Assembly (NCBI RefSeq): GCF_988243305.1
Contig: NZ_OZ547136.1
Strand: one strand, 5' to 3'
Length of the DNA stretch: 64,000 nucleotides
Part shown: positions 1 through 64,000 of the stretch, in pieces
How positions within the stretch are numbered: position 1 is the stretch's first letter
Layout of the letters: each line of letters starts with the position of its first letter
Program-made: the position numbers and the translations under genes
The notes under the pieces: model-generated
Database searches by the model: none
Told to the model about the DNA's origin: nothing
Seen by the model: the letters and a program-made list of their open reading frames with translations, nothing else

Positions 1-73
1 TTGTGGTGCGTTGTGGGGCGGACAAGGCATTCGCGCCGCATCCGCCGACGGTCAATCGAATTATCAGAGGCCA

Positions 74-478
<405 letters not shown>

Positions 479-496
479 TCAGGAGCGCAAGTTGCT

Positions 497-787
497 TCAG
501 GCCGCGTGTGAGGCATCTTCCTCTTCGGATTCAGCACCGACGACCTGTGGGGACGGTAATTTGCCGGTTTTCAGAATGGTGCTCAGCACATCTTTTTGTT
601 CTGCCAGCCATAGCGAAAGGGCTTCACGTTGCTCGTCTTCCATTTGCACTGGAGAATTTGTCAGCCAGGTGTCAAGCAGATCCGCCGTATCAAGCATTTT
701 GTCATAAGCATCGGCTTCCTTTTTGCTGGTAAACGACATTTTCTCTTCGCCCTCACGAATGACTACGTATTTAACTTCAACCGCCAT
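497..787 (-). CDS. yebG: DNA damage-inducible protein YebG
   Basis: 96-aa ORF matching remembered YebG; LexA box immediately upstream. Confidence 0.9.
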   Translation of the reverse strand: MAVEVKYVVIREGEEKMSFTSKKEADAYDKMLDTADLLDTWLTNSPVQMEDEQREALSLWLAEQKDVLSTILKTGKLPSPQVVGAESEEEDASHAA

Positions 788-806
788 TTGCAGCCTCTCA
801 TAATAA

Positions 807-822
807 CTGTGATTTTATACAG
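807..822. promoter_or_regulatory. LexA (SOS) box upstream of yebG
   Basis: ctgtgattttatacag = CTGT-N8-ACAG palindrome about 20 bp upstream of the yebG start. Confidence 0.6.
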
Positions 823-920
823 TATATTTCTTTTCGGTTGGGAAATCAACATCAGCAATAAAGACACGCGCAAACGTTTTCGTTTATACTGCGCGCGGAA
901 TTAATCAGGGGATATTCGTT

Positions 921-2099
921 ATGACGTTATTAGGCACTGCGCTGCGTCCGGCAGCAACTCGCGTGATGTTATTAGGCTCCGGTGAACTGGGTAAAGAAGT
1001 GGCAATCGAGTGTCAGCGTCTCGGCGTAGAAGTGATTGCCGTTGATCGCTATGCCGACGCACCAGCCATGCATGTCGCGCATCGCTCCCATGTCATTAAT
1101 ATGCTTGATGGTGATGCATTACGCCGTGTGGTTGAACTGGAAAAACCACATTATATCGTGCCGGAGATCGAAGCTATTGCCACCGATATGCTGATCCAAC
1201 TTGAAGAGGAAGGACTGAATGTTGTCCCCTGCGCGCGCGCAACGAAATTAACGATGAATCGCGAGGGTATCCGTCGCCTGGCGGCAGAAGAGCTGCAGCT
1301 GCCCACTTCCACTTATCGTTTTGCCGATAACGAAAACCTTTTCCGCAAGGCGGTTGCTGACATCGGCTATCCCTGCATTGTTAAACCGGTGATGAGTTCC
1401 TCCGGCAAGGGGCAGACGTTTATTCGTTCTGCAGAGCAACTTGCTCATGCATGGGAGTACGCTCAGCAAGGCGGTCGCGCCGGAGCGGGCCGCGTAATTG
1501 TTGAAGGCGTCGTTAAGTTTGACTTCGAAATTACCCTGCTAACCGTCAGCGCGGTGGATGGCGTCCATTTCTGTGCACCAGTAGGTCATCGCCAGGAAGA
1601 TGGCGACTACCGTGAATCCTGGCAACCACAGCAAATGAGCCAGCTTGCCCTTGAACGTGCGCAAGAGATTGCCCGTAAAGTGGTGCTGGCACTGGGCGGT
1701 TATGGTCTGTTTGGTGTCGAGCTGTTTGTCTGTGGTGATGAGGTGATTTTCAGTGAGGTCTCCCCTCGTCCACATGATACCGGGATGGTGACGTTAATTT
1801 CTCAGGATCTCTCAGAGTTTGCCCTGCATGTGCGAGCCTTTCTCGGACTTCCGGTTGGCGGGATCCGTCAGTATGGTCCTGCAGCTTCTGCCGTTATCCT
1901 GCCACAACTGACCAGTGAGAATGTCACGTTTGATAATGTGCAGAATGCCGTAGGCGCAGGTTTGCAGATTCGTTTATTTGGTAAGCCGGAAATTGATGGC
2001 AGCCGTCGTCTGGGGGTGGCACTGGCTACTGCAGAGAGTGTTGATGAAGCGATTGATCGCGCAAAGCACGCCGCAGCACAGATAAAAGTACAAGCTTAA
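921..2099 (+). CDS. purT: Phosphoribosylglycinamide formyltransferase 2 (formate-dependent GAR transformylase)
   Basis: 392-aa ORF, ATP-grasp fold, matches remembered PurT. Confidence 0.95.
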
Positions 2100-2119
2100 C
2101 CCCGGCGAAAAACGCTACC

Positions 2120-2148
2120 AAAATGCCCGATCGAGGATCGGGCATTTT
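2120..2148. terminator. Bidirectional intrinsic terminator between purT and eda
   Basis: Perfect hairpin aaaatgcccgatc/gatcgggcatttt flanked by A and T runs, between convergent genes. Confidence 0.6.
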
Positions 2149-2153
2149 GACTT

Positions 2154-2795
2154 TTACAGCTTAGCGCCTTCTACAGCTTCACGCGCCAGCTTAGTAATGC
2201 GGTCGTAATCGCCCGCTTCCAGCGCATCTGCCGGAACCAGCCAGGAGCCACCGATGCACAGCACGCTTTTCAGCGCCAGGTAGTCACGGTAGTTAGCCGG
2301 AGAAATACCACCCGTCGGGCAGAAACGGACCTGGGAGAACGGACCCGCGATTGCCTGCAGGGCTTTCACGCCGCCGTTAGCTTCAGCCGGGAAGAATTTG
2401 AACTCTTTCAAACCGTAGTCCATACCCAGCATCAGTTCGGAAACAGTGCTGATCCCCGGAATCAGAGGAATAGTCCCTTCGGTAGCAGCCTTCAGCAGCG
2501 GCTCGGTCAGACCCGGGCTAATTGCGAACTGTGCACCCGCTTCGGTGACTTCTGCCAGCTGCTGTGGATTCAGCACCGTACCGGCACCCACAATCGCTTC
2601 AGGCACTTCTTTGGCGATAGCACGGATAGCGTCAACTGCACACTCGGTACGCAGAGTCACTTCCAGAACGCGCACCCCACCAGCAACCAACGCTTTTGCC
2701 ATCGGCACCGCGTGTTCCAGTTTTTTTACCACGATAACCGGTACAACCGGGCCGGTGGTCAGGATTGATTCTGCACTTGTTTTCCAGTTTTTCAT
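2154..2795 (-). CDS. eda: KDPG / KHG aldolase
   Basis: 213-aa ORF matching remembered Eda; Entner-Doudoroff operon context. Confidence 0.95.
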
Positions 2796-2831
2796 CAGAG
2801 TTTTCTCTCGCCTGATTACAAATTTGTCGTC

Positions 2832-4643
2832 TTAAAAAGTGATACAGGTTGCGCCCTGTTCGGCACCGGACAGTTTTTCACGCAAGGCGCTGAATAATTC
2901 ACGTCCTGTTCCCACGCGTGACGCGCTCAGGTCAGGAATGTGCGGTTCGCGAGCAGCCAGTTCCGCTTCGTCTACCAGCAGCGTCAGTTCGCCTGTCTGT
3001 CCATTCACACGAATGATGTCCCCGTCGCGCACTTTTGCCAGCAGCCCGCCATCGTAGGCTTCTGGTGTTACGTGGATAGCTGACGGCACTTTACCTGAAG
3101 CGCCGGAGAGTCGTCCATCGGTAACTAACGCAATTTTGAAACACCGGTCCAATAATACACCAAGTGGCGGCATGAGTTTATGTAATTCTGGCATTCCGTT
3201 CGCTTTTGGCCCCTGATGACGGACAACAATGACACAATCGCGGTCCAGCAAACCCGCTTCAAAGGCCGGCATAACGTCATGCTGGCTTTCAAAAACAACC
3301 GCAGGCGCTTCAATCACCTGGTTCTCTACCGGCACGGCAGAGGTTTTCATCACCGCTCGGCCCAGGTTACCGCTTAACACTTTTGTCCCACCATGATGAG
3401 AGAAAGGTTGTTCGAAGGAAGCGATCACATTGTTGTCGAGTGATTTTTCTGCCCCTTCCCGCCAGTCCAGTTCACCATTATTCAGCCATGGTTCAAGGGT
3501 ATAACGAGACAGACCAAAGCCTGCCACCGTATTGACATCTTCATGCAGCAGGCCTGCTTTGAGCAGTTCACGCACCAGAACCGGTACGCCACCTGCCGCC
3601 TGGAAGTGGTTAATATCGGCCGGACCGTTCGGGTAGAGACGTGCCATCAGCGGTACAACATCAGAAAGGTCAGAAAAGTCATCCCAGTTAATCTGAATAC
3701 CGGCCGCGCGTGCCATCGCCACCAGGTGCATGGTGTGGTTAGTGGAACCACCGGTCGCCAGCAGTGCAACGATACCGTTCACCACCACTTTCTCATCGAT
3801 CATCTTACCGATCGGCATCCATTCATTACCATTACCGGTCATGCGTGTAACCTGGCGCGCAGCGGCTGCGGTCAAAGCATCGCGCAGCGGAGAATCCGGA
3901 TGAACAAAAGAAGAGCCTGGCAACTGCATCCCCATAAACTCCACCACCATCTGGTTGGTGTTGGCAGTACCGTAGAAAGTACATGTTCCCGGCGCATGAT
4001 AAGACGCGGCTTCTGACTCCAGTAATGCCATGCGGTCCACTTTACCTTCGGCATAAAGCTGGCGAATACGCACTTTTTCTTTATTTGGCAAACCGCTTGC
4101 CATCGGTCCAGACGGCACAAACACCGCAGGCAAATGCCCAAACGACAGGGCTGCCATCGTCAGACCCGGGACAATCTTGTCGCACACACCGAGGAACAGA
4201 GCACCATCAAACATGTTATGGGACAGCCCCACCGCCGCAGACATCGCAATCACTTCGCGGCTTAACAGCGACAATTCCATTCCATCCTGCCCCTGGGTGA
4301 CACCATCACACATCGCCGGAACACCGCCTGCAACCTGACCAACCGCATTTGCTTCATGCAGGGCTTTACGAATGATTTCTGGATAGTGTTCATAAGGCTG
4401 GTGAGCGGAGAGCATGTCGTTATAGGAGGTGATGATGGCGATATTGTTACGCAACATGCTTTTCAATGAGGCTTTGTCTTCTGGCTGGCAGGCAGCGAAA
4501 CCGTGTGCCAGGTTACCGCATGCCAACTGCGAACGATGAACGGTCGAAGTTTTCGCTTGTTCTATCCGGGCGAGATAAGCAGAGCGAGTCTCGCGCGAAC
4601 GTTCAATGATTCGATTTGTTACGCGTAACAATTGTGGGTTCAT
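2832..4643 (-). CDS. edd: Phosphogluconate dehydratase
   Basis: 603-aa ILVD/EDD-family ORF upstream of eda. Confidence 0.95.
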
Positions 4644-4763
4644 AAAGGCTCCTGAAATTGAGTTGTCAGAGCAGGATGATTCACAACGCGTTTCATTCAG
4701 AGGATTTATGACTGAAACGCCTGTAACCGGAGCTCATAGGGCAAAAACGTTTCAGTCAGTGTA

Positions 4764-4798
4764 ATAAAAAAAGCCTCGTGGGTGAATCCGCACGAGGC
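4764..4798 (-). terminator. Intrinsic terminator downstream of zwf
   Basis: Hairpin gcctcgtg...cacgaggc followed on the minus strand by a T run. Confidence 0.55.
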
Positions 4799-4877
4799 CT
4801 GAAAGTGTAAAAATTGTTCTACAATCTGTGCAAGATCATGTTACCGGTAAAATAACCATAAAGGATGAGCGCAGATA

Positions 4878-6353
4878 TTACTCAAACTCATTCCAGGAAC
4901 GACCATCACGGGTAATCATTGCCACCGAGGCAACGGGTCCCCAGGTTCCGGCCTGATACGGTTTCGGCGCATCATTGTCCATCGCCCACGCCTCAGTAAT
5001 GGAGTCTACCCATTTCCAGGCTTCTTCCACTTCATCACGACGAACAAACAGTGCCTGAATACCACGCATGGTTTCCAGCAGCAGACGTTCATAGGCATCC
5101 GCCAGATGCGTCTGATTAAAGGTTTCTGAATAGCTCAGGTCCAGCTTGGTGATTTGCAGGTTATGTTTGTGGTCAAGGCCAGGAACTTTATTCAGTACCT
5201 GGATATCCACGCCTTCATCAGGTTGCAGACGGATAGTCAGTTTATTTTGCGGTAGATCCTGCCACGACTCTTTAAACAGATTCAGTTCAGGTGTTTTGAA
5301 ATAGACCACGACTTCAGAGCATTTGGTCGGCAGACGTTTACCAGTACGCAGGTAGAATGGCACACCGGCCCAGCGCCAGTTATCAATGTCGACGCGGATC
5401 GCCACGAAGGTTTCTGTATTGCTGCTCTTGTTCGCGCCCTCTTCTTCCAGATATCCCGGCACTTTTTTGCCCTGGGCGAAGCCCGCAGTATATTGCCCGC
5501 GTACGGTTTTTTCGCGTACGTTGGAGCGGTCAATACGGCGCAGAGACTTCAGTACTTTCACTTTTTCATCGCGGATGCTGTCTGCACTCAGGTCAGACGG
5601 CGGAGACATCGCAATCATGCAAAGAATTTGCAGCAGGTGGTTCTGGATCATGTCGCGCATCTGACCGGCTTTATCAAAATAGCCCCAGCGCCCTTCGATC
5701 CCCACTTCTTCTGCCACGGTAATCTCAACATGATCGATGGTGCGATTGTCCCAGTTATTCACAAACAGGGAGTTAGCAAAACGCAGCGCCAACAGGTTCA
5801 GCACCGTTTCTTTACCAAGATAGTGGTCGATACGGTAAACCTGGCACTCCTCGAAGTATTCGCCAACCTGATCATTGATTTCCTGCGAGGTCGCCAGCGA
5901 CGTCCCCAGCGGTTTCTCCATGACTACGCGTGCCGGTTTAGCATTCAGTTTTGCCTCACCAAGCCCTTTGCAAATTGCGCCAAAAGTGCTGGGCGGCATA
6001 GCAAAGTAGTTAATGGTGATACGATTTTTTTGATCCAGCATCGCGCCGAGACGGCTGAATGCAGCAGTGTCATTGACATCGAGATTACAAAAATCCAGAC
6101 GTGCACTCAGGGTGTCCCATAAACCTTCATCAATGGTTTCTTTCATGAAAGTTTCGAGCGCCTCGCGGACAACTTTGGTATAAGCCGCTTTATCCCAGTC
6201 AGCACGCCCTACGCCGATAATCCGGGTGTCCGGGTTGAGCTGACCGGCTTTTTCCAGTTGATACAGGGAAGGCAGCAATTTACGACGCGCAAGGTCGCCT
6301 TTCGCGCCGAAAATGACCAGGTCACAGGCCTGGGCTGTTTGCGTTACCGCCAT
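4878..6353 (-). CDS. zwf: Glucose-6-phosphate 1-dehydrogenase
   Basis: 491-aa ORF with G6PD motifs (RIDHYLGKE). Confidence 0.95.
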
Positions 6354-6690
6354 GTCATTCTCCTTAAGTTAACTATCCCGGTACTTAAGCCAGGGTATAC
6401 TTGTAATTTTCTTACGGTGCACTGTACTGCTTTTACGAGCTTGCGAAAACTGTAAACGCTTATCCACCCGTGCGATTACGGTAAAAGCGCGCAAAGTGCG
6501 GCAAAACTGATAAAAAAATCATCGTTTTCCATTGGGTAAAAATCTGACACTGATCATGTTATGAAAAAAAATAACAACTTTTTTATCTGCTTTTGTCATT
6601 AACACAGCACACAGGCGTAATATCTGACAAAACTGCATTTCGATTTCTTTCAGTGCGGAAATCGTCATTACCCGTGAGTCTCTTTACATC

Positions 6691-7560
6691 ATGAATATGC
6701 TGGAAAAAATCCAGTCTCAGCTGGAACATTTGAGCAAATCAGAGCGCAAAGTTGCCGAGGTCATTCTGGCTTCGCCCGATAACGCGATCCATTCGAGTAT
6801 TGCTGCTCTGGCGCTGGAAGCCAATGTTAGCGAACCGACGGTGAATCGTTTCTGTCGCAGCATGGACACGCGCGGTTTTCCTGATTTTAAACTTCATCTG
6901 GCACAAAGTCTGGCGAATGGCACTCCCTATGTTAATCGCAACGTCAATGAAGATGACAGCGTTGAATCATACACGGGGAAAATATTTGAGTCCGCAATGG
7001 CAACGCTCGATCATGTCCGTCATTCACTGGATAAATCTGCCATCAACCGCGCCGTCGACTTGCTCACTCAGGCAAAAAAAATCGCCTTTTTCGGATTAGG
7101 CTCTTCAGCCGCCGTTGCCCACGATGCGATGAATAAGTTCTTTCGTTTTAATGTTCCGGTGGTGTACTCCGATGATATTGTGCTGCAACGCATGAGTTGT
7201 ATGAATTGTAGCGACGGAGACGTGGTGGTGCTGATATCTCACACTGGAAGAACAAAAAATCTGGTCGAGCTGGCGCAGCTGGCACGCGAAAACGACGCCA
7301 TGGTGATTGCCCTCACCTCTGCGGGTACCCCGCTCGCCCGGGAAGCAACGCTGGCAATTACCCTCGACGTACCGGAAGATACTGACATTTATATGCCCAT
7401 GGTTTCTCGACTTGCGCAGCTGACCGTGATAGATGTGCTGGCAACAGGATTTACTTTGCGACGCGGTGCAAAATTCAGAGATAACTTGAAGCGGGTCAAG
7501 GAAGCGCTGAAGGAATCGCGTTTTGATAAGCAGTTACTTAATTTAAGTGACGATCGCTAA
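6691..7560 (+). CDS. hexR: RpiR/HexR-family transcriptional regulator (HTH + SIS domain)
   Basis: 289-aa ORF, divergent from zwf, matches remembered YebK/HexR. Confidence 0.9.
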
Positions 7561-7687
7561 AAACGACTGTCACTGTCCTAATCTTATACGACATCCGAAT
7601 GAGATTAATTTATCGCCATCGCGGCGTTATTTCATTCGGATTTCATGTTCAAGCAACACCTGGTTGTTTCAGTCAACGGAGTATTAC

Positions 7688-9130
7688 ATGTCCAGAAGGC
7701 TTCGCAGAACTAAAATCGTTACCACGTTAGGCCCAGCAACAGATCGCGATAATAACCTTGAAAAAGTTATCGCGGCGGGTGCCAACGTTGTACGTATGAA
7801 CTTTTCTCACGGCTCGCCTGAAGATCACAAAATGCGCGCGGATAAAGTTCGTGAGATTGCCGCAAAACTGGGGCGTCATGTGGCTATTCTGGGTGACCTC
7901 CAGGGGCCCAAAATCCGTGTATCCACCTTTAAAGAAGGCAAAGTTTTCCTCAACATTGGTGATAAATTCCTGCTCGACGCCAACCTGGGTAAAGGTGAAG
8001 GCGACAAAGAAAAAGTCGGTATCGACTACAAAGGCCTGCCTGCTGACGTCGTGCCTGGTGACATCCTGCTGCTGGACGATGGTCGCGTTCAGTTAAAAGT
8101 ACTGGAAGTTCAGGGCATGAAAGTGTTCACCGAAGTGACCGTCGGTGGTCCCCTCTCCAACAATAAAGGTATCAACAAACTTGGCGGCGGTTTGTCGGCT
8201 GAAGCGCTGACCGAAAAAGACAAAGCAGACATTAAGACTGCAGCGTTAATTGGCGTAGATTACCTGGCTGTCTCCTTCCCACGCTGCGGCGAAGATCTGA
8301 ACTATGCCCGTCGCCTGGCACGCGATGCAGGATGTGATGCGAAAATTGTTGCCAAGGTTGAACGTGCGGAAGCCGTTTGCAGCCAGGATGCAATGGATGA
8401 CATCATCCTCGCCTCTGACGTGGTAATGGTTGCTCGCGGCGACCTCGGTGTGGAAATTGGCGATCCGGAACTGGTCGGCATTCAGAAAGCGTTGATCCGT
8501 CGTGCACGTCAGCTAAACCGCGCGGTAATCACTGCGACCCAGATGATGGAGTCAATGATTACTAACCCGATGCCGACGCGTGCAGAAGTCATGGACGTAG
8601 CAAACGCCGTTCTGGATGGTACTGACGCTGTGATGCTGTCTGCAGAAACTGCTGCTGGTCAGTATCCTTCAGAAACTGTTGCAGCCATGGCGCGCGTTTG
8701 CCTGGGTGCGGAAAAAATCCCGAGCATCAACGTTTCTAAACACCGTCTGGACGTTCAGTTCGACAATGTGGAAGAAGCTATTGCCATGTCAGCAATGTAC
8801 GCAGCTAACCACCTGAAAGGCGTTACGGCGATCATTACCATGACCGAATCGGGTCGTACCGCGCTGATGACCTCCCGTATCAGCTCTGGTCTGCCGATTT
8901 TCGCCATGTCACGCCATGAACGTACGCTGAACCTGACTGCTCTCTATCGCGGCGTTACGCCGGTGCACTTCGATAGCGCTAATGACGGCGTAGCAGCTGC
9001 CAGCGAAGCGGTTAATCTGCTGCGCGATAAAGGTTACTTGATGTCTGGTGACCTGGTGATTGTCACCCAGGGCGACGTGATGAGTACCGTGGGTTCTACT
9101 AATACCACGCGTATTTTAACGGTAGAGTAA
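7688..9130 (+). CDS. pykA: Pyruvate kinase II
   Basis: ORF 7547..9130 trimmed to the [17 protein letters not shown] start; pyruvate kinase motifs. Confidence 0.95.
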
Positions 9131-9137
9131 GTACGTT

Positions 9138-9172
9138 GCCGGATGCGGCGAAAACGCCTCATCCGGCCTACA
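9138..9172. repeat. REP element
   Basis: gccggatgcggcg...cctcatccggc palindromic unit after pykA. Confidence 0.5.
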
Positions 9173-9261
9173 GTTCAATGATAGTTCAACAGATTTCGAA
9201 TCTTCTGAAGCAAACTTGAACTTATCACAAGGCGGAAGCCTCTCCTCGCGAGAGGCTTTTT

Positions 9262-10233
9262 TTATTTGATGGGATAAAGATCTTTGCGCTTATACGGTTG
9301 GATTTCGCCCGGTTTGCGAGTTTTCAGCAATTTTAATATCCAGGTGTATTGTTCTGGTCGCGGACCAACAAAAATCTCGACTTCTTCATTCATCCGCCGC
9401 GCAATTGTATGATCATCCGCCTCTAACAGATCATCCATCGGTGGGCGCACCTGAATCGTCAGACGATGCGTCTTGCCATCATAAATCGGAAACAGCGGTA
9501 CAACGCGCGCACGACACACTTTCATCAAACGACCAATCGCGGGCAACGTCGCTTTATAGGTGGCAAAGAAATCAACAAATTCGCTGTGCTCTGGGCCATG
9601 ATCCTGATCGGGTAAATAATATCCCCAGTAGCCCTGACGTACCGACTGGATGAATGGTTTAATACCATCATTTCTCGCATGCAGACGACCGCCAAAACGA
9701 CGACGCACCGTGTTCCAGACATAATCAAAAACCGGGTTGCCCTGATTATGGAACATCGCTGCCATTTTCTGCCCTTGCGAGGCCATCAGCATGGCCGGGA
9801 TATCGACGGCCCAACCGTGCGGCACCAGAAAAATCACTTTCTCGTTATTACGCCGCATCTCTTCGATGATCTCCAGCCCTTGCCAGTCAACGCGCGGCTG
9901 AATTTTCTCCGGCCCGCGTATTGCCAACTCAGCCATCATTGCCATCGCTTGCGGCGCGGTGGCAAACATCTCATCAACAATCGCTTCGCGTTCAGCTTCA
10001 CTACGTTCTGGAAAGCAGAGCGATAAATTGATTAACGCACGACGGCGTGAGCTTTTTCCCAGGCGTCCGGCAAAACGTCCCAGCCGTGCCAGAATGGGGT
10101 CGCGAAACTTTGGCGGCGTTAAAGCAATACCCGCCATCGCTGCTACGCCCAGCCATGCTCCCCAGTAGCGCGGGTGGCGAAAGGATTTATCAAACTCAGG
10201 AATGTATTCGCTATTATTTTTTTTCGTTTCCAT
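9262..10233 (-). CDS. lpxM: Lipid A biosynthesis myristoyltransferase
   Basis: 323-aa ORF of the HtrB/MsbB acyltransferase family. Confidence 0.9.
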
Positions 10234-10352
10234 GCTTTTCCAGTTTCGGATAAGGCAAAAATCAATCTGGTGATAGTGTAGCGGCGCAACTTGCCCCGCA
10301 CCAAATAAAAAAAGCCGGTACTGACTGCGTACCGGCTGCGAATGGATGTTAA

Positions 10353-11675
10353 TTAATCAAACCGTAGCTGCGGCACAATCTCTTTGGCCTGCGCCAGGAA
10401 TTCGCGACGATCGGAGCCGGTCAGCCCTTCGGTACGCGGCAGTTTTGCCGTCAGCGGGTTTACGGCCTGCTGGTTTATCCATACTTCATAGTGCAGATGC
10501 GGCCCGGTTGAACGTCCGGTATTACCGGAAAGCGCGATACGGTCGCCACGTTTCACCTTCTGTCCCGGTTTCACCAGAATCTTGCGCAAGTGCATATAAC
10601 GCGTGGTGTAGCTGCGACCATGACGAATAGCCACATAATAACCTGCTGCGCCACTGCGTTTGGCAACCACCACTTCACCGTCACCCACTGAAAGCACCGG
10701 CGTACCCTGTGGCATGGCGAAATCAACACCTCTGTGTGGCGCAACACGACCAGTCACCGGATTAGTACGACGCGGGTTAAAGTTAGACGAGATACGGAAC
10801 TGTTTCGCCGTCGGGAATCGCAAGAATCCTTTCGCCAGACCAGTACCGTTACGATCGTAGAATTTGCCATCTTCAGCGCGGATTGCGTAATAATCTTTAC
10901 CTTCTGAACGCAAACGTACGCCCAGCAGTTGGCTTTGCTCACGTTTACCATCAAGCATTTCTCGTGACATTAACACCGCAAATTCATCGCCTTTTTTCAG
11001 TTTGCGGAAATCCATTTGCCACTGCATGGCTTTAATCACTGCGCTCACTTCGGCGCTGGTTAAACCGGCGTTTCTGGCGCTGGCAACAAAGCTTCCCCCG
11101 ACGGTACCTTTCAGCAGATTGTTGACCCACTCTCCTTGCTGCATTTCGCTGGTCATTTTAAAACCGTTAGCGGCAGTACGGTCATAGGTTCGGGTTTCAC
11201 GACGAGACACTTCCCAGGTGAGGCGCTGCAGTTCGCCGTCCGCGGTTAATGTCCAGGAGAGTTGTTGACCGATTTTCAGGTTACGCAATTCTTTGTCGGC
11301 AGCAGCCAATTGGGTGATATCACCCATATCAATACCATACTGATTGAGAATGCTGCTTAGCGTATCGCCAGTGGAAACAACATATTCATGCACGCCCGCT
11401 TCACCGGCGATTTTGTCATCCAGTTCATCCTGGGGAATGGCTTCATCTTCTTGTGCAGCTTGATCAATCGGCTCACTGGCTTCAGGTAAGAGCGAACGAA
11501 TTTCGTTCTGTTCCAGCTCAATGGTTTTGACAATTGGCGTGGCATCGCGGTGATAAACATAGGGCCGCCAGACAGCGACGGCCAGAGTAAGAACGGTGAG
11601 CGACCCCAACATAACGCGGTGTGGTCGCGGTAAATTATTAAACGCCAGGGCGACAGAGCGGGCTATCTGTTGCAC
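10353..11675 (-). CDS. mepM: Murein DD-endopeptidase MepM (LysM + M23 peptidase)
   Basis: 440-aa ORF with M23 motif (HLHYEV); matches remembered YebA. Confidence 0.9.
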
Positions 11676-11690
11676 GTAATCACTTCCTCA

Positions 11691-12623
11691 TTAATCTCCT
11701 TTCAGGCAGCTCGCATACTGGTTGGCTAATTGATTCAGGAATTCTGAATAGCTTGTTTTACCCAGTTTGATATTCGTCCCCAGGGGATCCAACGTTCCCA
11801 TACGAACGGATGTCCCTCGTGCGACGCTCTCAACGACCGCTGGCCTGAACTGTGGCTCAGCAAAAACGCAGGTTGCTTTTTGCTCAACCAACTGTGTTCT
11901 TATTTCATGTAAACGCTGCGCGCCAGGTTGAATCTCAGGGTTAACGGTAAAATGACCAAGCGGTGTCAGTCCGAACTGTTTTTCGAAATAGCCGTAAGCA
12001 TCGTGAAAAACGAAATAACCTTTCCCCTTGAGCGGCGCGAGCTCGTTACCAACCTGCTTTTCGGTTGAGGCTAATTGTGCCTCAAAATCCTTCAGGTTGG
12101 CGTCAAGTTTGGCTCGACTTTGCGGCATAAGTTCCACTAATTTTCCATGGATTGCAACCGCTGTAGCCCGCGCTATCTCTGGGGAAAGCCAAAGATGCAT
12201 GTTGAAATCGCCGTGATGGTGATCTTCGTCACTTTTTTCCGCGTGGTCGTGATCATCATCATCGCCGTGAATACTTTTCATCAGCAGCGGTTTCACATTC
12301 TCTAGCTGCGCAATCGTTACCTGTTTCGCTTCAGGTAATTTACTTACCGGTTTTTGCATGAACGCTTCCATCTCCGGGCCAACCCAAACGACTAAGTCCG
12401 CGTTCTGTAAGCGTTTTACATCTGATGGACGCAGTGAATAATCATGTTCTGAAGCGCCGTCAGGTAGTAAAACCTCCGTTTCTGTTACCCCATCAGCAAT
12501 GGCAGAAGCGATGAACCCAACGGGTTTAAGCGAAGCGACAACGGCAGCATCTGCGGCCTGTGTTGCACCGCCCCAGAGAGCGGCGGATAATGCTGCGAAA
12601 AGAAGCGTTTTTTTATGTAACAT
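11691..12623 (-). CDS. znuA: Zinc ABC transporter periplasmic binding protein
   Basis: ORF 11691..12749 trimmed to the [15 protein letters not shown] signal-peptide start; His/Asp-rich loop. Confidence 0.9.
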
Positions 12624-12651
12624 AATGCGACCAATCATCGTAATGAATATG

Positions 12652-12674
12652 AGAAGTGTGATATTATAACATTT
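12652..12674. promoter_or_regulatory. Zur box in the znuA-znuC divergent promoter region
   Basis: Near-palindrome gaagtgtgatattataacatttc between the two divergent starts. Confidence 0.5.
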
Positions 12675-12701
12675 CATGACTACTGCAAGACTAAAATTAA
12701 C

Positions 12702-13457
12702 ATGACAAGTCTGGTTTCCCTGGAAAATGTCTCGGTTTCTTTTGGCCAACGCCGCGTCCTCTCTGATGTGTCGCTGGAACTTAAACCTGGAAAAATTTTG
12801 ACTTTACTTGGGCCAAATGGCGCAGGTAAGTCGACACTGGTACGGGTAGTGCTCGGGCTGGTAACACCCGATGAAGGGGTTATCAAGCGCAACGGAAAAC
12901 TGCGCATCGGCTATGTACCGCAGAAGCTGTATCTCGACACCACGTTGCCACTGACCGTAAACCGTTTTTTACGCTTACGCCCTGGCACACATAAAGAAGA
13001 TATTTTGCCTGCACTGAAACGTGTCCAGGCCGGGCATCTGATTAACGCACCGATGCAAAAGCTCTCGGGTGGCGAAACACAGCGTGTATTGTTAGCGCGA
13101 GCATTGTTAAATCGACCGCAATTATTAGTGCTGGATGAACCCACTCAGGGCGTGGATGTGAATGGTCAGGTGGCGTTATATGACCTTATTGACCAGTTGC
13201 GTCGCGAACTGGATTGTGGCGTTTTAATGGTCTCTCACGATCTGCATCTGGTAATGGCAAAAACCGATGAAGTGCTTTGCCTGAATCACCACATTTGTTG
13301 TTCCGGTACACCGGAAGTTGTTTCCCTGCATCCGGAGTTTATTTCTATGTTTGGTCCTCGTGGTGCTGAACAACTGGGTATCTATCGCCATCATCATAAT
13401 CATCGTCACGATTTACAGGGACGAATTGTTTTGCGTCGGGGAAATGATCGCTCATGA
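12702..13457 (+). CDS. znuC: Zinc ABC transporter ATP-binding protein
   Basis: 251-aa ORF with Walker A (GPNGAGKST) and ABC signature (LSGGE). Confidence 0.95.
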
Positions 13458-14239
13458 TTGAATTATTATTTCCCGGTTGGTTAGCCGGGATCATGCTCGC
13501 CTGTGCCGCGGGTCCGCTGGGTTCGTTTGTGGTCTGGCGTCGTATGTCTTATTTCGGTGATACGCTGGCCCATGCCTCATTACTTGGTGTCGCGTTTGGT
13601 TTGTTGCTGGACGTGAATCCATTCTATGCGGTGATTGCAGTTACGCTGCTGCTGGCGGGCGGTCTGGTATGGCTGGAGAAGCGTCCACAGCTGGCGATCG
13701 ACACGTTATTAGGGATTATGGCGCACAGTGCCCTGTCGCTGGGCCTGGTGGTCGTTAGTCTGATGTCTAATATTCGTGTTGATTTGATGGCTTACCTGTT
13801 CGGTGATTTGCTGGCAGTGACGCCAGAAGATCTCATCTCTATTGCAATTGGCGTGGTCATCGTGGTGGCGATTTTGTTCTGGCAATGGCGCAATTTGCTG
13901 TCGATGACGATTAGCCCGGATCTGGCGTTTGTTGATGGTGTGAAATTACAGCGCGTGAAATTGTTGTTGATGCTGGTGACGGCATTGACGATTGGTGTAG
14001 CGATGAAATTTGTCGGCGCGTTGATTATTACTTCGCTGCTGATTATTCCTGCAGCTACAGCGCGTCGCTTTGCCCGCACGCCGGAACAGATGGCCGGTGT
14101 CGCTGTTTTGGTGGGAATGGTGGCAGTAACTGGCGGTTTAACCTTTTCCGCATTTTACGATACGCCGGCGGGTCCGTCGGTAGTGCTATGTGCGGCACTG
14201 TTATTTATTATCAGTATGATGAAAAAGCAGGCCAGTTAA
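13454..14239 (+). CDS. znuB: Zinc ABC transporter permease
   Basis: 261-aa polytopic membrane ORF overlapping the znuC stop. Confidence 0.95.
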
Positions 14240-14257
14240 TCTATCGCTGAACACATT

Positions 14258-15402
<1,145 letters not shown>

Positions 15403-15407
15403 TTACC

Positions 15408-16019
15408 TCATAACGCGGCGCGTAGGGCTTCGCGAATTAATGTTTCACTGCTGGCGTCAGGGCGAGCGATTTTGCTCACCATGCGGCTTGCTTCTTGTGG
15501 TTTATAGCCCAGCGCCACCAGCGCGGCAACCGCTTCCTGTTCAGCATCGTCGGTCACCGGGCTGGCAGGTGACGTGAGTACCAGGTCGGCAGCTGGCGTA
15601 AAGAGATCGCCATGCAAACCTTTAAATCGGTCTTTCATTTCAACAATCAAGCGTTCGGCGGTTTTTTTGCCAATACCCGGCAGTTTCACTAGTGCCCCCA
15701 CTTCTTCACGCTCAACGGCATTAACGAACTGCTGCGCTGACATTCCAGAGAGGATCGCCAGCGCCAACTTCGGGCCGACGCCGTTGGTTTTGATCAACTC
15801 TTTGAACAACGTGCGCTCTTGTTTATTGTTAAAACCGTACAGCAGTTGCGCGTCTTCACGCACCACAAAGTGGGTGAAAACGATCGCTTCCTGACCCGCT
15901 TCAGGGAGTTCATAAAAACAGGTCATCGGCATATGCACTTCATAGCCTACGCCGCCCACTTCAATTAACACCAGCGGGGGTTGTTTTTCAATGATGATGC
16001 CTCTGAGTCTGCCTATCAC
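15408..16019 (-). CDS. ruvA: Holliday junction DNA helicase subunit
   Basis: 203-aa ORF immediately upstream of ruvB. Confidence 0.95.
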
Positions 16020-16070
16020 ATGACGCTCCTGCGTAATGAATCAAAGATAATGCTTATGATAAAAAAATGC

Positions 16071-16086
16071 TGGATAGATATCCAGC
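16071..16086. promoter_or_regulatory. LexA box of the ruvAB operon
   Basis: ctggatagatatccag palindrome about 50 bp upstream of the ruvA start. Confidence 0.6.
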
Positions 16087-16829
16087 GAAGGATGAAGAAA
16101 ACTTGCGAGGCGTCCCGATGTTCTGAAAAATGACGCAGTATAATTTTTTCTACAGGTTATATTGGAAGCAAATATTTAAATATTACATATTCAGTGAAAA
16201 AATGCGTAATAAAAATACACATTGCGCCTCCTGAAAAAATAAATTTTTTATGCTATTACGTATATTCATATCTATTTCAATGGAATGACAACGTGAATAT
16301 TAATTATCCTGCTGAATATGAAATTGGTGATATCATCTTTACATGTATAGGTGCTGCCTTATTTGGTCAAATATCAGCTGCATCAAATTGCTGGAGTAAT
16401 CACGTCGGGATCATTATCGGTCATAACGGTGAAGACTTTCTGGTTGCAGAAAGCCGTGTTCCCCTCTCAACCATCACTACGCTATCCCGTTTTATTAAAC
16501 GCTCTGCTAATCAACGCTATGCTATAAAGCGATTAGACGCCGGGCTAACAGAACAACAAAAACAACGAATTGTTGAACAGGTTCCCTCCCGGCTACGCAA
16601 ACTTTACCACACCGGTTTTAAATACGAATCTTCGCGCCAGTTCTGTTCAAAATTTGTCTTTGATATTTATAAAGAGGCACTATGTATTCCGGTGGGTGAA
16701 ATAGAGACGTTTGGAGAACTGTTAAACAGCAATCCAAATGCAAAACTCACTTTCTGGAAATTCTGGTTCCTGGGTTCTATTCCGTGGGAGCGTAAAACCG
16801 TCACGCCAGCCAGTTTGTGGCATCATCCG

Positions 16830-16838
16830 CGTTTGGTG
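16830..16838. repeat. IS10 target-site duplication, left copy
   Basis: cgtttggtg immediately abuts the IS; identical 9-mer at 18168-18176. Confidence 0.85.
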
Positions 16839-16851
16839 TAAGGAGATCCCC

Positions 16852-18060
16852 TCATAATTTCCCCAAAGCGTAACCATGTGTGAATAAATTTTGAGCTAGT
16901 AGGGTTGCAGCCACGAGTAAGTCTTCCCTTGTTATTGTGTAGCCAGAATGCCGCAAAACTTCCATGCCTAAGCGAACTGTTGAGAGTACGTTTCGATTTC
17001 TGACTGTGTTAGCCTGGAAGTGCTTGTCCCAACCTTGTTTCTGAGCATGAACGCCCGCAAGCCAACATGTTAGTTGAAGCATCAGGGCGATTAGCAGCAT
17101 GATATCAAAACGCTCTGAGCTGCTCGTTCGGCTATGGCGTAGGCCTAGTCCGTAGGCAGGACTTTTCAAGTCTCGGAAGGTTTCTTCAATCTGCATTCGC
17201 TTCGAATAGATATTAACAAGTTGTTTGGGTGTTCGAATTTCAACAGGTAAGTTAGTTGCTAGAACCCATGGCTCCTTTGCCGACGCTGAGTAGATTTTAG
17301 GTGACGGGTGGTGACAATGAGTCCGTGTCGAGCGCTGATTTTTTCGGCCTTTAGAGCGAGATTTATACAATAGAATTTGGCATGAGATTGGATTGCTTTT
17401 AGTCAGCCTCTTATAGCCTAAAGTCTTTGAGTGACTAGATGACATATCATGTAAGTTGCTGATAGGTTTCCAGTTTTCCGCTCCTAGGTCTGCATATTGT
17501 ACTTTTCCTCTTACTCGACTTAACCAGTACCAACCCAGCTTCTCAACGGATTTATACCATGGCACTTTAAAGCCAGCATCACTGACAATGAGCGGTGTGG
17601 TGTTACTCGGTAGAATGCTCGCAAGGTCGGCTAGAAATTGGTCATGAGCTTTCTTTGAACATTGCTCTGAAAGCGGGAACGCTTTCTCATAAAGAGTAAC
17701 AGAACGACCGTGTAGTGCGACTGAAGCTCGCAATACCATAAGTCGTTTTTGCTCACGAATATCAGACCAGTCAACAAGTACAATGGGCATCGTATTGCCC
17801 GAACAGATAAAGCTAGCATGCCAACGGTATACAGCGAGTCGCTCTTTGTGGAGGTGACGATTACCTAACAATCGGTCGATTCGTTTGATGTTATGTTTTG
17901 TTCTCGCTTTGGTTGGCAGGTTACGGCCAAGTTCGGTAAGAGTGAGAGTTTTACAGTCAAGTAATGCGTGGCAAGCCAACGTTAAGCTGTTGAGTCGTTT
18001 TAAGTGTAATTCGGGGCAGAATTGGTAAAGAGAGTCGTGTAAAATATCGAGTTCGCACAT
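16852..18060 (-). CDS. IS10 transposase
   Basis: 402-aa ORF (MCELDILHDSLYQFCPELHLKRLNSL...) matching remembered Tn10/IS10 transposase. Confidence 0.9.
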   Translation of the reverse strand: MCELDILHDSLYQFCPELHLKRLNSLTLACHALLDCKTLTLTELGRNLPTKARTKHNIKRIDRLLGNRHLHKERLAVYRWHASFICSGNTMPIVLVDWSDIREQKRLMVLRASVALHGRSVTLYEKAFPLSEQCSKKAHDQFLADLASILPSNTTPLIVSDAGFKVPWYKSVEKLGWYWLSRVRGKVQYADLGAENWKPISNLHDMSSSHSKTLGYKRLTKSNPISCQILLYKSRSKGRKNQRSTRTHCHHPSPKIYSASAKEPWVLATNLPVEIRTPKQLVNIYSKRMQIEETFRDLKSPAYGLGLRHSRTSSSERFDIMLLIALMLQLTCWLAGVHAQKQGWDKHFQANTVRNRNVLSTVRLGMEVLRHSGYTITREDLLVAATLLAQNLFTHGYALGKL

Positions 18061-18122
18061 CTTGTTGTCTGATTATTGATTTTTGGCGAAACCATTTGAT
18101 CATATGACAAGATGTGTATCTA
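18053..18122 (+). ncRNA. Probable IS10 RNA-OUT antisense RNA
   Basis: Placed from known IS10 architecture (antisense RNA overlapping the transposase start, running toward the outside end); not independently verified in sequence. Confidence 0.35.
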
Positions 18123-18167
18123 CCTTAACTTAATGATTTTTACCAAAATCATTAGGGGATTCATCAG

Positions 18168-18176
18168 CGTTTGGTG
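18168..18176. repeat. IS10 target-site duplication, right copy
   Basis: cgtttggtg. Confidence 0.85.
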
Positions 18177-18234
18177 TTGATTCATGCGGAGGGAGTGGAA
18201 ACGCCTCAGCCGGAACTGACCGAGGCGGTATAAC

Positions 18235-18756
18235 TTAACGCAGTCGCCCTCTCGCCAGGTTCAGCCGCGATTCGCTCATCTGCATCGCATTCTGACTGAC
18301 GTGACAATGGGTAATCGCGATAGCTAATGCATCGGCAGCATCCGCCTGTGGATTAGCGGGCAGTTTCAGCAAGGTGCGGACCATATGCTGCACCTGGCTT
18401 TTTTCAGCACTACCAATACCTACCACCGTTTGCTTTACCTGACGTGCCGCATATTCAAATACCGGCAATTCCTGATTCACCGCCGCCACAATCGCCACGC
18501 CGCGTGCCTGCCCCAGTTTCAGGGCTGAGTCAGCGTTCTTCGCCATAAAGACTTGTTCAATGGCGAAATAATCAGGCTGGAACTGGGTAATGATTTCCGT
18601 CACGCCCGCATAGATGAGCTTCAGACGAGACGGTAAATCATCCACTTTGGTGCGTATGCATCCGCTACCCAGGTAGGAGAGTTGCCTGCCTACCTGGCGG
18701 ATGACGCCATAGCCGGTCACGCGCGAACCCGGGTCAATACCGAGAATAATAGCCAT
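18235..18756 (-). CDS. ruvC: Holliday junction resolvase
   Basis: 173-aa ORF beginning [18 protein letters not shown]. Confidence 0.95.
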
Positions 18757-18790
18757 CACGCGTCTCCGTTTTGCTGTTTAGCAGGCCTCA

Positions 18791-19531
18791 TCAGAGAGTC
18801 GCTGCAACCTCATCAGAGATTTCACCGTTATGGTAAACTTCCTGCACGTCGTCGCAATCTTCCAGCATATCGATCAGACGCATCAGTTTCGGTGCGGTTT
18901 CTGCATCCATATCAGCTTTGGTGGACGGGATCATGGAAACTTCCGCGCTGTCTGCTTTCAGACCTGCCGCTTCCAGAGCGTCGCGCACTTTACCCATTTC
19001 TTCCCATGCAGTGTAGACGTCAATCGCGCCGTCATCATAGGTCACAACGTCTTCAGCACCTGCTTCCAGAGCTGCTTCCATGATGGTGTCTTCATCGCCT
19101 TTCTCGAAGGAGATCACGCCTTTTTTGCTGAACAGGTAGGCTACGGAACCATCGGTACCGAGGTTACCGCCACATTTGCTGAATGCATGACGCACTTCAG
19201 CAACGGTACGGTTGCGGTTGTCAGACAGACATTCAATCATGATTGCCGTGCCGCCAGGACCGTAACCTTCGTAGATGATGGTTTCCATGTTTGCATCATC
19301 ATCACCGCCCACACCACGTGCAATTGCGCGGTTCAGAGTGTCACGGGTCATGTTGTTAGACAATGCTTTATCAATTGCTGCACGCAGACGCGGGTTAGCG
19401 TCCGGGTCACCACCGCCCAGCTTAGCCGCGGTTACCAGCTCACGAATGATTTTAGTGAAGATTTTACCGCGCTTAGCATCCTGCGCAGCTTTACGATGTC
19501 TGGTGTTGGCCCATTTACTATGACCTGCCAT
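18791..19531 (-). CDS. yebC: YebC/PmpR-family transcriptional regulator
   Basis: 246-aa ORF beginning [14 protein letters not shown]. Confidence 0.95.
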
Positions 19532-19559
19532 AAAAATATCTCCAGATAGCCCTGCCTGT

Positions 19560-20012
19560 TCAGGCAGCGTTAATTACAAACTGTTCAATCGCCTGCCGGT
19601 TGCTCCAGGACTTAGTGAGCGCCGCCGCAGCAGGCGCATCAAGCCACTTGTAGGCCAGATGTTCAGTGAAGACGACCTGGCGTTCGTGCGGGAGCGCAAG
19701 ACAGAACCATGATTCCGTATTACGCGTCACGCCCGGCGCATAGCGATGACGTAAATGTGAAAAAATTTCAAATTCTACCGTGCGCTGACAGTCAATTAAG
19801 GTCAGTTGTTCAGCGACAACATCGATGGTGACCTCTTCCTTTACTTCGCGCATGGCAGCTTGCGGCGCGGTTTCACCCTCTTCCACGCTGCCGGTTACCG
19901 ACTGCCAGAAATCGGGATCGTCACGCCGCTGCAACATCAGCACCCGTTTCGTATCTTGTGCATAGATGACCACTAAGATCGAAACGGGACGCTTATACAC
20001 TTTATCCTTCAC
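19560..20012 (-). CDS. nudB: Dihydroneopterin triphosphate diphosphatase (Nudix)
   Basis: Nudix box ([20 protein letters not shown]); start placed at the GTG corresponding to the remembered [11 protein letters not shown]-terminus. Confidence 0.8.
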
Positions 20013-20129
20013 GCTGCCTCTTCGTTGACTGCCTTCGCTCATCCCATTCACATAGTTATCTATGCTCATGGGAGTTCACTCAGTTGCCGCCTCGATGCAA
20101 CGCGAATGATTTCGTGTATTTGAGTCATA

Positions 20130-21902
20130 TCAGTTATTCTCTGCCTTCTTCACAACCTGAATGCTCAGCTCAGCCAGTGCAGTCGGGTTAGCAAAGCTCG
20201 GTGCTTCAGTCATCAGACACGCTGCCGCCGTGGTTTTCGGGAAGGCGATAACGTCACGGATATTGTCGGTGCCGGTCAGCAGCATGGTCAAACGGTCAAG
20301 ACCGAATGCCAGGCCTGCGTGCGGCGGAGTACCGTATTTCAGGGCGTCGAGCAGGAAGCCGAATTTCTCGCGCTGTTCCTCTTCGTTGATACCCAGAATA
20401 CCAAACACCGTCTGCTGCATATCACCATTATGGATACGCACAGAACCACCGCCCACTTCGTAACCATTGATGACCATATCGTAAGCGTTCGCCACCGCAT
20501 TTTCCGGTGCAGCTTTCAGTTCTGCTGCCGTCATGTCTTTTGGTGAGGTGAACGGATGGTGCATTGCCGTCAGGCCGCCTTCACCGTCGTCTTCAAACAT
20601 CGGGAAGTCGATAACCCACAGCGGTGCCCATTTGCTTTCGTCGGTCAGACCAAGGTCTTTACCCACTTTCAGGCGCAGTGCACCCATCGCGTCGGCAACA
20701 ATTTTCTTGTTGTCGGCACCGAAGAAAATCATATCGCCATCTTGCGCGGCAGTACGATCCAGAATGGCTTCGATGATTTCTGCATTAAGGAACTTCGCTA
20801 CCGGGCTGTTGATACCTTCCAGACCTTTCGCGCGCTCGTTAACTTTAATGTAAGCCAGACCTTTCGCGCCGTAGATTTTAACGAAGTTACCGTATTCGTC
20901 GATCTGTTTACGGGTCAGCGATGCGCCGCCCGGAACGCGCAGAGCCGCTACGCGACCTTTCGGATCGTTCGCCGGACCTGCAAATACTGCAAATTCAACG
21001 GATTTCAGCAGATCGGCAACGTCGGTCAGTTCCATCGGGTTACGCAGATCCGGTTTATCAGAGCCGTAACGGCGTTCGGCTTCCGCAAAGGTCATTACCG
21101 GGAAATCGCCCAGATCCACGCCCTTCACTTCCAGCCACAGATGACGCACCAGCGCTTCCATCACTTCACGCACTTGCGGCGCGGTCATGAAAGAAGTTTC
21201 CACATCGATCTGAGTAAATTCAGGCTGACGATCAGCGCGCAGGTCTTCGTCACGGAAGCATTTAACGATCTGATAGTAACGGTCAAAACCGGACATCATC
21301 AGCAGCTGTTTGAACAACTGTGGGGATTGCGGCAGTGCGTAGAATTTACCTTTGTGCACACGAGAAGGCACCAGGTAGTCACGCGCGCCTTCCGGCGTGG
21401 CTTTGGTCAGCATCGGAGTTTCGATGTCGAGGAAGCCGTGGTCATCCATAAAACGGCGCACCAGGCTGGTGATTTTAGCGCGGGTTTTCAGGCGCTGAGC
21501 CATTTCCGGGCGACGCAGGTCGAGGTAGCGGTATTTCAGACGCGCTTCTTCGGTGTTGACGTGGTTAGAGTCAAGCGGCAGAACATCTGCGCGGTTGATG
21601 ATAGTCAGCGAGGACGCCAGCACTTCAATTTCGCCGGTCGCCATATCGCGGTTAATATTTTTTTCGTCACGCGCACGTACGGTGCCCGTGACCTGAATGC
21701 AGAACTCATTACGCAGTTCAGAGGCCAGCTTTAACGCGTCCGCACGATCCGGATCGAAAAATACCTGCACGATACCTTCGCGGTCGCGCATATCGATGAA
21801 GATCAGGCTACCAAGATCACGACGACGGTTGACCCAACCACACAGAGTCACCTGCTGCCCCACGTGGGACAAACGGAGCTGTCCACAATATTCTGTACGC
21901 AT
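20130..21902 (-). CDS. aspS: Aspartate--tRNA ligase
   Basis: 590-aa class II aminoacyl-tRNA synthetase. Confidence 0.95.
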
Positions 21903-22211
21903 GAGATATCCCTTAACTTAGCTGCCGGCGGATGCCCCCTGCTGCGCAGGTGACCAAGTCGCAGCGTTAGCTGTATGTCACAACTGAATGAAAAAAGGCG
22001 GCTATTATACTGGAAATTCTGCCGCACCGTAAGAGCCTGGCCCGCGCTGGAACACCTCGTTACCACTTTATATCGGGCCTGAAATCAGACTCTACGCCAG
22101 TTTGCTATAAAGGTGTTGCCCGAACTCATAAAAATTAACAAAATTTGTCGTTCCGCCATCGGCTAATCGCATTAAGGTGAGAGGCACTATTTTGTTTTGT
22201 CAGGAGTCATC

Positions 22212-22778
22212 ATGCTTGAACTTAATGCTAAAACCACTGCGCTGGTGGTGATTGATTTACAAGAAGGCATCTTACCTTTTGCCGGAGGTCCACATACTGC
22301 CGATGAGGTGGTTAATCGCGCCGGGAAGCTGGCGGCGAAATTTCGCGCGAGCGGTCAGCCCGTGTTTCTGGTGCGCGTTGGCTGGTCTGCCGATTATGCC
22401 GAAGCATTAAAACAGCTGGTTGATGTCCCCTCCCCCGCGAAAGTGTTACCCGAAAACTGGTGGCAACATCCTGCTGCATTAGGTGCAACCGACAGCGATA
22501 TCGAAATCATCAAACGTCAATGGGGTGCGTTTTACGGTACGGATCTGGAGTTGCAACTGCGCCGCCGGGGTATCGATACAATAGTATTATGTGGGATCTC
22601 GACCAATATCGGTGTTGAATCCACCGCCCGCAATGCCTGGGAACTCGGTTTTAATCTGGTGATTGCCGAAGACGCCTGCAGCGCCGCCAGCGCCGAGCAG
22701 CACAATAACAGCATCAACCATATCTACCCACGCATCGCCCGTGTGCGCAGTGTGGAAGAGATCCTCAACGCATTATGA
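22212..22778 (+). CDS. yecD: Isochorismatase-family hydrolase
   Basis: ORF 22197..22778 trimmed to the [17 protein letters not shown] start. Confidence 0.85.
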
Positions 22779-22870
22779 TTTACATCGGTCTGCCGCAATG
22801 GTCGCATCCTAAATGGGTGCGGTTGGGGATCACCAGCCTTGAAGAGTATGCCCGCCACTTTAACTGCGTG
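22775..22870 (+). pseudogene. yecE: 5' fragment of yecE truncated by prophage integration
   Basis: Encodes [32 protein letters not shown], then diverges into AT-rich phage DNA with a stop within a few codons. Confidence 0.7.
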
Positions 22871-22880
22871 ATACGGAATT
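22860..22880. other. Prophage/host junction (bacterial attachment site within yecE)
   Basis: Point where yecE homology ends; exact core not determinable from one junction. Confidence 0.5.
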
Positions 22881-22998
22881 TTTAAAAATCACTAAAGAAC
22901 GCCCAAGAGCATGTTTTTTATTTAGAAGAATCAAAGCGTTGTATTTCCATGTCATATAAAAATCGGCAAAGTTCATATGTAACAAAGTGTCCCAATCA

Positions 22999-23046
22999 TG
23001 CCCCAAAATGCCCCACAACAAATATTTTTGCCCCATGCATGCCCCA
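22999..23046. repeat. Four phased TGCCCCA repeats
   Basis: tgcccca at 22999, 23009, 23029 and 23040, spaced about one or two helical turns. Confidence 0.6.
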
Positions 23047-23067
23047 AAAAATCACTTTCCTTCACCC

Positions 23068-23117
23068 TTGACACTGTTTATCCATACAGTTAAAAATGAT
23101 ACTGTATACAAACACAG
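23068..23117 (+). promoter_or_regulatory. Sigma70-like promoter with two LexA boxes upstream of the dinI-like gene
   Basis: -35 TTGACA (23068-23073), 17-bp spacer, -10 taaaaat (23091-23097); CTGT-N8-ACAG boxes at 23074-23089 and 23102-23117. Confidence 0.6.
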
Positions 23118-23132
23118 TGTAGAGGGACTTTT

Positions 23133-23381
23133 ATGCGTATTGAAATCTGCATAGCCAAAGAAAAAATGACTAAAATGCCAACCGGTGCTGTGGATGCGTT
23201 AAAGGAAGAATTAACTCGGCGCATCAGTAAGCGTTATGACGATGTAGAAGTGATCGTAAAAGCCACCAGCAATGATGGGCTTTCTGTTACACGCACAGCA
23301 GATAAGGATTCTGCAAAAACATTTGTTCAGGAGACTCTGAAAGATACCTGGGAGTCTGCTGACGAGTGGTTTGTTCACTAA
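23133..23381 (+). CDS. DinI-family DNA damage-inducible protein
   Basis: 82-aa ORF, size and sequence character of DinI; SOS boxes upstream. Confidence 0.8.
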
Positions 23382-23448
23382 TAAACACGTAAAATCGGTA
23401 ACGGCTGGAAATCATTCAATACTCGCACTATCGAAAGTTCACCAGCCA

Positions 23449-23495
23449 ACCGCAGCACGTCCTGCATACGTCGTGTCTGCGGTTTTTCTTTTTCG
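23449..23495 (+). terminator. Intrinsic terminator after the dinI-like gene
   Basis: Hairpin ccgcagcacg...cgtgtctgcgg followed by tttttcttttt. Confidence 0.55.
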
Positions 23496-23496
23496 C

Positions 23497-23766
23497 TTAC
23501 ATTGTGTCTGGTTCTTCCGGCCACTCAATATCAGGTGCAGTTGATGTATCAACACGGTTCAGCAACACCCGATATTTATTCCATGCCTCCAGCAACGATC
23601 TTTCTTCCTCCGTTGCGATTTCCAGATCTACAGCATCCTGCAGTGGCGCAATATACTCACTGAATTCCTGGATGTAGAACTGTGTGGTGACGGTCTTCCA
23701 GCCATTCGGCTCCTGCTGTATCGAAGCATACCAGGCTATTTCAATATCGCTATGCTGCGGCAGCAT
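23497..23766 (-). pseudogene. Remnant tail fibre assembly (Tfa-like) gene
   Basis: 89-aa ORF whose last ~50 aa (...[45 protein letters not shown]) duplicate the C-terminus of the tfa at 24546..25130. Confidence 0.65.
23515..23665. repeat. Direct repeat of the tfa 3' end, copy 1
   Basis: About 90% identical over ~150 bp to 24568..24718. Confidence 0.7.
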
Positions 23767-23822
23767 TTAACCCCTTGTAATTCATCGCCATAATTGATTT
23801 AATTCACAAATAAAACTATAAC

Positions 23823-24491
23823 ATGGTGAAATCAATGAAAAAAAACACAGATGATGGGGCTAAAATTTACACACCACTTACCCTAAAGCTTTATGACTGG
23901 TGGGTTTTGGGAGTATCAAATCGGCTTGCATGGGGATGTCCTACAAAGGAACACCTTCTTCCACACTTTCTGGAACATTTAGGTAACAACCATCTGGATA
24001 TTGGTGTTGGAACTGGGTTTTATCTTACTCACGTACCTGAGAGTAGTCTGATATCTTTAATGGATTTGAACGAAGCTAGCCTGAACGCGGCATCTACAAG
24101 GGCTGGGGAATCAAAAATTAAACATAAAATTAGCCATGATGTTTTTGAACCTTATCCCGCGGCGTTACATGGTCAATTTGATTCCATTTCCATGTTTTAC
24201 CTTCTTCACTGCCTGCCTGGAAATATATCTACAAAAAGCTGTGTAATACGCAATGCGGCGCAGGCCTTAACTGACGATGGAACTCTATACGGAGCCACAA
24301 TTCTTGGCGATGGAGTTGTGCACAATAGCTTCGGTCAAAAACTGATGCGCATTTACAATCAGAAAGGCATCTTTTCAAACACAAAAGATTCCGAAGAAGG
24401 CTTAACACATATACTCTCAGAGCATTTCGAGAATGTTAAAACCAAGGTTCAAGGTACTGTAGTAATGTTTTCCGCTTCAGGGAAAAAATAG
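23823..24491 (+). CDS. Class I SAM-dependent methyltransferase-like protein (cargo gene)
   Basis: 222-aa ORF with Rossmann motif-I-like LDIGVGTGFY; opposite strand to the tail genes; substrate unknown. Confidence 0.55.
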   Translation: MVKSMKKNTDDGAKIYTPLTLKLYDWWVLGVSNRLAWGCPTKEHLLPHFLEHLGNNHLDIGVGTGFYLTHVPESSLISLMDLNEASLNAASTRAGESKIKHKISHDVFEPYPAALHGQFDSISMFYLLHCLPGNISTKSCVIRNAAQALTDDGTLYGATILGDGVVHNSFGQKLMRIYNQKGIFSNTKDSEEGLTHILSEHFENVKTKVQGTVVMFSASGKK

Positions 24492-24497
24492 CATCCA

Positions 24498-24529
24498 ACC
24501 GCAGCACGTTCTTGCTTAAGACGTGCTGC
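24498..24529. terminator. Hairpin between the convergent methyltransferase-like gene and tfa
   Basis: Perfect 10-bp stem ccgcagcacg/cgtgctgcgg; T run on the minus-strand side. Confidence 0.5.
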
Positions 24530-24545
24530 GGCATAATCCCAATGA

Positions 24546-25130
24546 TTACTCACTGACAGGGTTCGTAGGCCACTCAATATCAGGTGCAGTTGATGTATCA
24601 ACACGGTTCAGCAACACCCGATACTTCTTCCAGGCTTCCAGCAACGAGTTTTCTTCCTCCGTTGCGATTTCCAGATCTGCAGCATCCTGAAGCGGCGCAA
24701 TATGCTCACTGGCTACCTGCATCAGGTTGTTTTTTGTTTCTTCCGCCTCCCGGATCCGGAACAGTTTTTCTGCTTCCGTATCCTTCACCCAGGCTGTGCC
24801 GTTCCACTTCTGAAACTCCCCTTCCGGCGATAACCAGGTAACATTTTCCGGTAACGGACCGAGTTCAGAAATAAATAACGCGTCGCCGGAAGCCACGTCA
24901 TAAACCGTTTTACCCCGATGGTCTTCAAAGAGATGCCACGATGACTCATCACTGTTGAAAACAGCCACGAAGCCAGCAGGAATATCTGGTGGTGCAATAT
25001 CGGTACTGTTTGCTGGCAGACCTGTATGAGGCGGAATATATGCGTCACCTTCACCAATAAATTCATTAGTTCCGGCCAGCAGATTATAAATTTTTATGGT
25101 CCGTGGTTGTTCACTCATTCTGAATGCCAT
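24546..25130 (-). CDS. tfa: Tail fibre assembly protein
   Basis: 194-aa ORF matching remembered lambda Tfa ([34 protein letters not shown]). Confidence 0.9.
24568..24718. repeat. Direct repeat of the tfa 3' end, copy 2
   Basis: See copy 1. Confidence 0.7.
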
Positions 25131-27826
25131 TATGCAAGCCTCACAATGTAGTTAAATGCGATGTTTTTGACGGTGTTTTCCGCGTTACCCGCAGCGTTAA
25201 CGGTGATGGTATGTCCATGTGAACCAATCGCAACGGAGTGCGTATGAGCACCAATACCGACAGTATGCGCGTGTGCACCTGCAGATGCTGCTGTGCCGGA
25301 CAGTGAGTGGCTATGATTACCATCTGTACTGGTATTCGCTAACCACCCCGTAGACATACCTACTGAGCCTTGTACACCCCAGGTATTTTGACCTGAGCTT
25401 GTATAACCATATTGATAAGTATCTTTAAAAACACTGGGGTTAAATCGACGGCCATCTCTATGGCTGTGATTACCAGCTGCATTCGTGCTGCCACTTAAAC
25501 TATGGGTATGCGCACCAGTGTTATTCGTGGATTTAGTGCCGTAATCAAACGACGATGTGGTTTTCGTCCCCAAATCCGTACTGGATGCGCTGGCGCTGTG
25601 GGTGTGCGATTTAATGCCGTCCCGTTCCTGAGACAATACGGCACGACCACTGGCAGGTTTGCCCTTAATCGTCCAGCCACGCATATCAGGGATCACGCCT
25701 GACGGATAAGCGGCTGCAAGTTCCGGGTAGGCAGATTTGTCAAAAGTCTGCCCCTGCATCAGGGCATAACCAGACGGAACGGTATCCGATGGCCACGGGA
25801 TTGGTGCGCCAGGCGGATAAAACTGCTCTGATGGCGTATAGAGTGAATAAACTGTACCGTCCGTTAACCCTTCCGGCTTATTAGCAGAATATGCTGGTGA
25901 CGTATGAATCGTCACGCTGGCATTACTGGTATAATCCCATTGAATATTTACACCAGTCGCATAATTTCCGATTGCAACGTAAATATCGTAAGTATCACCA
26001 GATGTATTGACCCAGGCAAAATTTGTAAACCCTGTCGATGTGCGCTGCCATAAAGCACCAGTAATCCCCTTCGGATTACCATTACCTGCACGCAAAACAA
26101 GTTCAGATATACCTGCCTGTTGAGGTGAACCGACGTTAAATCCAGCGCCACCAATCAACGTAATTGAAACAACAGAACTCGCCTGTGGCATGGTTACCGT
26201 TGCTAATTTGAACCAACCAGCACCACCGCTGAATGACATTGTTGTTGAGTTAAGCGTACCAATATCTTTCGGCGTCAGTGTTATATCCTCCGAAAGCGCC
26301 TTACCATTCACCTTACGGTCAGAAGGTACCCGATCATTCGCATTGTCATTCGCTGCTTTAACTGCCTTCGGTGTCGCGGCAAGCGTTTCAGACGTACTGT
26401 TTGTCGCACTGCTGAGCTGTACTATCCCCTTTTTCGTCGTGCTCGCATCCTCAAGCGCCACGGCGGATGCAATATCCTCTGCCCGTTTTGCCGCTGTCTC
26501 AGCGCGCGTTGCTGCGGATTCTGCCGTACTTTTGCTCTGTGCTGCCGCTGTCGCACTGCCAGCAGCCTCTGTCGCCTTTGTGGATGCCGTCGTGGCGCTG
26601 CTCTTCGCTGCTGACGCCTGTCTGGTCGCCTCATCTTTTGAAGCAGACGCCGATGATGCCGATGACGCCGCCGAACTGGCGGACGATGCCGCTGCCGTTT
26701 TTGAGGATTCTGCGCTGGTTTCCGACGCTTTCGCGTTCGTTTCGGATGTCTTCGCTGAGGAAGCAGACCTCGCTGCTGCGCTGGCCTGTTCAGTGGCTTC
26801 GCCAGTCTTCGTTGTGGCTGTTGAAGCGGATGATGCGGCGCTTTCTGCCGATTTTCCGGCGGCGGTGGCACTGACTGAGGCCTGCCCGGCACTTGTTGAT
26901 GCGGCACTGGCGGACGACGCAGCCGCTGTTTTTGAATCTGCCGCAGCTGAGGCACTCTGTCCCGCTGCCGTTTCAGAAGACCTGGCGTTCGTCTCGGACG
27001 TTTTGGCCGCCTTCGCAGAATTTGCTGTCGCCGTTGCCGAGGAAGCTGCGCTGCTGGCGCTCGAGGCTGCGCTCGTTTCTGATGATTTTGCCGCCTCTTT
27101 TGAAGCCGACGCATCCCGGGCTGAGGTGGCAGCTTCTGACGCTTTCGTGGTCGCGGTGGATGCAGAAGTGGCTGCTGATTGTTGTGACGCTGCGGCATTC
27201 GTTTCTGACGTTTTCGCCGCAGCGGCACTGGTGGCCGCCGCGCTTTTTGAGGACTCTGCAGCGGCAGCACTTTTTTCCGCTTCAGTGGCCTTTGTTGATG
27301 CCGTTTCTGCGCTGGAAGACGCTGACTGAGCCGACGACGCGGCCTGTCCGGCTGACATGCTGGCTGCGCGTGCTGAGCCTGCAGCATCAGTCGCATGGGT
27401 TGCCGCCTCACGGGCTGATGTGCTGGCATCGCCGGCTGACTTCTTCGCGGCTGCCGTGTTCTGTGCCACTGCGGACGCGTTACGCTCCACCTCTTCCACC
27501 ATCACTTCAAAACGGCGCAGTGCCTCCGGTCGGACATCATCCTCCGTCATGGCACCGAGAAAATCATTCAGCGTACCTGGTCTGGAACCTTCATAGACGG
27601 TAATGGTCCCGGCATGTGAAGGCGGAAAACCTTCAACCAGCAGGGTGACGCTGTACTGACCATGCTCAACATCCATGCTGTAACGTCCGGCTTCATCCGG
27701 ATTTTCAGAGGCCACCGTGTTCACCACCACCGTGCTGCTGGTTCGTCTGGCCTTCAGCACAATGGTGCAGTTCTGTACTGGTTTTCCTGTGCCATCTTTA
27801 AGCACGCCAGAAATTTTTACTGTCAT
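25130..27826 (-). CDS. stf: Side tail fibre protein with expanded Ala/Ser/Thr-rich repeats
   Basis: 898-aa ORF; N-terminus ([22 protein letters not shown]) and C-terminus (...[24 protein letters not shown]) match remembered lambda Stf. Confidence 0.9.
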
Positions 27827-27977
27827 ACTTTTCCACCAATAAAAAAAGCCCGCAGCAGTGACGCCACGGGCTTCAGGACAGTGTAACTTTACGTTTCCTC
27901 AAACGCAGTTCACCCCATAAGGTGGATGAACCTGCGTATCATAACAATATTTACAGAAGATAAATCGGCGTCTGTTG

Positions 27978-28577
27978 TCAGAAACGGTATCCGATACCAA
28001 CAATAAATGCATCCGTTCGCCAGTCGCCACTACCGGAACCTTCATAAGCAAGGTCAATGGTCACGGATTCGGTCGGGTTAAACTGCACGCCAGCCCCCCA
28101 CGCCAGAGACGTGTTGCTGTGGCGACCGTCATCACTTCCGGTCAGCACATCGTGCGTTTTCCCCTTGTTGTCAGTTACGCGGAGATAATCCCCGGAGAAA
28201 GTCGACACACGGCTGTAAGACACACCCGCCATCGCATACGCGCTGAACCATTCATTCACGCGCACAGACGGCCCCGCCATTACGCTGAACCAGCGGTTAC
28301 GAACGGAATCTTCATGCCAGCGGGTATCGCTGTAACGGGTCAGCTGGCGATTCTTGTCTCCTGCATAGCTGAATGACGTCACCAGCCCCAGTGTGTCCGT
28401 AAACTCATAACGGTATTTCACGTTAATCCCGTTCAGATCATCACTGCCGGGGACGTTCGTCGAGGCATGAAGATACCCCGCGCTCAGCGTGGACTGATGT
28501 TCAGACGCCCATGCAGGCGCACCGGATACGGCCAGACAAATGGCTGCGGACAAAATTGCTGCACAAACTTTACGCAT
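27978..28577 (-). CDS. lom: Lom/Ail-family outer membrane protein
   Basis: 199-aa ORF with signal peptide and beta-barrel character, ending in the aromatic residue typical of the family; lambda-like position between J and stf. Confidence 0.85.
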   Translation of the reverse strand: MRKVCAAILSAAICLAVSGAPAWASEHQSTLSAGYLHASTNVPGSDDLNGINVKYRYEFTDTLGLVTSFSYAGDKNRQLTRYSDTRWHEDSVRNRWFSVMAGPSVRVNEWFSAYAMAGVSYSRVSTFSGDYLRVTDNKGKTHDVLTGSDDGRHSNTSLAWGAGVQFNPTESVTIDLAYEGSGSGDWRTDAFIVGIGYRF

Positions 28578-28647
28578 AATTACCTCTCGCTTTTCTGCAA
28601 TAAAAAAGGCGTCACTCCTGACGCCCTTTATTGGGGTTATAAATATT

Positions 28648-31600
28648 TCAACGAATACTGATGCCGGAAGCGGCTTTTTTGGTCACAATCACCGTACAGT
28701 CGGTGATATTGCCTGCCCCCTGATTGCCTTTCTGGAAAATCTTAAACTCCAGAGTGACGCTACCACCACCACTAGGCATATCAATAACTGCACTGTAACT
28801 ACCGGGAATGGCCCCTTTAGTTTCTCTGGATGCGATTAATACGCCGTTTTTGCGAACTTCAAAACCATAACCCGTGTATCGCGTGCCTCCTGGGTTATTT
28901 CCGCTCCCCGGATCGTCATACGCTATACCGTTAAAAATAATGGGCGGAATAATAATCTGGCGGTCAAAGTTATGATCATCGCTGATGGTGACTGTAACCG
29001 TACCGTTTGGTGTTTCCGTGTTACCCCACGTACCGACTTTTTTCGGGAAGGCTTTTGATACAGCTTTAACGAAATCCCCTCTGACCTGGGTCGCCTCCAG
29101 CATGCCCTTAATCGTACAGTTCTGGTTAATCTTGACATTGTTGAGCGTTCCTGAGTTCGCATTCACACTGCCACTGATATCCGCATTTTTAGCGGTCAGC
29201 TTTCCGTCTGATGTCAGGGAAAATACCGGAGGACTGCCACCGCTGGTAATGGTGGGGGCCGTCAGGCGCTTCAGGAACACGTCGTTCATGAATATCTGGT
29301 TGCCCTGCGCCACAAACATCGGCGTTTCATTCCCGTTTGCCGGGTCAATAAACGCGATACGGTTAGCGGCAACCAGAAACTGGCTCAGCTTGCCTTCCTC
29401 CGTGTCCTCCATGCTGAGGCCAATACCCGCGACATAATGTTTGCCGTCTTTGGTCTGCTCAATTTTGACGCCCCACATGGCATTCCATTTATCGTTAGCG
29501 TCCTTCCACTCTTTCGAAAACTCCTCCAGTCTGCTGGCGTTATCTTCCGTCAGCTCAAAGTTTTCCAGCAGTTCCTTGCCGAGATGCGTTTTATTGATCA
29601 ACCCTTTATAAAAATTCAGATAACCTTCCGCATCATCGCTCGCCCGACCGACGGCCTCCACAAATGCCGATTTACCAACGGTGTTCACGCTGCGGATATA
29701 AAAGTAATAATCATAACCTGGCTTAATATTGCTACTGGCGGCTATCCAGTACAGCGCCGTACCAAGATAACGCGCGCTGGTTTCAACCTGCCTGATATCG
29801 ATAATCCGCTTTTCCGAGAACCAGAACTCAAACTGCACCGTCGGGTCATATACAGCCAGTTTCGGGACCGCTGTTATCTGAAAATACCCTGGTATCAGTT
29901 CAATAGTGACAGGCGCTGCCGGTGCCGCAATCCGGAACGATACCGATGCCGGATCGCCCTGCTGCCCCCACGCATTTACCGCCCGGACCGTCAGCGTGTA
30001 ACGCCCCAGCGCCAGTTGCCTGAAGCGGTATGTGGTTTCCGCCGTCCGGGCCGTGCTGACCAGCCGCTCACTGCCGTCATCCGCTGTTACGGTCAGACGG
30101 AGCAGGAAGCTCACGCCCTTCACCACCTTCGGCGTGTCCCAGCGCGCCAGCACCTGGTATTCCCCGCTGTCTGCGGTGACTTCTGCGGTCAGGTGCTGCA
30201 CCGCTGGCGGCGTGACACCATTTACCGTGCCGCTCTGGTCGCCGTCAAAGTGCGCCCCGTTATCCACGATGGCCTCTTTTTCCGGTACATGCTGCACGGC
30301 GGTGATGGCATACGTGCCGTCGTCGTTCTCACGGATACTCACGCAGCGGAACAGGCGCTGGCGCAGCGTCGGCAGCTTCAGCCCCCATACGCTGTATTCA
30401 GCAACGCCGTCAGGAACACGGCTCACTTTCACCTTCACGCCGTCGGTGACGGACTGAACCTCCACGCTGACCGGACTCCCCTGCCCGTCAACCAGGCTTA
30501 TCAGCGTGGTGCCGGAAGATGGCAGCGTGATTTCACGGTCGAGCGTCAGCGTCCGGGTCTGGCTGTTTACCGCCAGCACGCGCCCGCCGGTGCGGATACC
30601 GGCATAGTCATCATCGCAGATTTCAATGACATCGCCCGGTACATGGCGAAGCCCTTCGGCACCCACGCTGAAGTCCACGGTCTGCGTTTCCAGCAGTTCT
30701 GTTTTAATCAGCCACAGCCCGGCGCGGTGTGCCTGCCCCCGGCTGGTACAGCCAAAAGCATCCATCTTCGTGACGTTACGACCGTAACGGGCAATGGCCT
30801 GCGTGTCCTCCACAAGCTCTGTCGCCGTCTCCCAGCCGTTATTCGGGTCAATCCAGTTCACCTCAACGGCATTATGGCGGTCCTTCAGGGCGCTGAAGCT
30901 GTAGCGGAACGGCGCGCCATCATCCGGCATCACCACATTACTGCGGTTATAGGTCCACACCTTATCCGACGGTCGGTCCTGCACGAACGTCAGCGTCTGC
31001 CCGTTCCATACCGGCATACAGCGCATCGCCGAGCAGAAATCACTGAGCACATCCCACGCCTTACGCTGTGTGGTCAGCCAGGCATTACAGGTGATGCGCG
31101 GCTCCGTGCCGCCAAAACCATTCGGTACCAACTGGTCGCAGTACTGGCCGATAACGTACAGCGCCCATTTGTCCACATCTGCCGCACCAAGACGTTTCCC
31201 CATGCCGTAGCGCGGGTGGGTCAGCATATCCCACAGACACCAGGCCATGTTGTTGCTGTATGCTGGCTTTAACGTTCCGTCCCAGATACCGCTGTATTGC
31301 CGCGTCTGCGGGTTATAGTTCGACGGCACCTGCAGAATACGCCCGCGAAGATGATAATTACGGCTCACCTGCTGGCTGCCGAACTGCTCCGAGTCCACCT
31401 GCACGCCGACCAGTGCCGTGTTCGGGTAGCACTGTTTCACATCGATGATTTCGGTGTATGACGACCAGAGCGTTTTGTTCTGCAGCTGGTCTGTGGTGCT
31501 GTCCGGCGTCATCCTGCGCATCCGGATATTAAACGGGCGCGGCGGCAGGCTACCCACCACCACCGAGGCCAGATACTGCGAGGTGGTTTTGCCCTTAATG

Positions 31601-32061
31601 GTGATGTCTTTTTCCGTCACCCAGCCACCGTTACGTTGTATCTGAACCAGCAGACGGACTTCCGACGGATTCCTGTCACCCTTTGAGGTGTTTTCCACCA
31701 GTGCCTGTACACCGAAGGTAAAGCGCAGACGGTCGATGTTTGCAGACGTAATGGTGCGGGTGATCGGCGTGTCATATTTCACTTCCGTACCCAGCACCGT
31801 CTCGGAGCCGGAGGATTCAAACCCCTCCGGCGGTGTCTGCTCCTGCTCACCGGCACGGAACACCACCGTGACACCGGAGATGTTGGTATTCCCCTCAGTG
31901 TCCAGCACCGGCGTACTGTTCAGCAGCACGCTTTTTAATCCATCCACCGGACCTTCAACCGGCCCTTCGCTGATGGCATCGATCACACTCAGCAACTGCG
32001 TGGACTTCAGGTTGTCCTTCGCTTCGCGCGGGGTATGCCCCTTACTGCTTCCTTTACCCAT
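28648..32061 (-). CDS. J: Tail tip / host specificity protein J
   Basis: 1137-aa ORF beginning [34 protein letters not shown]. Confidence 0.95.
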
Positions 32062-32121
32062 TCCTCACGCTCCATAAATGACAAAACCGCCCGCAGGCGG
32101 TTTCACATAAAACATTTTGCA

Positions 32122-32793
32122 TCAGCGACCAATCACCACAACCTGACCACCGTCCCCTTCGTCTGCCGTGCTGATCTCCTGAGAAACCACGCGTGACCCC
32201 ACGCGCATTTCCCCGTACAGAACGGGCAGAACATTGCCCTGGGCAACCATATTATCCAGCGAAGAAAAATAGGTGTTCTGTTTGCCGTTATCTGTTGCCT
32301 GTGTGCGGGGAGTTCTGGCTTTCGGTGCCAGCATCTGCGCCACACCACCGAGCACCATACTGGCACCGAGAGAAAACAGGATGCCGGTCATCCCACCGGC
32401 CCCAATGGCTGCCCCCCATGCTGCAAGGGTGACTCCGGCGGTAAAGAATGATCCGGCAATGGCGGCAGCCCCCAGGACAATCTGGAATACGCCACCTGAC
32501 TTGGCCCCGGCGACTCTGGGAACAATATGAATCACAGCGCCATCAGGCAGAGTCTCATGTAACTGCGCCGTTAACCCGGACGTGCTGACGTCCCGCCCGG
32601 CAATCCGTACCTGATACCAGCCGTCGCTCAGTTTCTGACGAAACGCCGGGAGCTGTGTGGCCAGTGCGCGGATGGCTTCAGCCCCCGTTTTCACACGAAG
32701 GTCGATGCGGCGGCCAAATCGTTGCAAATCCCCGTAAAGGCAGATGCGCGCCATGCCCGGTGACGCCAGAGGGAGTGTGTGCGTCGCTGCCAT
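32122..32793 (-). CDS. I: Tail assembly protein I
   Basis: 223-aa ORF in the lambda I position and of lambda I size. Confidence 0.85.
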   Translation of the reverse strand: MAATHTLPLASPGMARICLYGDLQRFGRRIDLRVKTGAEAIRALATQLPAFRQKLSDGWYQVRIAGRDVSTSGLTAQLHETLPDGAVIHIVPRVAGAKSGGVFQIVLGAAAIAGSFFTAGVTLAAWGAAIGAGGMTGILFSLGASMVLGGVAQMLAPKARTPRTQATDNGKQNTYFSSLDNMVAQGNVLPVLYGEMRVGSRVVSQEISTADEGDGGQVVVIGR

Positions 32794-33434
32794 TTGTCGG
32801 TGTACCTCTCTCGTTTGCTCAGTTGTTCAGGAATATGGTGCAGCAGCTCGCCGTCGCCGCAGTAAATGGCGGCGTGATTCGGCACCGATGAACCAAAACA
32901 GCACAGCAGCACATCGCCCGGCTGTGCCGCTGACAACGGCACCTGATACAGCCCCGTCGCCTCCAGATTATCCAGATAGAGATTCTGACCGTGACGCCAC
33001 CAGTCATCCTCACGATGAAAGTCCGGCATCTCAATCCCCGCCAGATGATAAGCATCCCGGAACAGTGTGTAACAGTCCGTCACACCGTGCTCAAAGCGCC
33101 GCCCGGTGAGATGCGGCACACAGCGGAACTTATGAATCGTCCCCCGGCAGACCAGCCACCACGGCAAATCACTCTGCACCTGCAGCCGCCGGTCGGCCTC
33201 ACTCAGCCAGGGCAGACCACCGGGGTGGCTGTGGACCAGCGCCACAATCTCACCCTGCATTTCTGCCTGCAGCCAGTCTTCCGGCGACATACGGAAATAC
33301 GCCTCCGGCTCACCGGAAATATTCATGCAGGGAAAATATCTTTCCCCCTCCGGCGTTCTCACCACGAAGCCGCACGACTCCGCTGGCGCACATCGCCGGG
33401 CGTGCGCCAGAATCGCTGATTCTGTCTCTGTCAT
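32691..33434 (-). CDS. K: Tail assembly protein K (MPN/JAB + NlpC/P60 domains)
   Basis: ORF 32691..33698 trimmed to the MTETESAILAHARRCAP start; HSHPGG JAB motif; 3' overlap with I as in lambda. Start uncertain. Confidence 0.75.
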   Translation of the reverse strand: MTETESAILAHARRCAPAESCGFVVRTPEGERYFPCMNISGEPEAYFRMSPEDWLQAEMQGEIVALVHSHPGGLPWLSEADRRLQVQSDLPWWLVCRGTIHKFRCVPHLTGRRFEHGVTDCYTLFRDAYHLAGIEMPDFHREDDWWRHGQNLYLDNLEATGLYQVPLSAAQPGDVLLCCFGSSVPNHAAIYCGDGELLHHIPEQLSKRERYTDKWQRRTHSLWRHRAWRASAFTGICNDLAAASTFV

Positions 33435-33438
33435 GGGA

Positions 33439-34137
33439 TTACTGCGAAAGTTTGTTAATGGAAAGGAAGCCGCCAAAGTTGCCGACGTTATTGCGGAACT
33501 TACAGCCACCCAGGCATTTGCTGCATTTATCCTTCGTGATATCGGACGTCGGCTGGTCATATTCATCCGCGACAGCCGGACCGCTATAACCGCACTCGTC
33601 ACCGCGATAGGTCCAGGTGCAGGTGTTGGCCAGCATGATACGTCCCGGAAAAACAGCGCCATCCGTTTCCGTCGGCGTGGACAGTACAAAGGAGGCACTC
33701 ACCGCGCTCAGTTCGCTGCACTGCTCGATGCGCCAGCGGCTGATCACCTCCTGCTCCGGATCGGCGTCACTGTTTCCGTTGACGAAGTTCACCGCATCCA
33801 GAAAACGGGCGTAAACCTTACGCCGGACCACCGTTCCGCCGACCAGACTCTGCAGATCTTCCGCCATCCCGGTGACCATACCGTACAGGTTAGAAACCGT
33901 CAGCGTGGGGCGCGTACTGGTGCCTTTGCCATTCAGTTCAAAACCGCTCCCCTGAATGGGATACGGCTGATACTGTCGCCCCTGCCAGGTGACCGGCTCA
34001 CCTTTTTCGTTCTGCTCATTACAGAAAAAATAACGTTCTCCACCGACCTCTGTCAGGTCGATTTCCCAGAGCACCACGCTGGCCGACTGCTCCGCACGGG
34101 TGCATTCATTCAGTGTTTCCTGCCGGATATCCTGCAT
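33439..34137 (-). CDS. L: Minor tail protein L
   Basis: 232-aa ORF matching remembered lambda L. Confidence 0.9.
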   Translation of the reverse strand: MQDIRQETLNECTRAEQSASVVLWEIDLTEVGGERYFFCNEQNEKGEPVTWQGRQYQPYPIQGSGFELNGKGTSTRPTLTVSNLYGMVTGMAEDLQSLVGGTVVRRKVYARFLDAVNFVNGNSDADPEQEVISRWRIEQCSELSAVSASFVLSTPTETDGAVFPGRIMLANTCTWTYRGDECGYSGPAVADEYDQPTSDITKDKCSKCLGGCKFRNNVGNFGGFLSINKLSQ

Positions 34138-34466
34138 CAGTTCACCACCTGTTCAAACTCTGCGCTGAACTCAACACGCAGCATACTGACCCGCGACGAC
34201 CATTTTGCGCAGGTCACCTTTATCTGCCGCCACTCATAAGGCGGCGTCCACAGAAAGGATTTCCAGCCCCCGTGCTCTTCCAGAAACGACTCCAGTACCG
34301 TGGCCTCCTCACGGGGGACAGAAAGCGTCACGCTGTACGTTTTCAGGTTGGCATTCAGCCCGGCAGGCGCTCGCTGGGAATAGCCATCACCAAAGCGCAC
34401 CTTTCTTACAGAAGGGGCCGAAGCCACATCCATACCGGGTTTCACTTTCCAGCGGAAGGTTTTCAT
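34137..34466 (-). CDS. M: Minor tail protein M
   Basis: 109-aa ORF between H and L. Confidence 0.9.
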   Translation of the reverse strand: MKTFRWKVKPGMDVASAPSVRKVRFGDGYSQRAPAGLNANLKTYSVTLSVPREEATVLESFLEEHGGWKSFLWTPPYEWRQIKVTCAKWSSRVSMLRVEFSAEFEQVVN

Positions 34467-37024
34467 CGTCCACCTCCGGAGAACAGGCCACCATCACGCA
34501 TCTGTGTCTGAATTTCATCACGGGCACCCTTGCGGGCCATGTCATACACCGCCTTCAGAGCAGCCGGACCTATCTGCCCGTTCGTGCCGTCGTTGTTAAT
34601 CACCACATGGTTATTCTGCTCAAACGTCCCGGACGCCTGCGACCGGCTGTCAGCCAGACTGCCCGGTGTACCGACATAACCACCGGTGGCATAGCCGCGC
34701 ATCAGCCGGTAGAGATTCCCCACGCCAATCCGGCTGGTTGCCTCCTTCGTGAAGACAAATTCACCACGGTGAACAATCCCCGCTGGCTCATATTTGCCGC
34801 CGGTTCCTGTGAATCCTCCGGTTGCAAAATGGAATTTCGCCGCAGCGGCCTGAATGGCTGTACCGCCTGACGCGGATGCGCCGCCACCAACAGCCCCGCC
34901 AATGGCGCTGCCGATACTCCCGACAATCCCCACCATTGCCTGCTTAAGCAGAATTTCTGTCATCATGGACAGCACGGAACGGGTGAAGCTGCGCCAGTTC
35001 TGCTCACTGCCGGTCAGCATCGCTGCCATATTCTGTGCAATACCATCAAAGGTCTGCGTGGCTGCACTTTTTACCTGCGACATACTGTCCGTGGCGCTCT
35101 CTTCCCACTCACTCCAGCCGGACTTCAGGCCTGCCATCCAGCTCCCGCGAAGCTGGTCTTCAGCCGCCCTGGTCTTTTTCTGCTCTGACATGACGTTATT
35201 CAGCGCCAGCGGATTATCGCCATACTGTTCCTTCAGGCGCTGTTCCGTGGCTTCCCGTTCTGCCTGCCGGTCAGTCAGCCCCCGGCTTTTCGCATCAATG
35301 GCGGCCCGTTTTGCCCGTTGCTGCTGTGCGAATTTATCCGCCTGCTGCGCCAGCGCGTTCAGGCGCTCCTGATACGTAACCTTGTCGCCAAGTGCAGCCA
35401 GCTGGCGTTTGTACTCCAGCGTCTCATCTTTATGCGCCAGCAGGGATTTCTCCTGTGCGGACAGCTGGCGACGTTGTGCCGCCTCCTCCAGTACCGCGAA
35501 CTGACTTTCTGCCTTCCACAAATCCCGGCGCTGCTGGCTGATTTTCTCATTCGCTCCGGCATGCTTCTCCAGCGTCCGGAGTTCTGCCTGAAGCGTCAGC
35601 AGGGCAGCATGAGCACTGTCTTCCTGACGATCGCCCGCAGACACCTTCACGCCGGACTGTTTCGGCTTTTTCAGCGTCGCTTCATAATCCTTTTTCGCCG
35701 CCGCCATCAGCGTGTTGTAATCTGCCTGCAGGATTTTCCCGTCTTTCAGGGCCTTGTTCAGTTCTTCCTGACGGGCGGTATATTTCTCCAGTGGCGTCCG
35801 CAGGCGTTCGTAAGCCTTCTGCGCCTCTTCGGTATATTTCAGCCGTGACGCTTCGGTATCGCTCTGCTGCTGCGCATTTTTGTCCTGTTGAGTCTGCTGC
35901 TCAGCCTTCTTTCGGGCGGCTTCAAGCGCAAGACGGGCCTTTTCACGATCATCCCAGTAACGCGCCCGCGCTTCATCGTTAACAAAATAATCATCCTTGC
36001 GCAGACTCCAGATGTCGTCCGCTTTCTTAAACGCAGCCTCTGCCTTAATCAGCATCTCCTGAGCGGTATCAGGACGACCAGTATCCAGCACCGCATCCCA
36101 CATGGATTTGAATGCTCGTGCTGTCCTGTCTGCCCAGGTCTCCAGCGTGCCCATGTTCTCTTTCAGGCGACGGGTCTGGTCATCAAACCCTTTCGTTGCT
36201 GCCTCGTTCGCCGCCTGCAATGCCCCGGCACCATCGCCGGAACGCTGCAACTGAGCAACATACGCAATCTGCTCCGCCGTCACGTTATGGAACTGGCGCG
36301 CCATCGCTGTCAGCCCCGACGTCGGGTCTGTGGTCAGCTTCCCGAAGGCTTCAGCGACCTTGTCCACCTCCACGCCGGATGCAGAGGAGAAACGCGCCAC
36401 ACTCTGGCTGATGGATGCAATCTGAGCCTCACCGCTTACTCCCGCCTTAACCAGTGCGCTGAGTGACTCGCTGGTCTGGTTAAACGTCAGCCCTGCCGCC
36501 TGCCCGGCTCTGGACAGGACCAGCATACGATCTGCCGTCAGACCCGACTGATTGCCGGAAAGGACCAGCGTTTTGTTGAAATCGGACAGGGTTGAGTTGC
36601 CCTGATACCAGGCATACGCCAGCGCACTGGTCGCCACCGCCAGCGAGGTGGCCCCGACCATCGGCAGGGTGATCGCACCGGCAAGCCCCCTGAACATGGG
36701 GATCATCCCGCCGAAGGAGTCCTTCACCTGACCACCCTGTTGCAGCAGGATCAGCCACGGACTTTGCCCGCCTGCAAGCTGCGTGGCCACGTCGGTGAAC
36801 TGCGCAGGCAGCATACGCATGGCGGCTTTATACTGCCCGACGGAAATCCCCGCTTTCTGTGCAGCCAGTGCCTGTCGGCTCAGCGACTGTTCAACGACTG
36901 CCGCTGTTTTTTTCGCATCACTTTCCGTACCGGAAAAATGACGCCTGACTCTGGCCATCTGCTCGTCAAATCTGGCCGCATCCAGACTTAAATCAACGAC
37001 CAGATCGCCTACCGGTTCAGCCAT
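34463..37024 (-). CDS. H: Tail tape measure protein H
   Basis: 853-aa ORF, same length as lambda H; coiled-coil-rich centre. Confidence 0.95.
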   Translation of the reverse strand: MAEPVGDLVVDLSLDAARFDEQMARVRRHFSGTESDAKKTAAVVEQSLSRQALAAQKAGISVGQYKAAMRMLPAQFTDVATQLAGGQSPWLILLQQGGQVKDSFGGMIPMFRGLAGAITLPMVGATSLAVATSALAYAWYQGNSTLSDFNKTLVLSGNQSGLTADRMLVLSRAGQAAGLTFNQTSESLSALVKAGVSGEAQIASISQSVARFSSASGVEVDKVAEAFGKLTTDPTSGLTAMARQFHNVTAEQIAYVAQLQRSGDGAGALQAANEAATKGFDDQTRRLKENMGTLETWADRTARAFKSMWDAVLDTGRPDTAQEMLIKAEAAFKKADDIWSLRKDDYFVNDEARARYWDDREKARLALEAARKKAEQQTQQDKNAQQQSDTEASRLKYTEEAQKAYERLRTPLEKYTARQEELNKALKDGKILQADYNTLMAAAKKDYEATLKKPKQSGVKVSAGDRQEDSAHAALLTLQAELRTLEKHAGANEKISQQRRDLWKAESQFAVLEEAAQRRQLSAQEKSLLAHKDETLEYKRQLAALGDKVTYQERLNALAQQADKFAQQQRAKRAAIDAKSRGLTDRQAEREATEQRLKEQYGDNPLALNNVMSEQKKTRAAEDQLRGSWMAGLKSGWSEWEESATDSMSQVKSAATQTFDGIAQNMAAMLTGSEQNWRSFTRSVLSMMTEILLKQAMVGIVGSIGSAIGGAVGGGASASGGTAIQAAAAKFHFATGGFTGTGGKYEPAGIVHRGEFVFTKEATSRIGVGNLYRLMRGYATGGYVGTPGSLADSRSQASGTFEQNNHVVINNDGTNGQIGPAALKAVYDMARKGARDEIQTQMRDGGLFSGGGR

Positions 37025-37451
37025 ACCGGACTCCTCCTGCGATCCCTTCTGATACTGTCATCAGCATTACGTCATCCTCCGTCATGTCCGCCACATCCGG
37101 GGAAGTAGGGATAACTTCATTCCCGTCCGGGCCAAAGCGGGCACCTCCGCCAAGCCCTGCCGCTTTCTGCATCAGCACATCATCTTCAGGCTCTTCGTCA
37201 GCCTCGCGCCGGTTCAGCAAACTGAAATCCAGCGGATGCATATCCGGATCGCTGAAAAACAGGCTGAGCACGGTGTACGTCAGCCCGGAAAAGTGCATAT
37301 CCAGCAGAACATCATGAAAATAATGGGTACTGTAAAAGCGGTGCCAGTCGGCATACTCCGTGGATGACATCCCGGCAAGCATGGCACGCCAGTCGGGTCG
37401 CCCCATCTCACGCGCCAGTTTCAGGGCAAAACTCAGCTCACCGTCGAACAC
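37017..37451 (-). CDS. T: T-frame portion of the G-T tail assembly chaperone (made by -1 frameshift from G)
   Basis: -1 frame ORF overlapping the 3' end of G and continuing to the start of H. Confidence 0.8.
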   Translation of the reverse strand: MFDGELSFALKLAREMGRPDWRAMLAGMSSTEYADWHRFYSTHYFHDVLLDMHFSGLTYTVLSLFFSDPDMHPLDFSLLNRREADEEPEDDVLMQKAAGLGGGARFGPDGNEVIPTSPDVADMTEDDVMLMTVSEGIAGGVRYG

Positions 37452-37855
37452 TTTCCCGCAGAAACAGGCTCTGCAGGCCCGGCGTCCTCTGCCTGTTCAG
37501 GGGCATCATTCACCACAAACTCATACATACCGGACAGCCGGTACACCACGTTTTCAGCATGCGAAATTGCCTCTGTGGGCCAGGTGGTAAGCACTTCCTG
37601 CTCAATCTGTTTAACGGCTTCATTCATGGAAGGCTGCTTTGTCTTCTGCGGATGGTTATGCCACAGGGACATAGCCACCACAAAAGCACCGGTTCTGATG
37701 GCGTCTTCCACAGTAAACTTCCGGTTGCTGTCTGACTCCGCCTGTTCTGCCTGCCGTTTCATCAGGGCGAGATGCTCAATACGCTGCAGGGCTGACAGTT
37801 CAGAAAGCGTGACGGTCACGCCGTTATGTTCAAATGATTCGGTTTTCAGGAACAT
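37433..37855 (-). CDS. G: Tail assembly chaperone G
   Basis: 140-aa ORF; slippery site close to its 3' end. Confidence 0.9.
   Translation of the reverse strand: MFLKTESFEHNGVTVTLSELSALQRIEHLALMKRQAEQAESDSNRKFTVEDAIRTGAFVVAMSLWHNHPQKTKQPSMNEAVKQIEQEVLTTWPTEAISHAENVVYRLSGMYEFVVNDAPEQAEDAGPAEPVSAGKCSTVS
37451..37457 (-). promoter_or_regulatory. Programmed -1 ribosomal frameshift site
   Basis: GGGAAAG on the minus strand, identical to the lambda G/T slip sequence; the -1 frame continues into the T ORF. Confidence 0.8.
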
Positions 37856-37870
37856 CGCTGACTCTCCGGA

Positions 37871-38611
37871 TTAACTGTCGGTGACAGTGATTTCTGCAAC
37901 CGCAGCAAGTTCACCATTACCGGATACAACCGGAATGTTGACCTTACCTGCAGCAACGCCTTTCACGGTGATGGTCATACCACTGACCGACACGGTGGCT
38001 TTTGTTTTATCCGCTGACACCGCACGGAAGCTCTTGTCAGTTGCGCCCTCCGGCTGGAATGCCACGGTCAGCGTGGTGCTCTGCCCTTTCACCACCGAGG
38101 AGCTGGCAGGCGTCACGGTCATACCGGTTGCCGCCGTCACCGTACTGCGATCTTCTGCCATTGACGGACGGCCCACATTGGTGATCTTCACTGTACGGGT
38201 GATCACTTCCTTCGCCGTCACCGCCTTACCGATACTGCTGACCCAGCCACGGAACACATCGACCGTGCCGTTCGGGAAGCGGATTTTATAGGCACGGGTA
38301 TCACCTTCATTAAACCACACCAGCAGCGCCTGCTGCCCCTGCTCTCCGGGCATCCACGCCAGCGTGAAGCTGGTATCTCCGGCGGATTTCTGACCCTGCC
38401 CGGTCGCGGTCCAGTCCGCATCTTCATCATCGAGATAACTGTCGTCATAGGACTCAGCGGTCAGTTCGCCGGGCGTCAGGTCTTTAACTTTAGCCAGACG
38501 CGACCAGTCAACGTCTGAAAGCGGGTTCGCATAAGGGTCGCCGCTCCCGTTATAAACCCACAGGGTGGTTCCGGCACCTTTCACCGGTATTGCTGGATTT
38601 GGTACAGGCAT
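37871..38611 (-). CDS. V: Major tail protein V (with C-terminal Ig-like domain)
   Basis: ORF 37871..38641 trimmed to the [20 protein letters not shown] start. Confidence 0.9.
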
Positions 38612-38618
38612 ATCGTCC

Positions 38619-39014
38619 TCACATTTCATAGGTAATGACATAAGTCAGATCGGCAGAACTCCACAGGCCCGCATCATCGTCGCGCCGGTAGTCATAGCCG
38701 CTGGCCACCATACTGGTGATCAAATCTGACAGTGCCGGGACATCGCTCATCACCGGATAAATCCGGGACTCCATCCACGAATCCAGCTCTGAATCCGGCA
38801 CCTGAGCAGGCAGGAAAACTTCAATATGCAGCTCCGCCTGCCAGGTATCACTGTCCAGCTCTTCGCCCGTGTATTCAGCGCCGGTGAGATAAACGGCAAT
38901 TGCCGGAAAATCCGCCTCATCAAAAACAGCGGGGCGACCATCAAAAAGCGTCGCCCCGGTGTCATGCTTCTCCAGTGCATCCAGTACGGCTGCACGGAGT
39001 TCAGTATGTTTCAT
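38619..39014 (-). CDS. U: Tail terminator protein U
   Basis: 131-aa ORF beginning [21 protein letters not shown]. Confidence 0.9.
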
Positions 39015-39589
39015 CGCTTTATTACCATTCTCAGTTGATGCTGCAGCGCATAGCCCAGCTCTTTCGGAAGACGTTCACGCCGTATCCGTTCAATATTCTG
39101 TTTAAACGCCGTGGTAAGCGGCACCGCCATCGGGATTTTCACCACATCAATGGGGTAACGGTTTTTCCCGGCCACACGCTGCATGACATGCCACCGGCCA
39201 TTTTTCAGTTGCTGAATAAACGCGCCGGGAATACGACGGTTTCCCACCACAAGCACGCTGCCGCCACCTTTCAGGGATGAACGCTGCCCCTTTTTACGAC
39301 GTCTGCGGCGGGAAAGGACAACCCGCGCGTTACCCAGCTTGATTACGGGCAAATCCCCCCGGTTAACCCTGATTCTGGCCTGCGGATTTTTGACCGTGGC
39401 CCTTTTCAGCCTGGCCCTTTCCTTTACCAGTTTCCGGCGTACCTTTGTCTCACGGGCAACCTGTGCCACCGACTGCGATACCGCGGATGAAGCAACGCGG
39501 TTAATGGCCATTGCGGCGGCACCGGGCACCGCCGTTCTGCTGATACGGCTGAGGTTTTCAACGGCCTGCTCAAGACCTTTTATGGCCAT
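39011..39589 (-). CDS. Z: Tail completion protein Z
   Basis: 192-aa ORF between FII and U. Confidence 0.85.
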   Translation of the reverse strand: MAIKGLEQAVENLSRISRTAVPGAAAMAINRVASSAVSQSVAQVARETKVRRKLVKERARLKRATVKNPQARIRVNRGDLPVIKLGNARVVLSRRRRRKKGQRSSLKGGGSVLVVGNRRIPGAFIQQLKNGRWHVMQRVAGKNRYPIDVVKIPMAVPLTTAFKQNIERIRRERLPKELGYALQHQLRMVIKR

Positions 39590-39600
39590 ACATCCCCCTT

Positions 39601-39954
39601 TCAGCGGCGACGGTTAACGGCAGGCGGTACGCCCCGCCCAAGCCAGAGATGACAGCTTCCGCCATCATCCGGCGAAATCCGGTCTATCCAGAAGTTTTCC
39701 TCACCGATGGTCAGCGTGTCGCCGCGCCGCAGCTGCCGCACATCATCAGTCCGGACAAACAGGGACGGGCTGGAGCCTTCAACGCGCACGCCCTGTCCGG
39801 CATAGCTGATATTTTCAGGGTCATCAAAAACACCACGTATCACAGCACCGGACTGCTCACCGGATGTAATGGTGGCTGACGTTCCCATGTACCCGCGTAT
39901 CGTTTCATCGGCGCGGGCAATGGCAGCATCGAACAGGTTATCGAAATCAGCCAC
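39601..39954 (-). CDS. FII: Head-tail joining protein FII
   Basis: 117-aa ORF in lambda order. Confidence 0.85.
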   Translation of the reverse strand: MADFDNLFDAAIARADETIRGYMGTSATITSGEQSGAVIRGVFDDPENISYAGQGVRVEGSSPSLFVRTDDVRQLRRGDTLTIGEENFWIDRISPDDGGSCHLWLGRGVPPAVNRRR

Positions 39955-39965
39955 AGCGCCTCCCG

Positions 39966-40361
39966 TTATTGCATTCTGGCCAGGCCGCGCTCTGTCATTT
40001 CAGCTGCCACACCGGCAGAGACACGGAACGCCGTTCCCGGCAGCACAAATGCCACAGCCTCATCCCGCGTGGCGTGAAGTGCATCAGTATGCAGCGTCAC
40101 CAGTGCCACAACCGTGACCAGATCAGCCGTATCAGTCACGGTATCCGGCTGCGCTGATACAACCTCATTTTCATGTCCGGTCAGCACATTTTCCGGGCTG
40201 AGAGGGGTATCCTGACCGGCAGTGTCGCCCGTGTCATCAAGCTCTTCTTCCAGCTCTGCCACACGGAGCGCCAGTTCTTCTTTCGTCCCCGTCAGGCTGA
40301 TATCACGGTTCAGTTGTTCACCCAGCGAGCGGAGACGGGCAATCAGTTCATCTTTCGTCAT
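39966..40361 (-). CDS. FI: DNA packaging protein FI
   Basis: ORF trimmed to the MTKDELIARLRSLGEQLNRD start (132 aa). Confidence 0.85.
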   Translation of the reverse strand: MTKDELIARLRSLGEQLNRDISLTGTKEELALRVAELEEELDDTGDTAGQDTPLSPENVLTGHENEVVSAQPDTVTDTADLVTVVALVTLHTDALHATRDEAVAFVLPGTAFRVSAGVAAEMTERGLARMQ

Positions 40362-40402
40362 GGACTCCTCCACAGAGAAACAATGGCCCAGAAGGGCCAC
40401 GA

Positions 40403-41428
40403 TTACGCCAGTTGTACGGAAACGAACTCATCAGGGTCAGCCAGCAGCATCAGCGGTGCTGACTGAATCATGGTGAACTCACGCGCCGGATCGCCGGTGG
40501 TCACCCAGTTTTTCGGGTAACGGGCAGAGGCGTTAATGCCTTCGCGCTGTGCATCCGCATCCTGAATGCAGCCATAGGTGCGCAGACCGCGTGCATGAGT
40601 GTTACCCAGCACCATCGTGTTGTCCGGCAGGAAGTTCTTTTTGACGCCGTTTTCCACGTACTGTCCGGAATACACGACGATGGCCACATCGCCATACATT
40701 CCCTTATAAGACACCGCTTTGCCCAGGTCTTTCACCGCTGTCTCCAGTTCGGAATGAGAGCCGCGACGGGTATCCAGCTTCTCCCTGACGGCTTTGAAGG
40801 AACGGAACAGCGCCCAGCCTTTCGGGTCAAACACAATGATATTCACCACGCCGCTGGCGTTCAGCGCGTAGGCTTCGATATCGTCGGTCGGGTCATACGT
40901 GGACTTGTCACGCTTGCTCCACTCCGTGCCGCCGGACTGCGTGATGTTGTTCGCCGCACTGCGGCCCATATCCACCTCAACCGGATCGAAGGCTTCACCG
41001 GTCATGGTGTATTTGCCCTTGAGCACGGCAGAAACTGCCTGCATCTCTTCGACCTGAGCAATGGCCAGCTCTTCGTCACGCATGTTCTGCAGGATGATGC
41101 GACGGCGGCGGTAAGCCGGGTCCGCCAGATTCTGCGGATCTTCATCCGGCAGGCGACGCAGGGTCATCTGCGGATTCACTTCATGCTTCGGCTTGACATA
41201 TCCCGGCGTAAATTCAGAGGTGGAGCCGCCACGGGAACGGATAACCTCACCGGAAACAATCGGCGAAACGTACAGCGCCATGTTTACCAGTCCCGGAATT
41301 TGTGAGAGATAGACTTTCTCCGTAGTGAAGGGATAGCTCTCACGGAAAAAGAGACGCAGAAACAGCGGATCAAACTTAAATTTCTGCTCATTTGCCGCCA
41401 GCAGTTGGGCGGTTGTGTACATCGACAT
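40403..41428 (-). CDS. E: Major capsid protein E
   Basis: ORF trimmed to the MSMYTTAQLLAANEQKFKFDPLFLRLFFRES start (341 aa). Confidence 0.95.
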   Translation of the reverse strand: MSMYTTAQLLAANEQKFKFDPLFLRLFFRESYPFTTEKVYLSQIPGLVNMALYVSPIVSGEVIRSRGGSTSEFTPGYVKPKHEVNPQMTLRRLPDEDPQNLADPAYRRRRIILQNMRDEELAIAQVEEMQAVSAVLKGKYTMTGEAFDPVEVDMGRSAANNITQSGGTEWSKRDKSTYDPTDDIEAYALNASGVVNIIVFDPKGWALFRSFKAVREKLDTRRGSHSELETAVKDLGKAVSYKGMYGDVAIVVYSGQYVENGVKKNFLPDNTMVLGNTHARGLRTYGCIQDADAQREGINASARYPKNWVTTGDPAREFTMIQSAPLMLLADPDEFVSVQLA

Positions 41429-41483
41429 AAAAAAATCCCGTAAAAAAAGCCGCACAGGCGGCCTTTAGTGATGAAGGGTCAGG

Positions 41484-41816
41484 TTAAACGATGCTGATTG
41501 CCGTTCCGGCAAACGCGGTCCGTTTTTTCGTCTCGTCGCTGGCAGCCTCCGGCCAGAGCACATCCTCATAACGGAACGTGCCGGACTTGTAGAACGTCAG
41601 CGTGGTGCTGGTCTGGTCAGCAGCAACCGCCAGAATGCCAACGGCAGCACCGTCGGTGGTGCCATCCCACGCAACCAGCTTACGGGTGGAGGTATCCAGC
41701 ATCAGCGGGGTCATTACAGGCGCTTTCGCACTCAATCCGCCGGGCGCGGTTGCCGTATGTGCCGGGTCACTGTTGCCCAGCGGCTGGTAATGGGTAAAGG
41801 TTTCTTTGCTCGTCAT
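41484..41816 (-). CDS. D: Head decoration protein D
   Basis: About 110 aa beginning [33 protein letters not shown]. Confidence 0.9.
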
Positions 41817-41825
41817 AAACATCCC

Positions 41826-43125
41826 TTACACTGGTGTGTTCAGCAAATCGTTAACGGCATCAGATGCCGGGTTACCTGCAGCCAGCGGTGCCGGTGCCCC
41901 CTGCATCAGACGATCCAGCGCAGTGTCACTGCGCGCCTGTGCACTCTGTGGTGCAGCTGCCAGAATGCGGCGGGCCGTTTCCACGGTCATACCGGGGGTT
42001 TCGGCCAGCACGCGTGCCTGTTCTTCGCGTCCGTGAGCCTCCTCACAGTTGAGGATCCCCATAATGCGACTGTTTTCTGCCGCAACCGCTGCGGTGATCT
42101 GCGCGTTCACGTCCGGCTGCGCCGCGCTGGCGTTTTCGCCCTCCGTCGCTTGCACCACGCCAGTAACGTCAGCCTGCGAAGCAGTGGCTGAAACAGTTGT
42201 TGATTGAGTCTCTTTGGTCATTCGCCCTCCTGAGAGACGGGATTTACGTGTATCCAGTGCATCACGCATGACGGTGATCGCATCGGTACTGTTAACAAGT
42301 TCATCAGCCAGTCCGGCATCAATGGCCTCCTGACCGCTGTACACTGCAGCCTCGGTATCCAGCACAGCCTGCACGGACAGGCCGGTATATGCCGACACCT
42401 TCTGTGCAAACATCCGGCGGGTTGCATCCATCCGGGACTGCAGTGTTTCCCGGACATCATCCGGTAGATGGCTGTAGGGGTTGCCATCCACCTTATGGCT
42501 GCCGCTGTAAATCAGCGTGATTTCCACACCCTGTTTCTCCAGCGCAGCACCGTAATTACTGTGAGCCATCATGACGCCGATGGAGCCTGTCCGGGCGGTC
42601 TGCGTGACCAGACGCCGGGAGGCGGCACTGGCAAGCAGCTGACCTGCGCTGCAGTTCATGTCATTGGCCAGCGCCCATACCGGCTTTATGTCACGCACAC
42701 GGGCGATGATGTCAGCGCAGTCAAATGCCCCCGCCACCATTCCGCCTGGCGTGTCCATATCGAGCAGAATGCCGTCCACCATCGGGTCGCTGGCAGCCTG
42801 TTGCAGACGGGCGATAATGCCGTTGTAACCGGTCATCCCCGAGTACGGCTGCAGCGCCCGCGTCCGGCTGACCAGCGTGCCGGACACCGGCAGCACGGCG
42901 ATGCCGTTCATGACCTGATAACTGCGGGCCTGTCGTGGTCCGTCATCATCACCGGATAATGCCAGCGTCGCGAGTGCCTCCTGGGCAGTCAGGCTGTCGC
43001 CGGACACCGCATCCGTCAGGCGGCTGATCCCAAGCTGGCCTGCAAGCGCACAAAAGAAAACCCGCGCATAGGCGGGTTCAAGCATCAGCGGCTCATTAAA
43101 AGCCATGCTGGCAATATGCGGGAGA

Positions 43126-43145
<20 letters not shown>
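41826..43145 (-). CDS. C: Head protease/scaffold protein C (with nested in-frame Nu3-like scaffold)
   Basis: Product matches lambda C from VTAELRNLPHIASMAF; inferred GTG start at 43143-43145 overlaps the end of B by 20 nt, as in lambda. Confidence 0.85.
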
Positions 43146-46826
<3,681 letters not shown>

Positions 46827-46852
<26 letters not shown>

Positions 46853-47372
46853 TCAGCAACCCCGGTATCAGTTCATCCAGCGCGGCTGCTTTGTTCATGG
46901 CTTTGATGATATCCCGTTTCAGGAAATCAACATGTCGGTTTTCCAGTTCCGGAAAACGCCGCTGCACCGACAGGGGGATCCCGTCGAGAATACTGGCAAT
47001 TTCACCTGCGATCCGCGACAGCACGAAAGTACAGAATGCGGTTTCCACCACTTCAGCGGAGTCTCTGGCATTTTTCAGCTCCTGTGCGTCGGCCTGCGCA
47101 CGCGTAAGTCGATGGCGTTCGTACTCAATAGTCCCTGGCTGGAGATCTGTCTCGCTGGCCTGCCGCAGTTCTTCAACTTCCCGGCGCAGCTTTTCGTTCT
47201 CAATTTCAGCATCCCTTTCGGCATACCATTTTATGACGGCGGCAGAATCATAAAGCACCTCATTACCCTTCCCACCACCCCGCAGAACGGGCATTCCCTG
47301 CTCCTGCCAGTTCTGAATGGTACGGATACTCGCGCCGAAAATGTCAGCCAGCTGCTTTTTGTTGACTTCCAT
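46827..47372 (-). CDS. Nu1: Terminase small subunit Nu1
   Basis: 181-aa ORF beginning MEVNKKQLADIFGASIRTIQNWQEQGMP. Confidence 0.95.
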
Positions 47373-47379
47373 TGTTCAT

Positions 47380-47600
47380 TCCACGGACAAAAACAGAGAA
47401 AGGAAACGACAGAGGCCAAAAAGCCCGTTTTCAGCACCTGTCGTTTCCTTTCTTTTCAGAGGGTATTTTAAATAAAAACATTAAGTTATGACGAAGAAGA
47501 ACGGAAACGCCTTAAACCGGAAAATTTTCATAAATAGCGAAAACCCGCGAGGTCGCCGCCCCGTAACCGGTCGGATCGCCGGAAAGGACCCACGAAATGA
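47380..47600. other. cos region (cosB, cosN, cosQ)
   Basis: Sequence closely resembles the lambda cos region in reverse orientation. Confidence 0.7.
47550..47561 (-). other. cosN 12-nt cohesive end
   Basis: aggtcgccgccc is the reverse complement of the lambda cohesive end GGGCGGCGACCT. Confidence 0.7.
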
Positions 47601-47767
47601 TAATTATTATCATCTATATAAGGTTTATCACAACATGTGTGTACGCCATCAAACCACGAGAAATAATCAATTATGACGCAGGTATCGTATTAATTGATCT
47701 GCGTCAAATTAACGTAAAAGCAACTTCTGATAATACAAATCAGCAACACTGAATATGGGGAAACATT

Positions 47768-47953
47768 ATGTCATCAAAGAACAGAACCCGCAGAACAACA
47801 ACCCGCAACATCCGATTTCCAAACCAGATGATTGAACAAATTAACATCGCTCTTGATCTGAAAGGTTCAGGAAACTTTTCAGCGTGGGTTATTGAAGCCT
47901 GCAGAAGAAGGCTGTCAACAGAGAGTTCGGGTATGAATTACATAATTAAGTAA
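47768..47953 (+). CDS. Small hypothetical protein, possibly ribbon-helix-helix DNA-binding
   Basis: 61-aa ORF with GGGGAA Shine-Dalgarno; basic N-terminus followed by a beta-strand/two-helix pattern (IRFPNQMIEQINIALDL...FSAWVIEACRRRL). Confidence 0.4.
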   Translation: MSSKNRTRRTTTRNIRFPNQMIEQINIALDLKGSGNFSAWVIEACRRRLSTESSGMNYIIK

Positions 47954-48085
47954 CATGGTGTTCACAGAACACGCAGTTACCGGACACATCAGTTTTCCAT
48001 TCGCTCCCTGGCAGTACAGGCTTCCCCTCTGACGGGATAGCCTGAAAAAATAACACAGAAAATTATTTGTTATAATTAATATAAC

Positions 48086-48226
48086 TTACTCAAAAAAAAG
48101 CGACGAGAAAATCAGCATCAACGAACAATAAGCGCCAATACGTGATAACAAATGGCAGCCATATTTATCTGCAGTATAAGCAATGGACAGGATAACCACA
48201 CCAGAAACCGTCAGCATAAAATCCAT
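48086..48226 (-). CDS. Small hydrophobic peptide (46 aa), hypothetical
   Basis: Hand-translated: MDFMLTVSGVVILSIAYTADKYGCHLLSRIGAYCSLMLIFSSLFFE; GGGGAAG Shine-Dalgarno; below the 60-aa cut-off of the ORF track. Confidence 0.25.
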   Translation of the reverse strand: MDFMLTVSGVVILSIAYTADKYGCHLLSRIGAYCSLMLIFSSLFFE

Positions 48227-48576
48227 TTGAACTTCCCCGGACAAAATCGACTCATCTAAAGATTTACAGCTCTTTTTATTATCAATATGTTAAAAGTAAA
48301 ATAAACAGATGTTCAATAACACGAATACAAAAACGTGCTGAAATTCAATGAATCCATTTCTGTGTCATCAATTAATAGTGATAAACATCCGGCTTCTTCC
48401 ACCATCGCACCGGACAGGCGACTATGAGGGGACAACGCCGCGCTCCGTTAACGCGGTAAACCCCGGTGTGTATCGTTTTTGATTATCCCCGCACACTCGC
48501 GCAGAGGAGTCTCCCTGTCGGGCTGCGGTCTCTGTTAATGAGGGAATACAGCGACGATACGGCGCATCAACAAAAC

Positions 48577-49044
48577 TTATTTCAGGCACTGAGTACGGAT
48601 ATATTCCTGCGCCCCTTCCAGTTGCTTGTGCATCGTCATCAGCCGCTCTCTGAGGGTGAAATAATCCCGTTCAGCGGTGTCTGCCAGTCGGGGGCCGGTT
48701 GCATTATCCACGCGGGCGGTGCCGGTGGCTTCACGCACGGGACCTGGACAGGTGGCGTTGATACGCAGGCGCTTACGACCAGCGGCAACGTCAGCGCGAA
48801 GAGTTTCATTTTCAGCTCTCGCATCGGCTAATTCCCTCGAGTATTTTGCATCGAGCGCAGCAACATCACGCTGACGCATCTGCATGTCAGTAATTGCCGC
48901 GTTCGCCAGCTTCAGTTCTCTGACATTTTTGTCGCGCTGGGCTTTGTAGGTAATGGCGTTATCACGGTAATGATTCAGCCCCAGACTAAGCGCACCACAG
49001 GCCACCAGCATGACAATAATCACCACACACAGAACACGGTTCAT
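48577..49044 (-). CDS. Rz: Spanin inner-membrane subunit Rz
   Basis: ORF 48577..49128 trimmed to the [38 protein letters not shown] start. Confidence 0.9.
48639..48824 (-). CDS. Rz1: Spanin outer-membrane lipoprotein Rz1, embedded in Rz in the +1 frame
   Basis: 61-aa ORF with lipobox (VVSAC) and Pro-rich tail ([30 protein letters not shown]). Confidence 0.85.
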
Positions 49045-49262
49045 ATCACCACCAACGGATTGCCCAGACCAGAACAGCAATGGCCACAATACGAATGGCA
49101 AATGCCATTGCCCGAATAAGTTCAGCACTCATCTTTTTAAAGTTCACGATTTCAGCGCAATGACCAGTTTTGCCAGCCCATATAGCATCGGAGACACAGC
49201 AATACCAACAGCCACCCACTTAATAGCAAAAGCCAGCGCTCTGCTGATGTCATCAGTCACTG

Positions 49263-49394
49263 TCACCCCAGCAGCCCCGACGAAGACAACATCACCCAGG
49301 CGAGGGACAGAAAAAGAGCAACCAGCATTAGTGAAAATGAAATACCGACAATCACACACAGGACCTTTGCCGGCGTTATGAGTTTGTCTGACAT
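49263..49394 (-). CDS. Small hydrophobic peptide (43 aa), hypothetical
   Basis: Hand-translated: MSDKLITPAKVLCVIVGISFSLMLVALFLSLAWVMLSSSGLLG; AGGGG Shine-Dalgarno 6 nt upstream. Overlaps the longer alternative-frame ORF 49144..49416. Confidence 0.3.
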   Translation of the reverse strand: MSDKLITPAKVLCVIVGISFSLMLVALFLSLAWVMLSSSGLLG

Positions 49395-49563
49395 AGCTAC
49401 CCCTTAATTGCCACAATTAACTGGGATACTACCCATAAAAAAGGGATGCTCCAGACCAGCAAAAATTTCCAGTTTGGTAATTGACTAATCATGAGTCGCA
49501 ACTCCCTAATCAGTTTGCTAAAATCAATCAAGGCAGCCTCCCATAGCTTACTGCCATAAAAAC

Positions 49564-49600
49564 AAAACCCCGCTTGCTGCCAACAAACGGGGTTTTTACT
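49564..49600. terminator. Hairpin terminator downstream of R
   Basis: aaaaccccg...cggggttttt with T runs on both strands. Confidence 0.55.
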
Positions 49601-49686
49601 TTTATTCACTTACGTTTCGCCAGTTCGCAGGATTTCGTGTTATCCGCCCGCGTGGCCATGCCTTATTTTTCAGCAAAATATTCTGC

Positions 49687-50220
49687 TTATCTGTCGATAC
49701 CCCAGCACGCCAGCGCGCTCTCCTGGTCACGACGGGATACCTGACCGTAGCAGTTGTTTGAACGAATACGGCAGTCTCTGCCACCGTCCTTAATCCACCA
49801 GCGAATCGCCTCACACGCTCCCCTGCGGTCACCAGCATTCAGCCGCTTATAAAACGTCGACGGGAAACACTTACCGGGGCCAATGTTATAGGGACAGAAT
49901 GACGCTATACCCGCTTTCTGTGGTTCGGTCAGTGGAACTTTAATATTGCGCTCCACCCATGCCAGCGCCTTATCCCGTTCAATGGCATTAACCTGGTCGC
50001 ATTTTTCCTTCGACAGTTTCATGCCCGGAATAACAGGTTTACCATCCACCATTGTGGCACCGCGGCAGATGGTCCAGATACCCGCACCATCACGGTATGC
50101 CGTTGTGTGGTTACCTTCTTTTTCATCCAGAAACTGGTCGAGAATATCAGGCGCAGGCGCACCGATGGCAATCAACGCCAGAACGGCAGCCGACAGGCCA
50201 TATTTGATTTTGGTGTTCAT
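49687..50220 (-). CDS. R: Endolysin (lysozyme family) with N-terminal signal-anchor-release-like segment
   Basis: 177-aa ORF; N-terminal weakly hydrophobic Gly/Ala-rich segment (LSAAVLALIAIGAPA). Confidence 0.9.
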   Translation of the reverse strand: MNTKIKYGLSAAVLALIAIGAPAPDILDQFLDEKEGNHTTAYRDGAGIWTICRGATMVDGKPVIPGMKLSKEKCDQVNAIERDKALAWVERNIKVPLTEPQKAGIASFCPYNIGPGKCFPSTFYKRLNAGDRRGACEAIRWWIKDGGRDCRIRSNNCYGQVSRRDQESALACWGIDR

Positions 50221-50276
50221 GGATATTTATCAGGATTTATCGGTTCCGAATCCCTGGATATGTTAAATCTTCAGCC

Positions 50277-50303
50277 CGCCAGCGGTAGGACACTGGCGTT
50301 TTT
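50277..50303 (+). terminator. Hairpin plus T run between the R start and the 104-aa ORF
   Basis: cgccagcggtaggacactggcg followed by ttttt on the plus strand; function unclear. Confidence 0.35.
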
Positions 50304-50348
50304 CCTGATGGCTGAAATATATCTGACAATTTCAGTAGAGGATTAACC

Positions 50349-50663
50349 ATGCATAACGATCAACATAATTATGATTTATGCCTGCAAGCCATAAATGAGC
50401 GGGTAAAATCAGAGTGCCTCTTACTCCTCCCACAAGAACACGATGCAGTAAAATCCATTCAGGCTGAGCCGTATGGACATCTCACACCTGTGACTCTCGG
50501 CATTATCGCCAGAGCATTAACACAGCCCATGCTTATGCGTATTAAGACCAATATAAATAACTGGTTGAATGAAGAATTAAGCTACCTTGATTGTGAGTGG
50601 GACAATCATTACGCAAAAACACAAAAAGAACGCATCTTCAGTCGATTATCCAGCAACAGATAA
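50349..50663 (+). CDS. Hypothetical protein (104 aa), antisense to the late operon
   Basis: ORF with GAGGA Shine-Dalgarno 7 nt upstream; AT-rich codon usage; no family recognised. Confidence 0.45.
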   Translation: MHNDQHNYDLCLQAINERVKSECLLLLPQEHDAVKSIQAEPYGHLTPVTLGIIARALTQPMLMRIKTNINNWLNEELSYLDCEWDNHYAKTQKERIFSRLSSNR

Positions 50664-50672
50664 CGAGCCACC

Positions 50673-51479
50673 TTATATACGCCCTTTCAGATAAGTCATC
50701 CCCGGCTGCATCCAGTCAACAGGTGCTTTCTTAAAGGGCGTATTATCAAAATCACGCAGAAGAGCCTCCAGCACAACTGCATCATTGTCAGCACCACTGG
50801 CCATCATTTCAATCTCAGCTGCTACCTGCAGATATCCCATGCAACGACCAATGCGCTTCATCAGCCCCTGCTTTTTATTGTTCTTCAGGTAATCAATGGC
50901 AAATTCAATGAGCGCCTCACTATGCTGGTGCGATGGCGGTGTTAATTTCCCATTTTCTGAGATGGTTATTTTCCCGCCATCTCCGTATACAACAAAGGAT
51001 GGCCGGTTACACTCCCATTCCTGATCTTTATCAGGTGCAGACGCAATAAAATAACGTTTATTTCCTTCCTCTCCGGCACTTTTAACCGTAATGGAGTACT
51101 CAGACTGCAGACAAGACGCCTCTTTTTCTGACCGCAGTGTTGACGGCGGCATCTTCAGAGAACCAGTAATTCTTCCCGGTAGCTTTCCTTTGTAGGTTAT
51201 CAACACATCCTGCGCCTCTAAAATTATGGGGCGCTTTTCCGGCGACAGCTCATCCCCTTCACATAACCCGGCAGCAACATCCAGGAAGACCTGTCTGATG
51301 CTCCTTCTGGCTGCTGCCTCATAAAACTCCAGCGCGGCACCTTCAACACGGTCCAGCGAGATGTCCAGGTCAAAAATTTCACCGTCAAAGCGTTTTTTGT
51401 CCCGTAACGCTAAAGTTACCGTAACTTTATTCTCAAAATTGCGGATCCCTTTCACAATCAGTTCATAGTTTTGAGTCAT
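50673..51479 (-). CDS. Hypothetical protein (268 aa) inserted between holin and endolysin
   Basis: Start is 4 nt after the S stop (GAGTAATTCAATG) with GGGGAGAG Shine-Dalgarno inside the end of S; soluble; no family recognised. Confidence 0.6.
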   Translation of the reverse strand: MTQNYELIVKGIRNFENKVTVTLALRDKKRFDGEIFDLDISLDRVEGAALEFYEAAARRSIRQVFLDVAAGLCEGDELSPEKRPIILEAQDVLITYKGKLPGRITGSLKMPPSTLRSEKEASCLQSEYSITVKSAGEEGNKRYFIASAPDKDQEWECNRPSFVVYGDGGKITISENGKLTPPSHQHSEALIEFAIDYLKNNKKQGLMKRIGRCMGYLQVAAEIEMMASGADNDAVVLEALLRDFDNTPFKKAPVDWMQPGMTYLKGRI

Positions 51480-51483
51480 TGAA

Positions 51484-51699
51484 TTACTCTCCCCGTGCAG
51501 CCTTACGACGGTCCTCTCTGATTTTGAAATACAGGTTAGTCAGATATGTCAGCAGCCCAAACAGCAGACTCCCCAGCACGCCTATTGCCGCCCACTGAGA
51601 CGGGGAAACCCTGTCCAGCAACTGCAGGAACCAGTAGCCCGTTCCCACCGCTGACGTGGTGTATGACACACCTGTTGTGATTTTTTCCATCTGGTACAT
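51484..51699 (-). CDS. S: Holin, phage 21 S-type (pinholin-like), with dual-start motif
   Basis: ORF 51484..51777 trimmed to [10 protein letters not shown]...; two TM segments; C-terminus [19 protein letters not shown]. Confidence 0.85.
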
Positions 51700-51849
51700 A
51701 CCCCGTCTCCCGTTATCCGGAAGCTGACAACAATAAAAAAAGCCACCAGTTAAGTACTGATGGCTCTGATAACTCATGCAGGCATCTCAGACGACCCACT
51801 GACACTACCGGTGAGTTTAACGATACCTTCCATTTGACTGGCTCACTTT

Positions 51850-53703
51850 TTATGATGATGCCGGTGCATTTATCTCCAGCACCAGACTTTCTATCTCAAC
51901 GCCATACGCTGCATTTTTGGTAATATCCGTCAGCGTCAGCGCATTCAGCCCCAGTGTCAGACTGTCTTTTATGACCTGGAATGCCGGGCCAGCCACTCCA
52001 TTCAGTTTCGGAGTAACCGTGGCACTGCCGGCGGTGAACACCAGTTCCAGCGTCTGCCAGTCATTACTGTAATTCCCGAACTCGCCCAACTTTGTGTTTC
52101 CTGCTTTCTTGTGATGCATCAGATTCAGTTTGCCGTCTGTGGTCTGGGTGAAGAACGACATCAGGAACGGGTTACCAGTCCCGGCCATCGCCACGACGTC
52201 AGGTAACGCTACATCGGTATACAGATAAATTCCCAGGCCGAACTGGTTGTTGGTCAGTGCGCCTGACAGTCGAAACTTACAGCTCAGTCTGCCACCCCGT
52301 GTCAGCAGGGAGACTGCGTCATCCACCGGATGCATCAGGGACCAGGTTTTATTGCTCTGCTTGGCGATCTTAAATACACCACCCGACAACTGAATTCCGC
52401 CGTCCTTAATGGTCCAGCCCTGCGCAGCAGCCTCTCCGGCTGTCGGCAACAGGGAGATTGTGCGTACGGATGCATCTTCAGACGGCCCCGATGGCGTGTT
52501 GCCGCCGGGCGAGGGTTTGATTTCCGGTGCCTTACCACTGATGAAAGCTGAGGTGCGCCCGGCTGCGTTCAGAATAGCGGTTGCCATACGATCCGGAATA
52601 ATGCTCCTGCGCGCCCATGAACTGAAATGTGTCGGGCGGTTTGATGATACCTGGTTTCCATTCGTTCTCGATGCCGCACCGTAATATCCTGATGCCGGAA
52701 TATCCGGATCTTCTGCCGGTGCGTTAGTGGCGGTATTGACGCCGTTACCGTCTGTCATGAAGGGCACAAAATAAACGCCCTCACTCTCCCTGTTTTTATA
52801 CCCGCCGTACACGGTGTCGTACTGGGTAGCGTATGTATTTTTCCAGTAATACGTCGTGTCACCACAAATCCACGGCACATTTACAGCACTACCACCATGA
52901 CACTGCGCGTTAAACACAGTGAGGTCAGCACGAAACTGCTTCAGCATGGCTGTAAACAGCGCAGGTTGCTGTGCGTAGGTGGCGGCGTTCATGTCAAACT
53001 CTCCCTGCATCCAGCACACCGCCAGCAACACATTTTTCGGGTTCTTCTGTAATGCAGCTTTAGTGCGCGCAATCAGGTCCTGATATAACGGTTTACCCAC
53101 ACCCCAGCGTGCCGAATCCTGGCTGGCCCCCGCGTCCGCACTGAATGTCCCCTCCGCGCCCTTGGTGAATGCCGAACCACCACGACAGCATGGTACCAGC
53201 AGGATCCCCGCGTTATTCGGGATATACGGGAGCAGTTTTTTGGCAATATGTAAGCCCTGGCCGACACAGCCGTACTGCCCTTTGCTCAGGTCTGCCTTCG
53301 GATGATTCAGCGTACTCATATCCTGCACATCATGCAGACAGTGGTCAGCCGGGATGATGTCGTTATACGTACAACTCTCTCCACCCGGAGTTACCGTGCT
53401 GCGGCGCGCCAGCTGTTTAATGCGCGGATCCGGAGCATCGTAAGAATCCGGTAACGGAAGCCCTTCACCGTAGGCCATGCCGTTGGACTGTCCGGCAAGC
53501 ACAACCACGTAGAACCAGTCCGGCTCAGATGAAGGGCCGACCTGTGGATCTCCTTCAATAGCCACCGCCTGCATCAGTGTGTACGGCGTAATGGCAACCG
53601 GTCCGCCATATGGCTGCCAGCCCTCTTTCAGTTTGTGTGTCAGCTTTTCCGCAAGGTCTGACGGCGACGCCGCCCTGACAACATCATAGTGTTTAAATGC
53701 CAT
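51850..53703 (-). CDS. Prophage sialate O-acetylesterase (NanS-p / YjhS-like)
   Basis: 617-aa ORF in the position this gene holds in Stx-type phages, between the tRNA cluster and S. Confidence 0.8.
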   Translation of the reverse strand: MAFKHYDVVRAASPSDLAEKLTHKLKEGWQPYGGPVAITPYTLMQAVAIEGDPQVGPSSEPDWFYVVVLAGQSNGMAYGEGLPLPDSYDAPDPRIKQLARRSTVTPGGESCTYNDIIPADHCLHDVQDMSTLNHPKADLSKGQYGCVGQGLHIAKKLLPYIPNNAGILLVPCCRGGSAFTKGAEGTFSADAGASQDSARWGVGKPLYQDLIARTKAALQKNPKNVLLAVCWMQGEFDMNAATYAQQPALFTAMLKQFRADLTVFNAQCHGGSAVNVPWICGDTTYYWKNTYATQYDTVYGGYKNRESEGVYFVPFMTDGNGVNTATNAPAEDPDIPASGYYGAASRTNGNQVSSNRPTHFSSWARRSIIPDRMATAILNAAGRTSAFISGKAPEIKPSPGGNTPSGPSEDASVRTISLLPTAGEAAAQGWTIKDGGIQLSGGVFKIAKQSNKTWSLMHPVDDAVSLLTRGGRLSCKFRLSGALTNNQFGLGIYLYTDVALPDVVAMAGTGNPFLMSFFTQTTDGKLNLMHHKKAGNTKLGEFGNYSNDWQTLELVFTAGSATVTPKLNGVAGPAFQVIKDSLTLGLNALTLTDITKNAAYGVEIESLVLEINAPASS

Positions 53704-54192
53704 GAATCCTCCCGGCCGGGATAATATTGTGAGTAAAATGAGGAGCGGGCTGAAGTCCGGAAGTTACAGGACAATGGCAGAAGAGAGACAATAGCCCGCA
53801 ATACGAAAAAGGCCGCGCTATTGCGCAGAGTGATTACTGTCAGATATTATTCGCCAGCTGAAATATTACTTCACGTTTTGTTGTTTATTCCTTGCCGCCC
53901 GCGTCTCCCTGCGCGGGATTTTTTTGTCCATAAGAAAGCCCCTCCGGAGAGGGGCTGGAGAGTGGCGCTATGTGCCATTGCATGGTGCCGGGTGCCTCCC
54001 GGTGAATTCAGTACCAGCACCTGAATCCGCGATTATCCCATATACCTACTCGCTGATTGCCCCTCCGCACAGGGGGATTCACCATGCCAGTTTCTTTTAA
54101 CAAACTCCCCGCAAAACAGACAACTGTCAACCGTCTGAATTGTGAGACATTTAAAAAAAAGGCCCGCAAAAGCGAGCCAGGGAAAATAAGTG

Positions 54193-54269
54193 TGGCGCGT
54201 TGTACTGGATTCGAACCAGTGACCGATTGCTTAGAAGGCAATTGCTCTGTCCGGCTGAGCTAACAACGC
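54193..54269 (-). tRNA. argO: tRNA-Arg (anticodon UCU), argO-like
   Basis: Hand-folded cloverleaf; anticodon loop CTTCTAA; T-arm GGTTCGAATCC; 3' CCA encoded. Confidence 0.8.
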
Positions 54270-54282
54270 AGGGTACAGATAA

Positions 54283-54359
54283 TGGACCGCCATCGAGGAC
54301 TCGAACCCCGCGCAACCAGCTTCGAAGGCTGGCGCTCTATCCTGATGAGCTAATGGCGG
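54283..54359 (-). tRNA. argN: tRNA-Arg (anticodon UCG), argN-like
   Basis: Hand-folded; anticodon loop CTTCGAA; T-arm GGTTCGAGTCC; 3' CCA encoded. Confidence 0.75.
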
Positions 54360-54366
54360 TATGTGA

Positions 54367-54438
54367 TGGTGGCCCTTGCTGGATTTGAACCAGCGACCTG
54401 GCGATTATGAGTCGCTCTCACCACTGAGCTAAAGGGCC
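54367..54438 (-). tRNA. ileZ: tRNA with CAU anticodon (Ile2/Met type), ileZ-like
   Basis: Hand-folded; anticodon loop CTCATAA; T-arm GGTTCAAATCC; short D-loop; 3' CCA encoded. Confidence 0.7.
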
Positions 54439-54600
54439 GGGAGCCGCATAATAACGACGCGTAATTAATTCTTCAATATCATCCGTTCTGGCTGACTAAA
54501 TCCTGTACTTCCCGAACCGTCTGCTCAAAACATTCAGTCTCCAGCTCAACGCCAATTGCACGACGCCCGAGCGCCAGTGCTGCTTTGACGCTACGGACAT

Positions 54601-54629
54601 AAAAAAGCCAGCCACTGGGGGAGGCTGGC
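54601..54629 (-). terminator. Intrinsic terminator upstream of the tRNA cluster
   Basis: gccagcc...ggctggc hairpin followed on the minus strand by TTTTTT. Confidence 0.5.
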
Positions 54630-55263
54630 GAAACTCGTAGAGCAAAAGTGTTGTTACACTAACTTCGTCACAGGGTTATCCTGCAATACTCAAAATACAC
54701 AATATTTACAAAACTAATAGTATACAAGGCGATCTTTAAGATTTTGTTATAAATTATTGCCTTTCTCCTCTTTCCATGAGCTTTCTGGGTAGCCACAGAA
54801 TTCCGGGTACAGAAAAACCCGCTCAGCGGCGGGTTTAAGCTGTGTGACGAAGTAACCACTCTTAACAGCATAACCAATTTTTTACGTACGTAAACCACTA
54901 AATGATATTTGCGAGAATGCTACCGAGTATTGAAAACACCACTACAAATACATAAGCAAATCTCAACAAATAACCAACAAATAATTTCCAGTGTTATTTT
55001 TAGCCGGTTTAAATTGAACCTTCAAATTATAGAGCACTTATAAATAACAGCCGTTAATATAAATTGGCTAATAGATTTATTTTTATTCAGCCAAGAGCCA
55101 TGAATAGGATTCGATAGAAAAAAGTTCAGATAAAAATAGAGATCTACTTCACAAATCAAACGAGAAACCAAAACTAACATCTTGAAATAATCACATTGAT
55201 TAGATGAATATTTATCGCGCAGTGACATCATTTTTTAATAATAGTTCAAAAAAAGGGCTCACG

Positions 55264-56346
55264 ATGAAAAAATTAACAGTGGCAATTTCTGCTGTAGCTG
55301 CATCAGTACTGATGGCGATGTCTGCTCAGGCAGCTGAAATTTATAATAAAGACAGTAACAAGCTGGATCTGTACGGGAAAGTTAATGCTAAGCACTATTT
55401 CTCCTCTAATGATGCAGATGATGGTGATACTACTTATGCCCGTCTTGGCTTCAAAGGTGAAACCCAAATCAACGATCAACTGACTGGTTTCGGTCAGTGG
55501 GAATATGAATTCAAAGGCAACCGCGCTGAATCTCAAGGTTCCTCCAAAGATAAAACCCGTCTTGCCTTCGCTGGCCTGAAATTCGGTGACTACGGCTCAA
55601 TCGATTACGGCCGTAACTACGGTGTAGCATACGACATCGGTGCGTGGACTGACGTTCTGCCAGAATTCGGTGGCGATACCTGGACCCAAACAGATGTGTT
55701 CATGACTGGTCGCACCACTGGTGTTGCAACTTATCGTAACAACGACTTCTTTGGTCTGGTTGATGGTCTGAACTTTGCTGCTCAGTATCAGGGTAAAAAT
55801 GACCGCACTGACGTAACTGAAGCTAATGGTGATGGTTTCGGTTTCTCCACTACTTATGAGTATGAAGGATTCGGTGTAGGTGCAACCTATGCTAAATCTG
55901 ACCGCACTAATAATCAGGTTATCTACGGTAACAACAGCCTGAATGCATCTGGTCAAAATGCTGAAGTATGGGCAGCTGGTCTGAAATATGATGCGAACAA
56001 CATCTATCTGGCTACCACCTATTCTGAAACCCAGAACATGACTGTTTTTGGTAATAACCATATTGCCAACAAAGCACAAAACTTCGAAGTAGTTGCACAA
56101 TATCAGTTCGACTTCGGTCTGCGTCCGTCCGTTGCTTACCTGCAATCTAAAGGAAAAGACTTGGGTGCGTGGGGTGATCAGGACCTGGTTGAATATATTG
56201 ATGTAGGTGCAACCTATTACTTCAACAAAAATATGTCCACTTTTGTTGATTACAAAATCAACCTGATTGATAAGAGCGATTTCACGAAAGCATCTGGCGT
56301 TGCTACCGATGATATCGTTGCTGTAGGTATGGTTTACCAGTTCTAA
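55264..56346 (+). CDS. Prophage-encoded OmpC/OmpF-family porin (NmpC/Lc-like)
   Basis: ORF 55204..56346 trimmed to the [23 protein letters not shown] signal peptide; ends in ...VGMVYQF; opposite strand to the late operon. Confidence 0.9.
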
Positions 56347-56482
56347 TTTGATTACTAAAAGATATGTTGCGGGAGGCTTTGCCTCCCCAACATATAAGTG
56401 GCTCCCTCAAGCCACTTCCTTTAGGAGCACAACCTTGCTTCTAACTATATAAACCTTCTGTTATATATTACCCTTTATTTTT

Positions 56483-56510
56483 GGGGGCGTTGCAACGCCC
56501 CATTTTTAAT
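56483..56510 (+). terminator. Intrinsic terminator after the porin gene
   Basis: gggggcgttgcaacgcccc followed by atttttaataatttt. Confidence 0.55.
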
Positions 56511-56534
56511 AATTTTTAGTAAACAATTGGCATA

Positions 56535-56918
56535 TTAATTAGAGTTATTAACAACGATATCCATCTCTAACCGGATATCTAATGCCATTAACATCCCTTC
56601 AATTATGCCCTCAGCCTTCTGTAACCTTTTCCCGATATAACCATCAGAGCAGCAATGCTTACCTGCCAGTGACATGAATGTCATACCGACTACATAATAA
56701 TCTACTAATAAATCGTGCAAATCGCTGTTGTTCTTTTTCAGACGGGCCATGCACCCGCAAATAATCATCGCGTCATCGTCACAACATTGCGGGCGAGATT
56801 TTACTTTTGAAGTAATTAATCCCTTAAAACCGGCGGCAATGGACGACCAGGTCACATCTTCATGATTATTAGCCGCCCACGCTCCCCAGCGTTCGAGAAC
56901 CATCTGAATATCACGCAT
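56535..56918 (-). CDS. Q: Late gene antiterminator Q (QuuD-like)
   Basis: ORF 56535..56933 trimmed to [22 protein letters not shown]...; Cys-rich zinc-binding region. Confidence 0.85.
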
Positions 56919-56935
56919 CAACTTTCTCCACAAAA

Positions 56936-57955
56936 TCAGGACAGCACACCAATCGCCAGCGCGCGATCGATAAAACGAAATATCAGCTCCAGTTGGGAAC
57001 CATACTTCTCTTCAAATGCCACGGTATCCGCATGTAGTTCGTCATGGTGTTTTCTGCACAAAGGCAACACAAAAAGGTCATGCGCTTTTGTACCCATTCC
57101 ACCCTGACCATGACCAATCAGGTGATGAGGATCGTCGGCTGGCTTACCACAACATGCACACGGCTGCGTCTTAACCCAGCGCGTGTACTTTTCATTAACC
57201 CAGCGACGACGTTTTGGGCGTAACATAAAAGACTCCGGCGACTCCGGATCCACTTTCAGCGCCAGCACCTTTTTCGCTTTATCCTGGATGATGCTGGTGG
57301 CAGGAACCGAAGGCACAAGGTCACTTTCCCGGGTGACAGACGGCACAACAGGCTTCGGTAATCTCAGTGCCTTACGGGCTGCACTTTCCGGTAAGGCATC
57401 CGCCAGGTCATTACGAATCAGCCACCAGCACAGTTCCGGCATTGTCACAACGTGACTGTCATCAAAACCGAGATCCCGACGCACAACAGACAACACCCAG
57501 CGGGCACAGTTATCCGTTGCCATTGATTCCAGCCGTTCCGTGAACTGATCGCGCAGCTGGTTATCGCAGTGCCAGCACAGACGGATTGCACCCGGAGCGT
57601 GTCGCATTGTGGTCATGTTCTCGCTGTGCCAGTCGGAATGAGGCCACTGGCAGCCTTTTTCACGAAGTAACCAGCTTTCAAGACATTCCACGCCACCAGC
57701 ACGACGGATCACTGCCTCATTGCGGAACACGGCCCGAACGGCAGGATCATCCGCCAGCGGTTGTGATGCCGCCGGAACGGCACCACTGGCGAAAGATGAA
57801 TAACGTTCCGGCTCAGGCTCCAGCAGGACACGCCCCTGCATAAACAGGGGCATCAGCTCTGAACCGGGCCTGAACAATACAATCCCCATACGCGGGGCAA
57901 TTTCAGGGGTCAGCAGTGCTCTCACGGTCACCTCAGCAAACGATATTGAATGCAT
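56936..57955 (-). CDS. DUF968-like protein with C-terminal HNH-like Cys/His motif
   Basis: 339-aa ORF immediately upstream of Q; CACCGK...HHLIGHG...CRKHHDELH. Confidence 0.6.
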
Positions 57956-57976
57956 ACAGAGAAAAAAACTCAGTCA

Positions 57977-58234
57977 TCACGCAGTAAACTCCTTCACCAG
58001 TATTTCAAACTGGCTTACCTGTCCTTCCAGTTCCTCCACGCAATCCACCAGCTCATCCACCGCCTTTTGTGTACGGTGTTTTGCCTGCAGCAGATCACGA
58101 AGCGCCGGAGTAAGCTGCTTGCGGAGCGTATCTTTTGCCACGCTCGTTTTTTCCATCTGTTCAGCACAACGAAGCATCTCCTGCGCCTGCCGACGAAGTT
58201 GTTCCGGTGAAACAGTGATTGTTCTGTTGTTCAA
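57977..58234 (-). CDS. Hypothetical protein (85 aa)
   Basis: ORF only. Confidence 0.35.
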   Translation of the reverse strand: MNNRTITVSPEQLRRQAQEMLRCAEQMEKTSVAKDTLRKQLTPALRDLLQAKHRTQKAVDELVDCVEELEGQVSQFEILVKEFTA

Positions 58235-59631
58235 AATAAACGCTCCGTTTTACTGCCCGACATGCGGTTATTGCTGTATCTGCGCGGATTGCCCGGCGTC
58301 ATGGGTGTGGAAAGAACCCGGGCACTCTCCTGATCCACAGGCAGAAAATGCCCGTTATGAAAACGCCGGTAAATGGTACCCAGCGTGCCATTACGCTGTT
58401 TCGTGATGTTGATTTCTGCTATGCCTCTGGCCTGAGTTTCCGGGTTGTATACCTCATCCCTGTAAAGCATCAGAATGATGTCGGCATCCGCCTCGATTTC
58501 CCCGGAGTTTTTCAGGTCCGAGTTCATTGGGCGTTTATTGGGTCTGGATTCCACGCCGCGGGAGAGCTGGCTCAGAGCAATCAGCGGAAAACCGCCGGAT
58601 TTTGCCAGGCTTTTAAGTCCCTTTGAGATTTCCCCCACCGCAAGGTCGTGACGCCCCGTGCTGCGGGTTTTAATCAGGCCGAGGTAATCGACCACCACCA
58701 GCGCCGTTTCCGGGTGTTTCATCCGGTGGTGCTTCGTGGTTGCACATATCTCATCAATGGTCAGGTTTGCCTGGTCCACCATCCAGATATTACGCCCCGT
58801 CATTCGTCCCACGCCCTGCGTGAAACGCGCCCAGTCTTCATCTTCAAAACGGGCAACAGACTTAAGACGGGATACCGGCATTCCACCGGCAGCAGACACC
58901 ATACGTTCACCAATCTGGATGTTCGCCATCTCCATGGTGAACAGAAGCACGCCATGCCCCTGCTCAGTCACCTTGTCGATGATGTCCAGCGCAAGTTCGG
59001 TTTTCCCCATCGAAGGACGGGCGGCAATGAATACCAGGTCTCCGGGCTCCATACCGCCCGTTTTTGCGTCCAGTTCATCAATACCGGTCATCAGCGCCCT
59101 GGATTTCTCCAGTCCCTGATTGCGGCATTCAACACGGTCGACCACTTCCGGAAGGACATCATCAATGTGAACCGGCTGAATGACGCCCTTTCCGGTCGAC
59201 AGTGAGGCCATCATGTTCTGCACATCCTTCAGGGCATCCTCGGCTGCTTCACAGGTATACGCATCACGTAAATTCTGTAATGCTTCAGTCAGTGTTTTTT
59301 CTGCATCGCGCAGTGCGGCATTGCGCCGCAACGCTGCGACATAGTGCTCCAGTGAAGACTTCACCCAGGTTTTGCGTCCGGTGTCGGTAATCACCGGGGC
59401 AAGTTCCGGCATCTCATTGCACAGCAGTACGGGGTCAATGACGCCGGATATGCGAGCCTGTCTGCAAATCCCCGCGTAAATATCCCGGTACTGACGCACA
59501 AAAAATACATCCGCCGGAAGTGTGGCCAGAATATCCATCACTTCCGGATCGGCCCCACGCAGAAAAAACGCACCGATGACAGCGCCTTCCAGGTCATCGT
59601 TACGCCATGCCGGGGTGTTCTGGCTGGTCAT
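58231..59631 (-). CDS. DnaB-family replicative DNA helicase
   Basis: 466-aa ORF with RecA-like motifs (AARPSMGKTE; ILMLYRDEVYNPE). Confidence 0.9.
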   Translation of the reverse strand: MTSQNTPAWRNDDLEGAVIGAFFLRGADPEVMDILATLPADVFFVRQYRDIYAGICRQARISGVIDPVLLCNEMPELAPVITDTGRKTWVKSSLEHYVAALRRNAALRDAEKTLTEALQNLRDAYTCEAAEDALKDVQNMMASLSTGKGVIQPVHIDDVLPEVVDRVECRNQGLEKSRALMTGIDELDAKTGGMEPGDLVFIAARPSMGKTELALDIIDKVTEQGHGVLLFTMEMANIQIGERMVSAAGGMPVSRLKSVARFEDEDWARFTQGVGRMTGRNIWMVDQANLTIDEICATTKHHRMKHPETALVVVDYLGLIKTRSTGRHDLAVGEISKGLKSLAKSGGFPLIALSQLSRGVESRPNKRPMNSDLKNSGEIEADADIILMLYRDEVYNPETQARGIAEINITKQRNGTLGTIYRRFHNGHFLPVDQESARVLSTPMTPGNPRRYSNNRMSGSKTERLF

Positions 59632-60536
59632 GCGGCAACACCTCCGATACGAGAACGGTAGCTGGGCCAGTTAAACGACAACCAGTTGCGCCCGCCATCG
59701 GTGATCCTGTCGGCAATCCGGGGACTGATGAACGCCCACAATTCTTCCGGTGAAAGATTGCTGATCAAGATAGTTGGCAAAATACCCTCATACCGGGCAT
59801 TGATAATTTCCTGCAAAATGGCCATTTCAGCCGCACTGCCAAACTGAACGCCGACTTCGTCGACAATCAGCAAATCCAGTGACGCATAATGCTCAATGAC
59901 GTCATCCGCTGTTTTTTCACTGTCATTCCGCCAGCAGTTTTTCACAGCCCGGGTAAGGCGCATCACGTCGGTGATCTCCACACTGGCCAGATAGTTACGG
60001 ATGATGTGTTTTGCCATTGATACCGCCAGATGATTTTTCCCGGTACCGCAACTGCCGGTCATAACAAGACTGGTACCGTTCTCCAGCATATCTGGCCAGT
60101 TCTCCGCATAGCGGCGACAGGCCGCAAGATTTCTGGCTGCGTCAGGATTAACCTCCAGATAATTATCAAACTCGCAGTCCCGAAAACGCAGAGCAATTCC
60201 GGCGTTATCAGTCAGTTCTTCCGCCTTGAGGGACGACAGTTCCATGGTCAAATCACTGGCCTCAGCGATCAAGCAGTCAGGGCAGCATGAAATTTTTTCT
60301 CTGTCCTCGCCATTACGATCGATCCACACCAGTATATGCGTACGATATTTACCGTGTTTTTCGCAATATCCGCGACCTTCACGCATCAGGCAGGAACGAT
60401 AAGGCCATGGCTTTTCGCCCTTCTGAGCAAATGCAATCTCTGCCCGTAACTCATCCATTTCTGCCCGTAACTCATCCATTCGCGCCTGTAGTCTTGTTTG
60501 TTTCTCACGTTGGTCAATCGTCATCATCGCTGTCAC
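59628..60536 (-). CDS. DnaC/IstB-like AAA+ helicase loader
   Basis: 302-aa ORF with Walker A (GSCGTGKNHLAVSMA) and Walker B (LLIVDEVG). Confidence 0.85.
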   Translation of the reverse strand: MTAMMTIDQREKQTRLQARMDELRAEMDELRAEIAFAQKGEKPWPYRSCLMREGRGYCEKHGKYRTHILVWIDRNGEDREKISCCPDCLIAEASDLTMELSSLKAEELTDNAGIALRFRDCEFDNYLEVNPDAARNLAACRRYAENWPDMLENGTSLVMTGSCGTGKNHLAVSMAKHIIRNYLASVEITDVMRLTRAVKNCWRNDSEKTADDVIEHYASLDLLIVDEVGVQFGSAAEMAILQEIINARYEGILPTILISNLSPEELWAFISPRIADRITDGGRNWLSFNWPSYRSRIGGVAA

Positions 60537-60537
60537 C

Positions 60538-61524
60538 TCAGAATGTCAATTTGTTACTGGATTTACCGAATTTGTCAGACATGGCTCCCAGGCCAGCCAG
60601 GACATCGACCTGTCGCTGTCGCCCACCTCCGTGAGCGGCTGGCTGTTGCCAGTAATCTTCGAAGTGACGATCGGGTCCAAAGAACGTCGCAGCCTGCTTC
60701 ACGAACTGTGTGCCGGTATTTCCTGTAGCACGTACCCAGGCGGCATACCGCTTCACGCCATCAAGCATGGTCTCCGGTTTTATTCCCTCCCTGATACGGG
60801 CTTTCCAGGCTTTGAAGGCCGCTGACTTGGAATTGCCACCAGCACGTTTGGGATATTCCTGCCAGGCCTGTTCAAATTCCGGTGAATATTCCTGTCGGGC
60901 AGAACGCGCAGACGCGTCAGCGGATGCATCAATAGTGTTTTTAGTCTCCGTTGTAATCTCTGTAGTAATCTCTGTATTTGTATCAACATTCGGCGTATCC
61001 CCTGTTCCGTTATGACGTCGGGGGGTGTTCCGTTTTAACGTAATAGCTGTATCGCTGATTGCATTATTGCTGTTACTTTCTGGCGAAACAGAAGAAGGTG
61101 TGGTGATGGCCGCAATTGCCTGTGGGTTGATCCCGACAAACAAAATATTGCTGCATTTCACCCCATCGAGCATTTCCACCGTGCGTAAATCCAGAGTAAT
61201 AAACCCTGCATCGCGCAGACGCTTCAGCGCATCTGCGGTTTCCCTTTTCCCGAAACCAAACTGCTCAGCAAACGCCTGGTAGCTTCTTTGCAGTTTGTCG
61301 CCCTGAAAACGCTTGCGATATCCCAGCAACGCTCCGGTGTGCTCATCCCTGACCTCTGTCGGGCGGTACCAGTAAACGATCTCTGAAAGCAGAGCGATAG
61401 CCGTCGCATCCGGACGCCCACTGGGTAGTCGAATATATTTCCACCAGTTCGCAGGTGTAACATTGCCGGAAATATTAATTTGACCAATAGCCATAACTTC
61501 CGGTGTGGGGGCGTAACGGCTCAT
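60538..61524 (-). CDS. Putative replication initiation / replisome organiser protein
   Basis: 328-aa ORF directly upstream of the helicase loader; contains an internal tandem DNA repeat (iteron-like). Confidence 0.55.
   Translation of the reverse strand: MSRYAPTPEVMAIGQINISGNVTPANWWKYIRLPSGRPDATAIALLSEIVYWYRPTEVRDEHTGALLGYRKRFQGDKLQRSYQAFAEQFGFGKRETADALKRLRDAGFITLDLRTVEMLDGVKCSNILFVGINPQAIAAITTPSSVSPESNSNNAISDTAITLKRNTPRRHNGTGDTPNVDTNTEITTEITTETKNTIDASADASARSARQEYSPEFEQAWQEYPKRAGGNSKSAAFKAWKARIREGIKPETMLDGVKRYAAWVRATGNTGTQFVKQAATFFGPDRHFEDYWQQPAAHGGGRQRQVDVLAGLGAMSDKFGKSSNKLTF
60953..60976. repeat. Tandem 12-bp repeat (gtaatctctgta x2 plus degenerate flanking copies), candidate origin iterons
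   Basis: Direct tandem repeat inside the initiator gene, next to an A/T-rich stretch; encodes TEITTEITTE. Confidence 0.5.
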
Positions 61525-61820
61525 ACAACCTCCTTCCGCGGCATGAGAATTGTGTAGCCACGCGCAGGTTGTAGTCGGGCTTTTGCATCAATAGTAAGCG
61601 TTGCAATTTTTCGGATATGAAGATAACCAGCTCTTTCCAGTGCCAGGGTTTCCCTGAATATCGCTTGCTTAGAACAACAGCAGAAATCAGCAAGCACCTG
61701 ATGATCAATAACTCTCTCGCCTTCACCGTCTGAAGAACCCGACATCAAAACACGCAACATAATTAGGCGCTGAATCGGGTTATCGAAAGCACATCCGCAC
61801 ACAAACTGAAAACAGTTCAC
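61521..61820 (-). CDS. Hypothetical protein (99 aa), possible helix-turn-helix
   Basis: ORF only. Confidence 0.3.
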   Translation of the reverse strand: MNCFQFVCGCAFDNPIQRLIMLRVLMSGSSDGEGERVIDHQVLADFCCCSKQAIFRETLALERAGYLHIRKIATLTIDAKARLQPARGYTILMPRKEVV

Positions 61821-62041
61821 GCCACACCTCCCAGACGCTTAAACATTTTTCCAGACAGAAATACCGCCAGAGGGTAACTGATGGTGTAGCTACGCCCCTG
61901 TAGTTCGCACACGACTTTCTGGCTTTCAGCGTTGACTAGGCAAACCCGCAGAACGTGACCGTTGCTGGTGGCGAACCACTGCCCCACACGGGGGCAACGG
62001 TTGTATCGGTGATACAGGGAATTAACGATGTGGCGGATCAT
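61817..62041 (-). CDS. Hypothetical protein (74 aa)
   Basis: ORF only. Confidence 0.3.
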   Translation of the reverse strand: MIRHIVNSLYHRYNRCPRVGQWFATSNGHVLRVCLVNAESQKVVCELQGRSYTISYPLAVFLSGKMFKRLGGVA

Positions 62042-62232
62042 GGACGCACCTCCACCGTAGTTACGTATTTAACCGGGCTACCTTTCATTGAGATGGTTTC
62101 ACACATCTCTGCCGCTTTCAGTTCCGCTGTTTTTCTGGATTTATAGCGACGGTGCCAGACAGATACATCCGTGCGAACTGATACATCGTTTCTGTATTCC
62201 GTAGTGGAGATGATGATTTCGTAACTAATCAT
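62038..62232 (-). CDS. Hypothetical protein (64 aa)
   Basis: ORF only. Confidence 0.3.
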   Translation of the reverse strand: MISYEIIISTTEYRNDVSVRTDVSVWHRRYKSRKTAELKAAEMCETISMKGSPVKYVTTVEVRP

Positions 62233-62780
62233 GGGCGAACCTCCTTGTCAGAACCATTCAGCCTGGAATCAACAAGTGCAGCGCCAAAAACAGCATCACC
62301 AACACGGTCGTACAGTTTGCTAGCCAGCGGAGATTCAACGGCCTTAAGCATTGGATAAAGCTGGCTTGTCCAGATTTGATGGATTTCACGCAAATGCAGG
62401 TATACGCCTCTGGCGTTTCGTGCGACAGCTGACATATCAGACGCATCGGCACCTGATAAACTCTTCTCCATCAGGTTAAAGGCGTTGATGTATGCCTCTT
62501 TGAACCGGGCTGCACGTTTGCCAGTAAAGCCCATAGCAAGGAACGCGAAGCCATCACGGGTGATTTGATAGCAAGGTAGTTTGCGGCCTGTGCAATCGGT
62601 GTAATCACTCACCGAAAAATTGCGGGCAGTGAATGATGCGGAGCATTCAAGCGTGCGGATCTTTTTCAGTACATCGTCATGACGCTTGGAGAAGAAGTTG
62701 GCAACAGCCAGGGATGAAGTAACAGCCTGACCATCAACGATGGCAATTTCAGGTTGAGTGAGGGTTGGGATCGTAGCCAT
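62229..62780 (-). CDS. Rha-family phage regulatory protein
   Basis: Rha-type motif SKRHDDVLKKIRTL; ORF 62229..63080 trimmed to the ATG at 62780, which has a GGAGG Shine-Dalgarno 8 nt upstream. Start uncertain. Confidence 0.65.
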   Translation of the reverse strand: MATIPTLTQPEIAIVDGQAVTSSLAVANFFSKRHDDVLKKIRTLECSASFTARNFSVSDYTDCTGRKLPCYQITRDGFAFLAMGFTGKRAARFKEAYINAFNLMEKSLSGADASDMSAVARNARGVYLHLREIHQIWTSQLYPMLKAVESPLASKLYDRVGDAVFGAALVDSRLNGSDKEVRP

Positions 62781-63188
62781 GATGGCAGCCTCCGTTGACT
62801 GTGGAAAACTTCCACCACCGGAGCTGCGAAACTCACTGGTGGCAGACTGAACAGGGTTCGCAGTACCGGCGTCAACGGAGACCGGCGAGCCTTTCGGCTC
62901 CCCTGCCCAGCCCACCATAATTCTGGCGTGCGTGAGCGCGGACGATAAAAAAGACGCTGGCGCGTCATATATCGCCGTTGACAATTCCGGGCTGCGACCC
63001 CCGGCACCCGCTTTATAAGGTGCAGAGACAGTGTAACGTCCCGAAATTGCAGAATCAATATTTGGTCTTGAAATGATCATATAGCTGCTGATATCTTTAG
63101 AACTGTTCTTGGATGTTTCGGAGCCGTTTTATGCGAAACAGCTCCCCGTTATTGATGTTGAGTGAGCCGGGTTACTCCCGGCTTTTTT

Positions 63189-63938
63189 TCACCGCTGCCA
63201 ACCAATAACCTGAAATAACCCCATTTTCGGGTGATACCAGCGAGTCCCTCGCGGTTCTGCTTCCTCCATAACCCGATAAAAAGCAGCCATAAACGGTTCC
63301 ACAGCAACAATTGCGCGACGTGACAACAATCCGTCCGGCGTCATGAACTCATGGGTGTCTGTAGGAATCTGATAGGCGTTCACCAGATTGCGGCATTTAT
63401 CATCTGACAAACCGGTTTTTGCTTTCAGTTGGCGATATCCGGCATAGCCCTCACGAATAGTGCCCTTTTTAATTTGCTCGACTGTTTCAGCAACGTGGCT
63501 GACTTTTTCTTCCACCTGAGTGATCCGTTTCTGTTGGCGAACGGCTTCAAGAGCCATCGCGGCAACCATTTCGATTTCGCTCATTGGCTTACGGATCTGT
63601 TCTTCCAGTTCACGCCAGCGATCTACCAGGCGAGCAGTGAATTCAGGGCAGAGCTGTGCGACGACAATGATGCTGTCGCGCTTACCTTGTTCTCCTTCAA
63701 ACAGGTAATGCTCATATTGAACTTTAAAACCTAAGTTATTGATTTTCTCGGAAACAGCCATTGGCGGTTTCCGGATGATGTTTTTAGCAACCAGGCGTTC
63801 GATACTACGTTTAACATCTGAGTGCTGACTACCCACCAGCTCTGCGATCTCAACGCTGGTCATGGATGCTTTGTCGTTAAAAATTGCGGTGTTCACTGCC
63901 ATCTCCTTACGGATAAATTCTTTTAAGATTCCGCACAT
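63189..63938 (-). CDS. Putative antirepressor / Rha-ORF6N-like regulatory protein
   Basis: 249-aa ORF with Rha/ORF6N-like segment MTSVEIAELVGSQHSDVKRSIERL; start uncertain (internal MAVNT with AAGGAG directly upstream). Confidence 0.5.
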   Translation of the reverse strand: MCGILKEFIRKEMAVNTAIFNDKASMTSVEIAELVGSQHSDVKRSIERLVAKNIIRKPPMAVSEKINNLGFKVQYEHYLFEGEQGKRDSIIVVAQLCPEFTARLVDRWRELEEQIRKPMSEIEMVAAMALEAVRQQKRITQVEEKVSHVAETVEQIKKGTIREGYAGYRQLKAKTGLSDDKCRNLVNAYQIPTDTHEFMTPDGLLSRRAIVAVEPFMAAFYRVMEEAEPRGTRWYHPKMGLFQVIGWQR

Positions 63939-64000
63939 TCGTACTTATTGGTGCCGAACCTTCCTTCAGTTATCCTTTTGATCCCTATAAACAAAAGAAC

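Follow-up and report, generated by a model that had tools for sequence, protein, structure and literature searches.

An IS10 copy at the 3' end of yebB in this stretch of E. coli DNA raises the question of whether an insertion sequence whose inside end starts with unusual bases is a dead remnant or a working element. The preliminary description had reported a full 1329-bp IS10 with an intact transposase and a perfect 9-bp target duplication, and had suspected that the inner tip was divergent. We analysed the whole 64-kb stretch, referred to here as the window. The sequence and its list of open reading frames placed a full IS10 of the IS10-Right type, exactly 1329 bp long, at 16839-18167, and self-BLAST found this one copy only in the window. 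The features of the locus were as follows:

16293..16841, plus strand: truncated yebB, 182 codons from a GTG start, with its stop TAA (16839-16841) supplied by the IS tip
16830..16838, no strand: left 9-bp target-site duplication CGTTTGGTG, a single copy in the empty site
16839..18167, minus strand: IS10, IS10-Right type (NCBI name ISVsa5), 1329 bp, outside end at 18167 and inside end at 16839
16839..16842, no strand: noncanonical inside-end tip, TAAG in place of CTGA, bases 5-1329 being ordinary IS10R-type
16845..16848, no strand: GATC (Dam) site in the inside end, kept in the variant (sequence scan)
16852..18060, minus strand: intact IS10 transposase gene, 402 aa (list of open reading frames; Pfam DDE_Tnp_1 match)
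18053..18122, plus strand: RNA-OUT antisense RNA of IS10 (Rfam RF00240, 99.5 bits, gathering score 41)
18098..18101, no strand: GATC (Dam) site within the pIN region, close to the outside end (sequence scan)
18168..18176, no strand: right 9-bp target-site duplication CGTTTGGTG, a single copy in the empty site
18177..18233, plus strand: severed 3' remnant of yebB, 18 codons and stop (comparison with the uninterrupted locus)
18235..18759, minus strand: ruvC, converging on yebB, with 67 bp between its stop codon and the outside end of IS10

The element has the 1329-bp length of IS10, a single 402-aa DDE transposase, the 9-bp duplication and RNA-OUT, and its outside end starts 5'-CTGATGAATCCCC. 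The inside end of IS10 is expected to start 5'-CTGAGAGATCCCC; that of the window reads TAAGGAGATCCCC and is canonical from base 5. Since all the other IS10 features are present and 1322 of 1329 bases are identical to the reference, the element is best filed as an end variant of IS10 and not as a separate element. Its DNA was identical to a copy annotated with transposase WP_001339197.1, the same protein as in the IS10-Right of Tn10 on R100. In keeping with the established IS10 literature, we take the GATC at 16845..16848 to regulate the inside end and that of the pIN region at 18098..18101 to be regulatory as well. In E. coli 19KM1831, the closest uninterrupted locus retrieved, CGTTTGGTG occurs once, inside yebB, and the copies on the two sides of the element are therefore a genuine target-site duplication. 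The full-length element, its intact transposase and the perfect duplication were thus all borne out.

The deviation at the tip proved real. Both IS10R and IS10L of Tn10 (R100, NC_002134.1) read CTGAGAGATCCCC, as the preliminary description had expected; the first four bases of the window element differ, and alignment to the reference did not give an exact match. Over the whole length, the element differed from IS10R at 7 of 1329 bases and from IS10L at 18 of 1329. Four of the seven differences from IS10R made up the tip (inside-end bp 1-4), and the other three lay at IS10 bp 47, 83 and 203, numbered from the outside end. The yebB insertion is also on record elsewhere. The Logan contig ERR15423954_780 equals window 14261-16868 with 0 mismatches over 2608 bp, including CGTTTGGTG followed directly by TAAGGAGATCCCCTCATAATTTCCCCAAAG. 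A 314-kb contig of GCA_052135155.1 matched the window up to 16837 and broke there, and the YebB that it encodes is annotated as E. coli. The 182-aa truncated YebB ending at the TAA of the tip is on record in both of these assemblies. An assembly error seems unlikely, because the same yebB junction recurred without a mismatch in an independently assembled short-read contig. IS-typing tools and annotation pipelines that expect CTGA ends would misplace the boundary of a TAAG element.

Two of the differences from IS10R, at window 18085 and 18121 (IS10 bp 83 and 47), fall within RNA-OUT, at nt 33 and 69. Both bases match the Rfam consensus, and the two changes are probably natural polymorphism for that reason. 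One of them falls in the unpaired loop region, the part to which the 5' end of RNA-IN pairs, and the differences could alter cross-inhibition between IS10 subtypes.

The TAAG tip was extremely rare. The exact 26-mer tip was absent from 100,044 GTDB species genomes, the metagenome contig collection and the IMG/VR viral contigs. Inside ends located by a tip-free pattern carried CTGA in all five IS10 elements from GTDB and all 52 from metagenomes, as did the 11 inside ends of other IS10 copies retrieved from E. coli. We searched PLSDB, the phage collection and the E. coli genomes with a 120-bp query beginning at the tip. No TAAG was found in PLSDB (1859 places) or the phage collection, where every alignment began at base 5 or later. 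Among 5426 complete E. coli genomes (4875 places), just two records aligned from base 1: strain 142, from the environment in Switzerland, and strain S103EC, from a human in Australia. No donor plasmid or phage for the TAAG element was found in the GTDB, metagenome, viral contig, PLSDB or phage collections.

These two strains provided the key comparison. The IS10 in each was identical to that of the window at 1329 of 1329 bases, the TAAG tip included, and occupied a different locus, an island beside argP/lysS, with its own 9-bp duplication TGCTCTGCA on both sides. When the empty site was rebuilt and searched, strain 32-4 was found to carry the empty allele, with one TGCTCTGCA. An identical TAAG element at a second locus, with its own duplication and an empty allele, would therefore have moved at least once, which contradicts the decayed and immobilised element implied by the preliminary description. 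Both known insertion sites of the TAAG element, which number two only, showed a perfect 9-bp duplication of a site fitting the IS10 target preference and had a known empty allele. The evidence that the window copy may be competent to transpose is this identical variant at the second, duplication-flanked locus. The flanks of the window reached at best 99.1-99.6% identity to any complete E. coli genome (5426 in RefSeq), and the lineage of the window thus differs from that of 142 and S103EC. None of the complete E. coli genomes appears to be closely related to it.

The core genes of window 1-14000 (edd, zwf, pyk, mepM and purT) and 18177-22000 (ruvC, yebC, nudB and aspS) likewise reached 99.3-99.6% at best against any of the 5426 complete genomes of E. 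coli in RefSeq.

A likely ancestor of the variant is also on record. The IS10 of E. coli 18SZHZ655Rt (NZ_CP080056.1), located in pefC and flanked by the 9-bp duplication CGTGCAGCA, was identical to the window element at bases 5-1329, whereas its tip was the canonical CTGA. It was the sole CTGA copy with this identity among 2424 matching records, and is likely the progenitor of the TAAG variant or its ancestral state. That TAAG is tied to the same rare backbone at both loci argues for common descent. Most likely, the tip changed once and the TAAG-tipped element then underwent at least one transposition. We consider it likely, taking the explanation as a whole, that an IS10-Right-type element entered the yebB gene of E. 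coli at its 3' end by an ordinary cut-and-paste event, and that this element belonged to a rare sublineage whose inside-end tip had changed once from CTGA to TAAG. What is new is that such a tip is heritable and common to copies elsewhere, and that it is evidently compatible with transposition.

The target sites were typical of IS10. We tabulated 48 distinct metagenome insertion sites, which gave a preference for G at position 2, C over T at 3, T at 4, A over G or T at 6, G at 7 and C over T at 8. This agreed with the classical IS10 target rule, NGCTNAGCN. The yebB site CGTTTGGTG has G2, T4 and G7 together with the tolerated minor bases T3, G6 and T8, and both TAAG target 9-mers, CGTTTGGTG and TGCTCTGCA, fit the tabulated position preferences. 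Near-identical 9-mers, for example CGCTTGGTG and TGCTTGGTG, serve as IS10 targets elsewhere.

The yebB site itself was found to be occupied in five other complete E. coli genomes, ET12567, C9, VE-F10, 364_BP0073 and PEC399, where IS10 lies at exactly the base pair hit in the window and points the same way. Unlike the window copy, these five alleles had canonical tips and represented three other IS10 types (IS10R-like, hybrid and IS10L-like). Their duplicated 9-mer was GGTTTGGTG and not CGTTTGGTG, because the host allele differs. C9 and ET12567 have K-12 flanks in common, but 10 bases distinguish their IS10 copies. An IS10L-type copy is present in VE-F10, 364_BP0073 and PEC399; VE-F10 and 364_BP0073 have identical flanks, with 51 differences from those of the K-12 type. 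Three IS10 sequence types on two host backgrounds, all in one orientation with the window included, imply that the yebB site is a recurrent IS10 target, probably hit in at least three or four separate events counting that in the window. The site is worth knowing as such; a search of the literature for IS10 together with yebB found no paper.

Besides its IS10 at the recurrent target, PEC399 carries an ISApl1 insertion in yebB (retrieved locus 1575-2549). The dam- K-12 laboratory strain ET12567 has IS10 in at least 40 places, and its yebB copy is an IS10L/IS10R hybrid. IS10 activity is elevated without Dam methylation; the IS10 load of this strain is consistent with such elevated activity, and the hybrid with conversion between copies.

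Among the alternatives, decay in place survives best, and we still regard it as unlikely. Here, a canonical IS10 would have entered yebB and later acquired four tip substitutions, leaving a dead element. The CTGA tip at the same site in all five other yebB::IS10 genomes is in line with this, and either TAAG locus could in principle be the birthplace of the mutation. However, the identical 1329-bp variant occurs elsewhere with its own 9-bp duplication, in divergent strains and at a site with a documented empty state. A TAAG-tipped element must on this evidence have transposed at least once, hence it would not be dead, and the tip is linked to a rare backbone common to both loci.

Less probable again is that the same change arose twice, with two canonical copies separately gaining TAAG by gene conversion from a TAAG copy or by recurrent templated mutation. 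Template switching can produce multi-base substitutions, and the change raises the palindromy around GATC from 1/6 to 4/6 arm positions, as judged by eye; yet one of the four changes misfits the palindrome template. Conversion of the last four bases would require homology past the tip, whereas the flanks of the two loci are unrelated, and only one IS10 copy is present in each of 142 and S103EC. Neither did any other tip variant appear among the 52 metagenome, five GTDB and 11 retrieved E. coli inside ends.

Two specific origins of the tip were also considered and rejected. Quasi-palindrome templating around GATC accounted by eye for only three of the four changes. A P-nucleotide or mis-resolved hairpin origin would yield TCAG followed by CTGA and lengthen the element, by sequence reasoning, and this was not observed.

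That the tip stems from an error of sequencing, assembly or editing, or from laboratory construction, is very improbable: short-read assembly of IS ends is difficult and TAAGGAG looks like a stop codon with a Shine-Dalgarno sequence behind it, an arrangement used in engineered constructs, but the tip is present in at least three independent data sets (the window, the Logan contig from two samples, and the complete Swiss and Australian genomes), the hosts are natural isolates distant from K-12, and the window holds no Tn10 or vector sequence. A recoded or engineered genome, suggested by the stop and ribosome-binding-site look of TAAGGAG, was set aside for similar reasons, as the flanks are natural E. 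coli sequence that diverges from K-12 by about 4%, and wild isolates carry the variant too.

A Tn10-exposed or laboratory lineage, proposed on the strength of the usual association of IS10 with Tn10, found no support. IS10 matches were present in 1968 of the 5426 complete E. coli genomes, with at least 80% of the length covered in at least 1174 of the 5426; the sources of the IS10-bearing strains were animals, humans, water and food, and IS10 is also carried by over 1100 PLSDB plasmids. An element this common in natural isolates is not the mark of a laboratory lineage. In the composite Tn10, tetR/tetA(B) and associated genes lie between two IS10 copies in inverted orientation; the 64-kb window holds one IS10 and gave no match to the Tn10 interior of R100. 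The flanks of the window differ by about 4% from K-12.

A lambdoid prophage occupies window 30000-52000, with terminase, portal, tape-measure and tail-tip J genes; many E. coli genomes hold prophages that are 95-97% identical to it.

The insertion appears to have cost the host little. Comparison with the uninterrupted 19KM1831 gene, which has CGTTTGGTG once, confirmed that the 3' end of yebB is truncated. The loss, first put at about 20 codons, amounts to 18, and an in-frame TAA at 16839-16841 gives a 182-aa product. In the intact 200-aa YebB, the Peptidase_C92 domain (Pfam) spans residues 10-184. The 18 C-terminal residues lost thus lie almost wholly outside the catalytic domain, and nearly all of Peptidase_C92 is kept. 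A canonical tip would give YebB an IS-encoded tail of 14 residues (LRDPLIISPKRNHV), as in the five other alleles, whereas the TAAG of the window stops it at the junction.

The start codon of yebB at window 16293 is GTG, compared with ATG in E. coli 19KM1831.

The insertion had been placed directly upstream of ruvC, with possible polar effects. In fact, ruvC is intact, is on the minus strand and converges on yebB, and the IS10 lies 67 bp beyond the ruvC stop codon. Because the element is past the 3' end of this convergent gene, a polar effect on ruvC is implausible. The transposase gene is on the same strand as ruvC, and so read-through from ruvC would run into the outside end in sense orientation. 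IS10 reportedly resists activation by such read-through, as Davis, Simons and Kleckner are said to have found in 1985. Read-through from pOUT, antisense to the 3' end of ruvC, is conceivable. A promoter and terminator scan around the insertion gave nothing above the shuffled expectation. The consequences for the host are probably small, and the insertion is likely close to neutral.

The mobility of the variant must be reconciled with what is held about IS10 ends. IS10/Tn10 is a textbook model of cut-and-paste transposition, in which cleavage and the hairpin chemistry are held to require the terminal base pairs. Mutational work in the Kleckner and Haniford laboratories is said to show that changes at bp 1-3 strongly reduce the steps after binding. 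From this, the four-base substitution should cripple the end, which counts against mobility. In the variant, the subterminal transposase-binding region of the inside end, its GATC, the transposase protein and RNA-OUT are all unchanged or intact. The same transposase protein is also found in IS10 copies with canonical tips, so the enzyme carries no compensating change.

Structural probing of the ends offers a possible explanation. In an interference footprint, the depleted stretch, called the transposase-binding site, spanned bp +7 to +23, and missing nucleosides from +5 to -5 on the inside-end side enhanced complex assembly (PMC3159471). At the Tn10 end, the base T+2 on the non-transferred strand flips out and promotes hairpin resolution; if not sequestered, it hinders formation of the hairpin (PMC2705183). 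The variant has A at +2 in place of T, and its transferred strand ends TTA-3' compared with CAG-3'. We propose that the transposase would still bind bp ~7-23 of the variant inside end, which would then be synapsed with a normal outside end. The cut would be made at the usual distance from the binding site, and the altered tip would thereby be carried along with the element. The chemistry would be slowed, giving a weakened but working end. With the flipped T+2 base and the terminal CAG-3' gone, the TAAG end probably has reduced activity. Strains 142 and S103EC have one IS10 copy each, where the median for genomes with any match is 2 places and the maximum 45; the single copies may hint at low activity.

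On balance, we favour the view that an element without the canonical terminal CTG/CAG-3' and the flipped T+2 base at its inside end can still be excised and integrated by the IS10 transposase. If this is true, the cut site would be set by the distance from the subterminal binding site and not by the terminal sequence, and the TAAG variant would represent a naturally attenuated, low-copy IS10 lineage still spreading between E. coli lineages. A natural TAAG element with proper duplications at two loci would be a ready-made substrate for asking whether the transposase reads the tip or measures it.

The closest known system is the IS10-Right of Tn10 on R100, named 'IS4-like element ISVsa5' by NCBI. 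It shares with the window element the 1329-bp length, transposase WP_001339197.1, the outside end, RNA-OUT, the Dam sites, the 9-bp duplication and the target preference. Relative to it, the window copy has TAAG and not CTGA, together with the changes at bp 47, 83 and 203, and is solitary, outside Tn10. The laboratory mutants of the terminal base pairs and the T+2 base-flipping work offer a second comparison, as they likewise concern the terminal bases only, outside the transposase-binding region, where these bases act in cleavage and hairpin chemistry (PMC2705183, PMC3159471). The laboratory mutants, however, are engineered single-position changes assayed in vitro or in vivo, whereas TAAG replaces four bases in a natural element, and its mobility is deduced only by comparing genomes.

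Follow-up and report, generated by a model that had tools for sequence, protein, structure and literature searches.

TGCCCCA repeats beside a yecE prophage junction are very probably arm-type sites of the phage integrase

The sequence comparisons reported here indicate that a phased array of five short repeats at positions 22988-23046 very probably represents the arm-type sites for the integrase of a yecE-inserted lambdoid prophage, on the int-distal (P-like) arm of its attachment site. Positions refer to the window, i.e., the whole stretch of 64,000 nucleotides that was analysed (contig NZ_OZ547136.1). An earlier note had described four TGCCCCA copies spaced at 10, 20 and 11 bp on the phage side of the yecE junction, just upstream of the dinI promoter, and had proposed a protein-binding array, for instance integrase arm-type sites. 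The four copies and their spacing are confirmed (plus-strand starts at 22999, 23009, 23029 and 23040), and so is their location, since they lie beyond the attachment core TTAACTGCGTG (22860-22870) and the last one ends 22 bp before the -35 hexamer. The array extends over 22988-23046 because a fifth copy, TGTCCCA, is present at 22988, and the start-to-start spacings of the five sites are 11, 10, 20 and 11 bp. The proposal of arm-type sites is, in turn, supported by the comparison of attP regions. The features of the region are the following:

22775-22870, plus strand: 5' fragment of the host yecE gene (ATG at 22775), cut off by the prophage insertion
22860-22870, no strand assigned: att core, 11-bp identity TTAACTGCGTG common to both junctions, here at the int-distal junction (lambda attR equivalent)
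22895-22910, plus strand: conserved block AAGAACGCCCAAGAGC (family consensus AAGAWCGYCCARGAGC), 25-40 bp from the core
22929-22941, plus strand: candidate IHF site AATCAAAGCGTTG, proposed from a perfect match to the consensus WATCARNNNNTTR
22951-22979, plus strand: direct repeat gTCATATaa / tTCATATgt with 21-bp spacing, core-proximal of the array, seen in the sequence
22988-22994, plus strand: predicted arm-type site 1, TGTCCCA (degenerate, one mismatch), 11 bp upstream of site 2
22999-23005, plus strand: predicted arm-type site 2, TGCCCCA, invariant in all 10 aligned P arms
23009-23015, plus strand: predicted arm-type site 3, TGCCCCA, an extra site that is decayed or absent in most relatives
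23029-23035, plus strand: predicted arm-type site 4, TGCCCCA, first member of the second pair
23040-23046, plus strand: predicted arm-type site 5, TGCCCCA, second member of the second pair
23068-23117, plus strand: dinI promoter module (sigma-70), with the -35 hexamer TTGACA at 23068-23073 and the -10 element near 23091-23097
23074-23089 and 23102-23117, plus strand: LexA boxes CTGTTTATCCATACAG (in the spacer) and CTGTATACAAACACAG (just downstream of the -10 element), read in the sequence
23133-23381, plus strand: DinI-family gene (Pfam DinI PF06183, E = 1.1e-19)

TGCCCCA is not generally enriched in the window, since its seven exact copies are to be compared with the 10.9 expected from shuffles, and four of these seven fall within 48 bp. 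Nowhere else in the window does any 7-mer occur four times without overlap within 55 bp; when the window was simulated with a first-order Markov model, four copies were reached in none of 200 runs and three copies in 41. Sites 1 and 2 constitute the family-invariant pair TGYCCCA-N4-TGCCCCA, while the second pair (sites 4 and 5) is also found in CharmingMan, phiP27, the phi80/mEp237 relic and a 933W-type phage. At the aligned position of site 3, CharmingMan has CGTCCTA and phiP27 has CGTCCCG, and a third intact site is present in Stx2_12E129_yecE and phi330. The whole array stands 118-176 bp from the core, to which the heptamer is unrelated in sequence, and the motif remains constant while the cores differ among phages.

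At this junction, the end of yecD is followed by the start of yecE at 22775, which is interrupted after TTAACTGCGTG. A truncated yecE coding sequence is similarly annotated after yecD in the relative NZ_CP053247.1, and in relatives the far junction shows the remainder of the gene after int. The left junction reads ...cactTTAACTGCGTGatacgg, the right junction in one relative (L002) reads ...catgTTAACTGTGTGgagggc, and the same 11-bp core is annotated as attR in phiP27. Beyond the core lies a lambdoid prophage whose structural genes are on the minus strand; the junction present in the window is therefore the tail-fibre end, equivalent to lambda attR (P arm). It is carried by 237 complete E. coli genomes.

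Several elements are found between the core and the array. When 10 P arms were aligned, taken from phages whose core sites differ, only two islands proved invariant, namely the block at 22895-22910 and the heptamer pair; the block is located at a constant 80-88 bp before the first arm site. It is presumably a protein-binding site. By eye, it does not fit the IHF consensus, and it could be either a weak extra arm-like site (CGCCCAA) or the site of another factor. The heptamers themselves do not match WATCARNNNNTTR and were rejected as IHF sites, separate perfect matches being found elsewhere (22929-22941 and the int stop codon). At the aligned position of the first of these matches, phi80 has AATCAGTGCATTA and phiP27 has ATTCAATGCGTTA. 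The direct repeats at 22951-22979 are, with low confidence, candidate sites for the excisionase (Xis). At the equivalent place, core-proximal of the array, other phages of the family exhibit different short direct repeats: TTCGACGAA occurs three times in phi330 and Stx2_12E129_yecE, and TAACGAAMTT twice in RothC and AsXd-1. Further into the prophage, between dinI and a tail-fibre assembly gene, a 222-aa ORF (23823-24491, plus strand, opposite to the structural genes) matches class I SAM-dependent methyltransferase domains (Methyltransf_12/23/25/11). This ORF is missing at the equivalent position in NZ_CP053247.1 and PhiR49_2 and is probably a cargo ('moron') gene.

The opposite prophage junction, which the earlier note had suggested inspecting for arm-site symmetry, gave a positive answer: relatives with the window's arm (NZ_CP053247.1, PhiR49_2 and NZ_CP142949.1) carry TGTCCCAatgaTGCCCCA there, in the orientation of the array. 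As no E. coli genome in the collection is identical to the window across the junction, the far junction was read in close relatives, the best E. coli genome being 98.9% identical across the junction region (NZ_CP053247.1, window 22700-23400). At the far junction of this genome, where the core reads TTAACTGTGTG, the sole nearby TGYCCCA copies are those of TGTCCCAatgaTGCCCCA. They form part of the final codons of int, at a distance of 64 bp from the core, and have the orientation of the window array. Among relatives with the window's arm, this int-side partner pair is found 64-81 bp from the core. Both arms also occur together in PhiR49_2, whose record is a complete phage genome from strain ECOR13: the int-side pair is at one of its ends, and the opposite end has the five sites, in an arm that shows 100% identity to the window. 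Finally, NZ_CP142949.1 is the best match to the window's right end, with 99.6% identity over the last 4 kb. Some 9 kb further on, this genome encodes an excisionase and then the identical tyrosine integrase (WP_000362005.1, 437 aa), after which comes what remains of yecE. The integrase of the window's prophage is expected at about this distance, ~9 kb past the right end, its identity being deduced from the relatives.

Joined through the core, the two junctions yield an attP in which two sites within the 3' end of int (at -63 and -52 relative to its stop codon) are followed by AATCAGTAAGTTA, a perfect IHF consensus over the int stop codon in relatives, then by the core (+19 to +29), the conserved block, the IHF match AATCAAAGCGTTG and the five sites (+147 to +205). 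As for arm-type sites in general, the repeats are thus located in the arms of attP, outside the crossover core and on both sides of it. In the same place, the annotation pipeline calls in relatives a 256-aa 'yecE' that begins inside the int 3' end with a 19-bp overlap (L002 8501-8519 / L099 25108-25126). Its start is apparently a non-canonical ATT codon, and phage sequence is in frame there with the 3' part of yecE.

How far the two-arm layout extends was examined in a phage collection, in which tblastn with the integrase retrieved 245 phage records with related integrases. Integrases of 933W and many Stx phages are 68-76% identical, those of Rac-like phages 43%, and those of phiCTX and BPP-1 28-30%; relatives are also found in phages of Klebsiella, Enterobacter, Yersinia, Aeromonas and Providencia. 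A scan of IMG/VR added 80 loci, which are all 95-100% identical, mostly end at the int stop and are unusable for divergence. Nine records that are uncut at the attachment site were compared, and eight of these intact attP regions display the two-arm layout. These eight belong to phages of E. coli, Klebsiella, Enterobacter, Aeromonas and Providencia that have different core sites and whose integrases share 51-85% identity with that of the yecE type. In each of them, a pair is located between -63 and -22 relative to the int stop, and a further one or two pairs between +146 and +215; measured from the core, the latter are ~120-180 bp away on the int-distal side. All sites are in direct orientation, and the DNA separating the pairs, cores included, varies from phage to phage. 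The pairs are 207-211 bp apart, with the exception of phi330 (226 bp), which has a 20-bp duplication. This duplication is a perfect tandem one (cctgtcacgttacgcgcgtg twice) at the presumed attP core (PV189401.1, L092 ~2527-2566). In the Yersinia phage YP3 (PV092592.1, L095 2494-3100), the int-side pair is present and a second pair was not found within 600 bp downstream; an ORF begins 93 bp after int. Either the P arm of this phage was replaced or its attP is defective.

TGCCCCA is the sole 7-mer common to all 10 attP regions compared (41 copies), and the same comparison performed on a control stretch of int coding sequence revealed nothing comparable. The phages with different cores that share the arm motif include those with the yecE core TTAACTGCGTG, the 933W type, IdasGreatGrand, CobraSix, AsXd-1 and Providencia phages. 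The motif is kept down to integrases of 36-43% identity, in five host genera, and where the integrase N-terminal domain is 47-92% identical. At the lower end of this range, pAEv1818 (36%) carries CGCCCCA-N4-TGCCCCA on both arms; still further away, phiCTX (30%) exhibits GTTCCCA-N4-GTTCCCA on either side of the core annotated in its record. In these sequences, the layout persists while the motif drifts with the integrase protein and tracks its N-terminal domain across relatives.

The location of one pair inside int raised an additional line of evidence. There, the pair is read as xxT GCC CCA nnn nTG CCC CAn. Among the 56 columns with an invariant four-fold-degenerate residue in 10 integrases, the third base is invariant in only three, and two of these three frozen third bases are those of the two proline codons inside the heptamer pair. 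Moreover, the int ORF of a Rac-like phage (integrase 43% identical) ends ahead of the pair, leaving it in non-coding DNA (TTTGCCCCCAATTTGCCCCATTT); in phiCTX, both heptamer pairs are non-coding. Since synonymous positions are frozen and the pair of the Rac-like phage is non-coding, the constraint acts on the DNA and not on the peptide.

The integrase itself has the domain that is expected of a protein bound to arm-type sites. Besides the core-binding and catalytic domains, and with a match to Phage_integrase, it contains an N-terminal Arm-DNA-bind_2 domain (PF12167, formerly DUF3596; E = 1e-23), and its N-terminal 75 residues are better conserved than the whole protein. An AF2 model was computed for residues 1-110 (mean pLDDT 81, rising to about 90 over residues 10-60); it contains strands at 10-13, 16-23 and 26-35 and a helix at 38-57. 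This model suggests an arm-binding fold of the lambda/Tn916 type, with scores that are low but consistent; no solved structure gave a sequence match to this N-terminal domain. The presence of PF12167 places the integrase in the IntBPP-1 subgroup. Smyshlyaev et al. (2021; PMC8138268) regard the members of this subgroup as putative integrases, in which three strands and one helix make up the arm-binding domain. The integrases of a Stx2a phage, Gifsy-2 and BPP-1 are among these members.

Modelled on lambda, the arm-type sites may work as follows. The yecE integrase would act as a heterobivalent tyrosine recombinase, with its catalytic and core-binding domains at TTAACTGCGTG and its small N-terminal domain on the TGCCCCA repeats. 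Sites spaced by 10-11 bp on one face of the helix would allow several integrase protomers to load side by side, and bends of the IHF type, presumably at the two consensus matches, would loop the two arms towards the core and bring the protomers bound to them within reach of it, in an intasome. This complex would perform integration and, together with Xis, excision, towards which Xis (bound to the candidate sites at 22951-22979) would bias it. After integration, the array would remain at the junction present in the window and the int-side pair at the far junction.

The neighbouring dinI promoter is a unit of its own. The module is 95.7-98.6% identical in mEp460, SKA5, 1720a-02, Lys8385Vzw and phiSTEC1575-Stx2k, and we consider it a separate mosaic unit because it is near-identical in phages with unrelated integrases. 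In mEp460, the dinI promoter and LexA boxes (97% identical from position 23067 of the window on) abut an unrelated Rci-like integrase, and no TGYCCCA is found upstream of this promoter. The homology breakpoint (window ~23067) falls between the last arm site and the -35 hexamer. Conversely, the array is present with no dinI in phiP27, a 933W-type phage, RothC, IdasGreatGrand and CobraSix: in phiP27, it stands at equal distance from an identical core with neither the dinI gene nor its promoter, and in the four others a different gene adjoins it. The module is thus a separable neighbour, outside the attachment machinery.

Relics of the same attachment region are found in other phages. In phi80 (JX871397.1, L004 1896-2161) and mEp237 (L006 1898-2163), a fossil yecE junction comprises an almost intact 5' fragment of yecE, the core TTAACTGCGTG, a P arm with four intact TGYCCCA sites, and dinL, all located 1.2 kb from the phages' own, unrelated attP and int. 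It looks like the trace of an exchange with, or of an aberrant excision of, a yecE-inserting phage. The simplest view of the intact sites is a recent capture, because the yecE fragment is also nearly intact, and a function tied to the adjacent dinL would fit as well. An older relic, PPompW_132418, displays mutated sites (CGTCCCA, TGTCCCA, TGCCCTA and CGTTCCA) that have decayed about as much as their flanks. Such decay in the absence of a cognate integrase counts in favour of arm-type sites. Stx2 phages were previously shown to use yecE-like sequences of this kind, located within PPompW prophages, as attB, in a study in which arm sites are not discussed (Nakamura et al., 2021; PMC8112680).

Among the other explanations of the repeats, binding of the excisionase (recombination directionality factor) rather than of the integrase is the least improbable, yet unlikely. 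Phased direct repeats are typical of Xis sites, as for X1/X1.5/X2 of lambda, and an excisionase gene adjoins int in every phage examined. All these excisionases are homologous (25-85% identity to the yecE-type Xis) and could therefore conceivably recognise a conserved site. We rank this explanation low because the motif is present on both arms of attP, whereas directionality factors of lambda, P22 and Gifsy-1 have their sites on one arm only, an asymmetry that gives directionality. In addition, the core-proximal direct repeats, which vary from phage to phage, are better candidates for Xis sites than the invariant heptamers, and phiCTX retains the two-arm layout with no excisionase annotated in its sequenced int-attP fragment.

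A control of the SOS-regulated dinI promoter, the repeats acting as activator or repressor sites or as a UP-like element, is even less probable. The regulator mentioned by the earlier note could have been of this kind, and proximity argues for it (the last site ends at 23046 and the -35 hexamer begins at 23068), as does the persistence of intact sites beside dinL in the relics of phi80 and mEp237, phages whose own attP is elsewhere. However, TGCCCCA does not match the LexA consensus CTGT-N8-ACAG, and the array and the promoter occur independently of each other. As they dissociate in both directions, with the array lacking dinI in five phages and the mEp460 promoter lacking TGYCCCA, a dinI regulator was rejected. 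It would also leave unexplained the second pair, which is inside int on the other side of the core. As for chance, or a functionless C-rich repeat of low complexity, the heptamer is indeed short and not enriched window-wide, but the odds of such an origin are negligible. Four copies in 55 bp never arose in simulation, the motif is the sole 7-mer shared by the attP regions and is kept at equivalent positions in phages of five genera while the flanks have diverged, and its synonymous positions are frozen; chance is refuted by these observations. The assignment of the array to integrase arm-type sites accordingly retains most of the weight.

Arm-type sites are a textbook element, and no concept is changed by their presence in yecE prophages; a known scheme is filled in for an under-studied integrase family. 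The TGCCCCA motif itself seems to be undescribed for the integrase family that contains 933W and Rac. In a literature search covering few subscription journals, no description of arm sites was found for yecE, 933W, Rac, phiCTX or DUF3596 integrases, and among the matches listed, the papers pairing TGCCCCA with attP concerned phiC31 or transgenesis and not this family. We incline, if only slightly, to a broader proposal in which TGCCCCA-N4-TGCCCCA is the common arm code of the whole DUF3596 (IntBPP-1) subgroup (i.e., 933W, Rac-like and many Klebsiella, Enterobacter, Aeromonas and Providencia phages), with pairs ~208 bp apart that straddle the core and a switch to GTTCCCA in phiCTX-like members. 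Under such a code, the sequence would suffice to predict attP boundaries, and core specificities could be exchanged while the arm scaffold stays constant. The integrase bound to the last site, 22 bp from the -35 hexamer, could moreover modulate the SOS-controlled dinI promoter.

These sites matter since arm-type sites are the control surface of lambda-type recombination, on which directionality, efficiency and the minimal attP depend, and since integrases of the subgroup mobilise Rac-like elements as well as many of the phages carrying Shiga toxin (933W and the Stx phages that insert in yecE and wrbA). The conserved heptamer pair would permit a precise calling of attP and prophage ends and help to explain the relic att fragments of phi80, mEp237 and PPompW. 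Besides, it offers a starting point for biochemistry or for the building of integration vectors.

To conclude, the yecE-type attachment region can be compared with known systems. It resembles that of lambda (sites P1, P2 and P'1-P'3) in that short repeats unrelated to the core are distributed on both arms of an attP of ~240-270 bp, with int-proximal tandem sites ~10-11 bp apart and IHF-consensus matches between arms and core. Measured from the core centre, the int-proximal sites stand at 70-87 bp and the distal ones at 123-181 bp, and the distances in lambda are close to these. A three-strand-plus-helix N-terminal domain is also predicted for the yecE integrase by its structural model, as in lambda Int. 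However, the lambda arm motif (C/AAGTCACTAT) differs from TGCCCCA, the N-terminal domain is PF12167 and not PF09003 of lambda, and the yecE integrase has no sequence-level match to lambda Int outside the catalytic region. Furthermore, the int-proximal sites and the core-proximal IHF match of the yecE type are located inside or over the end of the int ORF, and all the predicted TGYCCCA sites are in direct orientation. Lambda and HK022 share their arm sites and differ in core specificity; similarly, the phages compared here share the arm motif and a conserved N-terminal domain while their cores differ, although the range is wider, with five host genera and integrases down to 36-43% identity that keep TGCCCCA. 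In contrast, there is no detectable sequence similarity to the arm domains of Tn916 Int and of the Yersinia HPI integrase (PDB 1bb8 and 3jtz), and the target repeats differ.

Closer parallels are found within the IntBPP-1 subgroup, with which the yecE integrase shares the DUF3596/PF12167 domain; the integrases of 933W, Stx phages and BPP-1 are among its tblastn relatives, and the paper defining the subgroup classifies proteins without giving arm-site DNA (PMC8138268). Finally, phiCTX of Pseudomonas displays, like the yecE-type phages, a heptamer pair with 11-bp spacing in direct orientation on each side of its annotated core. It differs from them in its GTTCCCA motif, in a shorter distance between pairs (~180 bp versus ~208 bp) and in that neither of its pairs is part of a coding sequence.

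What the first reader, a model, noticed from the sequence alone, without database searches (positions are those of the whole stretch)
23060..23381. dinI-like gene next to the attachment junction under two LexA boxes
The dinI-like gene has a near-consensus -35 (TTGACA) and two CTGT-N8-ACAG boxes, one between -35 and -10 and one over the start region, which would tie its expression tightly to SOS induction. A phage-borne DinI could modulate RecA-dependent repressor cleavage and so prophage induction.
Basis: partly seen in the sequence, partly recalled or inferred. Interest (0 to 1): 0.4.

Follow-up and report, generated by a model that had tools for sequence, protein, structure and literature searches.

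The report
SOS-controlled phage dinI gene cassette
A prophage inserted in the E. coli yecE gene carries a small self-contained gene for a DinI-type RecA-binding protein behind a promoter covered by two strong LexA (DNA-damage repressor) sites; this is a common, already annotated kind of phage cargo, and the only unusual part is an undescribed conserved RNA-like stretch just after the gene.

Summary
An 82-aa DinI-family ORF lies at 23133-23381 (Pfam E=1e-19). It sits behind a consensus -35 (TTGACA, 23068-73) and two CTGT-N8-ACAG boxes. Box 1 (23074-89) fills the -35/-10 spacer; box 2 (23102-17) covers the predicted transcription start.

Both boxes score like proven E. coli SOS operators. The only other comparable sites in the 64 kb are the known yebG and ruvA boxes.

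The unit is a moron: similarity to other phages starts at the -35 and stops after a terminator. It begins 198 bp inside a lambdoid prophage integrated in yecE. The two-box layout is kept, at fixed distances from the ATG, in mEp460, P-EibC, BP-4795 and Stx1/Stx2 phages. About a quarter of complete E. coli genomes carry the cassette.

LexA control of phage dinI homologues is already proven for the Salmonella Gifsy prophages, which have one box and a downstream antirepressor. All eight RecA-contact residues of E. coli DinI are kept or conservatively replaced.

It is untested, already published as speculation, and deletions in Gifsy had no effect.

A side finding is a roughly 95-nt conserved element after the gene. 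It is restricted to Escherichia, is not annotated in any record I inspected, and may be a regulatory RNA.

The parts
22870..22871 (.). Host/prophage junction. yecE is cut after codon 32 and prophage DNA starts at 22871.
   Evidence: Alignment with K-12 yecE is identical up to 22870 and unrelated after it. Related records are named 'PPyecE' and 'Stx2_..._yecE'.
23064..23493 (+). The whole dinI moron cassette: promoter, gene, 3' UTR and terminator.
   Evidence: Similarity to about 150 phage records starts at 23064-23068 and ends at 23482-23488. The upstream flank switches between unrelated families exactly at the -35. GC is 0.43 here, against 0.48-0.56 over the tail-fibre genes and 0.52-0.62 further into the tail region.
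23068..23073 (+). -35 hexamer TTGACA (consensus).
   Evidence: It is kept as TTGACA in most relatives, with TTGATA or TTGGCA in a few.
23072..23091 (+). LexA box 1, CACTGTTTATCCATACAGTT (core 23074-89). It fills the -35/-10 spacer.
   Evidence: Exact CTGT-N8-ACAG. Matrix score 22.3. Present 41-42 nt from the ATG in all att-proximal cassettes examined.
23091..23097 (+). -10 region, TAAAAA or AAAAAT (17- or 18-nt spacer).
   Evidence: Promoter scan, 10 of 12 matches.
23100..23119 (+). LexA box 2, TACTGTATACAAACACAGTG (core 23102-17). It covers the predicted transcription start.
   Evidence: Exact CTGT-N8-ACAG. Matrix score 21.2. Present 13 nt from the ATG in all att-proximal cassettes examined.
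23122..23126 (+). Shine-Dalgarno GAGGG, 6 nt before the ATG.
   Evidence: Read directly from the sequence.
23133..23381 (+). dinI-like coding sequence, 82 aa.
   Evidence: Pfam PF06183, PHROG 189, PDB 1GHH/7YWA. RecA-contact residues are conserved.
23389..23447 (+). Conserved part of the 3' UTR: GTAAAATCGGTAAC, then GGCTGG, a 33-nt loop, and CCAGCC. It is an independent module found with and without dinI.
   Evidence: Both flanks vary between contexts. It is 95% identical to a core-genome relic whose flanks are 68-78% identical. No Rfam family matches. The stem shows no covariation.
23450..23493 (+). Hairpin CCGCAGCACG...CGTGTCTGCGG (23450-82) followed by TTTTTCTTTTT: the intrinsic terminator of the cassette.
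   Evidence: The predicted fold of the 120-nt UTR is -31.3 kcal/mol, z=-3.9. Five of 8 counted pairs change on both sides, and 0 of 500 shuffles reach the observed covariation. The hairpin folds in nearly all of 53 variants.

Best explanation
This is an SOS-inducible moron, an autonomous gene cassette that a lambdoid prophage carries beside its attachment site.

Regulation. A sigma-70 promoter has a consensus -35. In undamaged cells it is held off by two LexA dimers, one lying between the -35 and -10 and one over the transcription start. After DNA damage, RecA filaments drive LexA self-cleavage. The promoter then fires independently of the phage's own repressor and makes an 82-aa DinI-family protein. 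Transcription stops at a hairpin terminator about 100 nt after the stop codon.

Protein action. [quoted passage not shown] It therefore adds to the cell's DinI pool during SOS. The result is stabilised filaments and competition with other groove binders (UmuD, CI-type repressors, LexA).

Shown here:
- the gene family;
- promoter and operator sequences of full strength, and their conservation;
- the cassette boundaries;
- conservation of the RecA-contact residues.

Inferred:
- LexA binding and damage induction, by analogy with Gifsy dinI homologues and host dinI;
- RecA binding;
- any consequence for mutagenesis or prophage induction, whose direction is unknown. My best guess is a damping or delay of cleavage of slowly cleaved substrates.
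For: - Family.
- Operators: exact matches. Their scores equal those of validated sites, and the window's two known SOS boxes (yebG, ruvA) serve as internal positive controls.
- Promoter overlap.
- Conservation: the two-box layout sits at fixed distances from the ATG in mEp460, 1720a-02, PhiR12_2, P-EibC, BP-4795 and Stx1a/2c/2d phages, although the box sequences differ. It is also present in every upstream variant found among 80 viral contigs.
- Moron boundaries.
- Terminator.
- Contact residues: L21, E24, W71, W77 and F78 are identical; L13 becomes M, E69 becomes D, D76 becomes E.
- Experimental precedent: Gifsy dinI homologues have a LexA box next to the promoter. The protein accumulates after mitomycin C (PMC3121763). 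Nalidixic acid induces these genes 4.6- to 23-fold (PMC8072944).
- Klebsiella dinI: LexA ChIP and damage induction (PMC10907235).
- Prevalence: a place covering at least 80% of the cassette occurs in 1406 of 5426 complete E. coli genomes.
Against: - No measurement of LexA binding or of induction exists for this clade in the literature I could search.
- The -10 is weak (AAAAAT or TAAAAA).
- In the Stx and BP-4795 sub-clade, box 1 is degenerate (CTGG...ACAG or ACAA, scores 14.7-15.7).
- The 28-bp centre-to-centre spacing is not a whole number of helical turns, so cooperative binding is not implied.
- Non-polar deletions of the Gifsy-1 and Gifsy-3 dinI homologues had no significant effect on induction.
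- The BP-4795 copy has R in place of the contact residue W71, so not every copy may be functional.
Confidence: 0.78

Rival explanations
1. The cassette is kept because it benefits the lysogen, not because it controls the phage's own induction. Extra DinI during SOS stabilises RecA filaments for repair and restrains UmuD cleavage and mutagenesis. Any effect on the prophage switch is negligible.
For: - Known biochemistry of host DinI: filament stabilisation, and shared groove elements with UmuD (PMC9926225).
- The Gifsy dinI deletions did not change induction.
- The cassette has the typical moron position and autonomy.
- It persists in many defective prophages, at up to 9 places per genome.
Against: The host already has its own LexA-controlled dinI. 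No fitness data exist. The repeated linkage of DinI domains with LexA-controlled antirepressors (Tum of phage 186, Gifsy operons; PHROG 189 profile of 151 positions) suggests a link to phage induction.
Confidence: 0.35
2. An important product of the cassette is RNA. The conserved element of about 95 nt after the stop codon (23389-23482) would be released from the SOS-induced transcript, or transcribed on its own where dinI is absent. It would act as a regulatory RNA, as DinR does from the Klebsiella dinI 3' end.
For: - It is an independent module with sharp boundaries, found behind dinI in about half of 88 contexts and without it in the rest.
- Its first 62 nt are 95% identical to a core-genome relic whose flanks are 68-78% identical.
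- The terminal hairpin covaries and is more stable on the sense strand in 41 of 53 variants.
- It is present in 5411 of 5426 E. coli genomes, with a median of 3 places.
- Precedent: DinR.
Against: - No expression data are available.
- The first stem shows no covariation.
- Many variants lack a good U-run.
- An own promoter is weak or absent in most contexts.
- No target was identified. The predicted pairing with the dinI ribosome-binding region is marginal (2-6% of shuffles do as well) and is not kept in Stx-type cassettes.
- Conservation could instead reflect gene conversion with resident prophages, or a role as a recombination linker between modules.
Confidence: 0.25
3. It is a Gifsy-type induction module. 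On this reading the LexA-controlled dinI is merely the first gene of an operon whose real function is a small antirepressor that inactivates the phage repressor.
For: This is the architecture of the closest experimentally studied relatives. The mEp237, Gifsy-1 and Klebsiella ST846 copies do have a small ORF after dinI.
Against: Tested here and not met. The stop codon is followed by the conserved non-coding element and a terminator. The next ORFs are a convergent tail-fibre-assembly fragment and a separate methyltransferase moron. The gene lies next to the attachment site, not in the nin region. The protein belongs to a different clade: 82 aa and 42.5% identity to Gifsy-1.
Confidence: 0.04
4. 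The boxes are chance or decayed sequence, and the gene is silent cargo of a defective prophage.
For: The prophage is only partly visible in the window, and many such cassettes sit in defective prophages.
Against: Both boxes score as well as validated operators, and nothing else in the visible 41 kb of prophage scores above 11. The layout is conserved across diverged phages, including mEp460, a phage with a complete genome record. The ORF is intact, with its contact residues kept.
Confidence: 0.04

Closest known systems
[quoted passage not shown] 2011, PMC3121763)
   Same: A phage-borne DinI-family gene sits directly behind a sigma-70 promoter with a LexA operator. It is induced by DNA damage independently of the phage repressor.
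   Different: - Gifsy has one operator, 19 nt from the ATG and overlapping the -10. Here there are two, at 41 and 13 nt.
- The Gifsy gene lies in the nin region and is followed by an antirepressor gene. Here it lies beside the attachment site, stands alone, and is followed by a terminator.
- The proteins differ: 77 aa against 82 aa, 42.5% identity.
Chromosomal dinI of E. coli K-12 (b1061) and the RecA-DinI complex (PDB 1GHH, 7YWA)
   Same: Same fold family, about 49% identity, and all RecA-contact residues kept or conservatively replaced. Both are LexA-controlled.
   Different: The host promoter has a single operator over the -10 (ACCTGTATAAATAACCAGTA, 19 nt from the ATG) and is not homologous to the phage promoter. 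The host 3' UTR is a short simple terminator.
Annotated DinI-like cassettes of lambdoid coliphages (mEp460 gp21, phage cdtI gp30, CP-1639, BP-4795 ORF85, dinI of Stx1/Stx2 phages)
   Same: This is the same cassette. The protein is 100% identical to that of mEp460, and the DNA is 91-97% identical to many records. The mEp460 record already annotates the promoter.
   Different: None of the records I inspected annotates the LexA boxes or the 3' element. The upstream flank differs with the integration module.
DinR, the Hfq-dependent sRNA cut from the 3' end of Klebsiella pneumoniae dinI mRNA (PMC10907235)
   Same: A LexA-controlled dinI transcript with an unusually long, lineage-specific 3' UTR ending in a terminator hairpin.
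   Different: The sequences are unrelated. No processing, Hfq binding or ftsZ pairing has been shown or predicted here. The element here also occurs without dinI.
Tum of coliphage 186 (LexA-controlled antirepressor with a DinI-like C-terminal half)
   Same: A DinI domain under LexA control in a temperate phage. It belongs to the same PHROG, where the window protein matches profile positions 71-149 of 151.
   Different: The window protein has no N-terminal antirepressor half.

Membership tests
DinI family (Pfam PF06183) | Domain match above the curated threshold over the full domain | tested here: met
   70.9 bits against a cutoff of 24.2, profile positions 1-63 of 63. Full-length match to E. 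coli DinI, E=3.7e-13.
DinI family (Pfam PF06183) | RecA-contact residues of E. coli DinI: hydrophobic pocket L13, L21, W71, W77, F78 and acidic patch E24, E69, D76 (PMC9926225) | tested here: met
   Five are identical and three are conservative (L13 to M, E69 to D, D76 to E), from the alignments and the residue list.
DinI family (Pfam PF06183) | Binds RecA nucleoprotein filaments and modulates coprotease activity | not testable with these tools
   Needs purified protein.
LexA (SOS) regulon promoter | Operator matching the E. coli SOS box as well as validated sites do | tested here: met
   Scores 22.3 and 21.2 against a training median of 19.7. The known yebG and ruvA boxes, not in the training set, score 21.4 and 19.2, and the next best site scores 10.8. 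The matrix was built from sites recalled from the literature.
LexA (SOS) regulon promoter | Operator overlaps the core promoter, so that bound LexA excludes RNA polymerase | tested here: met
   Box 1 lies in the spacer and box 2 over the predicted start. The start site itself is predicted, not mapped.
LexA (SOS) regulon promoter | Operators conserved in orthologous promoters | tested here: met
LexA (SOS) regulon promoter | LexA binding and RecA/LexA-dependent induction | not testable with these tools
   Shown only for relatives (Gifsy, Klebsiella and host dinI).
Moron (autonomous cargo cassette of a lambdoid phage) | Own promoter and own terminator flanking one gene | tested here: met
   Promoter. 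Terminator hairpin plus U-run.
Moron (autonomous cargo cassette of a lambdoid phage) | Boundaries of similarity between phages coincide with the cassette, and it sits between phage modules | tested here: met
   Similarity begins at the -35 and ends after the terminator. The cassette lies between the attachment site and the tail-fibre genes and is transcribed against the late genes.
Gifsy-type LexA-controlled antirepressor operon | A small antirepressor gene (gfoA/gftA type) directly downstream of dinI in the same transcript | tested here: not met
   A terminator follows the gene and there is no conserved ORF. Reading frames across the 3' element are broken by indels among the variants.
DinR-like 3'-end-derived sRNA | A stable, Hfq-bound RNA processed from the dinI 3' end that base-pairs with a target mRNA | not tested
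   Only sequence conservation and the hairpin could be examined. No Rfam match was found.

The most novel reading that the evidence does not exclude
The conserved element of about 95 nt behind the gene (23389-23482) is an undescribed, Escherichia-specific, prophage-borne regulatory RNA module. In this cassette the double-LexA promoter places it under SOS control, giving a phage counterpart of Klebsiella DinR. Elsewhere it survives on its own. Selected copies sit at the end of the K-12 Qin prophage and in a fossil prophage end between ecpE and ykgJ that nearly all E. coli share.
Probability: 0.22. Interest if true: 0.65.

Novelty: new member of a known kind. Interest (0 to 1): 0.3.

Why it matters
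The cassette sits in a quarter of complete E. coli genomes and in many Shiga-toxin phages, at up to nine places per genome. If it works as the sequence indicates, polylysogens raise their DinI dose several-fold during the SOS response. That could shift RecA-dependent events that matter clinically, namely toxin-phage induction and SOS mutagenesis. This is a modest, testable point rather than a surprise. LexA-controlled phage dinI genes are known, and the induction idea is already in print. The conserved RNA-like element is the only part that could open something new.

Tried and rejected
1. Antirepressor ORF downstream, as in Gifsy: none found; a terminator follows.

2. Other LexA boxes in the visible prophage (22.9-64 kb): none above score 11. 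The CTGT-N8-ACAG at 34957 lies inside a tail gene and scores below 8.

3. Type of the phage's own repressor: it cannot be judged. The window ends in the replication and Rha/Ash region and the immunity region lies beyond 64 kb.

4. Known RNA family for the 3' element: none in Rfam at E<1, in the window or in the K-12 and LY180 copies. No tRNA or tmRNA. No paper contains the sequence. It is not mentioned in the EHEC Hfq-CRAC paper or the Pas sRNA preprint.

5. Coding potential of the element: rejected. Indels between variants break every frame, and variation shows no three-base periodicity.

6. A lambda sib-like RNase III site: rejected. There is no long duplex; the first stem has only 6 bp.

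7. An own promoter for the element: a conserved TAAAAT sits at its 5' edge, but a reasonable -35 occurs in only a few contexts.

8. Pairing in cis between the element loop and the dinI ribosome-binding region: it appears in the predicted fold of the whole mRNA, but the energy is only marginally better than shuffles. Stx-type cassettes changed the SD region without a compensating change in the loop.

9. RNAalifold on the raw alignment missed hairpin 2 because of a misplaced bulge gap. I therefore counted named pairs instead.

10. Searches for direct SOS-induction data on the E. coli phage dinI clade found nothing.

Full report
**What is there.** The window is E. coli chromosome: yebF, yebG, purT, the eda-edd-zwf region, ruvAB, ruvC, aspS and yecD. 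This runs up to yecE. Identity to K-12 yecE stops after position 22870, at codon 32. From 22871 to the end of the window lies a lambdoid prophage with its late genes on the minus strand. These include side tail fibre, tail, head and terminase genes, lysis genes, a NanS-type esterase, a porin, and replication genes. Its nearest relatives are the yecE-integrated phages 'PPyecE' and 'Stx2_..._yecE', at 91-92% identity over about half of the region 47-64 kb. No stx gene is present.

**The observation.**
- The ORF at 23133-23381 encodes an 82-aa protein of the DinI family. Evidence: Pfam PF06183 at E=1.1e-19, PHROG 189 'RecA filament binding protein DinI' at E=5.7e-31, and E. coli DinI of PDB 1GHH/7YWA at E=3.7e-13 over its full length.
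- TTGACA lies at 23068-73. The promoter scan pairs it with AAAAAT at 23092-97.
- CTGT-N8-ACAG occurs exactly at 23074-89 and 23102-17.

**Are the boxes more than chance?** The loose pattern is expected 0.77 times in the window and is found four times. I built a 20-nt weight matrix from 22 K-12 LexA sites recalled from the literature; this is my own knowledge, not a tool library.
- The two boxes score 22.3 and 21.2, against a training-set median of 19.7.
- The only other sites of that class in the 64 kb are upstream of yebG (805-824, score 21.4) and of ruvA (16068-87, score 19.2).
- Both of those are textbook SOS operators and neither was in the training set.
- The next best site scores 10.8.

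The window therefore supplies its own positive controls, and the dinI boxes are as good as they are.

**Promoter anatomy.** Box 1 begins at the base after the -35 and ends one or two bases before the -10, so it fills the whole spacer. Box 2 begins 5 nt after the -10 and covers the expected start point, near 23103-05. A GAGGG Shine-Dalgarno lies 6 nt before the ATG. Two bound LexA dimers would block both RNA polymerase binding and open-complex formation. The box centres are 28 bp apart, which is not a whole number of helical turns. I therefore do not claim cooperative binding.

**It is a moron.** Similarity to about 150 phage records begins at 23064-68, exactly at the -35, and ends at 23482-88, just after a hairpin with a U-run. 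Among 80 viral contigs encoding the same protein, the sequence upstream of the -35 falls into two unrelated families. One is the yecE-type attachment arm found here. The other is the 3' end of an integrase gene, as in mEp460. From the -35 onward all contigs agree, and both boxes are intact in every variant. The mEp460 record annotates the gene and even the promoter, but not the operators. A place covering at least 80% of the cassette occurs in 1406 of 5426 complete E. coli genomes, with up to nine places per genome.

**Two clades of phage dinI.** I fetched upstream regions from diverged homologues and scanned them with the same matrix.
- The att-proximal 82-aa clade comprises the window, mEp460, 1720a-02, PhiR12_2, P-EibC, BP-4795 and the Stx1a, Stx2c and Stx2d phages. 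All have two boxes ending 41-42 and 13 nt from the ATG, although the box sequences differ. P-EibC, for example, has CACTGTTTATACATACAGTT and TACTGTACATAACCACAGTT. In the Stx and BP-4795 group box 1 is weaker, at 14.7-15.7.
- The 77-aa clade comprises Gifsy-1, mEp237 and a Klebsiella phage. It lies in the nin region, has one box 18-19 nt from the ATG, and is followed by a small ORF.
- K-12 dinI has one box 19 nt from the ATG, over its -10.

The phage promoter is thus not a copy of the host one. The double operator is a conserved property of this clade.

**What is already known.**
- Lemire et al. (PMC3121763) showed that the Gifsy dinI homologues head LexA-controlled operons. The DinI protein accumulates after mitomycin C, and the downstream antirepressor causes induction. 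Non-polar dinI deletions had no significant effect on induction.
- A Salmonella SOS survey measured 4.6- to 23-fold induction of these genes by nalidixic acid (PMC8072944).
- A paper on Stx2a phages already states that a phage DinI, if expressed, would limit induction (PMC8456039).
- I found no experiment on the E. coli att-proximal clade.

**The protein.** The RecA-DinI cryo-EM study defines the contacts (PMC9926225). RecA F203 inserts into a pocket made of DinI L13, L21, W71, W77 and F78. The acidic residues E24, E69 and D76 face RecA K232, R243 and K245. The same study reports that LexA, UmuD and lambda CI use the same RecA elements. In the window protein the equivalent residues are M15, L23, W73, W79, F80, E26, D71 and E78. 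That makes five identical and three conservative. Binding in the RecA groove is therefore the expected activity. Its net effect cannot be read from sequence: it could be filament stabilisation, competition with repressor or UmuD, or both depending on dose.

**Most likely mechanism and rivals.** My best reading, at confidence about 0.78 for the regulatory part, is as follows. The cassette is silent in the lysogen and is switched on by LexA cleavage independently of the phage repressor. It then adds a RecA-groove binder to the SOS response.
I rate the host-benefit reading about as likely as the induction reading.
- A Gifsy-type antirepressor operon is excluded here, because a terminator follows the gene.
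- Chance or decay is very unlikely given conservation and scores.

**A side finding: the 3' element.** After the stop codon come about 95 conserved nucleotides. They comprise GTAAAATCGGTAAC, then GGCTGG, a 33-nt loop, CCAGCC, then a hairpin CCGCAGCACG...CGTGTCTGCGG and a U-run (z=-3.9).

*Distribution.*
- The 109-nt 3' UTR (23382-23490) is found in 5411 of 5426 complete E. coli genomes, with a median of three places. No annotated feature lay under the match in 28 of the 30 records listed.
- It is in at least 120 viral contigs.
- Among 100,044 species representatives, an exact 20-mer occurs only in Escherichia. The exceptions are one chance hit and a few contaminant-like short contigs.

*It is an independent module.*
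- It has sharp 5' and 3' edges, and both flanks vary.
- In about half of 88 distinct contexts no dinI precedes it.
- K-12 has a copy 170 bp inside the left end of the Qin prophage.
- Nearly all E. coli share a fossil prophage end between ecpE and yagU. It reads decayed dinI 3' end, element, ykgJ, then a tail-fibre-assembly remnant that Rfam calls IS009.
- In that fossil the first 62 nt of the element are 95% identical to the window, while the flanking remnants are 68-78%.

*Structure.*
- The terminal hairpin is supported by covariation. Five of eight counted pairs change on both sides, in 19 cells against 6.0 ± 2.1 in shuffles, and 0 of 500 shuffles reach the observed value.
- The hairpin is more stable on the dinI-sense strand in 41 of 53 variants.
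- The first stem shows no covariation, so that part is conserved as sequence rather than as a proven structure.

*No known counterpart.* No Rfam family matches and no paper holds the sequence.

*Interpretation.* By analogy with DinR, the Hfq-dependent sRNA cut from the Klebsiella dinI 3' end (PMC10907235), a regulatory RNA is an attractive reading. I could show neither expression nor a target. A predicted pairing with the dinI ribosome-binding region is marginal and is not conserved. I give this reading about 0.2-0.25.

**Verdict.** The functional part is plausible, not new and untested. The object is an ordinary and widespread member of a known kind, a LexA-controlled phage dinI moron. Its distinguishing features are a conserved double operator and a monocistronic layout beside the attachment site. 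Interest is low to moderate. The undescribed 3' element is the only lead that could raise it.

Noticed in passing
window 23389-23493: A conserved, Escherichia-restricted element of about 95 nt follows the dinI stop codon. The first 62 nt are conserved as sequence, followed by a covarying hairpin. It occurs with or without dinI, at a median of 3 places per E. coli genome. It was not annotated in the records I inspected and has no Rfam family. It may be a regulatory RNA.
   Followed up: partly
window 22988-23050: Four or five copies of (A)TGCCCCA lie between the yecE junction and the -35, including an abutting inverted pair at 23025-23050. Similar GATGCCCCATT repeats precede the cassette in BP-4795 and in Stx1a/Stx2d phages. 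They are absent where an integrase gene abuts the promoter. They are likely integrase arm-type binding sites of the attachment region, directly next to the dinI promoter.
   Followed up: partly
window 24499-24531: A second copy of the terminal hairpin alone (CCGCAGCACG..CGTGCTGCGG) sits 8 nt after the stop of the methyltransferase gene. It matches the 3' hairpin of Rfam CssrB (RF02799) on the opposite strand. The stretch 'hairpin plus tail-fibre-assembly 3' end' is duplicated (23450-23766 and 24499-25130) around the inserted methyltransferase.
   Followed up: partly
window 23823-24491: A class I SAM-dependent methyltransferase gene (222 aa, PHROG 2132, function unknown) is carried as a second moron. 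It runs in the same direction as dinI, between two tail-fibre-assembly sequences.
   Followed up: no
window 23540-23743 (minus strand); LY180 locus L084 3066-3265: The truncated tail-fibre-assembly fragment matches Rfam IS009 at 115.4 bits, just under the gathering score of 117. In the LY180 locus examined (L084), IS009 lies next to ykgJ as part of a fossil prophage end: decayed dinI, element, ykgJ, then the tfa remnant.
   Followed up: partly
window 805-824 and 16068-16087: The known LexA operators of yebG and ruvAB are present and intact. They served as internal positive controls for the box scoring.
   Followed up: yes
window 16852-18060 (minus strand): An ORF of 402 aa with a DDE transposase domain lies in a low-GC stretch (0.40) between yebB and ruvC. 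It looks like an insertion sequence in the host chromosome.
   Followed up: no
window 51850-56346: A 380-aa porin gene on the opposite strand (55204-56346) sits where related phages carry stx, upstream of the NanS-type esterase gene (51850-53703). No stx gene is present.
   Followed up: no
locus L089 (phage BP-4795 dinI): The BP-4795 DinI-like protein has R in place of the RecA-contact residue W71, and its LexA box 1 is degenerate. This copy may be losing function.
   Followed up: no

Follow-up and report, generated by a model that had tools for sequence, protein, structure and literature searches.

A single methyltransferase-like gene stands on the strand opposite the tail genes of an E. coli prophage, between a complete tail fibre assembly gene (tfa) and a partial copy of the same gene. 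How the gene came to lie there, and what its product might do, are the questions that this locus raises. A first-pass annotation of the sequence had described the arrangement and read it as recombination at the tfa 3' end that captured a self-contained gene. Here, the locus was compared with complete E. coli genomes and sequenced temperate coliphages, and its protein product was examined by profile searches and structure comparison. "The window" denotes the whole stretch of DNA analysed (64,000 nucleotides of contig NZ_OZ547136.1), and all coordinates refer to it.

Setting of the locus

The window is E. coli chromosome, with aspS at 20130-21902 on the minus strand and yecD at 22197-22778 on the plus strand. 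A lambda-like prophage begins at approximately 22,860, just past yecD. Its first gene is dinI-like (23133-23381, plus strand; NCBIfam NF007893 DinI, E = 2e-20; PHROG 189), and a LexA-box-like sequence can be read in the DNA by this gene at 23100-23119. In the present prophage the dinI-like gene is the left neighbour of the methyltransferase cassette. Beyond the cassette lies the full-length tfa gene (24546-25130, minus strand, 194 aa; PHROG 105, E = 2e-99). The side tail fibre gene stf (25130-27826, minus strand, 898 aa in the ORF list) is upstream of tfa within the late operon, and its homologue in PhiR26_1 is annotated Stf. To the right of the cassette, stf is joined on the minus strand by lom, J and the remaining lambda-type tail and head operon.

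The methyltransferase-like gene itself has a longest ORF of 222 aa at 23823-24491 on the plus strand (PHROG 2132, E = 8e-157 over residues 5-222). On its other side is a short minus-strand ORF at 23497-23766 that contains the partial tfa copy. The orientation and order given in the first-pass annotation were thus recovered in the ORFs.

Identity and probable start codon of the methyltransferase gene

In the records of PhiR26_1 and PhiR68_2 the methyltransferase bears the name YbcY. The cryptic prophage DLP12 of K-12 carries tfaD (b0561), ybcY (b0562, a pseudogene) and tfaX (b0563), and this locus is 96.9% identical to the window over 23520-24984. Gene order, orientation, hairpin and spacer all match. 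The two loci differ in that the K-12 ybcY is a pseudogene, in which a 2-bp deletion takes out the G of the second ATG; in that tfaD is fused to a terminase remnant; and in the left neighbour, which is appY-ompT in K-12 and dinI with the yecD attachment site here. The present locus is an intact allele of the long-annotated, uncharacterised ybcY, in the already known tfaD-ybcY-tfaX arrangement. This annotation of DLP12-type prophages had been missed in the first-pass annotation.

Translation probably starts at the second ATG, at 23835, to give a protein of 218 aa, since homologues from 31 other taxa all begin there and the K-12 lesion destroys that ATG. The length of 222 aa first assigned to the gene holds for the ORF, while the true product is likely to be four residues shorter.

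No functional study of ybcY was found in the literature searched (under ybcY, tfaX/tfaD, DLP12 methyltransferase, and moron plus tail fibre). Published references to the gene are list-type mentions, namely a promoter-map entry (PMC3946193) and a mention of gene order near ompT. A K-12 ybcY mutant is also mentioned, with a negative result in Hha toxicity. That the K-12 copy is dead is part of the reason why the enzyme has gone without biochemical characterisation.

Repeats and hairpins flanking the cassette

The ORF at 23497-23766 is tfaX-like (89 aa; PHROG 2341, E = 6e-60). Approximately 34 unrelated N-terminal residues are fused in it to the C-terminal 57 or so residues of Tfa, and matches to the Tfa family are confined to residues 29-88. 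Its length varies, from 61 aa in K-12 to 89 aa here and 101 aa in ev243, and the equivalent in strain N47 is a pseudogene according to PGAP. The ORF is probably a recombination remnant. Its 34-residue N-terminus recurs in phage Ayreon (75%) and in Klebsiella phages (51%); the Ayreon region with the matching N-terminus is a patchwork of small ORFs.

A direct repeat of the tfa 3' end was recovered by repeat search and alignment, with copy A at 23519-23673 and copy B at 24568-24722. The copies are 155 nt long and 91% identical, in agreement with the repeat of about 150 bp and 90% that had been proposed, and lie a few bases from where it had been placed. Each copy is accompanied by a hairpin. The hairpin cores (23443-23463 and 24492-24512) are spaced by 1,049 bp, exactly as the tfa repeats are, so that repeats and hairpins together are collinear over approximately 230 bp, with a diverged patch of approximately 55 bp mid-way. 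The 9% divergence between the repeat copies indicates that two tfa alleles were joined, rather than that one was recently duplicated in tandem.

Both hairpins fold far better than shuffled sequences, which bears out the earlier description of hairpins with a common core after each tfa copy. Hairpin A (23448-23484; -19 kcal/mol, z = -4.3, with 0/200 shuffles as good) is followed by a U-run (T-run in DNA) on the plus strand. It has the look of an intrinsic terminator serving dinI, and at the same time closes off the tfaX-like ORF. Hairpin B (24499-24531; -23 kcal/mol on the plus strand and -28.5 kcal/mol on the minus strand, z about -5) shares the core of hairpin A and separates ybcY from tfa, whose 3' ends converge on it. 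A U-run is absent after hairpin B on the plus (ybcY) strand, so it is not a canonical ybcY terminator.

Two other accounts of the repeat were considered. An invertible segment of the Pin/Gin kind was ruled out, as the two tfa copies are direct and not inverted. Separately, PhiR68_2 was observed to have a pin gene between ybcY and tfa. The Rfam candidate sRNA model RF02111 ('IS009') matched copy B with 224 bits over 24589-24787 and copy A with a sub-threshold 115 bits over 23540-23743. In tfa, as also in K-12 tfaD, the region that this model covers is part of the coding sequence, in sense orientation. A separate sRNA gene was rejected on these grounds as the reason for the repeat, and the match is most likely due to tfa being conserved and not to a distinct RNA gene.

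Occupied and empty alleles

When the locus was compared across related prophages, homology with K-12 and PhiR68_2 broke at 23520, with ev243 and PhiR26_1 at 23542, with mEp460 at 23632, and with strain N47 and ev243 at 24665. All four breakpoints fall within the repeats or at their edge. ybcY is missing from mEp460, in which dinI, the hairpin and a remnant of tfa are present. The left neighbour of the cassette differs among prophages, being dinI plus an integrase gene, appY-ompT, or an alpha/beta-hydrolase gene plus ompT, and the right-hand tail-fibre module likewise differs.

A synthetic empty-site query was made by joining 23133-23673 to 24723-25130. It gave a single contiguous match, 94-97% identical, in at least 25 genomes. 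In strain S1-ISR-02-A the prophage end at the aspS-yecD site, with a flank 98.3% identical to that in the window, lacks exactly the 1,049-bp unit. Further empty alleles were found in prophages integrated at dusA, for which strain N47 provides the occupied counterpart. In the empty alleles dinI, hairpin and tfa are contiguous.

Recombination between the repeats predicts an empty allele that is A-like on the left and B-like on the right. In all three of the empty alleles examined (3/3), the single tfa 3' end is A-like on the hairpin side and B-like on the side of the tfa body, with the switch from A to B inside a 68-bp stretch that is identical in both copies. Such a chimera fits loop-out deletion and Campbell-type insertion of a circle alike. 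Of the earlier reading, recombination at the tfa 3' end therefore stands, with mosaic junctions and with empty alleles that lack precisely the 1,049-bp unit; the event may have been either capture of the gene or its loss.

In the mechanism that we propose, the cassette would lie between two copies, diverged from each other, of a module made up of the tfa 3' end and a terminator hairpin, and homologous recombination in the 68-bp identical core would insert or delete the 1,049-bp unit. Recombination between the repeats would explain why the cassette is found behind unrelated tail-fibre modules and beside differing neighbours.

Putative promoter and base composition

Phage morons, for example lom and bor of lambda and genes of the HK97 gp15 type, are independent transcription units. 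The ybcY cassette resembles them as an inserted unit of lower GC content, with a candidate promoter and a hairpin, at the end of the late operon. It is inserted between genes that are otherwise adjacent, as seen in the empty alleles at the yecD and dusA sites. Its base composition deviates from that of its neighbours, with a GC content of 39-42% in ybcY, 47-51% in tfa and up to 61% in stf. It differs from other phage morons in that it is bracketed by direct repeats of approximately 230 bp of its neighbour's 3' end, which provide a route in and out by homologous recombination.

An AT-rich divergent spacer of 56 bp (23767-23822) separates the tfaX-like ORF from ybcY. It holds TTGATT (23794-23799) and, after a 17-nt gap, TATAAC (23817-23822), and differs from the K-12 spacer by one base, upstream of the hexamers. 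A simple consensus scan missed this pair and gave a weaker candidate upstream, at 23767-23794. The putative -10 hexamer abuts the first ATG, and only approximately 5 nt of leader would precede the second. In K-12, genomic SELEX assigned ybcY a constitutive RpoD promoter with the same hexamers, together with an H-NS site, and marked a divergent tfaX promoter; a promoter in that map denotes binding of RNA polymerase in vitro to K-12 DNA and not a mapped transcription start (PMC3946193). By comparison with that map, the TTGATT/TATAAC pair is the likely ybcY promoter in the present strain.

ybcY looks like a classic moron and is presumably expressed in the present strain. It would be an AT-rich, self-contained gene whose transcription, driven by a sigma-70 promoter of its own, runs counter to the late tail operon, with a strong hairpin at its end.

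Prevalence in E. coli

A search with ybcY and its upstream spacer (window 23767-24491) was positive in 3,835 of 5,426 complete E. coli genomes (approximately 70%), at 1-4 copies per positive genome. All copies are at least 95% identical to the query and most are at least 99% identical, with at least 99% identity in 2,894 records. A longer segment of 1,181 bp was present over at least 80% of its length in 3,416 of the same genomes, and also in sequenced temperate coliphages (e.g. ev243, 2G7b and the PhiR series). Recurrence in thousands of complete genomes and in sequenced phages rules out an assembly artefact, a concern that had been raised about the tfa repeats at the outset.

Among homologues, no other cluster approaches in size that of the intact 222-aa form, with its 6,589 member sequences. 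Shortened alleles also form sizeable clusters, such as a 161-aa form with 445 member sequences. These clusters and the dead K-12 copy indicate that loss of ybcY is tolerated.

Fold and relatives of YbcY

YbcY matches generic class I methyltransferase families in Pfam (Methyltransf_12, E = 6e-9, plus _23, _25, _11 and _31). The SAM motif I, LDIGVGTG, is at residues 58-65 and does not vary among homologues, and the ribose-binding D81 is invariant in 32 homologues and 44 distant representatives. A profile search of 1.84 billion representatives returned a compact family of 423 clusters at E <= 1e-30, nearly all of 215-240 aa. Among 44 members with identities as low as 32%, the residues Y24, H57, G63, D81, S121, H129-C130 (in LLHCLPG), G157, N186, D189, G211 and F216 are invariant. 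Class I enzymes put their substrate-facing catalytic residues after strand 4. H129 and C130 follow strand 4 and, on this positional argument, would line the active site.

An AF2 model built from 32 homologues is confident (pLDDT 90.3, pTM 0.86) and has the class I (Rossmann) methyltransferase fold, with its seven-stranded beta-sheet, and two N-terminal helices. The model was compared with AFDB50 using Foldseek. Beyond enterobacterial orthologues, the matches were many fungal and actinobacterial proteins with TM scores of 0.85-0.91 and 33-47% identity. They include an entry named 'Methyltransferase verB' (TM 0.90, 36% identity, E = 9e-25), a 'vrtF' entry and many unnamed fungal relatives at 40-47% identity. 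As judged from the predicted structure, every neighbour of YbcY is a methyltransferase of the small-molecule type.

Among characterised enzymes, the fungal alpha-pyrone O-methyltransferases of the VerB/DovB, AurB and CtvB group are most closely related to YbcY. DovB, the VerB orthologue, has been shown experimentally to O-methylate the alpha-pyrone hydroxyl of fungal polyketides, and the same reaction is reported for AurB, CtvB and AstB (PMC12312803; PMC8176439). These enzymes share with YbcY a small class I fold (approximately 220-240 aa), and an acidic pyrone hydroxyl is their target. They are tailoring enzymes encoded within PKS clusters. ybcY, by contrast, stands alone, and neither PKS genes nor other biosynthetic genes were found next to it in the window or beside its homologues in the 11 contexts examined. 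The fungal pyrone chemistry may not transfer to YbcY.

Searches of curated collections gave generic matches and no specific function. In NCBIfam, CpaM and RquA alone were matched, at E of approximately 1e-3 and far under the cut-offs. Sequence and profile searches of the PDB gave weak generic matches to JHAMT and UbiG (E = 1e-5 to 1e-3). Among the PADLOC defence models, YbcY matched only mad2 (E = 0.003, 14 bits), which amounts to generic likeness of the methyltransferase domain. The DNA-methyltransferase motif (D/N/S)PP(Y/F/W), PCQ/PC-type motifs and a target-recognition domain were absent from the 218 aa of YbcY, and no DNA methyltransferase ranked among its structural neighbours. The model and motifs favour an enzyme of the small-molecule type, and agree with the earlier suggestion that its motif is unlike that of DNA methyltransferases.

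Genomic contexts of homologues

At 56-70% identity, the YbcY family extends through Enterobacterales, Aeromonas and Shewanella. No conserved operon was found around ybcY homologues in the 11 contexts examined, and the gene always stands alone. The Enterobacter, Yersinia and Erwinia homologues are ordinary chromosomal stand-alone genes. A Salmonella homologue lies between a PMT_2 gene and cybB, and the Klebsiella homologue adjoins LuxR-type regulator genes and an IS1 copy.

Other homologues have varied settings. A Salmonella prophage end has the order int, DUF3950 gene, methyltransferase gene, ricin-B lectin gene. A Citrobacter prophage remnant carries the homologue with sodC, dinI and a SopA-like effector gene, and in another Citrobacter island it adjoins dinI. 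On a further Salmonella contig, which may be a plasmid, it lies with ccdAB and IS elements. Prophage-end homologues were observed to adjoin sodC, ompT and effector genes. Alpha/beta-hydrolase or esterase genes recur nearby (ev243, Enterobacter, Erwinia), as do CPBP/Rce1-like genes (Salmonella, Yersinia); both associations are too loose to be given weight.

Self-sufficiency and high mobility in a single gene are easier to reconcile with an enzyme that modifies a metabolite or xenobiotic in one step than with one that takes part in a pathway or in assembling virions.

Proposed function of the cassette

The reading that we prefer is that ybcY is a moron cassette, shuttled via the tfa 3' repeats, which encodes an active small-molecule methyltransferase acting in the lysogen. 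We put its probability at roughly 0.6. YbcY is most likely a cytoplasmic enzyme made in the lysogen. By analogy with the fungal enzymes, its activity is probably O-methylation, directed at an acidic hydroxyl or an enol of some small, hydrophobic metabolite or xenobiotic. YbcY would serve the host, through lysogenic conversion or detoxification, and would have no role in virion assembly. A narrower proposal, to which we give only a low probability, makes YbcY an active enzyme of lysogenic conversion with a single specific small molecule as its O-methylation substrate, which could be a toxin of the pyrone, quinolone or enol type, an antibiotic, or a metabolite of the gut or the host.

Four other explanations were weighed. 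YbcY might methylate a macromolecule, for example as an orphan DNA methyltransferase that protects phage DNA, or as a modifier of rRNA or protein. The weak, generic matches in NCBIfam, PADLOC and PDB sequences say little for this, and it is made unlikely by the missing DNA-methyltransferase motif and target-recognition domain and by structural neighbours in AFDB (33-47% identity) of which the best are small natural-product methyltransferases, with no close DNA, RNA or protein methyltransferase among them. A membrane substrate is suggested by the top Foldseek match in the PDB, the phospholipid N-methyltransferase PmtA of R. thermophilum (8ys9, E = 8e-12, TM 0.62-0.65), which is of similar size and also has N-terminal helices; YbcY would then act on phosphatidylethanolamine in the membrane of the lysogen. 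Identity to PmtA is just 16-17%, however, and the O-methyltransferase relatives are much closer, which leaves this the most doubtful of the four.

The cassette lies where lambdoid prophages keep cargo that is expressed in the lysogen (lom, ompT), and the tfaX-like ORF belongs to a PHROG family of its own (2341) and has, in K-12, a SELEX promoter. YbcY could on these grounds act in anti-phage defence or superinfection exclusion, alone or with a TfaX peptide that disturbs fibre assembly of an incoming phage. We consider this improbable, given that PADLOC offers nothing beyond one weak generic match, that the tfaX-like ORF has no fixed length (61, 89 or 101 aa) and counts as a pseudogene in PGAP annotation, and that other genera carry their homologues as ordinary single genes in the chromosome. 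Alternatively, ybcY could be a functionless hitch-hiker, kept by its linkage to tail-fibre recombination hot spots. The dead K-12 copy and the truncated alleles agree with this, and the empty alleles show that the cassette is dispensable. A gene of no function would hardly be expected, though, to present a dominant intact cluster (6,589 members), identity of at least 99% in 2,894 records, and SAM motifs and family-specific residues that are invariant across genera down to 32% identity, and we give this explanation little credence. An active small-molecule methyltransferase, carried as a moron, is the reading retained.

Significance

The architecture of the locus is that of a textbook mosaic-phage moron and does not overturn current understanding. 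The paired occupied and empty alleles are a natural example of conserved tfa 3' ends serving as linkers for the exchange of cargo between lambdoid phages. If the narrower proposal of a specific lysogenic-conversion enzyme were true, approximately 70% of E. coli strains would carry a prophage-borne trait of chemical resistance or signalling, and the tfa 3' repeats would be a portable homology cassette that carries this trait between tail-fibre loci. Few prophage cargo genes are as widespread in E. coli as ybcY. Identification of its substrate would give a common accessory gene a function, and could reveal a phage-borne modification or resistance trait.

RNA-family matches in the duplicated tfa ends

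The 3' copies of the tail fibre assembly gene tfa that flank ybcY both matched the Rfam model IS009 (RF02111) on the minus strand. The match at 24589-24787 scored 224 bits and that at 23540-23743 scored 115 bits, the gathering score of the model being 117. The IS009 model is also located within tfaD and tfaX of E. coli K-12. The IS009 'sRNA' family therefore overlaps sense-strand tfa coding sequence.

Start region of ybcY

The likely start codon of ybcY is followed by a run of eight adenines (ATGAAAAAAAAC, 23835-23848). The 2-bp deletion that makes K-12 ybcY a pseudogene lies exactly at this start-codon/A8 spot, and because of this coincidence the start region may be prone to mutation.

Prophage end and tail fibre gene

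A LexA-box-like CTG-N10-CAG site (TACTGTATACAAACACAGTG, 23100-23119) was read by eye directly upstream of the dinI-like gene. Upstream of this site, near the yecD-side prophage end, four TGCCCCA repeats (22999-23049), likewise read by eye, could be candidate integrase arm sites. Within the side tail fibre gene stf, a long repetitive Ala/Ser/Thr-rich stretch at 26200-27400, with GC content up to 61%, gives rise to long spurious ORFs in other frames.

Other RNA matches, cargo and insertion sequence

The interval 51850-54438 contained, in order, tRNA-Met(CAT), tRNA-Arg(TCG), tRNA-Arg(TCT), a match to the STnc100 sRNA (139 bits) and a 617-aa ORF. No ORF of at least 90 aa was found between the tRNAs and the 617-aa ORF, and an NCBIfam search with the latter returned no match. 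This arrangement resembles that of Shiga-toxin phage late regions. Within the prophage, but in the opposite orientation, an OmpC/NmpC-like porin gene at 55204-56346 (plus strand) scored 518 bits with the OmpC subfamily of NCBIfam. This further cargo gene parallels nmpC of the K-12 cryptic prophage DLP12. At 62229-63080, a Rha-family regulator ORF is overlapped by two RNA-family matches, one to C4 antisense RNA at 78.8 bits and one to isrK at 58.7 bits. The arrangement resembles an early-region c4-ant immunity module of the P1/P7 type. The chromosomal part carried a 402-aa IS4-family (IS10-like) transposase ORF upstream of aspS (16852-18122), accompanied by a match to the RNA-OUT antisense RNA (99.5 bits).

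Neighbours of ybcY in other genomes

In phage PhiR68_2, hairpin B and tfa are separated by two genes (4419-5592), one of the ynaE family and one for a serine invertase of the PinQ/PinR type; the cassette carrying ybcY can thus adjoin remnants of invertible tail-fibre segments. Alpha/beta-hydrolase or carboxylesterase genes recurred near ybcY homologues in ev243, Enterobacter and Erwinia, and CPBP/Rce1-like genes in Salmonella and Yersinia. Neighbours of one or other kind were located at 1752-3236 in ev243 and, in further homologue contexts, at 6584-7414 (L008), 3281-4813 (L014), 2328-3158 (L026) and 6170-6361 (L011). Their recurrence could be chance, or could point to methyl-ester or bacteriocin-immunity chemistry.

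Follow-up and report, generated by a model that had tools for sequence, protein, structure and literature searches.

The side tail fibre gene (stf) of a lambdoid prophage raises the question of what a long stretch of alanine, serine and threonine is doing in the middle of the fibre protein. A first-pass annotation of this DNA had read the stretch as an expanded low-complexity repeat, carried by repetitive, GC-rich DNA and open to length variation by slipped or unequal recombination. The answer proposed here is that the tract is very probably the α-helical coiled coil that forms the proximal shaft in side tail fibres of the lambda/StfR type, with 50 heptads setting the length of the arm. This reading is based on the periodicity of the tract, its unbroken register, position-specific conservation, the predicted helix, the invariance of its length and its homology to lambda Stf. 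That the chains form a trimer, and where the rod sits in the virion, is assigned by analogy, from the literature on the Ur-lambda homologue (PMC12617516).

Organization of the stf locus and of the Stf protein

The window, that is, the whole stretch of DNA analysed, comprises 64,000 nucleotides of contig NZ_OZ547136.1. Its bases 1-24500 correspond to the edd-zwf-pykA-aspS region of the E. coli chromosome (98.8% identity). The gene of interest lies in a lambdoid prophage tail module with the order J, lom, stf and tfa, all on the minus strand, an order that is also found in the related loci L001, L002 and L004-L008. The features are as follows:

28648-32061, minus strand: J (open reading frame list and Pfam)
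27978-28577, minus strand: lom (PF06316, E = 4e-122)
25130-27826, minus strand: stf, side tail fibre gene, intact, 898 aa (open reading frame list, Pfam and PHROG 295)
27545-27826, minus strand: collar-forming N-terminal domain StfN, aa 1-94 (PDB 9e7m, Ur-lambda tail fiber protein residues 1-94, E = 3e-47)
26429-27478, minus strand: Ala/Ser/Thr tract, aa 117-466, 50 uninterrupted heptads, putative core of the proximal coiled-coil shaft (heptad layout, periodicity, register and AF2)
26591-26905, minus strand: block of 15 heptads (105 aa, 315 nt) without a counterpart in lambda Stf, aa 308-412 (gap in the pairwise alignment; edges uncertain by a few residues)
26345-26443, minus strand: PF03406 "Phage_fiber_2" module, one copy, aa 462-494 (Pfam, E = 1.3e-19 on a fragment)
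25133-25861, minus strand: receptor-binding tip with His-x-His repeats, aa 656-898 (PDB 2xgf, T4 gp37 tip, E = 1.3e-84)
24546-25130, minus strand: tfa, tail fibre assembly protein, whose start overlaps the stf stop (PF02413 Caudo_TAP, E = 3.7e-44)

Stf can be assigned to the lambda Stf/StfR type of side tail fibre by its N-terminal domain (PF08400, aa 1-134, E = 4e-70), and by a layout in which the shaft is followed by the PF03406 module and then by a C-terminal collar and tip. The protein also contains a PF07484 collar (aa 673-720) and PF03335 repeats, and it matches PHROG 295 (tail fiber) with an E value of 2e-217. The role of StfN is to attach the fibre to the tail (PMC12617516).

Two elements downstream of the tract are known from other phages. 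The PF03406 module, which has been described in P2 H, Mu S and lambda Stf, directly follows the tract and is an element distinct from the heptads; here, aa 440-505 of Stf match PDB entries 5yvq and 8ju3 (Tail fiber protein S). At the C-terminus, aa 656-898 align with the tip of T4 gp37, His-x-His repeats included. The likeness to gp37 is limited to this tip, as the gp37 regions matched contain no such Ala/Ser/Thr heptad shaft.

The tract as a probable coiled-coil shaft

The composition of the tract is as biased as the first-pass annotation had said. Alanine, serine and threonine account for 73.7% of aa 117-466 against 31.8% of the remainder of Stf, and the GC content of the DNA is 61% against 52% for the window. 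The repeat unit is a different matter, as it had been given as SAA/TSA and is in fact seven residues long (21 nt), with the consensus A-[ST]-x-A-x-[ST]-S. Autocorrelation has maxima at every multiple of seven residues in the protein and of 21 nt in the DNA, and each of the 25 best lags is divisible by seven. The self-identity of the tract is 0.41 at lag 7 and 0.24 at lag 3, against 0.22 +/- 0.02 (maximum 0.28) in shuffled sequences.

These heptads follow one another in a single register. When the register was tracked with a Viterbi procedure, the tract came out as one segment with zero jumps, as is the case for a coiled coil. Ala fills position 0 in 34 of the 50 heptads and position 3 in 46, and Ser fills position 6 in 37. 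In an alignment of 14 alleles that share this length and are 90-99% identical, the number of variable columns at positions 0 to 6 is 3, 14, 10, 2, 16, 17 and 1 of 50, respectively. The conservation of positions 0, 3 and 6, together with the variability of positions 1, 2, 4 and 5, is the pattern expected if the core is buried and the other faces are exposed. Coiled coils seldom have a core of Ala, Ala and Ser, and the a, d, e and g positions of these heptads are not readily assignable.

The predicted structure is helical. The AF2 model, obtained for a monomer from a single sequence, places helix at aa 95-253 and 260-498 with pLDDT mostly between 75 and 88, and Pro, Cys, Phe, Trp and Tyr are all missing from the 350-aa tract (aa 117-466), so that no helix-breaking proline occurs in it. 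The model is interrupted once, at residues 164-169 of the modelled fragment. This break is probably a fold-back artefact of the prediction, and such an artefact was reported by Wang et al. for the full-length AF3 model of the Ur-lambda side fibre (PMC12617516). A collagen-like or β-structured fibre was also considered and was rejected on the absence of a G-X-Y pattern, the periodicity of seven and the predicted helix.

The proposed assembly would be as follows. The N-terminal collar domains (aa 1-94) of three Stf chains would fix these to the tail. Past a short linker, the chains would wind into one slim, parallel helical rod, with Ala, Ala and Ser at positions 0, 3 and 6 forming the core. The rod would hold the hinge, the PF03406 module and the gp37-like receptor-binding tip off the tail and towards the cell surface, and the number of heptads would determine the length of the arm. 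The rise of a coiled coil is 0.148 nm per residue; the rod would then be about 52 nm long for 50 heptads, compared to about 36 nm for the 35 heptads of lambda. Arm length may in turn be linked to the thickness of the host surface or to host range.

Comparison with Ur-lambda, lambda and Rac

The closest structural precedent is gpStf of Ur-lambda (Wang et al. 2025, Sci Adv, PMC12617516). There, StfN (residues 1-91) and a linker (92-101) are followed by a proximal coiled coil (102-393), the start of which was resolved as a trimeric bundle, and then by a hinge (394-422) and the distal domain. The side fibres of Ur-lambda are trimers, present at four per virion, and they require Tfa (PMC12617516). 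Stf of the window resembles Ur-lambda and lambda Stf in the position of its gene (J-lom-stf-tfa), in the N-terminal collar domain, and in both the motif and the register of the heptads.

Lambda Stf is collinear with Stf of the window across the tract and the PF03406 module, and both have a gp37-like C-terminal end. In the stretch that separates the PF03406 module from the collar domain the two proteins are unrelated, and their tips differ in detail. Within the tract, lambda has 35 heptads where the window has 50, and the pairwise alignment accounts for this with one gap of 105 aa, which is exactly 15 heptads. This block explains 105 of the 124 residues by which Stf of the window exceeds lambda Stf; the first-pass annotation was therefore correct in attributing the greater length of the protein mainly to the tract.

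A different result is obtained with StfR of the K-12 Rac prophage (1120 aa). Here, the tract is of identical length, the distance between flanking anchors (defined below) is 363 aa, and there is one copy of PF03406. At the nucleotide level, stfR is 94.4% identical to the window across the 1158-nt tract region, with no indel. Beyond the tract it matches again only at nt 2017-2328 and 2512-2697 of the window gene; the C-terminal, receptor-binding part of StfR is unlike that of the window, and StfR is 222 aa longer.

Length of the tract in close relatives

The length of the tract was examined in 5,426 complete E. coli genomes, using a 1158-nt query that covers the whole tract and counting a match when at least 80% of the query was covered. 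Such a match was present in 3,576 of the genomes. Among 60 rows taken from along the ranking of these matches, all 48 that were near full length consisted of single pieces whose span equalled that of the query, with zero net indel. The distance between flanking anchors is likewise 363 aa in 13 further alleles (90-99% identical), which come from phages, from E. coli genomes and from the database representatives. Similarly, a 50-heptad tract is carried by all but one of the nine further stf genes that were retrieved first, those of phages and E. coli genomes, and also by K-12 Rac StfR and the E. coli BEC1 allele. The 50-heptad form is the prevalent allele rather than an expansion in this genome, and lambda has the short form. 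The tract can be called expanded relative to lambda only, as its length in K-12 Rac StfR, and in the majority of complete E. coli genomes, is the same. An invariant count, equal to that of other stf genes, was what the first-pass annotation had itself named as evidence against its proposal; this is what is seen among relatives, and the wider family varies in whole heptads.

Length does vary in close relatives, and the variable element is the PF03406 module. The best full-length E. coli matches to Stf are 95% identical to it and are 942 and 986 aa long, with the tract aligned free of gaps. They differ in length by one or two additional copies of a 44-aa unit that stands straight after the tract, and relative to them stf of the window is shorter, not longer. 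The module is present in one copy in the window, two in E. coli WAT and three in strain 01_3327. In the latter it forms a true tandem repeat (TRF: period 132, 2.3 copies, 91% matches). At 91% identity, this 132-nt repeat is the sole element here that short-read assembly could collapse.

Length classes in the wider family

A search of a large protein database with the N-terminal domain returned nearly exclusively partial proteins of 130-230 aa from fragmented assemblies, which are useless for counting lengths. The survey rested instead on representatives clustered at 50% identity and on direct fetches. In the representatives, shaft length was measured between two anchors, R[RK][FL]E at the N-terminal end (aa 104) and the first GIVQLS motif. 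The distances were 363 aa (n=4), 258 aa (n=8), 251 aa (n=4), and 160, 146, 139 and 110 aa (n=1 each). Five of the six alternatives differ from 363 aa by whole heptads, namely 15, 16, 29, 31 and 32, and the chance that five of five differences would be multiples of seven is about 6e-5. The sixth (P0140, 110 aa) is 253 aa shorter than 363 and is one residue off register; its sequence suggests a deletion that joined two TAAA motifs one residue out of register. Fibres with another N-terminus, which is phage P1 S-like (so annotated in phage Cyrano), have 43 to 56 heptads of the same motif.

Over evolutionary time, therefore, the tract does change in length, almost always by whole heptads. The whole-heptad steps may reflect either selection for register or the greater nucleotide similarity that exists at in-register offsets. 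A more speculative proposal, which is possible although doubtful, is that shaft length is discretely tunable: selection would keep the register while the reach changes in steps of ~1 nm, perhaps to match the thickness of the host O-antigen or capsule. In practical terms, the natural classes (about 18 to 50 heptads where the N-terminal domain is of this kind, and 56 in a fibre that has another) could guide the engineering of side-fibre length with the register intact.

An explicit account of the heptad pattern or of its quantised length was not found in the searchable literature, and the whole-heptad classes across the family are a modest new detail. The tract itself is the known, ordinary shaft of a very common prophage tail fibre and matters little for discovery.

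Nucleotide repetition in the tract

The reading of the first-pass annotation, taken further, would be a disordered, low-complexity linker, encoded by repetitive GC-rich DNA, which has expanded and which changes length by slippage or unequal crossing-over in the manner of a contingency locus. The biased composition of the tract (74% A+S+T) and its 15 heptads in excess of lambda fit such a linker, as do the several anchor distances among the 50%-identity representatives; K-12 StfR, with 23 low-complexity regions, has also been reported as an outlier (PMC12695832). The nucleotide sequence does not bear this out. TRF detected no tandem repeat in the tract DNA except for a 25-nt run of a 9-mer, and comparison of the tract DNA with itself, which might have revealed a repeat array, returned one match only, of 30 bp at 87% and at an offset of 231, which is 11 x 21. 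The families of direct repeats in the tract are 60-87% identical over at most 46 nt, and even the junction of the lambda deletion has only about 9 nt of imperfect similarity.

Head-to-tail, near-identical nucleotide units are thus absent from the tract, and copy number varies among close relatives in the adjacent PF03406 module and not in the heptads. Slippage or assembly collapse inside the tract is, as far as the sequence indicates, unlikely because the TRF, direct-repeat, self-match and junction results show little nucleotide repetition. Length variation by slipped or unequal recombination, as had been suggested, finds repeats that are too diverged and, in the 48 sampled E. coli matches, a tract with zero net indel. 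The invariance of length largely refutes the idea of an expanded repeat, and the strict register and position-specific conservation point to a folded rod, so that a disordered, slippage-prone linker is now improbable. Low-complexity filters and labels misdescribe what would be a strictly phased structural rod.

Alternative-frame and antisense ORFs

Several long ORFs lie across the tract in other frames (all from the open reading frame list):

26190-27329, plus strand: spurious antisense ORF, 379 aa
26422-27429, minus strand: spurious ORF in the +1 frame of stf, 335 aa
26893-27603, plus strand: spurious antisense ORF, 236 aa
26467-26874, plus strand: spurious antisense ORF, 135 aa, in the same frame as 26893-27603

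The start of the first and the end of the second are the coordinates, 26190-27430, at which the first-pass annotation had placed the tract; the tract is at 26429-27478. That annotation had also called these ORFs spurious products of GC-rich DNA repeats. They are present on both strands and do appear spurious, but the DNA is not tandemly repetitive and composition is the more fitting source. The codon set of the tract (GCN, TCN/AGY, ACN, GAR and AAR) seldom gives stops out of frame, and the long ORFs are side effects of it.

A real overlapping gene, in one of these frames, is the alternative. The sizes of the ORFs invite it, and comparable ones have been annotated: the reference annotation of lambda has had orf206b antisense to this part of stf, and Orf45 of phi458 is similar. 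Two null models were used, in which either the order of the codons was shuffled or the codons were shuffled within heptad columns. In the +1 frame, the longest open run is 349 codons with a shuffle mean of 279, and 34% of within-column shuffles are equally open. In the -1 frame, the figures are 299 codons with a shuffle mean of 247, and 313 codons with a shuffle mean of 257, and about a third of the shuffles reach the observed value. Neither frame, then, is more open than shuffled sequences commonly are.

The -2 frame is the exception, as it has one stop where 9.7 are expected and 0 of 1000 within-column shuffles are as low. Its openness has a simple origin. In the tract, NCT codons precede a codon that begins with A in 0 of 28 cases, compared to 8.2 expected. 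This avoidance removes CTA, which is TAG on the antisense strand; it accounts for all of the stop deficit and keeps open the frame of 26893-27603 and 26467-26874. NCT before A is likewise avoided in the tape-measure gene, at 0 of 25 with 6.3 expected, and in the C-terminal part of stf, at 3 of 32 with 10.4 expected; the latter is free of any such antisense ORF. Since the bias is shared with other genes, the openness of the -2 frame is no sign of an antisense gene. In homologues this frame is mostly open, yet the positions of its stops and the longest open runs vary. The translations of the alternative frames are rich in Arg, Pro and Leu, and no Pfam family scored above threshold for any of the ORF products. 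An antisense gene, which had been considered for the low number of -2 stops, was rejected in view of the general avoidance of NCT before A and the absent family match; for the frames together, an overlapping coding gene that is open beyond composition, conserved and recognisable in its product was not found, and its existence is very improbable. Long ORFs that cross the tract in other frames should be left out of gene annotations; orf206b and Orf45 are examples already in public records.

Possible exchange of the receptor-binding ends

The DNA of the tract is 88-99.7% identical over thousands of genomes, while the C-terminal ends of the fibres differ. Some E. coli matches end within the tract, at query nt 560, 1031 or 1046; in one of these, from strain 13P484A, the tract is joined to a fibre with an S74-peptidase knob. 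Hybrids between lambda and Rac across stf/tfa have been obtained experimentally (De Paepe et al. 2014, PMC3945230). The conserved shaft DNA plausibly serves as homology for the swapping of receptor-binding ends.

A stronger version, in which such swaps are the main reason for keeping the tract, as a homology cassette at the level of DNA, and the structure of the protein is secondary, can draw on the same conservation, on the matches that terminate in the tract and on the lambda-Rac hybrids, but it is scarcely credible, as the concentration of amino-acid variation at non-core heptad positions and the whole-heptad differences in five of six length classes point to selection on the protein, and as a role in exchange adds to the structural reading and does not substitute for it.

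Stf of the window is itself encoded by a mosaic allele. The exact 898-aa protein is absent from a collection of 15 billion sequences (exact look-up). The closest allele is that of E. coli BEC1-S17-ESBL-09, which matches nt 1-2324 at 98.3% and free of gaps; the window allele differs from it in the tip segment (nt 2325-2571) and in the first 150 nt.

Codon-pair bias and antisense reading frames

One of the frames antisense to the stf shaft is kept open by the way codons are paired in the gene. In the shaft tract (window 26429-27478), the codons GCT, TCT and ACT, collectively NCT, are never followed by an A-initial codon (0 of 28, against 8.2 expected). The same holds for the tape-measure gene at 34463-37024 (0/25; expected, 6.3), and in the C-terminal part of stf (25130-26428) only 3 of 32 such pairs are present where 10.4 are expected. 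In gene J, the avoidance is absent, with 6 of 18 observed versus 5.5 expected. As NCT codons rarely precede A-initial codons, the trinucleotide CTA is avoided across the codon boundary, and this bias leaves one antisense frame almost without stops. Two ORFs on the strand opposite the stf shaft are annotated as genes in public records:

J02459 20147-20767 (lambda locus L014, 648-1268), complement: lambda orf206b
phi458 locus (L010), 2998-3735: Orf45

Both appear to be artefacts of composition, just as the spurious reading frames of the window are.

Copy number and assembly

Immediately 3' of the tract there is one copy of a 44-residue module:

26345-26443: PF03406 "Phage_fiber_2" module, aa 462-494 of Stf

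In relatives, this module is a true tandem repeat of 132 nt with 91% matches (strain 01_3327, L001 4394-4697). There is one copy in the window and in K-12 StfR, two in E. coli WAT and three in strain 01_3327. The module is the sole element of stf that could collapse in short-read assembly.

Short-read assemblies evidently break inside stf. Among the matches listed from a large protein database (P0001-P0120), all 120 homologues of the Stf N-terminal domain are short, at 111-235 aa, and most carry the label "partial". The breakage is probably due to the presence of several stf-like copies in E. coli genomes, where they occupy a median of 2 places per genome and a maximum of 16.

Receptor-binding tip and closest allele

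The receptor-binding tip (window 25133-25861) is a strong match to T4 gp37 (PDB 2xgf, E 1e-84). Differences between stf and its closest relative, from E. coli BEC1-S17-ESBL-09, are confined to the first 150 nt and a segment of approximately 250 nt in the tip:

25255-25502: divergent tip segment, stf nt 2325-2572

The exact 898-aa Stf is absent from a collection of 15 billion sequences.

Shaft motif and gene neighbourhood in relatives

The heptad motif also occurs in giant proteins. In P0217 (3903 aa), P0224 (2820 aa) and P0226 (4436 aa), the Ala/Ser/Thr heptads fall into 9 to 14 separate segments per protein. Most segments are 10 to 17 heptads long, and they are spaced approximately 150 to 370 residues apart, which suggests very long, multiply jointed fibres made from the Stf shaft motif. 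In strain 13P484A (L012 2719-6495), the shaft is fused to a "pyocin knob domain-containing S74 family peptidase" fibre, in a pseudogene. In BEC1-S17-ESBL-09, a macro-domain protein gene separates stf from tfa (L011 6385-7275).

Two further features were noted in the window:

23823-24491, plus strand: SAM-dependent methyltransferase-like ORF, 222 aa (PF08242 and related families)
54193-54438, minus strand: three-tRNA cluster, anticodons Arg-tct, Arg-tcg and Met-cat

The methyltransferase-like ORF directly adjoins tfa, close to where the tail genes end with stf and tfa; it could be cargo of the prophage or belong to the flanking chromosome. The tRNA cluster lies past the tail genes, on the side of the window that holds the prophage.

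What the first reader, a model, noticed from the sequence alone, without database searches (positions are those of the whole stretch)
37433..37460. Conserved G/T -1 frameshift site
The lambda slip heptamer GGGAAAG is present near the end of G, and the -1 frame continues directly into the T ORF, which supports calling G and G-T as a frameshifted pair rather than two independent genes.
Basis: partly seen in the sequence, partly recalled or inferred. Interest (0 to 1): 0.15.

Follow-up and report, generated by a model that had tools for sequence, protein, structure and literature searches.

The report
Lambda G/G-T tail chaperone frameshift site

Summary
GGGAAAG lies on the minus strand at 37457..37451, in phase G GGA AAG, five codons before the stop of a 140-aa G ORF (37855..37433). 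From the heptamer's last base the -1 frame stays open for 144 codons, to 37017. That predicts a 279-aa G-T fusion with the junction ...PVSAGK|VFDGELSF....

The region is 97.4% identical to lambda G/T, and the 37 nt from the heptamer onward are identical to lambda. G matches Pfam Phage_TAC_2 and T matches Phage_tail_T. The pair sits between the tail tube gene V and the tape measure gene H, inside an intact lambda-type head and tail module.

The heptamer alone occurs at chance frequency (9 copies against 7.7 expected). Its context is what makes it unique: of 47 in-phase slippery heptamers in the window, only this one opens a long -1 ORF.

In 12 annotated phages and 240 IMG/VR loci, with G identity down to about 31% in the phages, an in-phase A-rich slip site always lies 0-5 codons before the G stop. 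T has no conserved start codon of its own.

The mechanism is the known one: about 4% tandem tRNA-Gly/tRNA-Lys slippage, giving roughly 30 gpG to 1 gpGT tail assembly chaperones.

A possible downstream RNA structure was tested. It is at best specific to some clades and remains unproven.

Verdict: already known, low interest.

The parts
37871..38611 (-). Major tail tube gene V, the upstream neighbour of G. The mechanical ORF extends to 38641, but the lambda-equivalent ATG gives 246 aa.
   Evidence: Pfam Phage_TTP_12 2.9e-70 plus Big_2. Lambda V is annotated at 8955-9695, which is 741 nt, immediately upstream of G.
37433..37855 (-). Gene G, the zero-frame product gpG, a 140-aa tail assembly chaperone. 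The end coordinate includes the stop TGA at 37435..37433.
   Evidence: ORF list. Pfam PF06894 Phage_TAC_2 4.9e-59. 96% amino-acid identity to lambda gpG.
37451..37457 (-). Slippery heptamer G GGA AAG, the -1 programmed ribosomal frameshift site, 5 codons before the G stop.
   Evidence: Same sequence and position as lambda. The position is conserved in 12 phages and 240 viral contigs.
37017..37451 (-). T-frame segment: 144 codons in the -1 frame relative to G, plus the stop. It is translated only as the C-terminal part of gpGT. The GTG at 37451..37449 is the first codon read after the slip, not an initiation codon.
   Evidence: frame continuity. Pfam PF06223 Phage_tail_T 4.3e-14. No conserved start codon or Shine-Dalgarno core.
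37017..37855 (-). Predicted G-T fusion CDS, join(37855..37451, 37451..37017) on the minus strand. It encodes a 279-aa gpGT with junction ...AEPVSAGK|VFDGELSFALKLAREMGRPDW...
   Evidence: The length and junction match the lambda fusion built in the same way. The phi80 and LLS records annotate the equivalent joined CDS.
34463..37024 (-). Tape measure gene H (853 aa), the downstream neighbour. Its ATG overlaps the end of T by 8 nt, as in lambda.
   Evidence: Pfam TMP_2 3.8e-69 plus Tape_meas_lam_C 3.7e-21. Lambda layout.

Best explanation
This is the lambda-type G/G-T programmed -1 ribosomal frameshift site of a lambda-like prophage.

Most ribosomes translating G read ...GGA AAG TGT TCG ACG GTG AGC and stop, making the 140-aa chaperone gpG. 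In lambda a few percent (about 4%) slip back one base on G GGA AAG. The P-site tRNA-Gly re-pairs from GGA to GGG, and the A-site tRNA-Lys (anticodon mnm5s2UUU) re-pairs from AAG to AAA. Those ribosomes continue in the T frame and make the 279-aa gpGT.

Both proteins bind the tape measure protein gpH through their shared G part. The T part of gpGT recruits the tail tube protein gpV. The roughly 30:1 gpG:gpGT ratio set by the slip rate is needed for correct tail assembly, and neither protein ends up in the virion.

Shown here: the sequence, its phase, frame continuity, homology, synteny, conservation of the site, and the lack of a T start codon. Taken from the lambda literature by near-identity: the slip rate, the tRNAs involved, the protein interactions, and actual expression in this prophage.
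For: - Heptamer in phase, 5 codons before the G stop, with the -1 frame open for 144 codons.
- 97.4% nucleotide identity to lambda G/T over 839 nt. The heptamer and the 30 nt after it are identical to lambda.
- Pfam hits: G is Phage_TAC_2 and T is Phage_tail_T, flanked by V (tail tube) and H (tape measure).
- The whole lambda-type morphogenesis module is intact: terminase, portal, capsid E, FII, Z, U, V, G, T, H, M, L, I, J, Lom, Stf, Tfa.
- It is the only one of 47 in-phase slippery heptamers in the window with a long -1 extension.
- The site position is conserved while G diverges to 31-47% amino-acid identity. GGGAAAG, AAAAAAG or GGAAAAG occur 1-5 codons before the stop in 12 phages.
- All 240 IMG/VR loci have an in-phase NNNAAAN site 0-5 codons before the stop.
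- The N15, phi80 and LLS records annotate the site explicitly as a -1 frameshift.
- T has no conserved start codon and the window has no Shine-Dalgarno core.
- Literature: PMC5009743 (30:1 ratio; gpG/gpGT bind gpH and the T domain binds gpV; G_GGA_AAG is highly shift-prone in E. coli), PMC3296357 (about 96% zero frame; tRNA-Lys U34 thiolation tunes the rate) and PMC7618472.
Against: There is no direct evidence of expression or of the fusion protein in this particular prophage. The window ends inside the prophage's early region, so its completeness and inducibility are unknown.

RefSeq/PGAP and many GenBank records still annotate G and T as two separate CDSs. This is an annotation convention, not evidence for independent translation.
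Confidence: 0.97

Rival explanations
1. T is an ordinary, independently initiated gene that starts at the GTG at 37451..37449. The heptamer upstream of it is incidental.
For: The mechanical ORF list starts T at GTG. J02459, RefSeq/PGAP and many phage records annotate a separate 144-aa T CDS.
Against: - No AGGA, GGAG or GAGG Shine-Dalgarno core in the 37 nt upstream.
- The codon at that position is a start codon in only 33 of 239 relatives. The others have GTC, GCC, ATA, GCG and similar codons.
- No relative has a start codon further upstream in the T frame, and the first possible start lies 5-23 codons into the conserved T domain in most relatives.
- In lambda, T is expressed as part of the frameshift fusion gpGT.
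Confidence: 0.02
2. The fusion is made by transcriptional slippage: RNA polymerase adds or drops a base in the G3 or A3 run, rather than the ribosome slipping.
For: Some relatives carry AAAAAAG, a 6-A run. Transcriptional slippage is used for similar length-variant products in other systems (PMC5009743, PMC4256274, listed).
Against: The runs here are only 3 G and 3 A. From established knowledge, not tested here, productive RNA polymerase slippage in E. coli needs homopolymer runs of roughly 7 or more. In lambda the rate responds to tRNA-Lys U34 modification, which points to a ribosomal event (PMC3296357).
Confidence: 0.01
3. The site is real but is a relic. The prophage is cryptic or defective, so the frameshift is never used in this genome.
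For: The window ends before the integrase/immunity end of the prophage, so its completeness cannot be judged. Lambda-type V-G-T-H blocks occur in 4107 of 5426 complete E. coli genomes, with a median of 2 places per genome that has any. Some of these presumably lie in defective prophages, which is my inference rather than a tool result.
Against: All head and tail ORFs examined are full length with strong family matches. G, T, the heptamer and the frame relationship are all intact.
Confidence: 0.15

Closest known systems
Bacteriophage lambda genes G and T (gpG/gpGT), J02459 9711-10549; Levin, Hendrix & Casjens 1993
   Same: 97.4% nucleotide identity over 839 nt. The heptamer G GGA AAG, its phase, its distance to the G stop (5 codons), the G length (140 aa), the fusion length (279 aa) and the junction peptide are all identical. 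The V-G-T-H synteny is the same, and T and H overlap by 8 nt in both.
   Different: There are a few amino-acid substitutions: G is 96% and the T part 98% identical. One synonymous C-to-T change lies 18 nt upstream of the heptamer. This copy is a chromosomal prophage in a non-K-12 E. coli background, with an Stx-phage-like late region.
Conserved tail assembly chaperone frameshift of long-tailed dsDNA phages (Xu, Hendrix & Duda 2004), e.g. N15 genes 14/15 and phi80 G/G-T
   Same: Two overlapping ORFs lie between the major tail gene and the tape measure gene. The second is in the -1 frame, with a slip site at the end of the first.
   Different: N15, phi80, LLS, mEp043, HK225, the Klebsiella phage and cdtI use G GAA AAG, where only the A-site tRNA-Lys re-pairs perfectly. 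In some of them the site is 1 codon before the stop instead of 5. Their T parts are shorter, 113-117 aa against 144 aa.
E. coli dnaX gamma/tau -1 frameshift (A AAA AAG)
   Same: A bacterial -1 slip on an X XXA AAG heptamer decoded by the single E. coli tRNA-Lys. It produces two products with a shared N-terminus.
   Different: From established knowledge, dnaX uses an upstream Shine-Dalgarno-like stimulator and a downstream stem-loop, and shifts at about 50%. Here no upstream Shine-Dalgarno core was found. A downstream structure is unproven. The lambda rate is about 4%.

Membership tests
Lambda-type tail assembly chaperone pair G/G-T with programmed -1 frameshift | Two overlapping ORFs located between the major tail (tube) gene and the tape measure gene | tested here: met
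   V (Phage_TTP_12) at 37871-38611, G at 37433-37855, T at 37017-37451 and H (TMP_2, Tape_meas_lam_C) at 34463-37024, all on the minus strand.
Lambda-type tail assembly chaperone pair G/G-T with programmed -1 frameshift | The downstream ORF is in the -1 frame relative to the upstream ORF and is open across the overlap | tested here: met
   The T frame is open from 17 codons upstream of the heptamer to 37017. The fusion is 279 aa.
Lambda-type tail assembly chaperone pair G/G-T with programmed -1 frameshift | A slippery heptamer in phase X XXY YYZ inside the overlap, near the 3' end of G | tested here: met
   G GGA AAG at 37457..37451, codon phase 2, 5 codons before the stop.
Lambda-type tail assembly chaperone pair G/G-T with programmed -1 frameshift | Sequence homology of both parts to the gpG and gpT families | tested here: met
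   PF06894 at 4.9e-59 and PF06223 at 4.3e-14, both above the curated cut-offs. 96% and 98% amino-acid identity to lambda.
Lambda-type tail assembly chaperone pair G/G-T with programmed -1 frameshift | The slip site and frame relationship are conserved in diverged relatives | tested here: met
   12 of 12 annotated phages, with G identity down to about 31%, and 240 of 240 IMG/VR loci.
Lambda-type tail assembly chaperone pair G/G-T with programmed -1 frameshift | The downstream ORF lacks its own translation start | tested here: met
   No Shine-Dalgarno core. A start codon occurs at the T 5' end in only 33 of 239 relatives, and none has one upstream.
Lambda-type tail assembly chaperone pair G/G-T with programmed -1 frameshift | The fusion protein is actually produced at a low fixed ratio (about 4%, roughly 30:1), is required for tail assembly and is absent from virions | not testable with these tools
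   Known for lambda only, from the literature (PMC5009743, PMC3296357). Inferred here from near-identity.
-1 PRF sites with cis-acting stimulators (dnaX type) | An upstream Shine-Dalgarno-like stimulator | tested here: not met
   No AGGA, GGAG or GAGG in the 30 nt upstream of the heptamer.
-1 PRF sites with cis-acting stimulators (dnaX type) | A conserved downstream hairpin or pseudoknot 5-9 nt 3' of the heptamer | tested here: inconclusive
   - The MFE structure is a three-way junction starting 7 nt 3' of the heptamer, at -38.7 kcal/mol. Its z-score is -1.45 against dinucleotide shuffles and -2.31 against synonymous-codon permutation.
- There is some covariation in 11 phages.
- There is no consensus structure across 26 diverse representatives.
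- On that broader set the model pairs only 77% of cells, and the robust covariation measures are non-significant.

The most novel reading that the evidence does not exclude
In the lambda, N15 and phi80 clades, though not across the whole family, the roughly 90 nt immediately 3' of the slip site may fold into a selected RNA structure that tunes the G:GT ratio. The candidate is an outer helix starting 7-8 nt after the heptamer, enclosing a UGGCGCG/CGYGCCA hairpin.

The evidence is an excess of folding stability over synonymously recoded controls that is specific to this segment. Mean z is -1.28 here against about -0.46 in two control segments. It is -1.73 in the GGAAAAG clade, whose heptamer is intrinsically weaker, and -2.31 for this window.

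Against it: there is no family-wide consensus, the sequences are not phylogenetically independent, and the segment encodes the most conserved T-domain motif.
Probability: 0.15. Interest if true: 0.3.

Novelty: already known. Interest (0 to 1): 0.07.

Why it matters
The practical value is for annotation. The correct gene model here is G plus a ribosomal-slippage G-T CDS, join(37855..37451, 37451..37017) on the minus strand. An independent T gene is wrong, yet RefSeq/PGAP and many phage records still annotate it that way, sometimes with arbitrary internal starts.

Biologically, the site sets the gpG:gpGT ratio needed for tail assembly. That ratio is sensitive to host tRNA-Lys modification (PMC3296357). 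A 2026 preprint reports that the shared G core is sensed by an Avs17 immune receptor (PMC12803255). None of this is new for this locus.

Tried and rejected
1. Heptamer enrichment. GGGAAAG occurs 9 times in the window against 7.7 expected, so its frequency alone carries no signal. I replaced this with the context test.

2. Downstream stimulatory structure.
- The single-sequence folds were not significant against dinucleotide shuffles: z -1.45 for the 3' region and +0.33 for a segment centred on the site.
- An 11-phage alignment gave an attractive two-helix model with some compensatory changes.
- After adding 240 IMG/VR loci and taking 26 representatives below 90% identity, RNAalifold found no consensus.
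- On that set the model pairs only 77% of cells, and the robust covariation measures were non-significant at 131/500 and 90/500.
- A synonymous-permutation test shows a modest excess of stability specific to the segment.
- I therefore do not claim this structure and keep it only as the novel case.

3. An upstream Shine-Dalgarno-like stimulator or a T start: none found.

4. Solved structures: no PDB chain matches the G-T fusion by sequence at E <= 0.01.

5. Rfam: no family hit in or near G/T at gathering thresholds.

6. Xu, Hendrix & Duda 2013 (PMC3762263) is not held in the library, and I made no attempt to open Levin et al. 1993. Statements about sequence requirements beyond the heptamer therefore rest on reviews and on my own recollection. 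I recall that Levin et al. reported some influence of 3' sequence without a defined structure, but I could not verify this.

7. The first related-loci scan returned only close relatives, at 69% identity or more. I re-ran it with phi80 and then cdtI as the lead sequence to reach other clades.

Full report
**Observation**

The quoted interval 37433-37460 lies on the minus strand of a tail-gene block. Its reverse complement reads GCG GGA AAG TGT TCG ACG GTG AGC TGA. GGGAAAG occupies 37457..37451. The 140-aa ORF at 37855..37433 ends with ...PVSAGKCSTVS*.

The first G of the heptamer is the third base of a codon, which gives the canonical X XXY YYZ phase (G GGA AAG), five codons before the stop. 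Re-reading the last G in the -1 frame gives GGG AAA GTG TTC GAC GGT GAG CTG.... That frame stays open for 144 codons, to a stop at 37019..37017. The predicted product is a 279-aa fusion with the junction ...AEPVSAGK|VFDGELSFALKLAREMGRPDW....

The heptamer alone is no more frequent than chance: 9 copies against 7.73 expected. Its context is unique, however. Of 47 in-phase slippery heptamers inside ORFs of at least 100 aa anywhere in the window, this one extends 138 codons beyond the zero-frame stop. The runner-up extends 20.

**Identity**

The 839-nt G-T region is 97.4% identical to lambda J02459 9711-10549, where G (140 aa), T (144 aa) and H (853 aa) are annotated. It is 98.5% identical to phage ev207. 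The heptamer and the 30 nt downstream of it are identical to lambda, and one synonymous change lies 18 nt upstream.

Pfam places the genes as follows:
- G is in PF06894 (lambda tail assembly chaperone G, 4.9e-59).
- The T segment is in PF06223 (minor tail protein T, 4.3e-14).
- The upstream neighbour is the tail tube family (V) and the downstream neighbour is a lambda-type tape measure protein (H). U lies further upstream.

The rest of the lambda morphogenesis module is present and full length: terminase A, portal B, capsid E, FII, Z, M, L, I, J, Lom, side tail fibre and Tfa.

The left 22 kb of the window is E. coli chromosome, including purT, edd, zwf, pykA, mepM, ruvC and aspS, at 99.5% identity to sequenced strains. 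So this is a lambda-like prophage in E. coli. Equivalent V-G-T-H blocks occur in 4107 of 5426 complete E. coli genomes.

**Conservation**

I reconstructed the G stop, the frame relationship and the slip site in twelve annotated phages whose G proteins range from 96% to about 31% identity to the window's.
- Lambda, HK630 and PhiR12_1 have GGGAAAG.
- VT1-Sakai has AAAAAAG.
- N15, phi80, LLS, mEp043 and HK225 have GGAAAAG.
- In all nine of these the site is in phase, 5 codons before the G stop.
- Klebsiella phage Kp4865-4, cdtI and phi458 have GGAAAAG 1 codon before the stop.
- In every case the -1 frame continues for 109-152 codons.
- The N15, phi80 and LLS records annotate the site explicitly as a -1 frameshift.

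Three scans of IMG/VR added 240 loci, and every one has an in-phase NNNAAAN heptamer 0-5 codons before the G stop:

| Heptamer | Codons before G stop | Loci |
|---|---|---|
| GGAAAAG | 1 | 98 |
| GGGAAAG | 5 | 80 |
| GGAAAAG | 5 | 45 |
| GGCAAAA | 0 | 10 |
| AGAAAAG | 0 or 5 | 4 |
| AAAAAAG | 5 | 2 |
| GGAAAAA | 0 | 1 |

My search criterion for this tally was permissive. Even so, 226 of the 240 sites are GGGAAAG, GGAAAAG or AAAAAAG, the types seen in the annotated phages.

**T is not an independent gene**

The mechanical T ORF starts at GTG 37451..37449, which is simply the first codon read after the slip.
- No Shine-Dalgarno core precedes it.
- Only 33 of 239 relatives have a start codon at that position. 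The others have GTC, GCC, ATA, GCG and similar codons.
- None has a start codon upstream in that frame.
- In most relatives the first possible start lies 5-23 codons into the conserved T domain.

Several database records annotate truncated T genes from arbitrary internal ATGs. RefSeq/PGAP annotates G and T as separate CDSs. These are annotation artefacts.

**Mechanism**

This part is taken from the lambda literature and applied by near-identity.
- Low-level -1 frameshifting links gpG and gpGT at a molar ratio of about 30:1, which is crucial for tail assembly.
- Both bind the tape measure protein gpH, and the T domain binds the tail tube protein gpV. Neither is in the virion (PMC5009743).
- About 96% of ribosomes stay in frame. 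tRNA-Lys (mnm5s2UUU) decodes both AAG and AAA, and hypomodification of its U34 raises slippage and lowers phage yield (PMC3296357; PMC7618472).
- G_GGA_AAG is among the most shift-prone heptamers in E. coli (PMC5009743).

Shown here are all the sequence prerequisites. The slip rate and actual expression in this prophage are inferred.

**Is there a stimulatory element?**

No upstream Shine-Dalgarno-like sequence was found.

Downstream, the MFE fold of the 101 nt after the heptamer is a three-way junction starting 7 nt 3' of the site, at -38.7 kcal/mol. Its z-score against dinucleotide shuffles is only -1.45.

An 11-phage alignment supported an outer helix (8-nt spacer) enclosing a UGGCGCG/CGYGCCA hairpin, with 94% of cells paired and four pairs carrying double changes. 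That structure was derived from the same alignment, however. The independent events are few, and the hairpin lies in the codons for the most conserved T motif, LAREMGRPDWRAML.

With 26 representatives below 90% identity drawn from all clades, RNAalifold finds no consensus. The model pairs only 77% of cells, several pairs are broken in more than half of the sequences, and the robust covariation measures are non-significant.

A test that controls for coding permutes synonymous codons while keeping the peptide and codon composition. It shows a modest excess of stability specific to this segment:
- Mean z is -1.28 for the 90 nt after the slip site, against -0.45 and -0.47 for two control segments further into T.
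- The window's own sequence gives z -2.31.
- The GGAAAAG clade averages -1.73.

I regard a clade-restricted stimulatory structure as possible (about 15%) but unproven.

**Other checks**

No Rfam family hits the G/T region. No solved structure matches the fusion by sequence. A 2026 preprint reports that an Avs17 immune sensor binds the N-terminal TAC core shared by gpG and gpGT (PMC12803255). This is context, not a finding about this locus.

**Verdict**

This is the textbook lambda G/G-T programmed -1 frameshift in a lambda-like E. coli prophage. It is already known, and its practical value is limited to getting the gene model right: G plus a slippage-joined G-T. Interest is low.

Noticed in passing
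window 16852-18122: There is an IS10-type insertion sequence next to ruvC (18235-18759). It consists of a 402-aa DDE transposase ORF on the minus strand (PF01609) with an Rfam RNA-OUT antisense RNA hit at 18053-18122 on the plus strand (99.5 bits).
   Followed up: partly
window 51850-54438 (minus strand): The late region has an Stx-phage-like layout. Three tRNAs sit at 54193-54438: anticodon CAT (called Met by ARAGORN), Arg-TCG and Arg-TCT. They are followed by an Rfam STnc100 sRNA hit at 53926-54116. Next comes a 617-aa DUF1737/SASA sialate O-acetylesterase-type ORF at 51850-53703. Only about 220 bp separate the sRNA from the esterase ORF, so there is no room for stx genes there.
   Followed up: partly
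window 62835-63023 (minus strand): Rfam hits to C4 antisense RNA (78.8 bits) and the isrK Hfq-binding RNA (58.7 bits) lie side by side in the prophage early/regulatory region. This resembles a P1/P7-type antisense immunity element.
   Followed up: no
window 24546-25130 (minus strand): An Rfam 'IS009' RNA family hit (224 bits, full length, 24589-24787) lies entirely inside the tail fibre assembly gene tfa (Caudo_TAP, 3.7e-44). This suggests that the Rfam family is built from, or overlaps, coding sequence.
   Followed up: no
window 22197-25130: The tail-fibre end of the prophage abuts host genes downstream of aspS: an isochorismatase-family gene at 22197-22775 and a 222-aa methyltransferase-domain ORF at 23823-24488. 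This places the attachment junction at roughly 24.5 kb, in the aspS-yecD region, which is also used by some Stx phages (one phage hit is named '..._yecE'). The exact att site was not mapped.
   Followed up: no
L003-L013 and L014-L253 (relatives): The slip heptamer type tracks clade. The 'perfect' G GGA AAG is found only 5 codons before the stop. The weaker G GAA AAG, where only the A-site tRNA-Lys re-pairs, lies 5 codons or only 1 codon before the stop. G GCA AAA, A GAA AAG and G GAA AAA sites lie directly against the stop codon. The closer stop codon might compensate for weaker heptamers, but this was not tested.
   Followed up: partly
L001, L005, L006, L008, L009, L010, L012, L013 (database records): Public annotations of T are inconsistent. 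It appears as a separate full-length CDS from GTG (lambda J02459, RefSeq/PGAP). It appears truncated from internal ATGs (VT1-Sakai, PhiR12_1, mEp043, cdtI, phi458, HK225). Only a few records (phi80, LLS) give a proper joined G-T CDS.
   Followed up: yes
window 38611-38641 (minus strand): The mechanical V ORF starts 10 codons upstream of the lambda V start ([16 protein letters not shown]...) and overlaps the end of U. The lambda-equivalent ATG at 38611 is the likely true start. J02459's label 'V (tail component;256)' does not match its own 741-nt (246-aa) coordinates.
   Followed up: partly
L043 (IMGVR_UViG_2874956758_000002): One lambda-like relative has an in-frame deletion in T just after the GRPDW motif (…GRPDW|HRFYSTHYF…). 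It removes the RAMLAGMSSTEYADW segment but keeps the slip site and frame.
   Followed up: no
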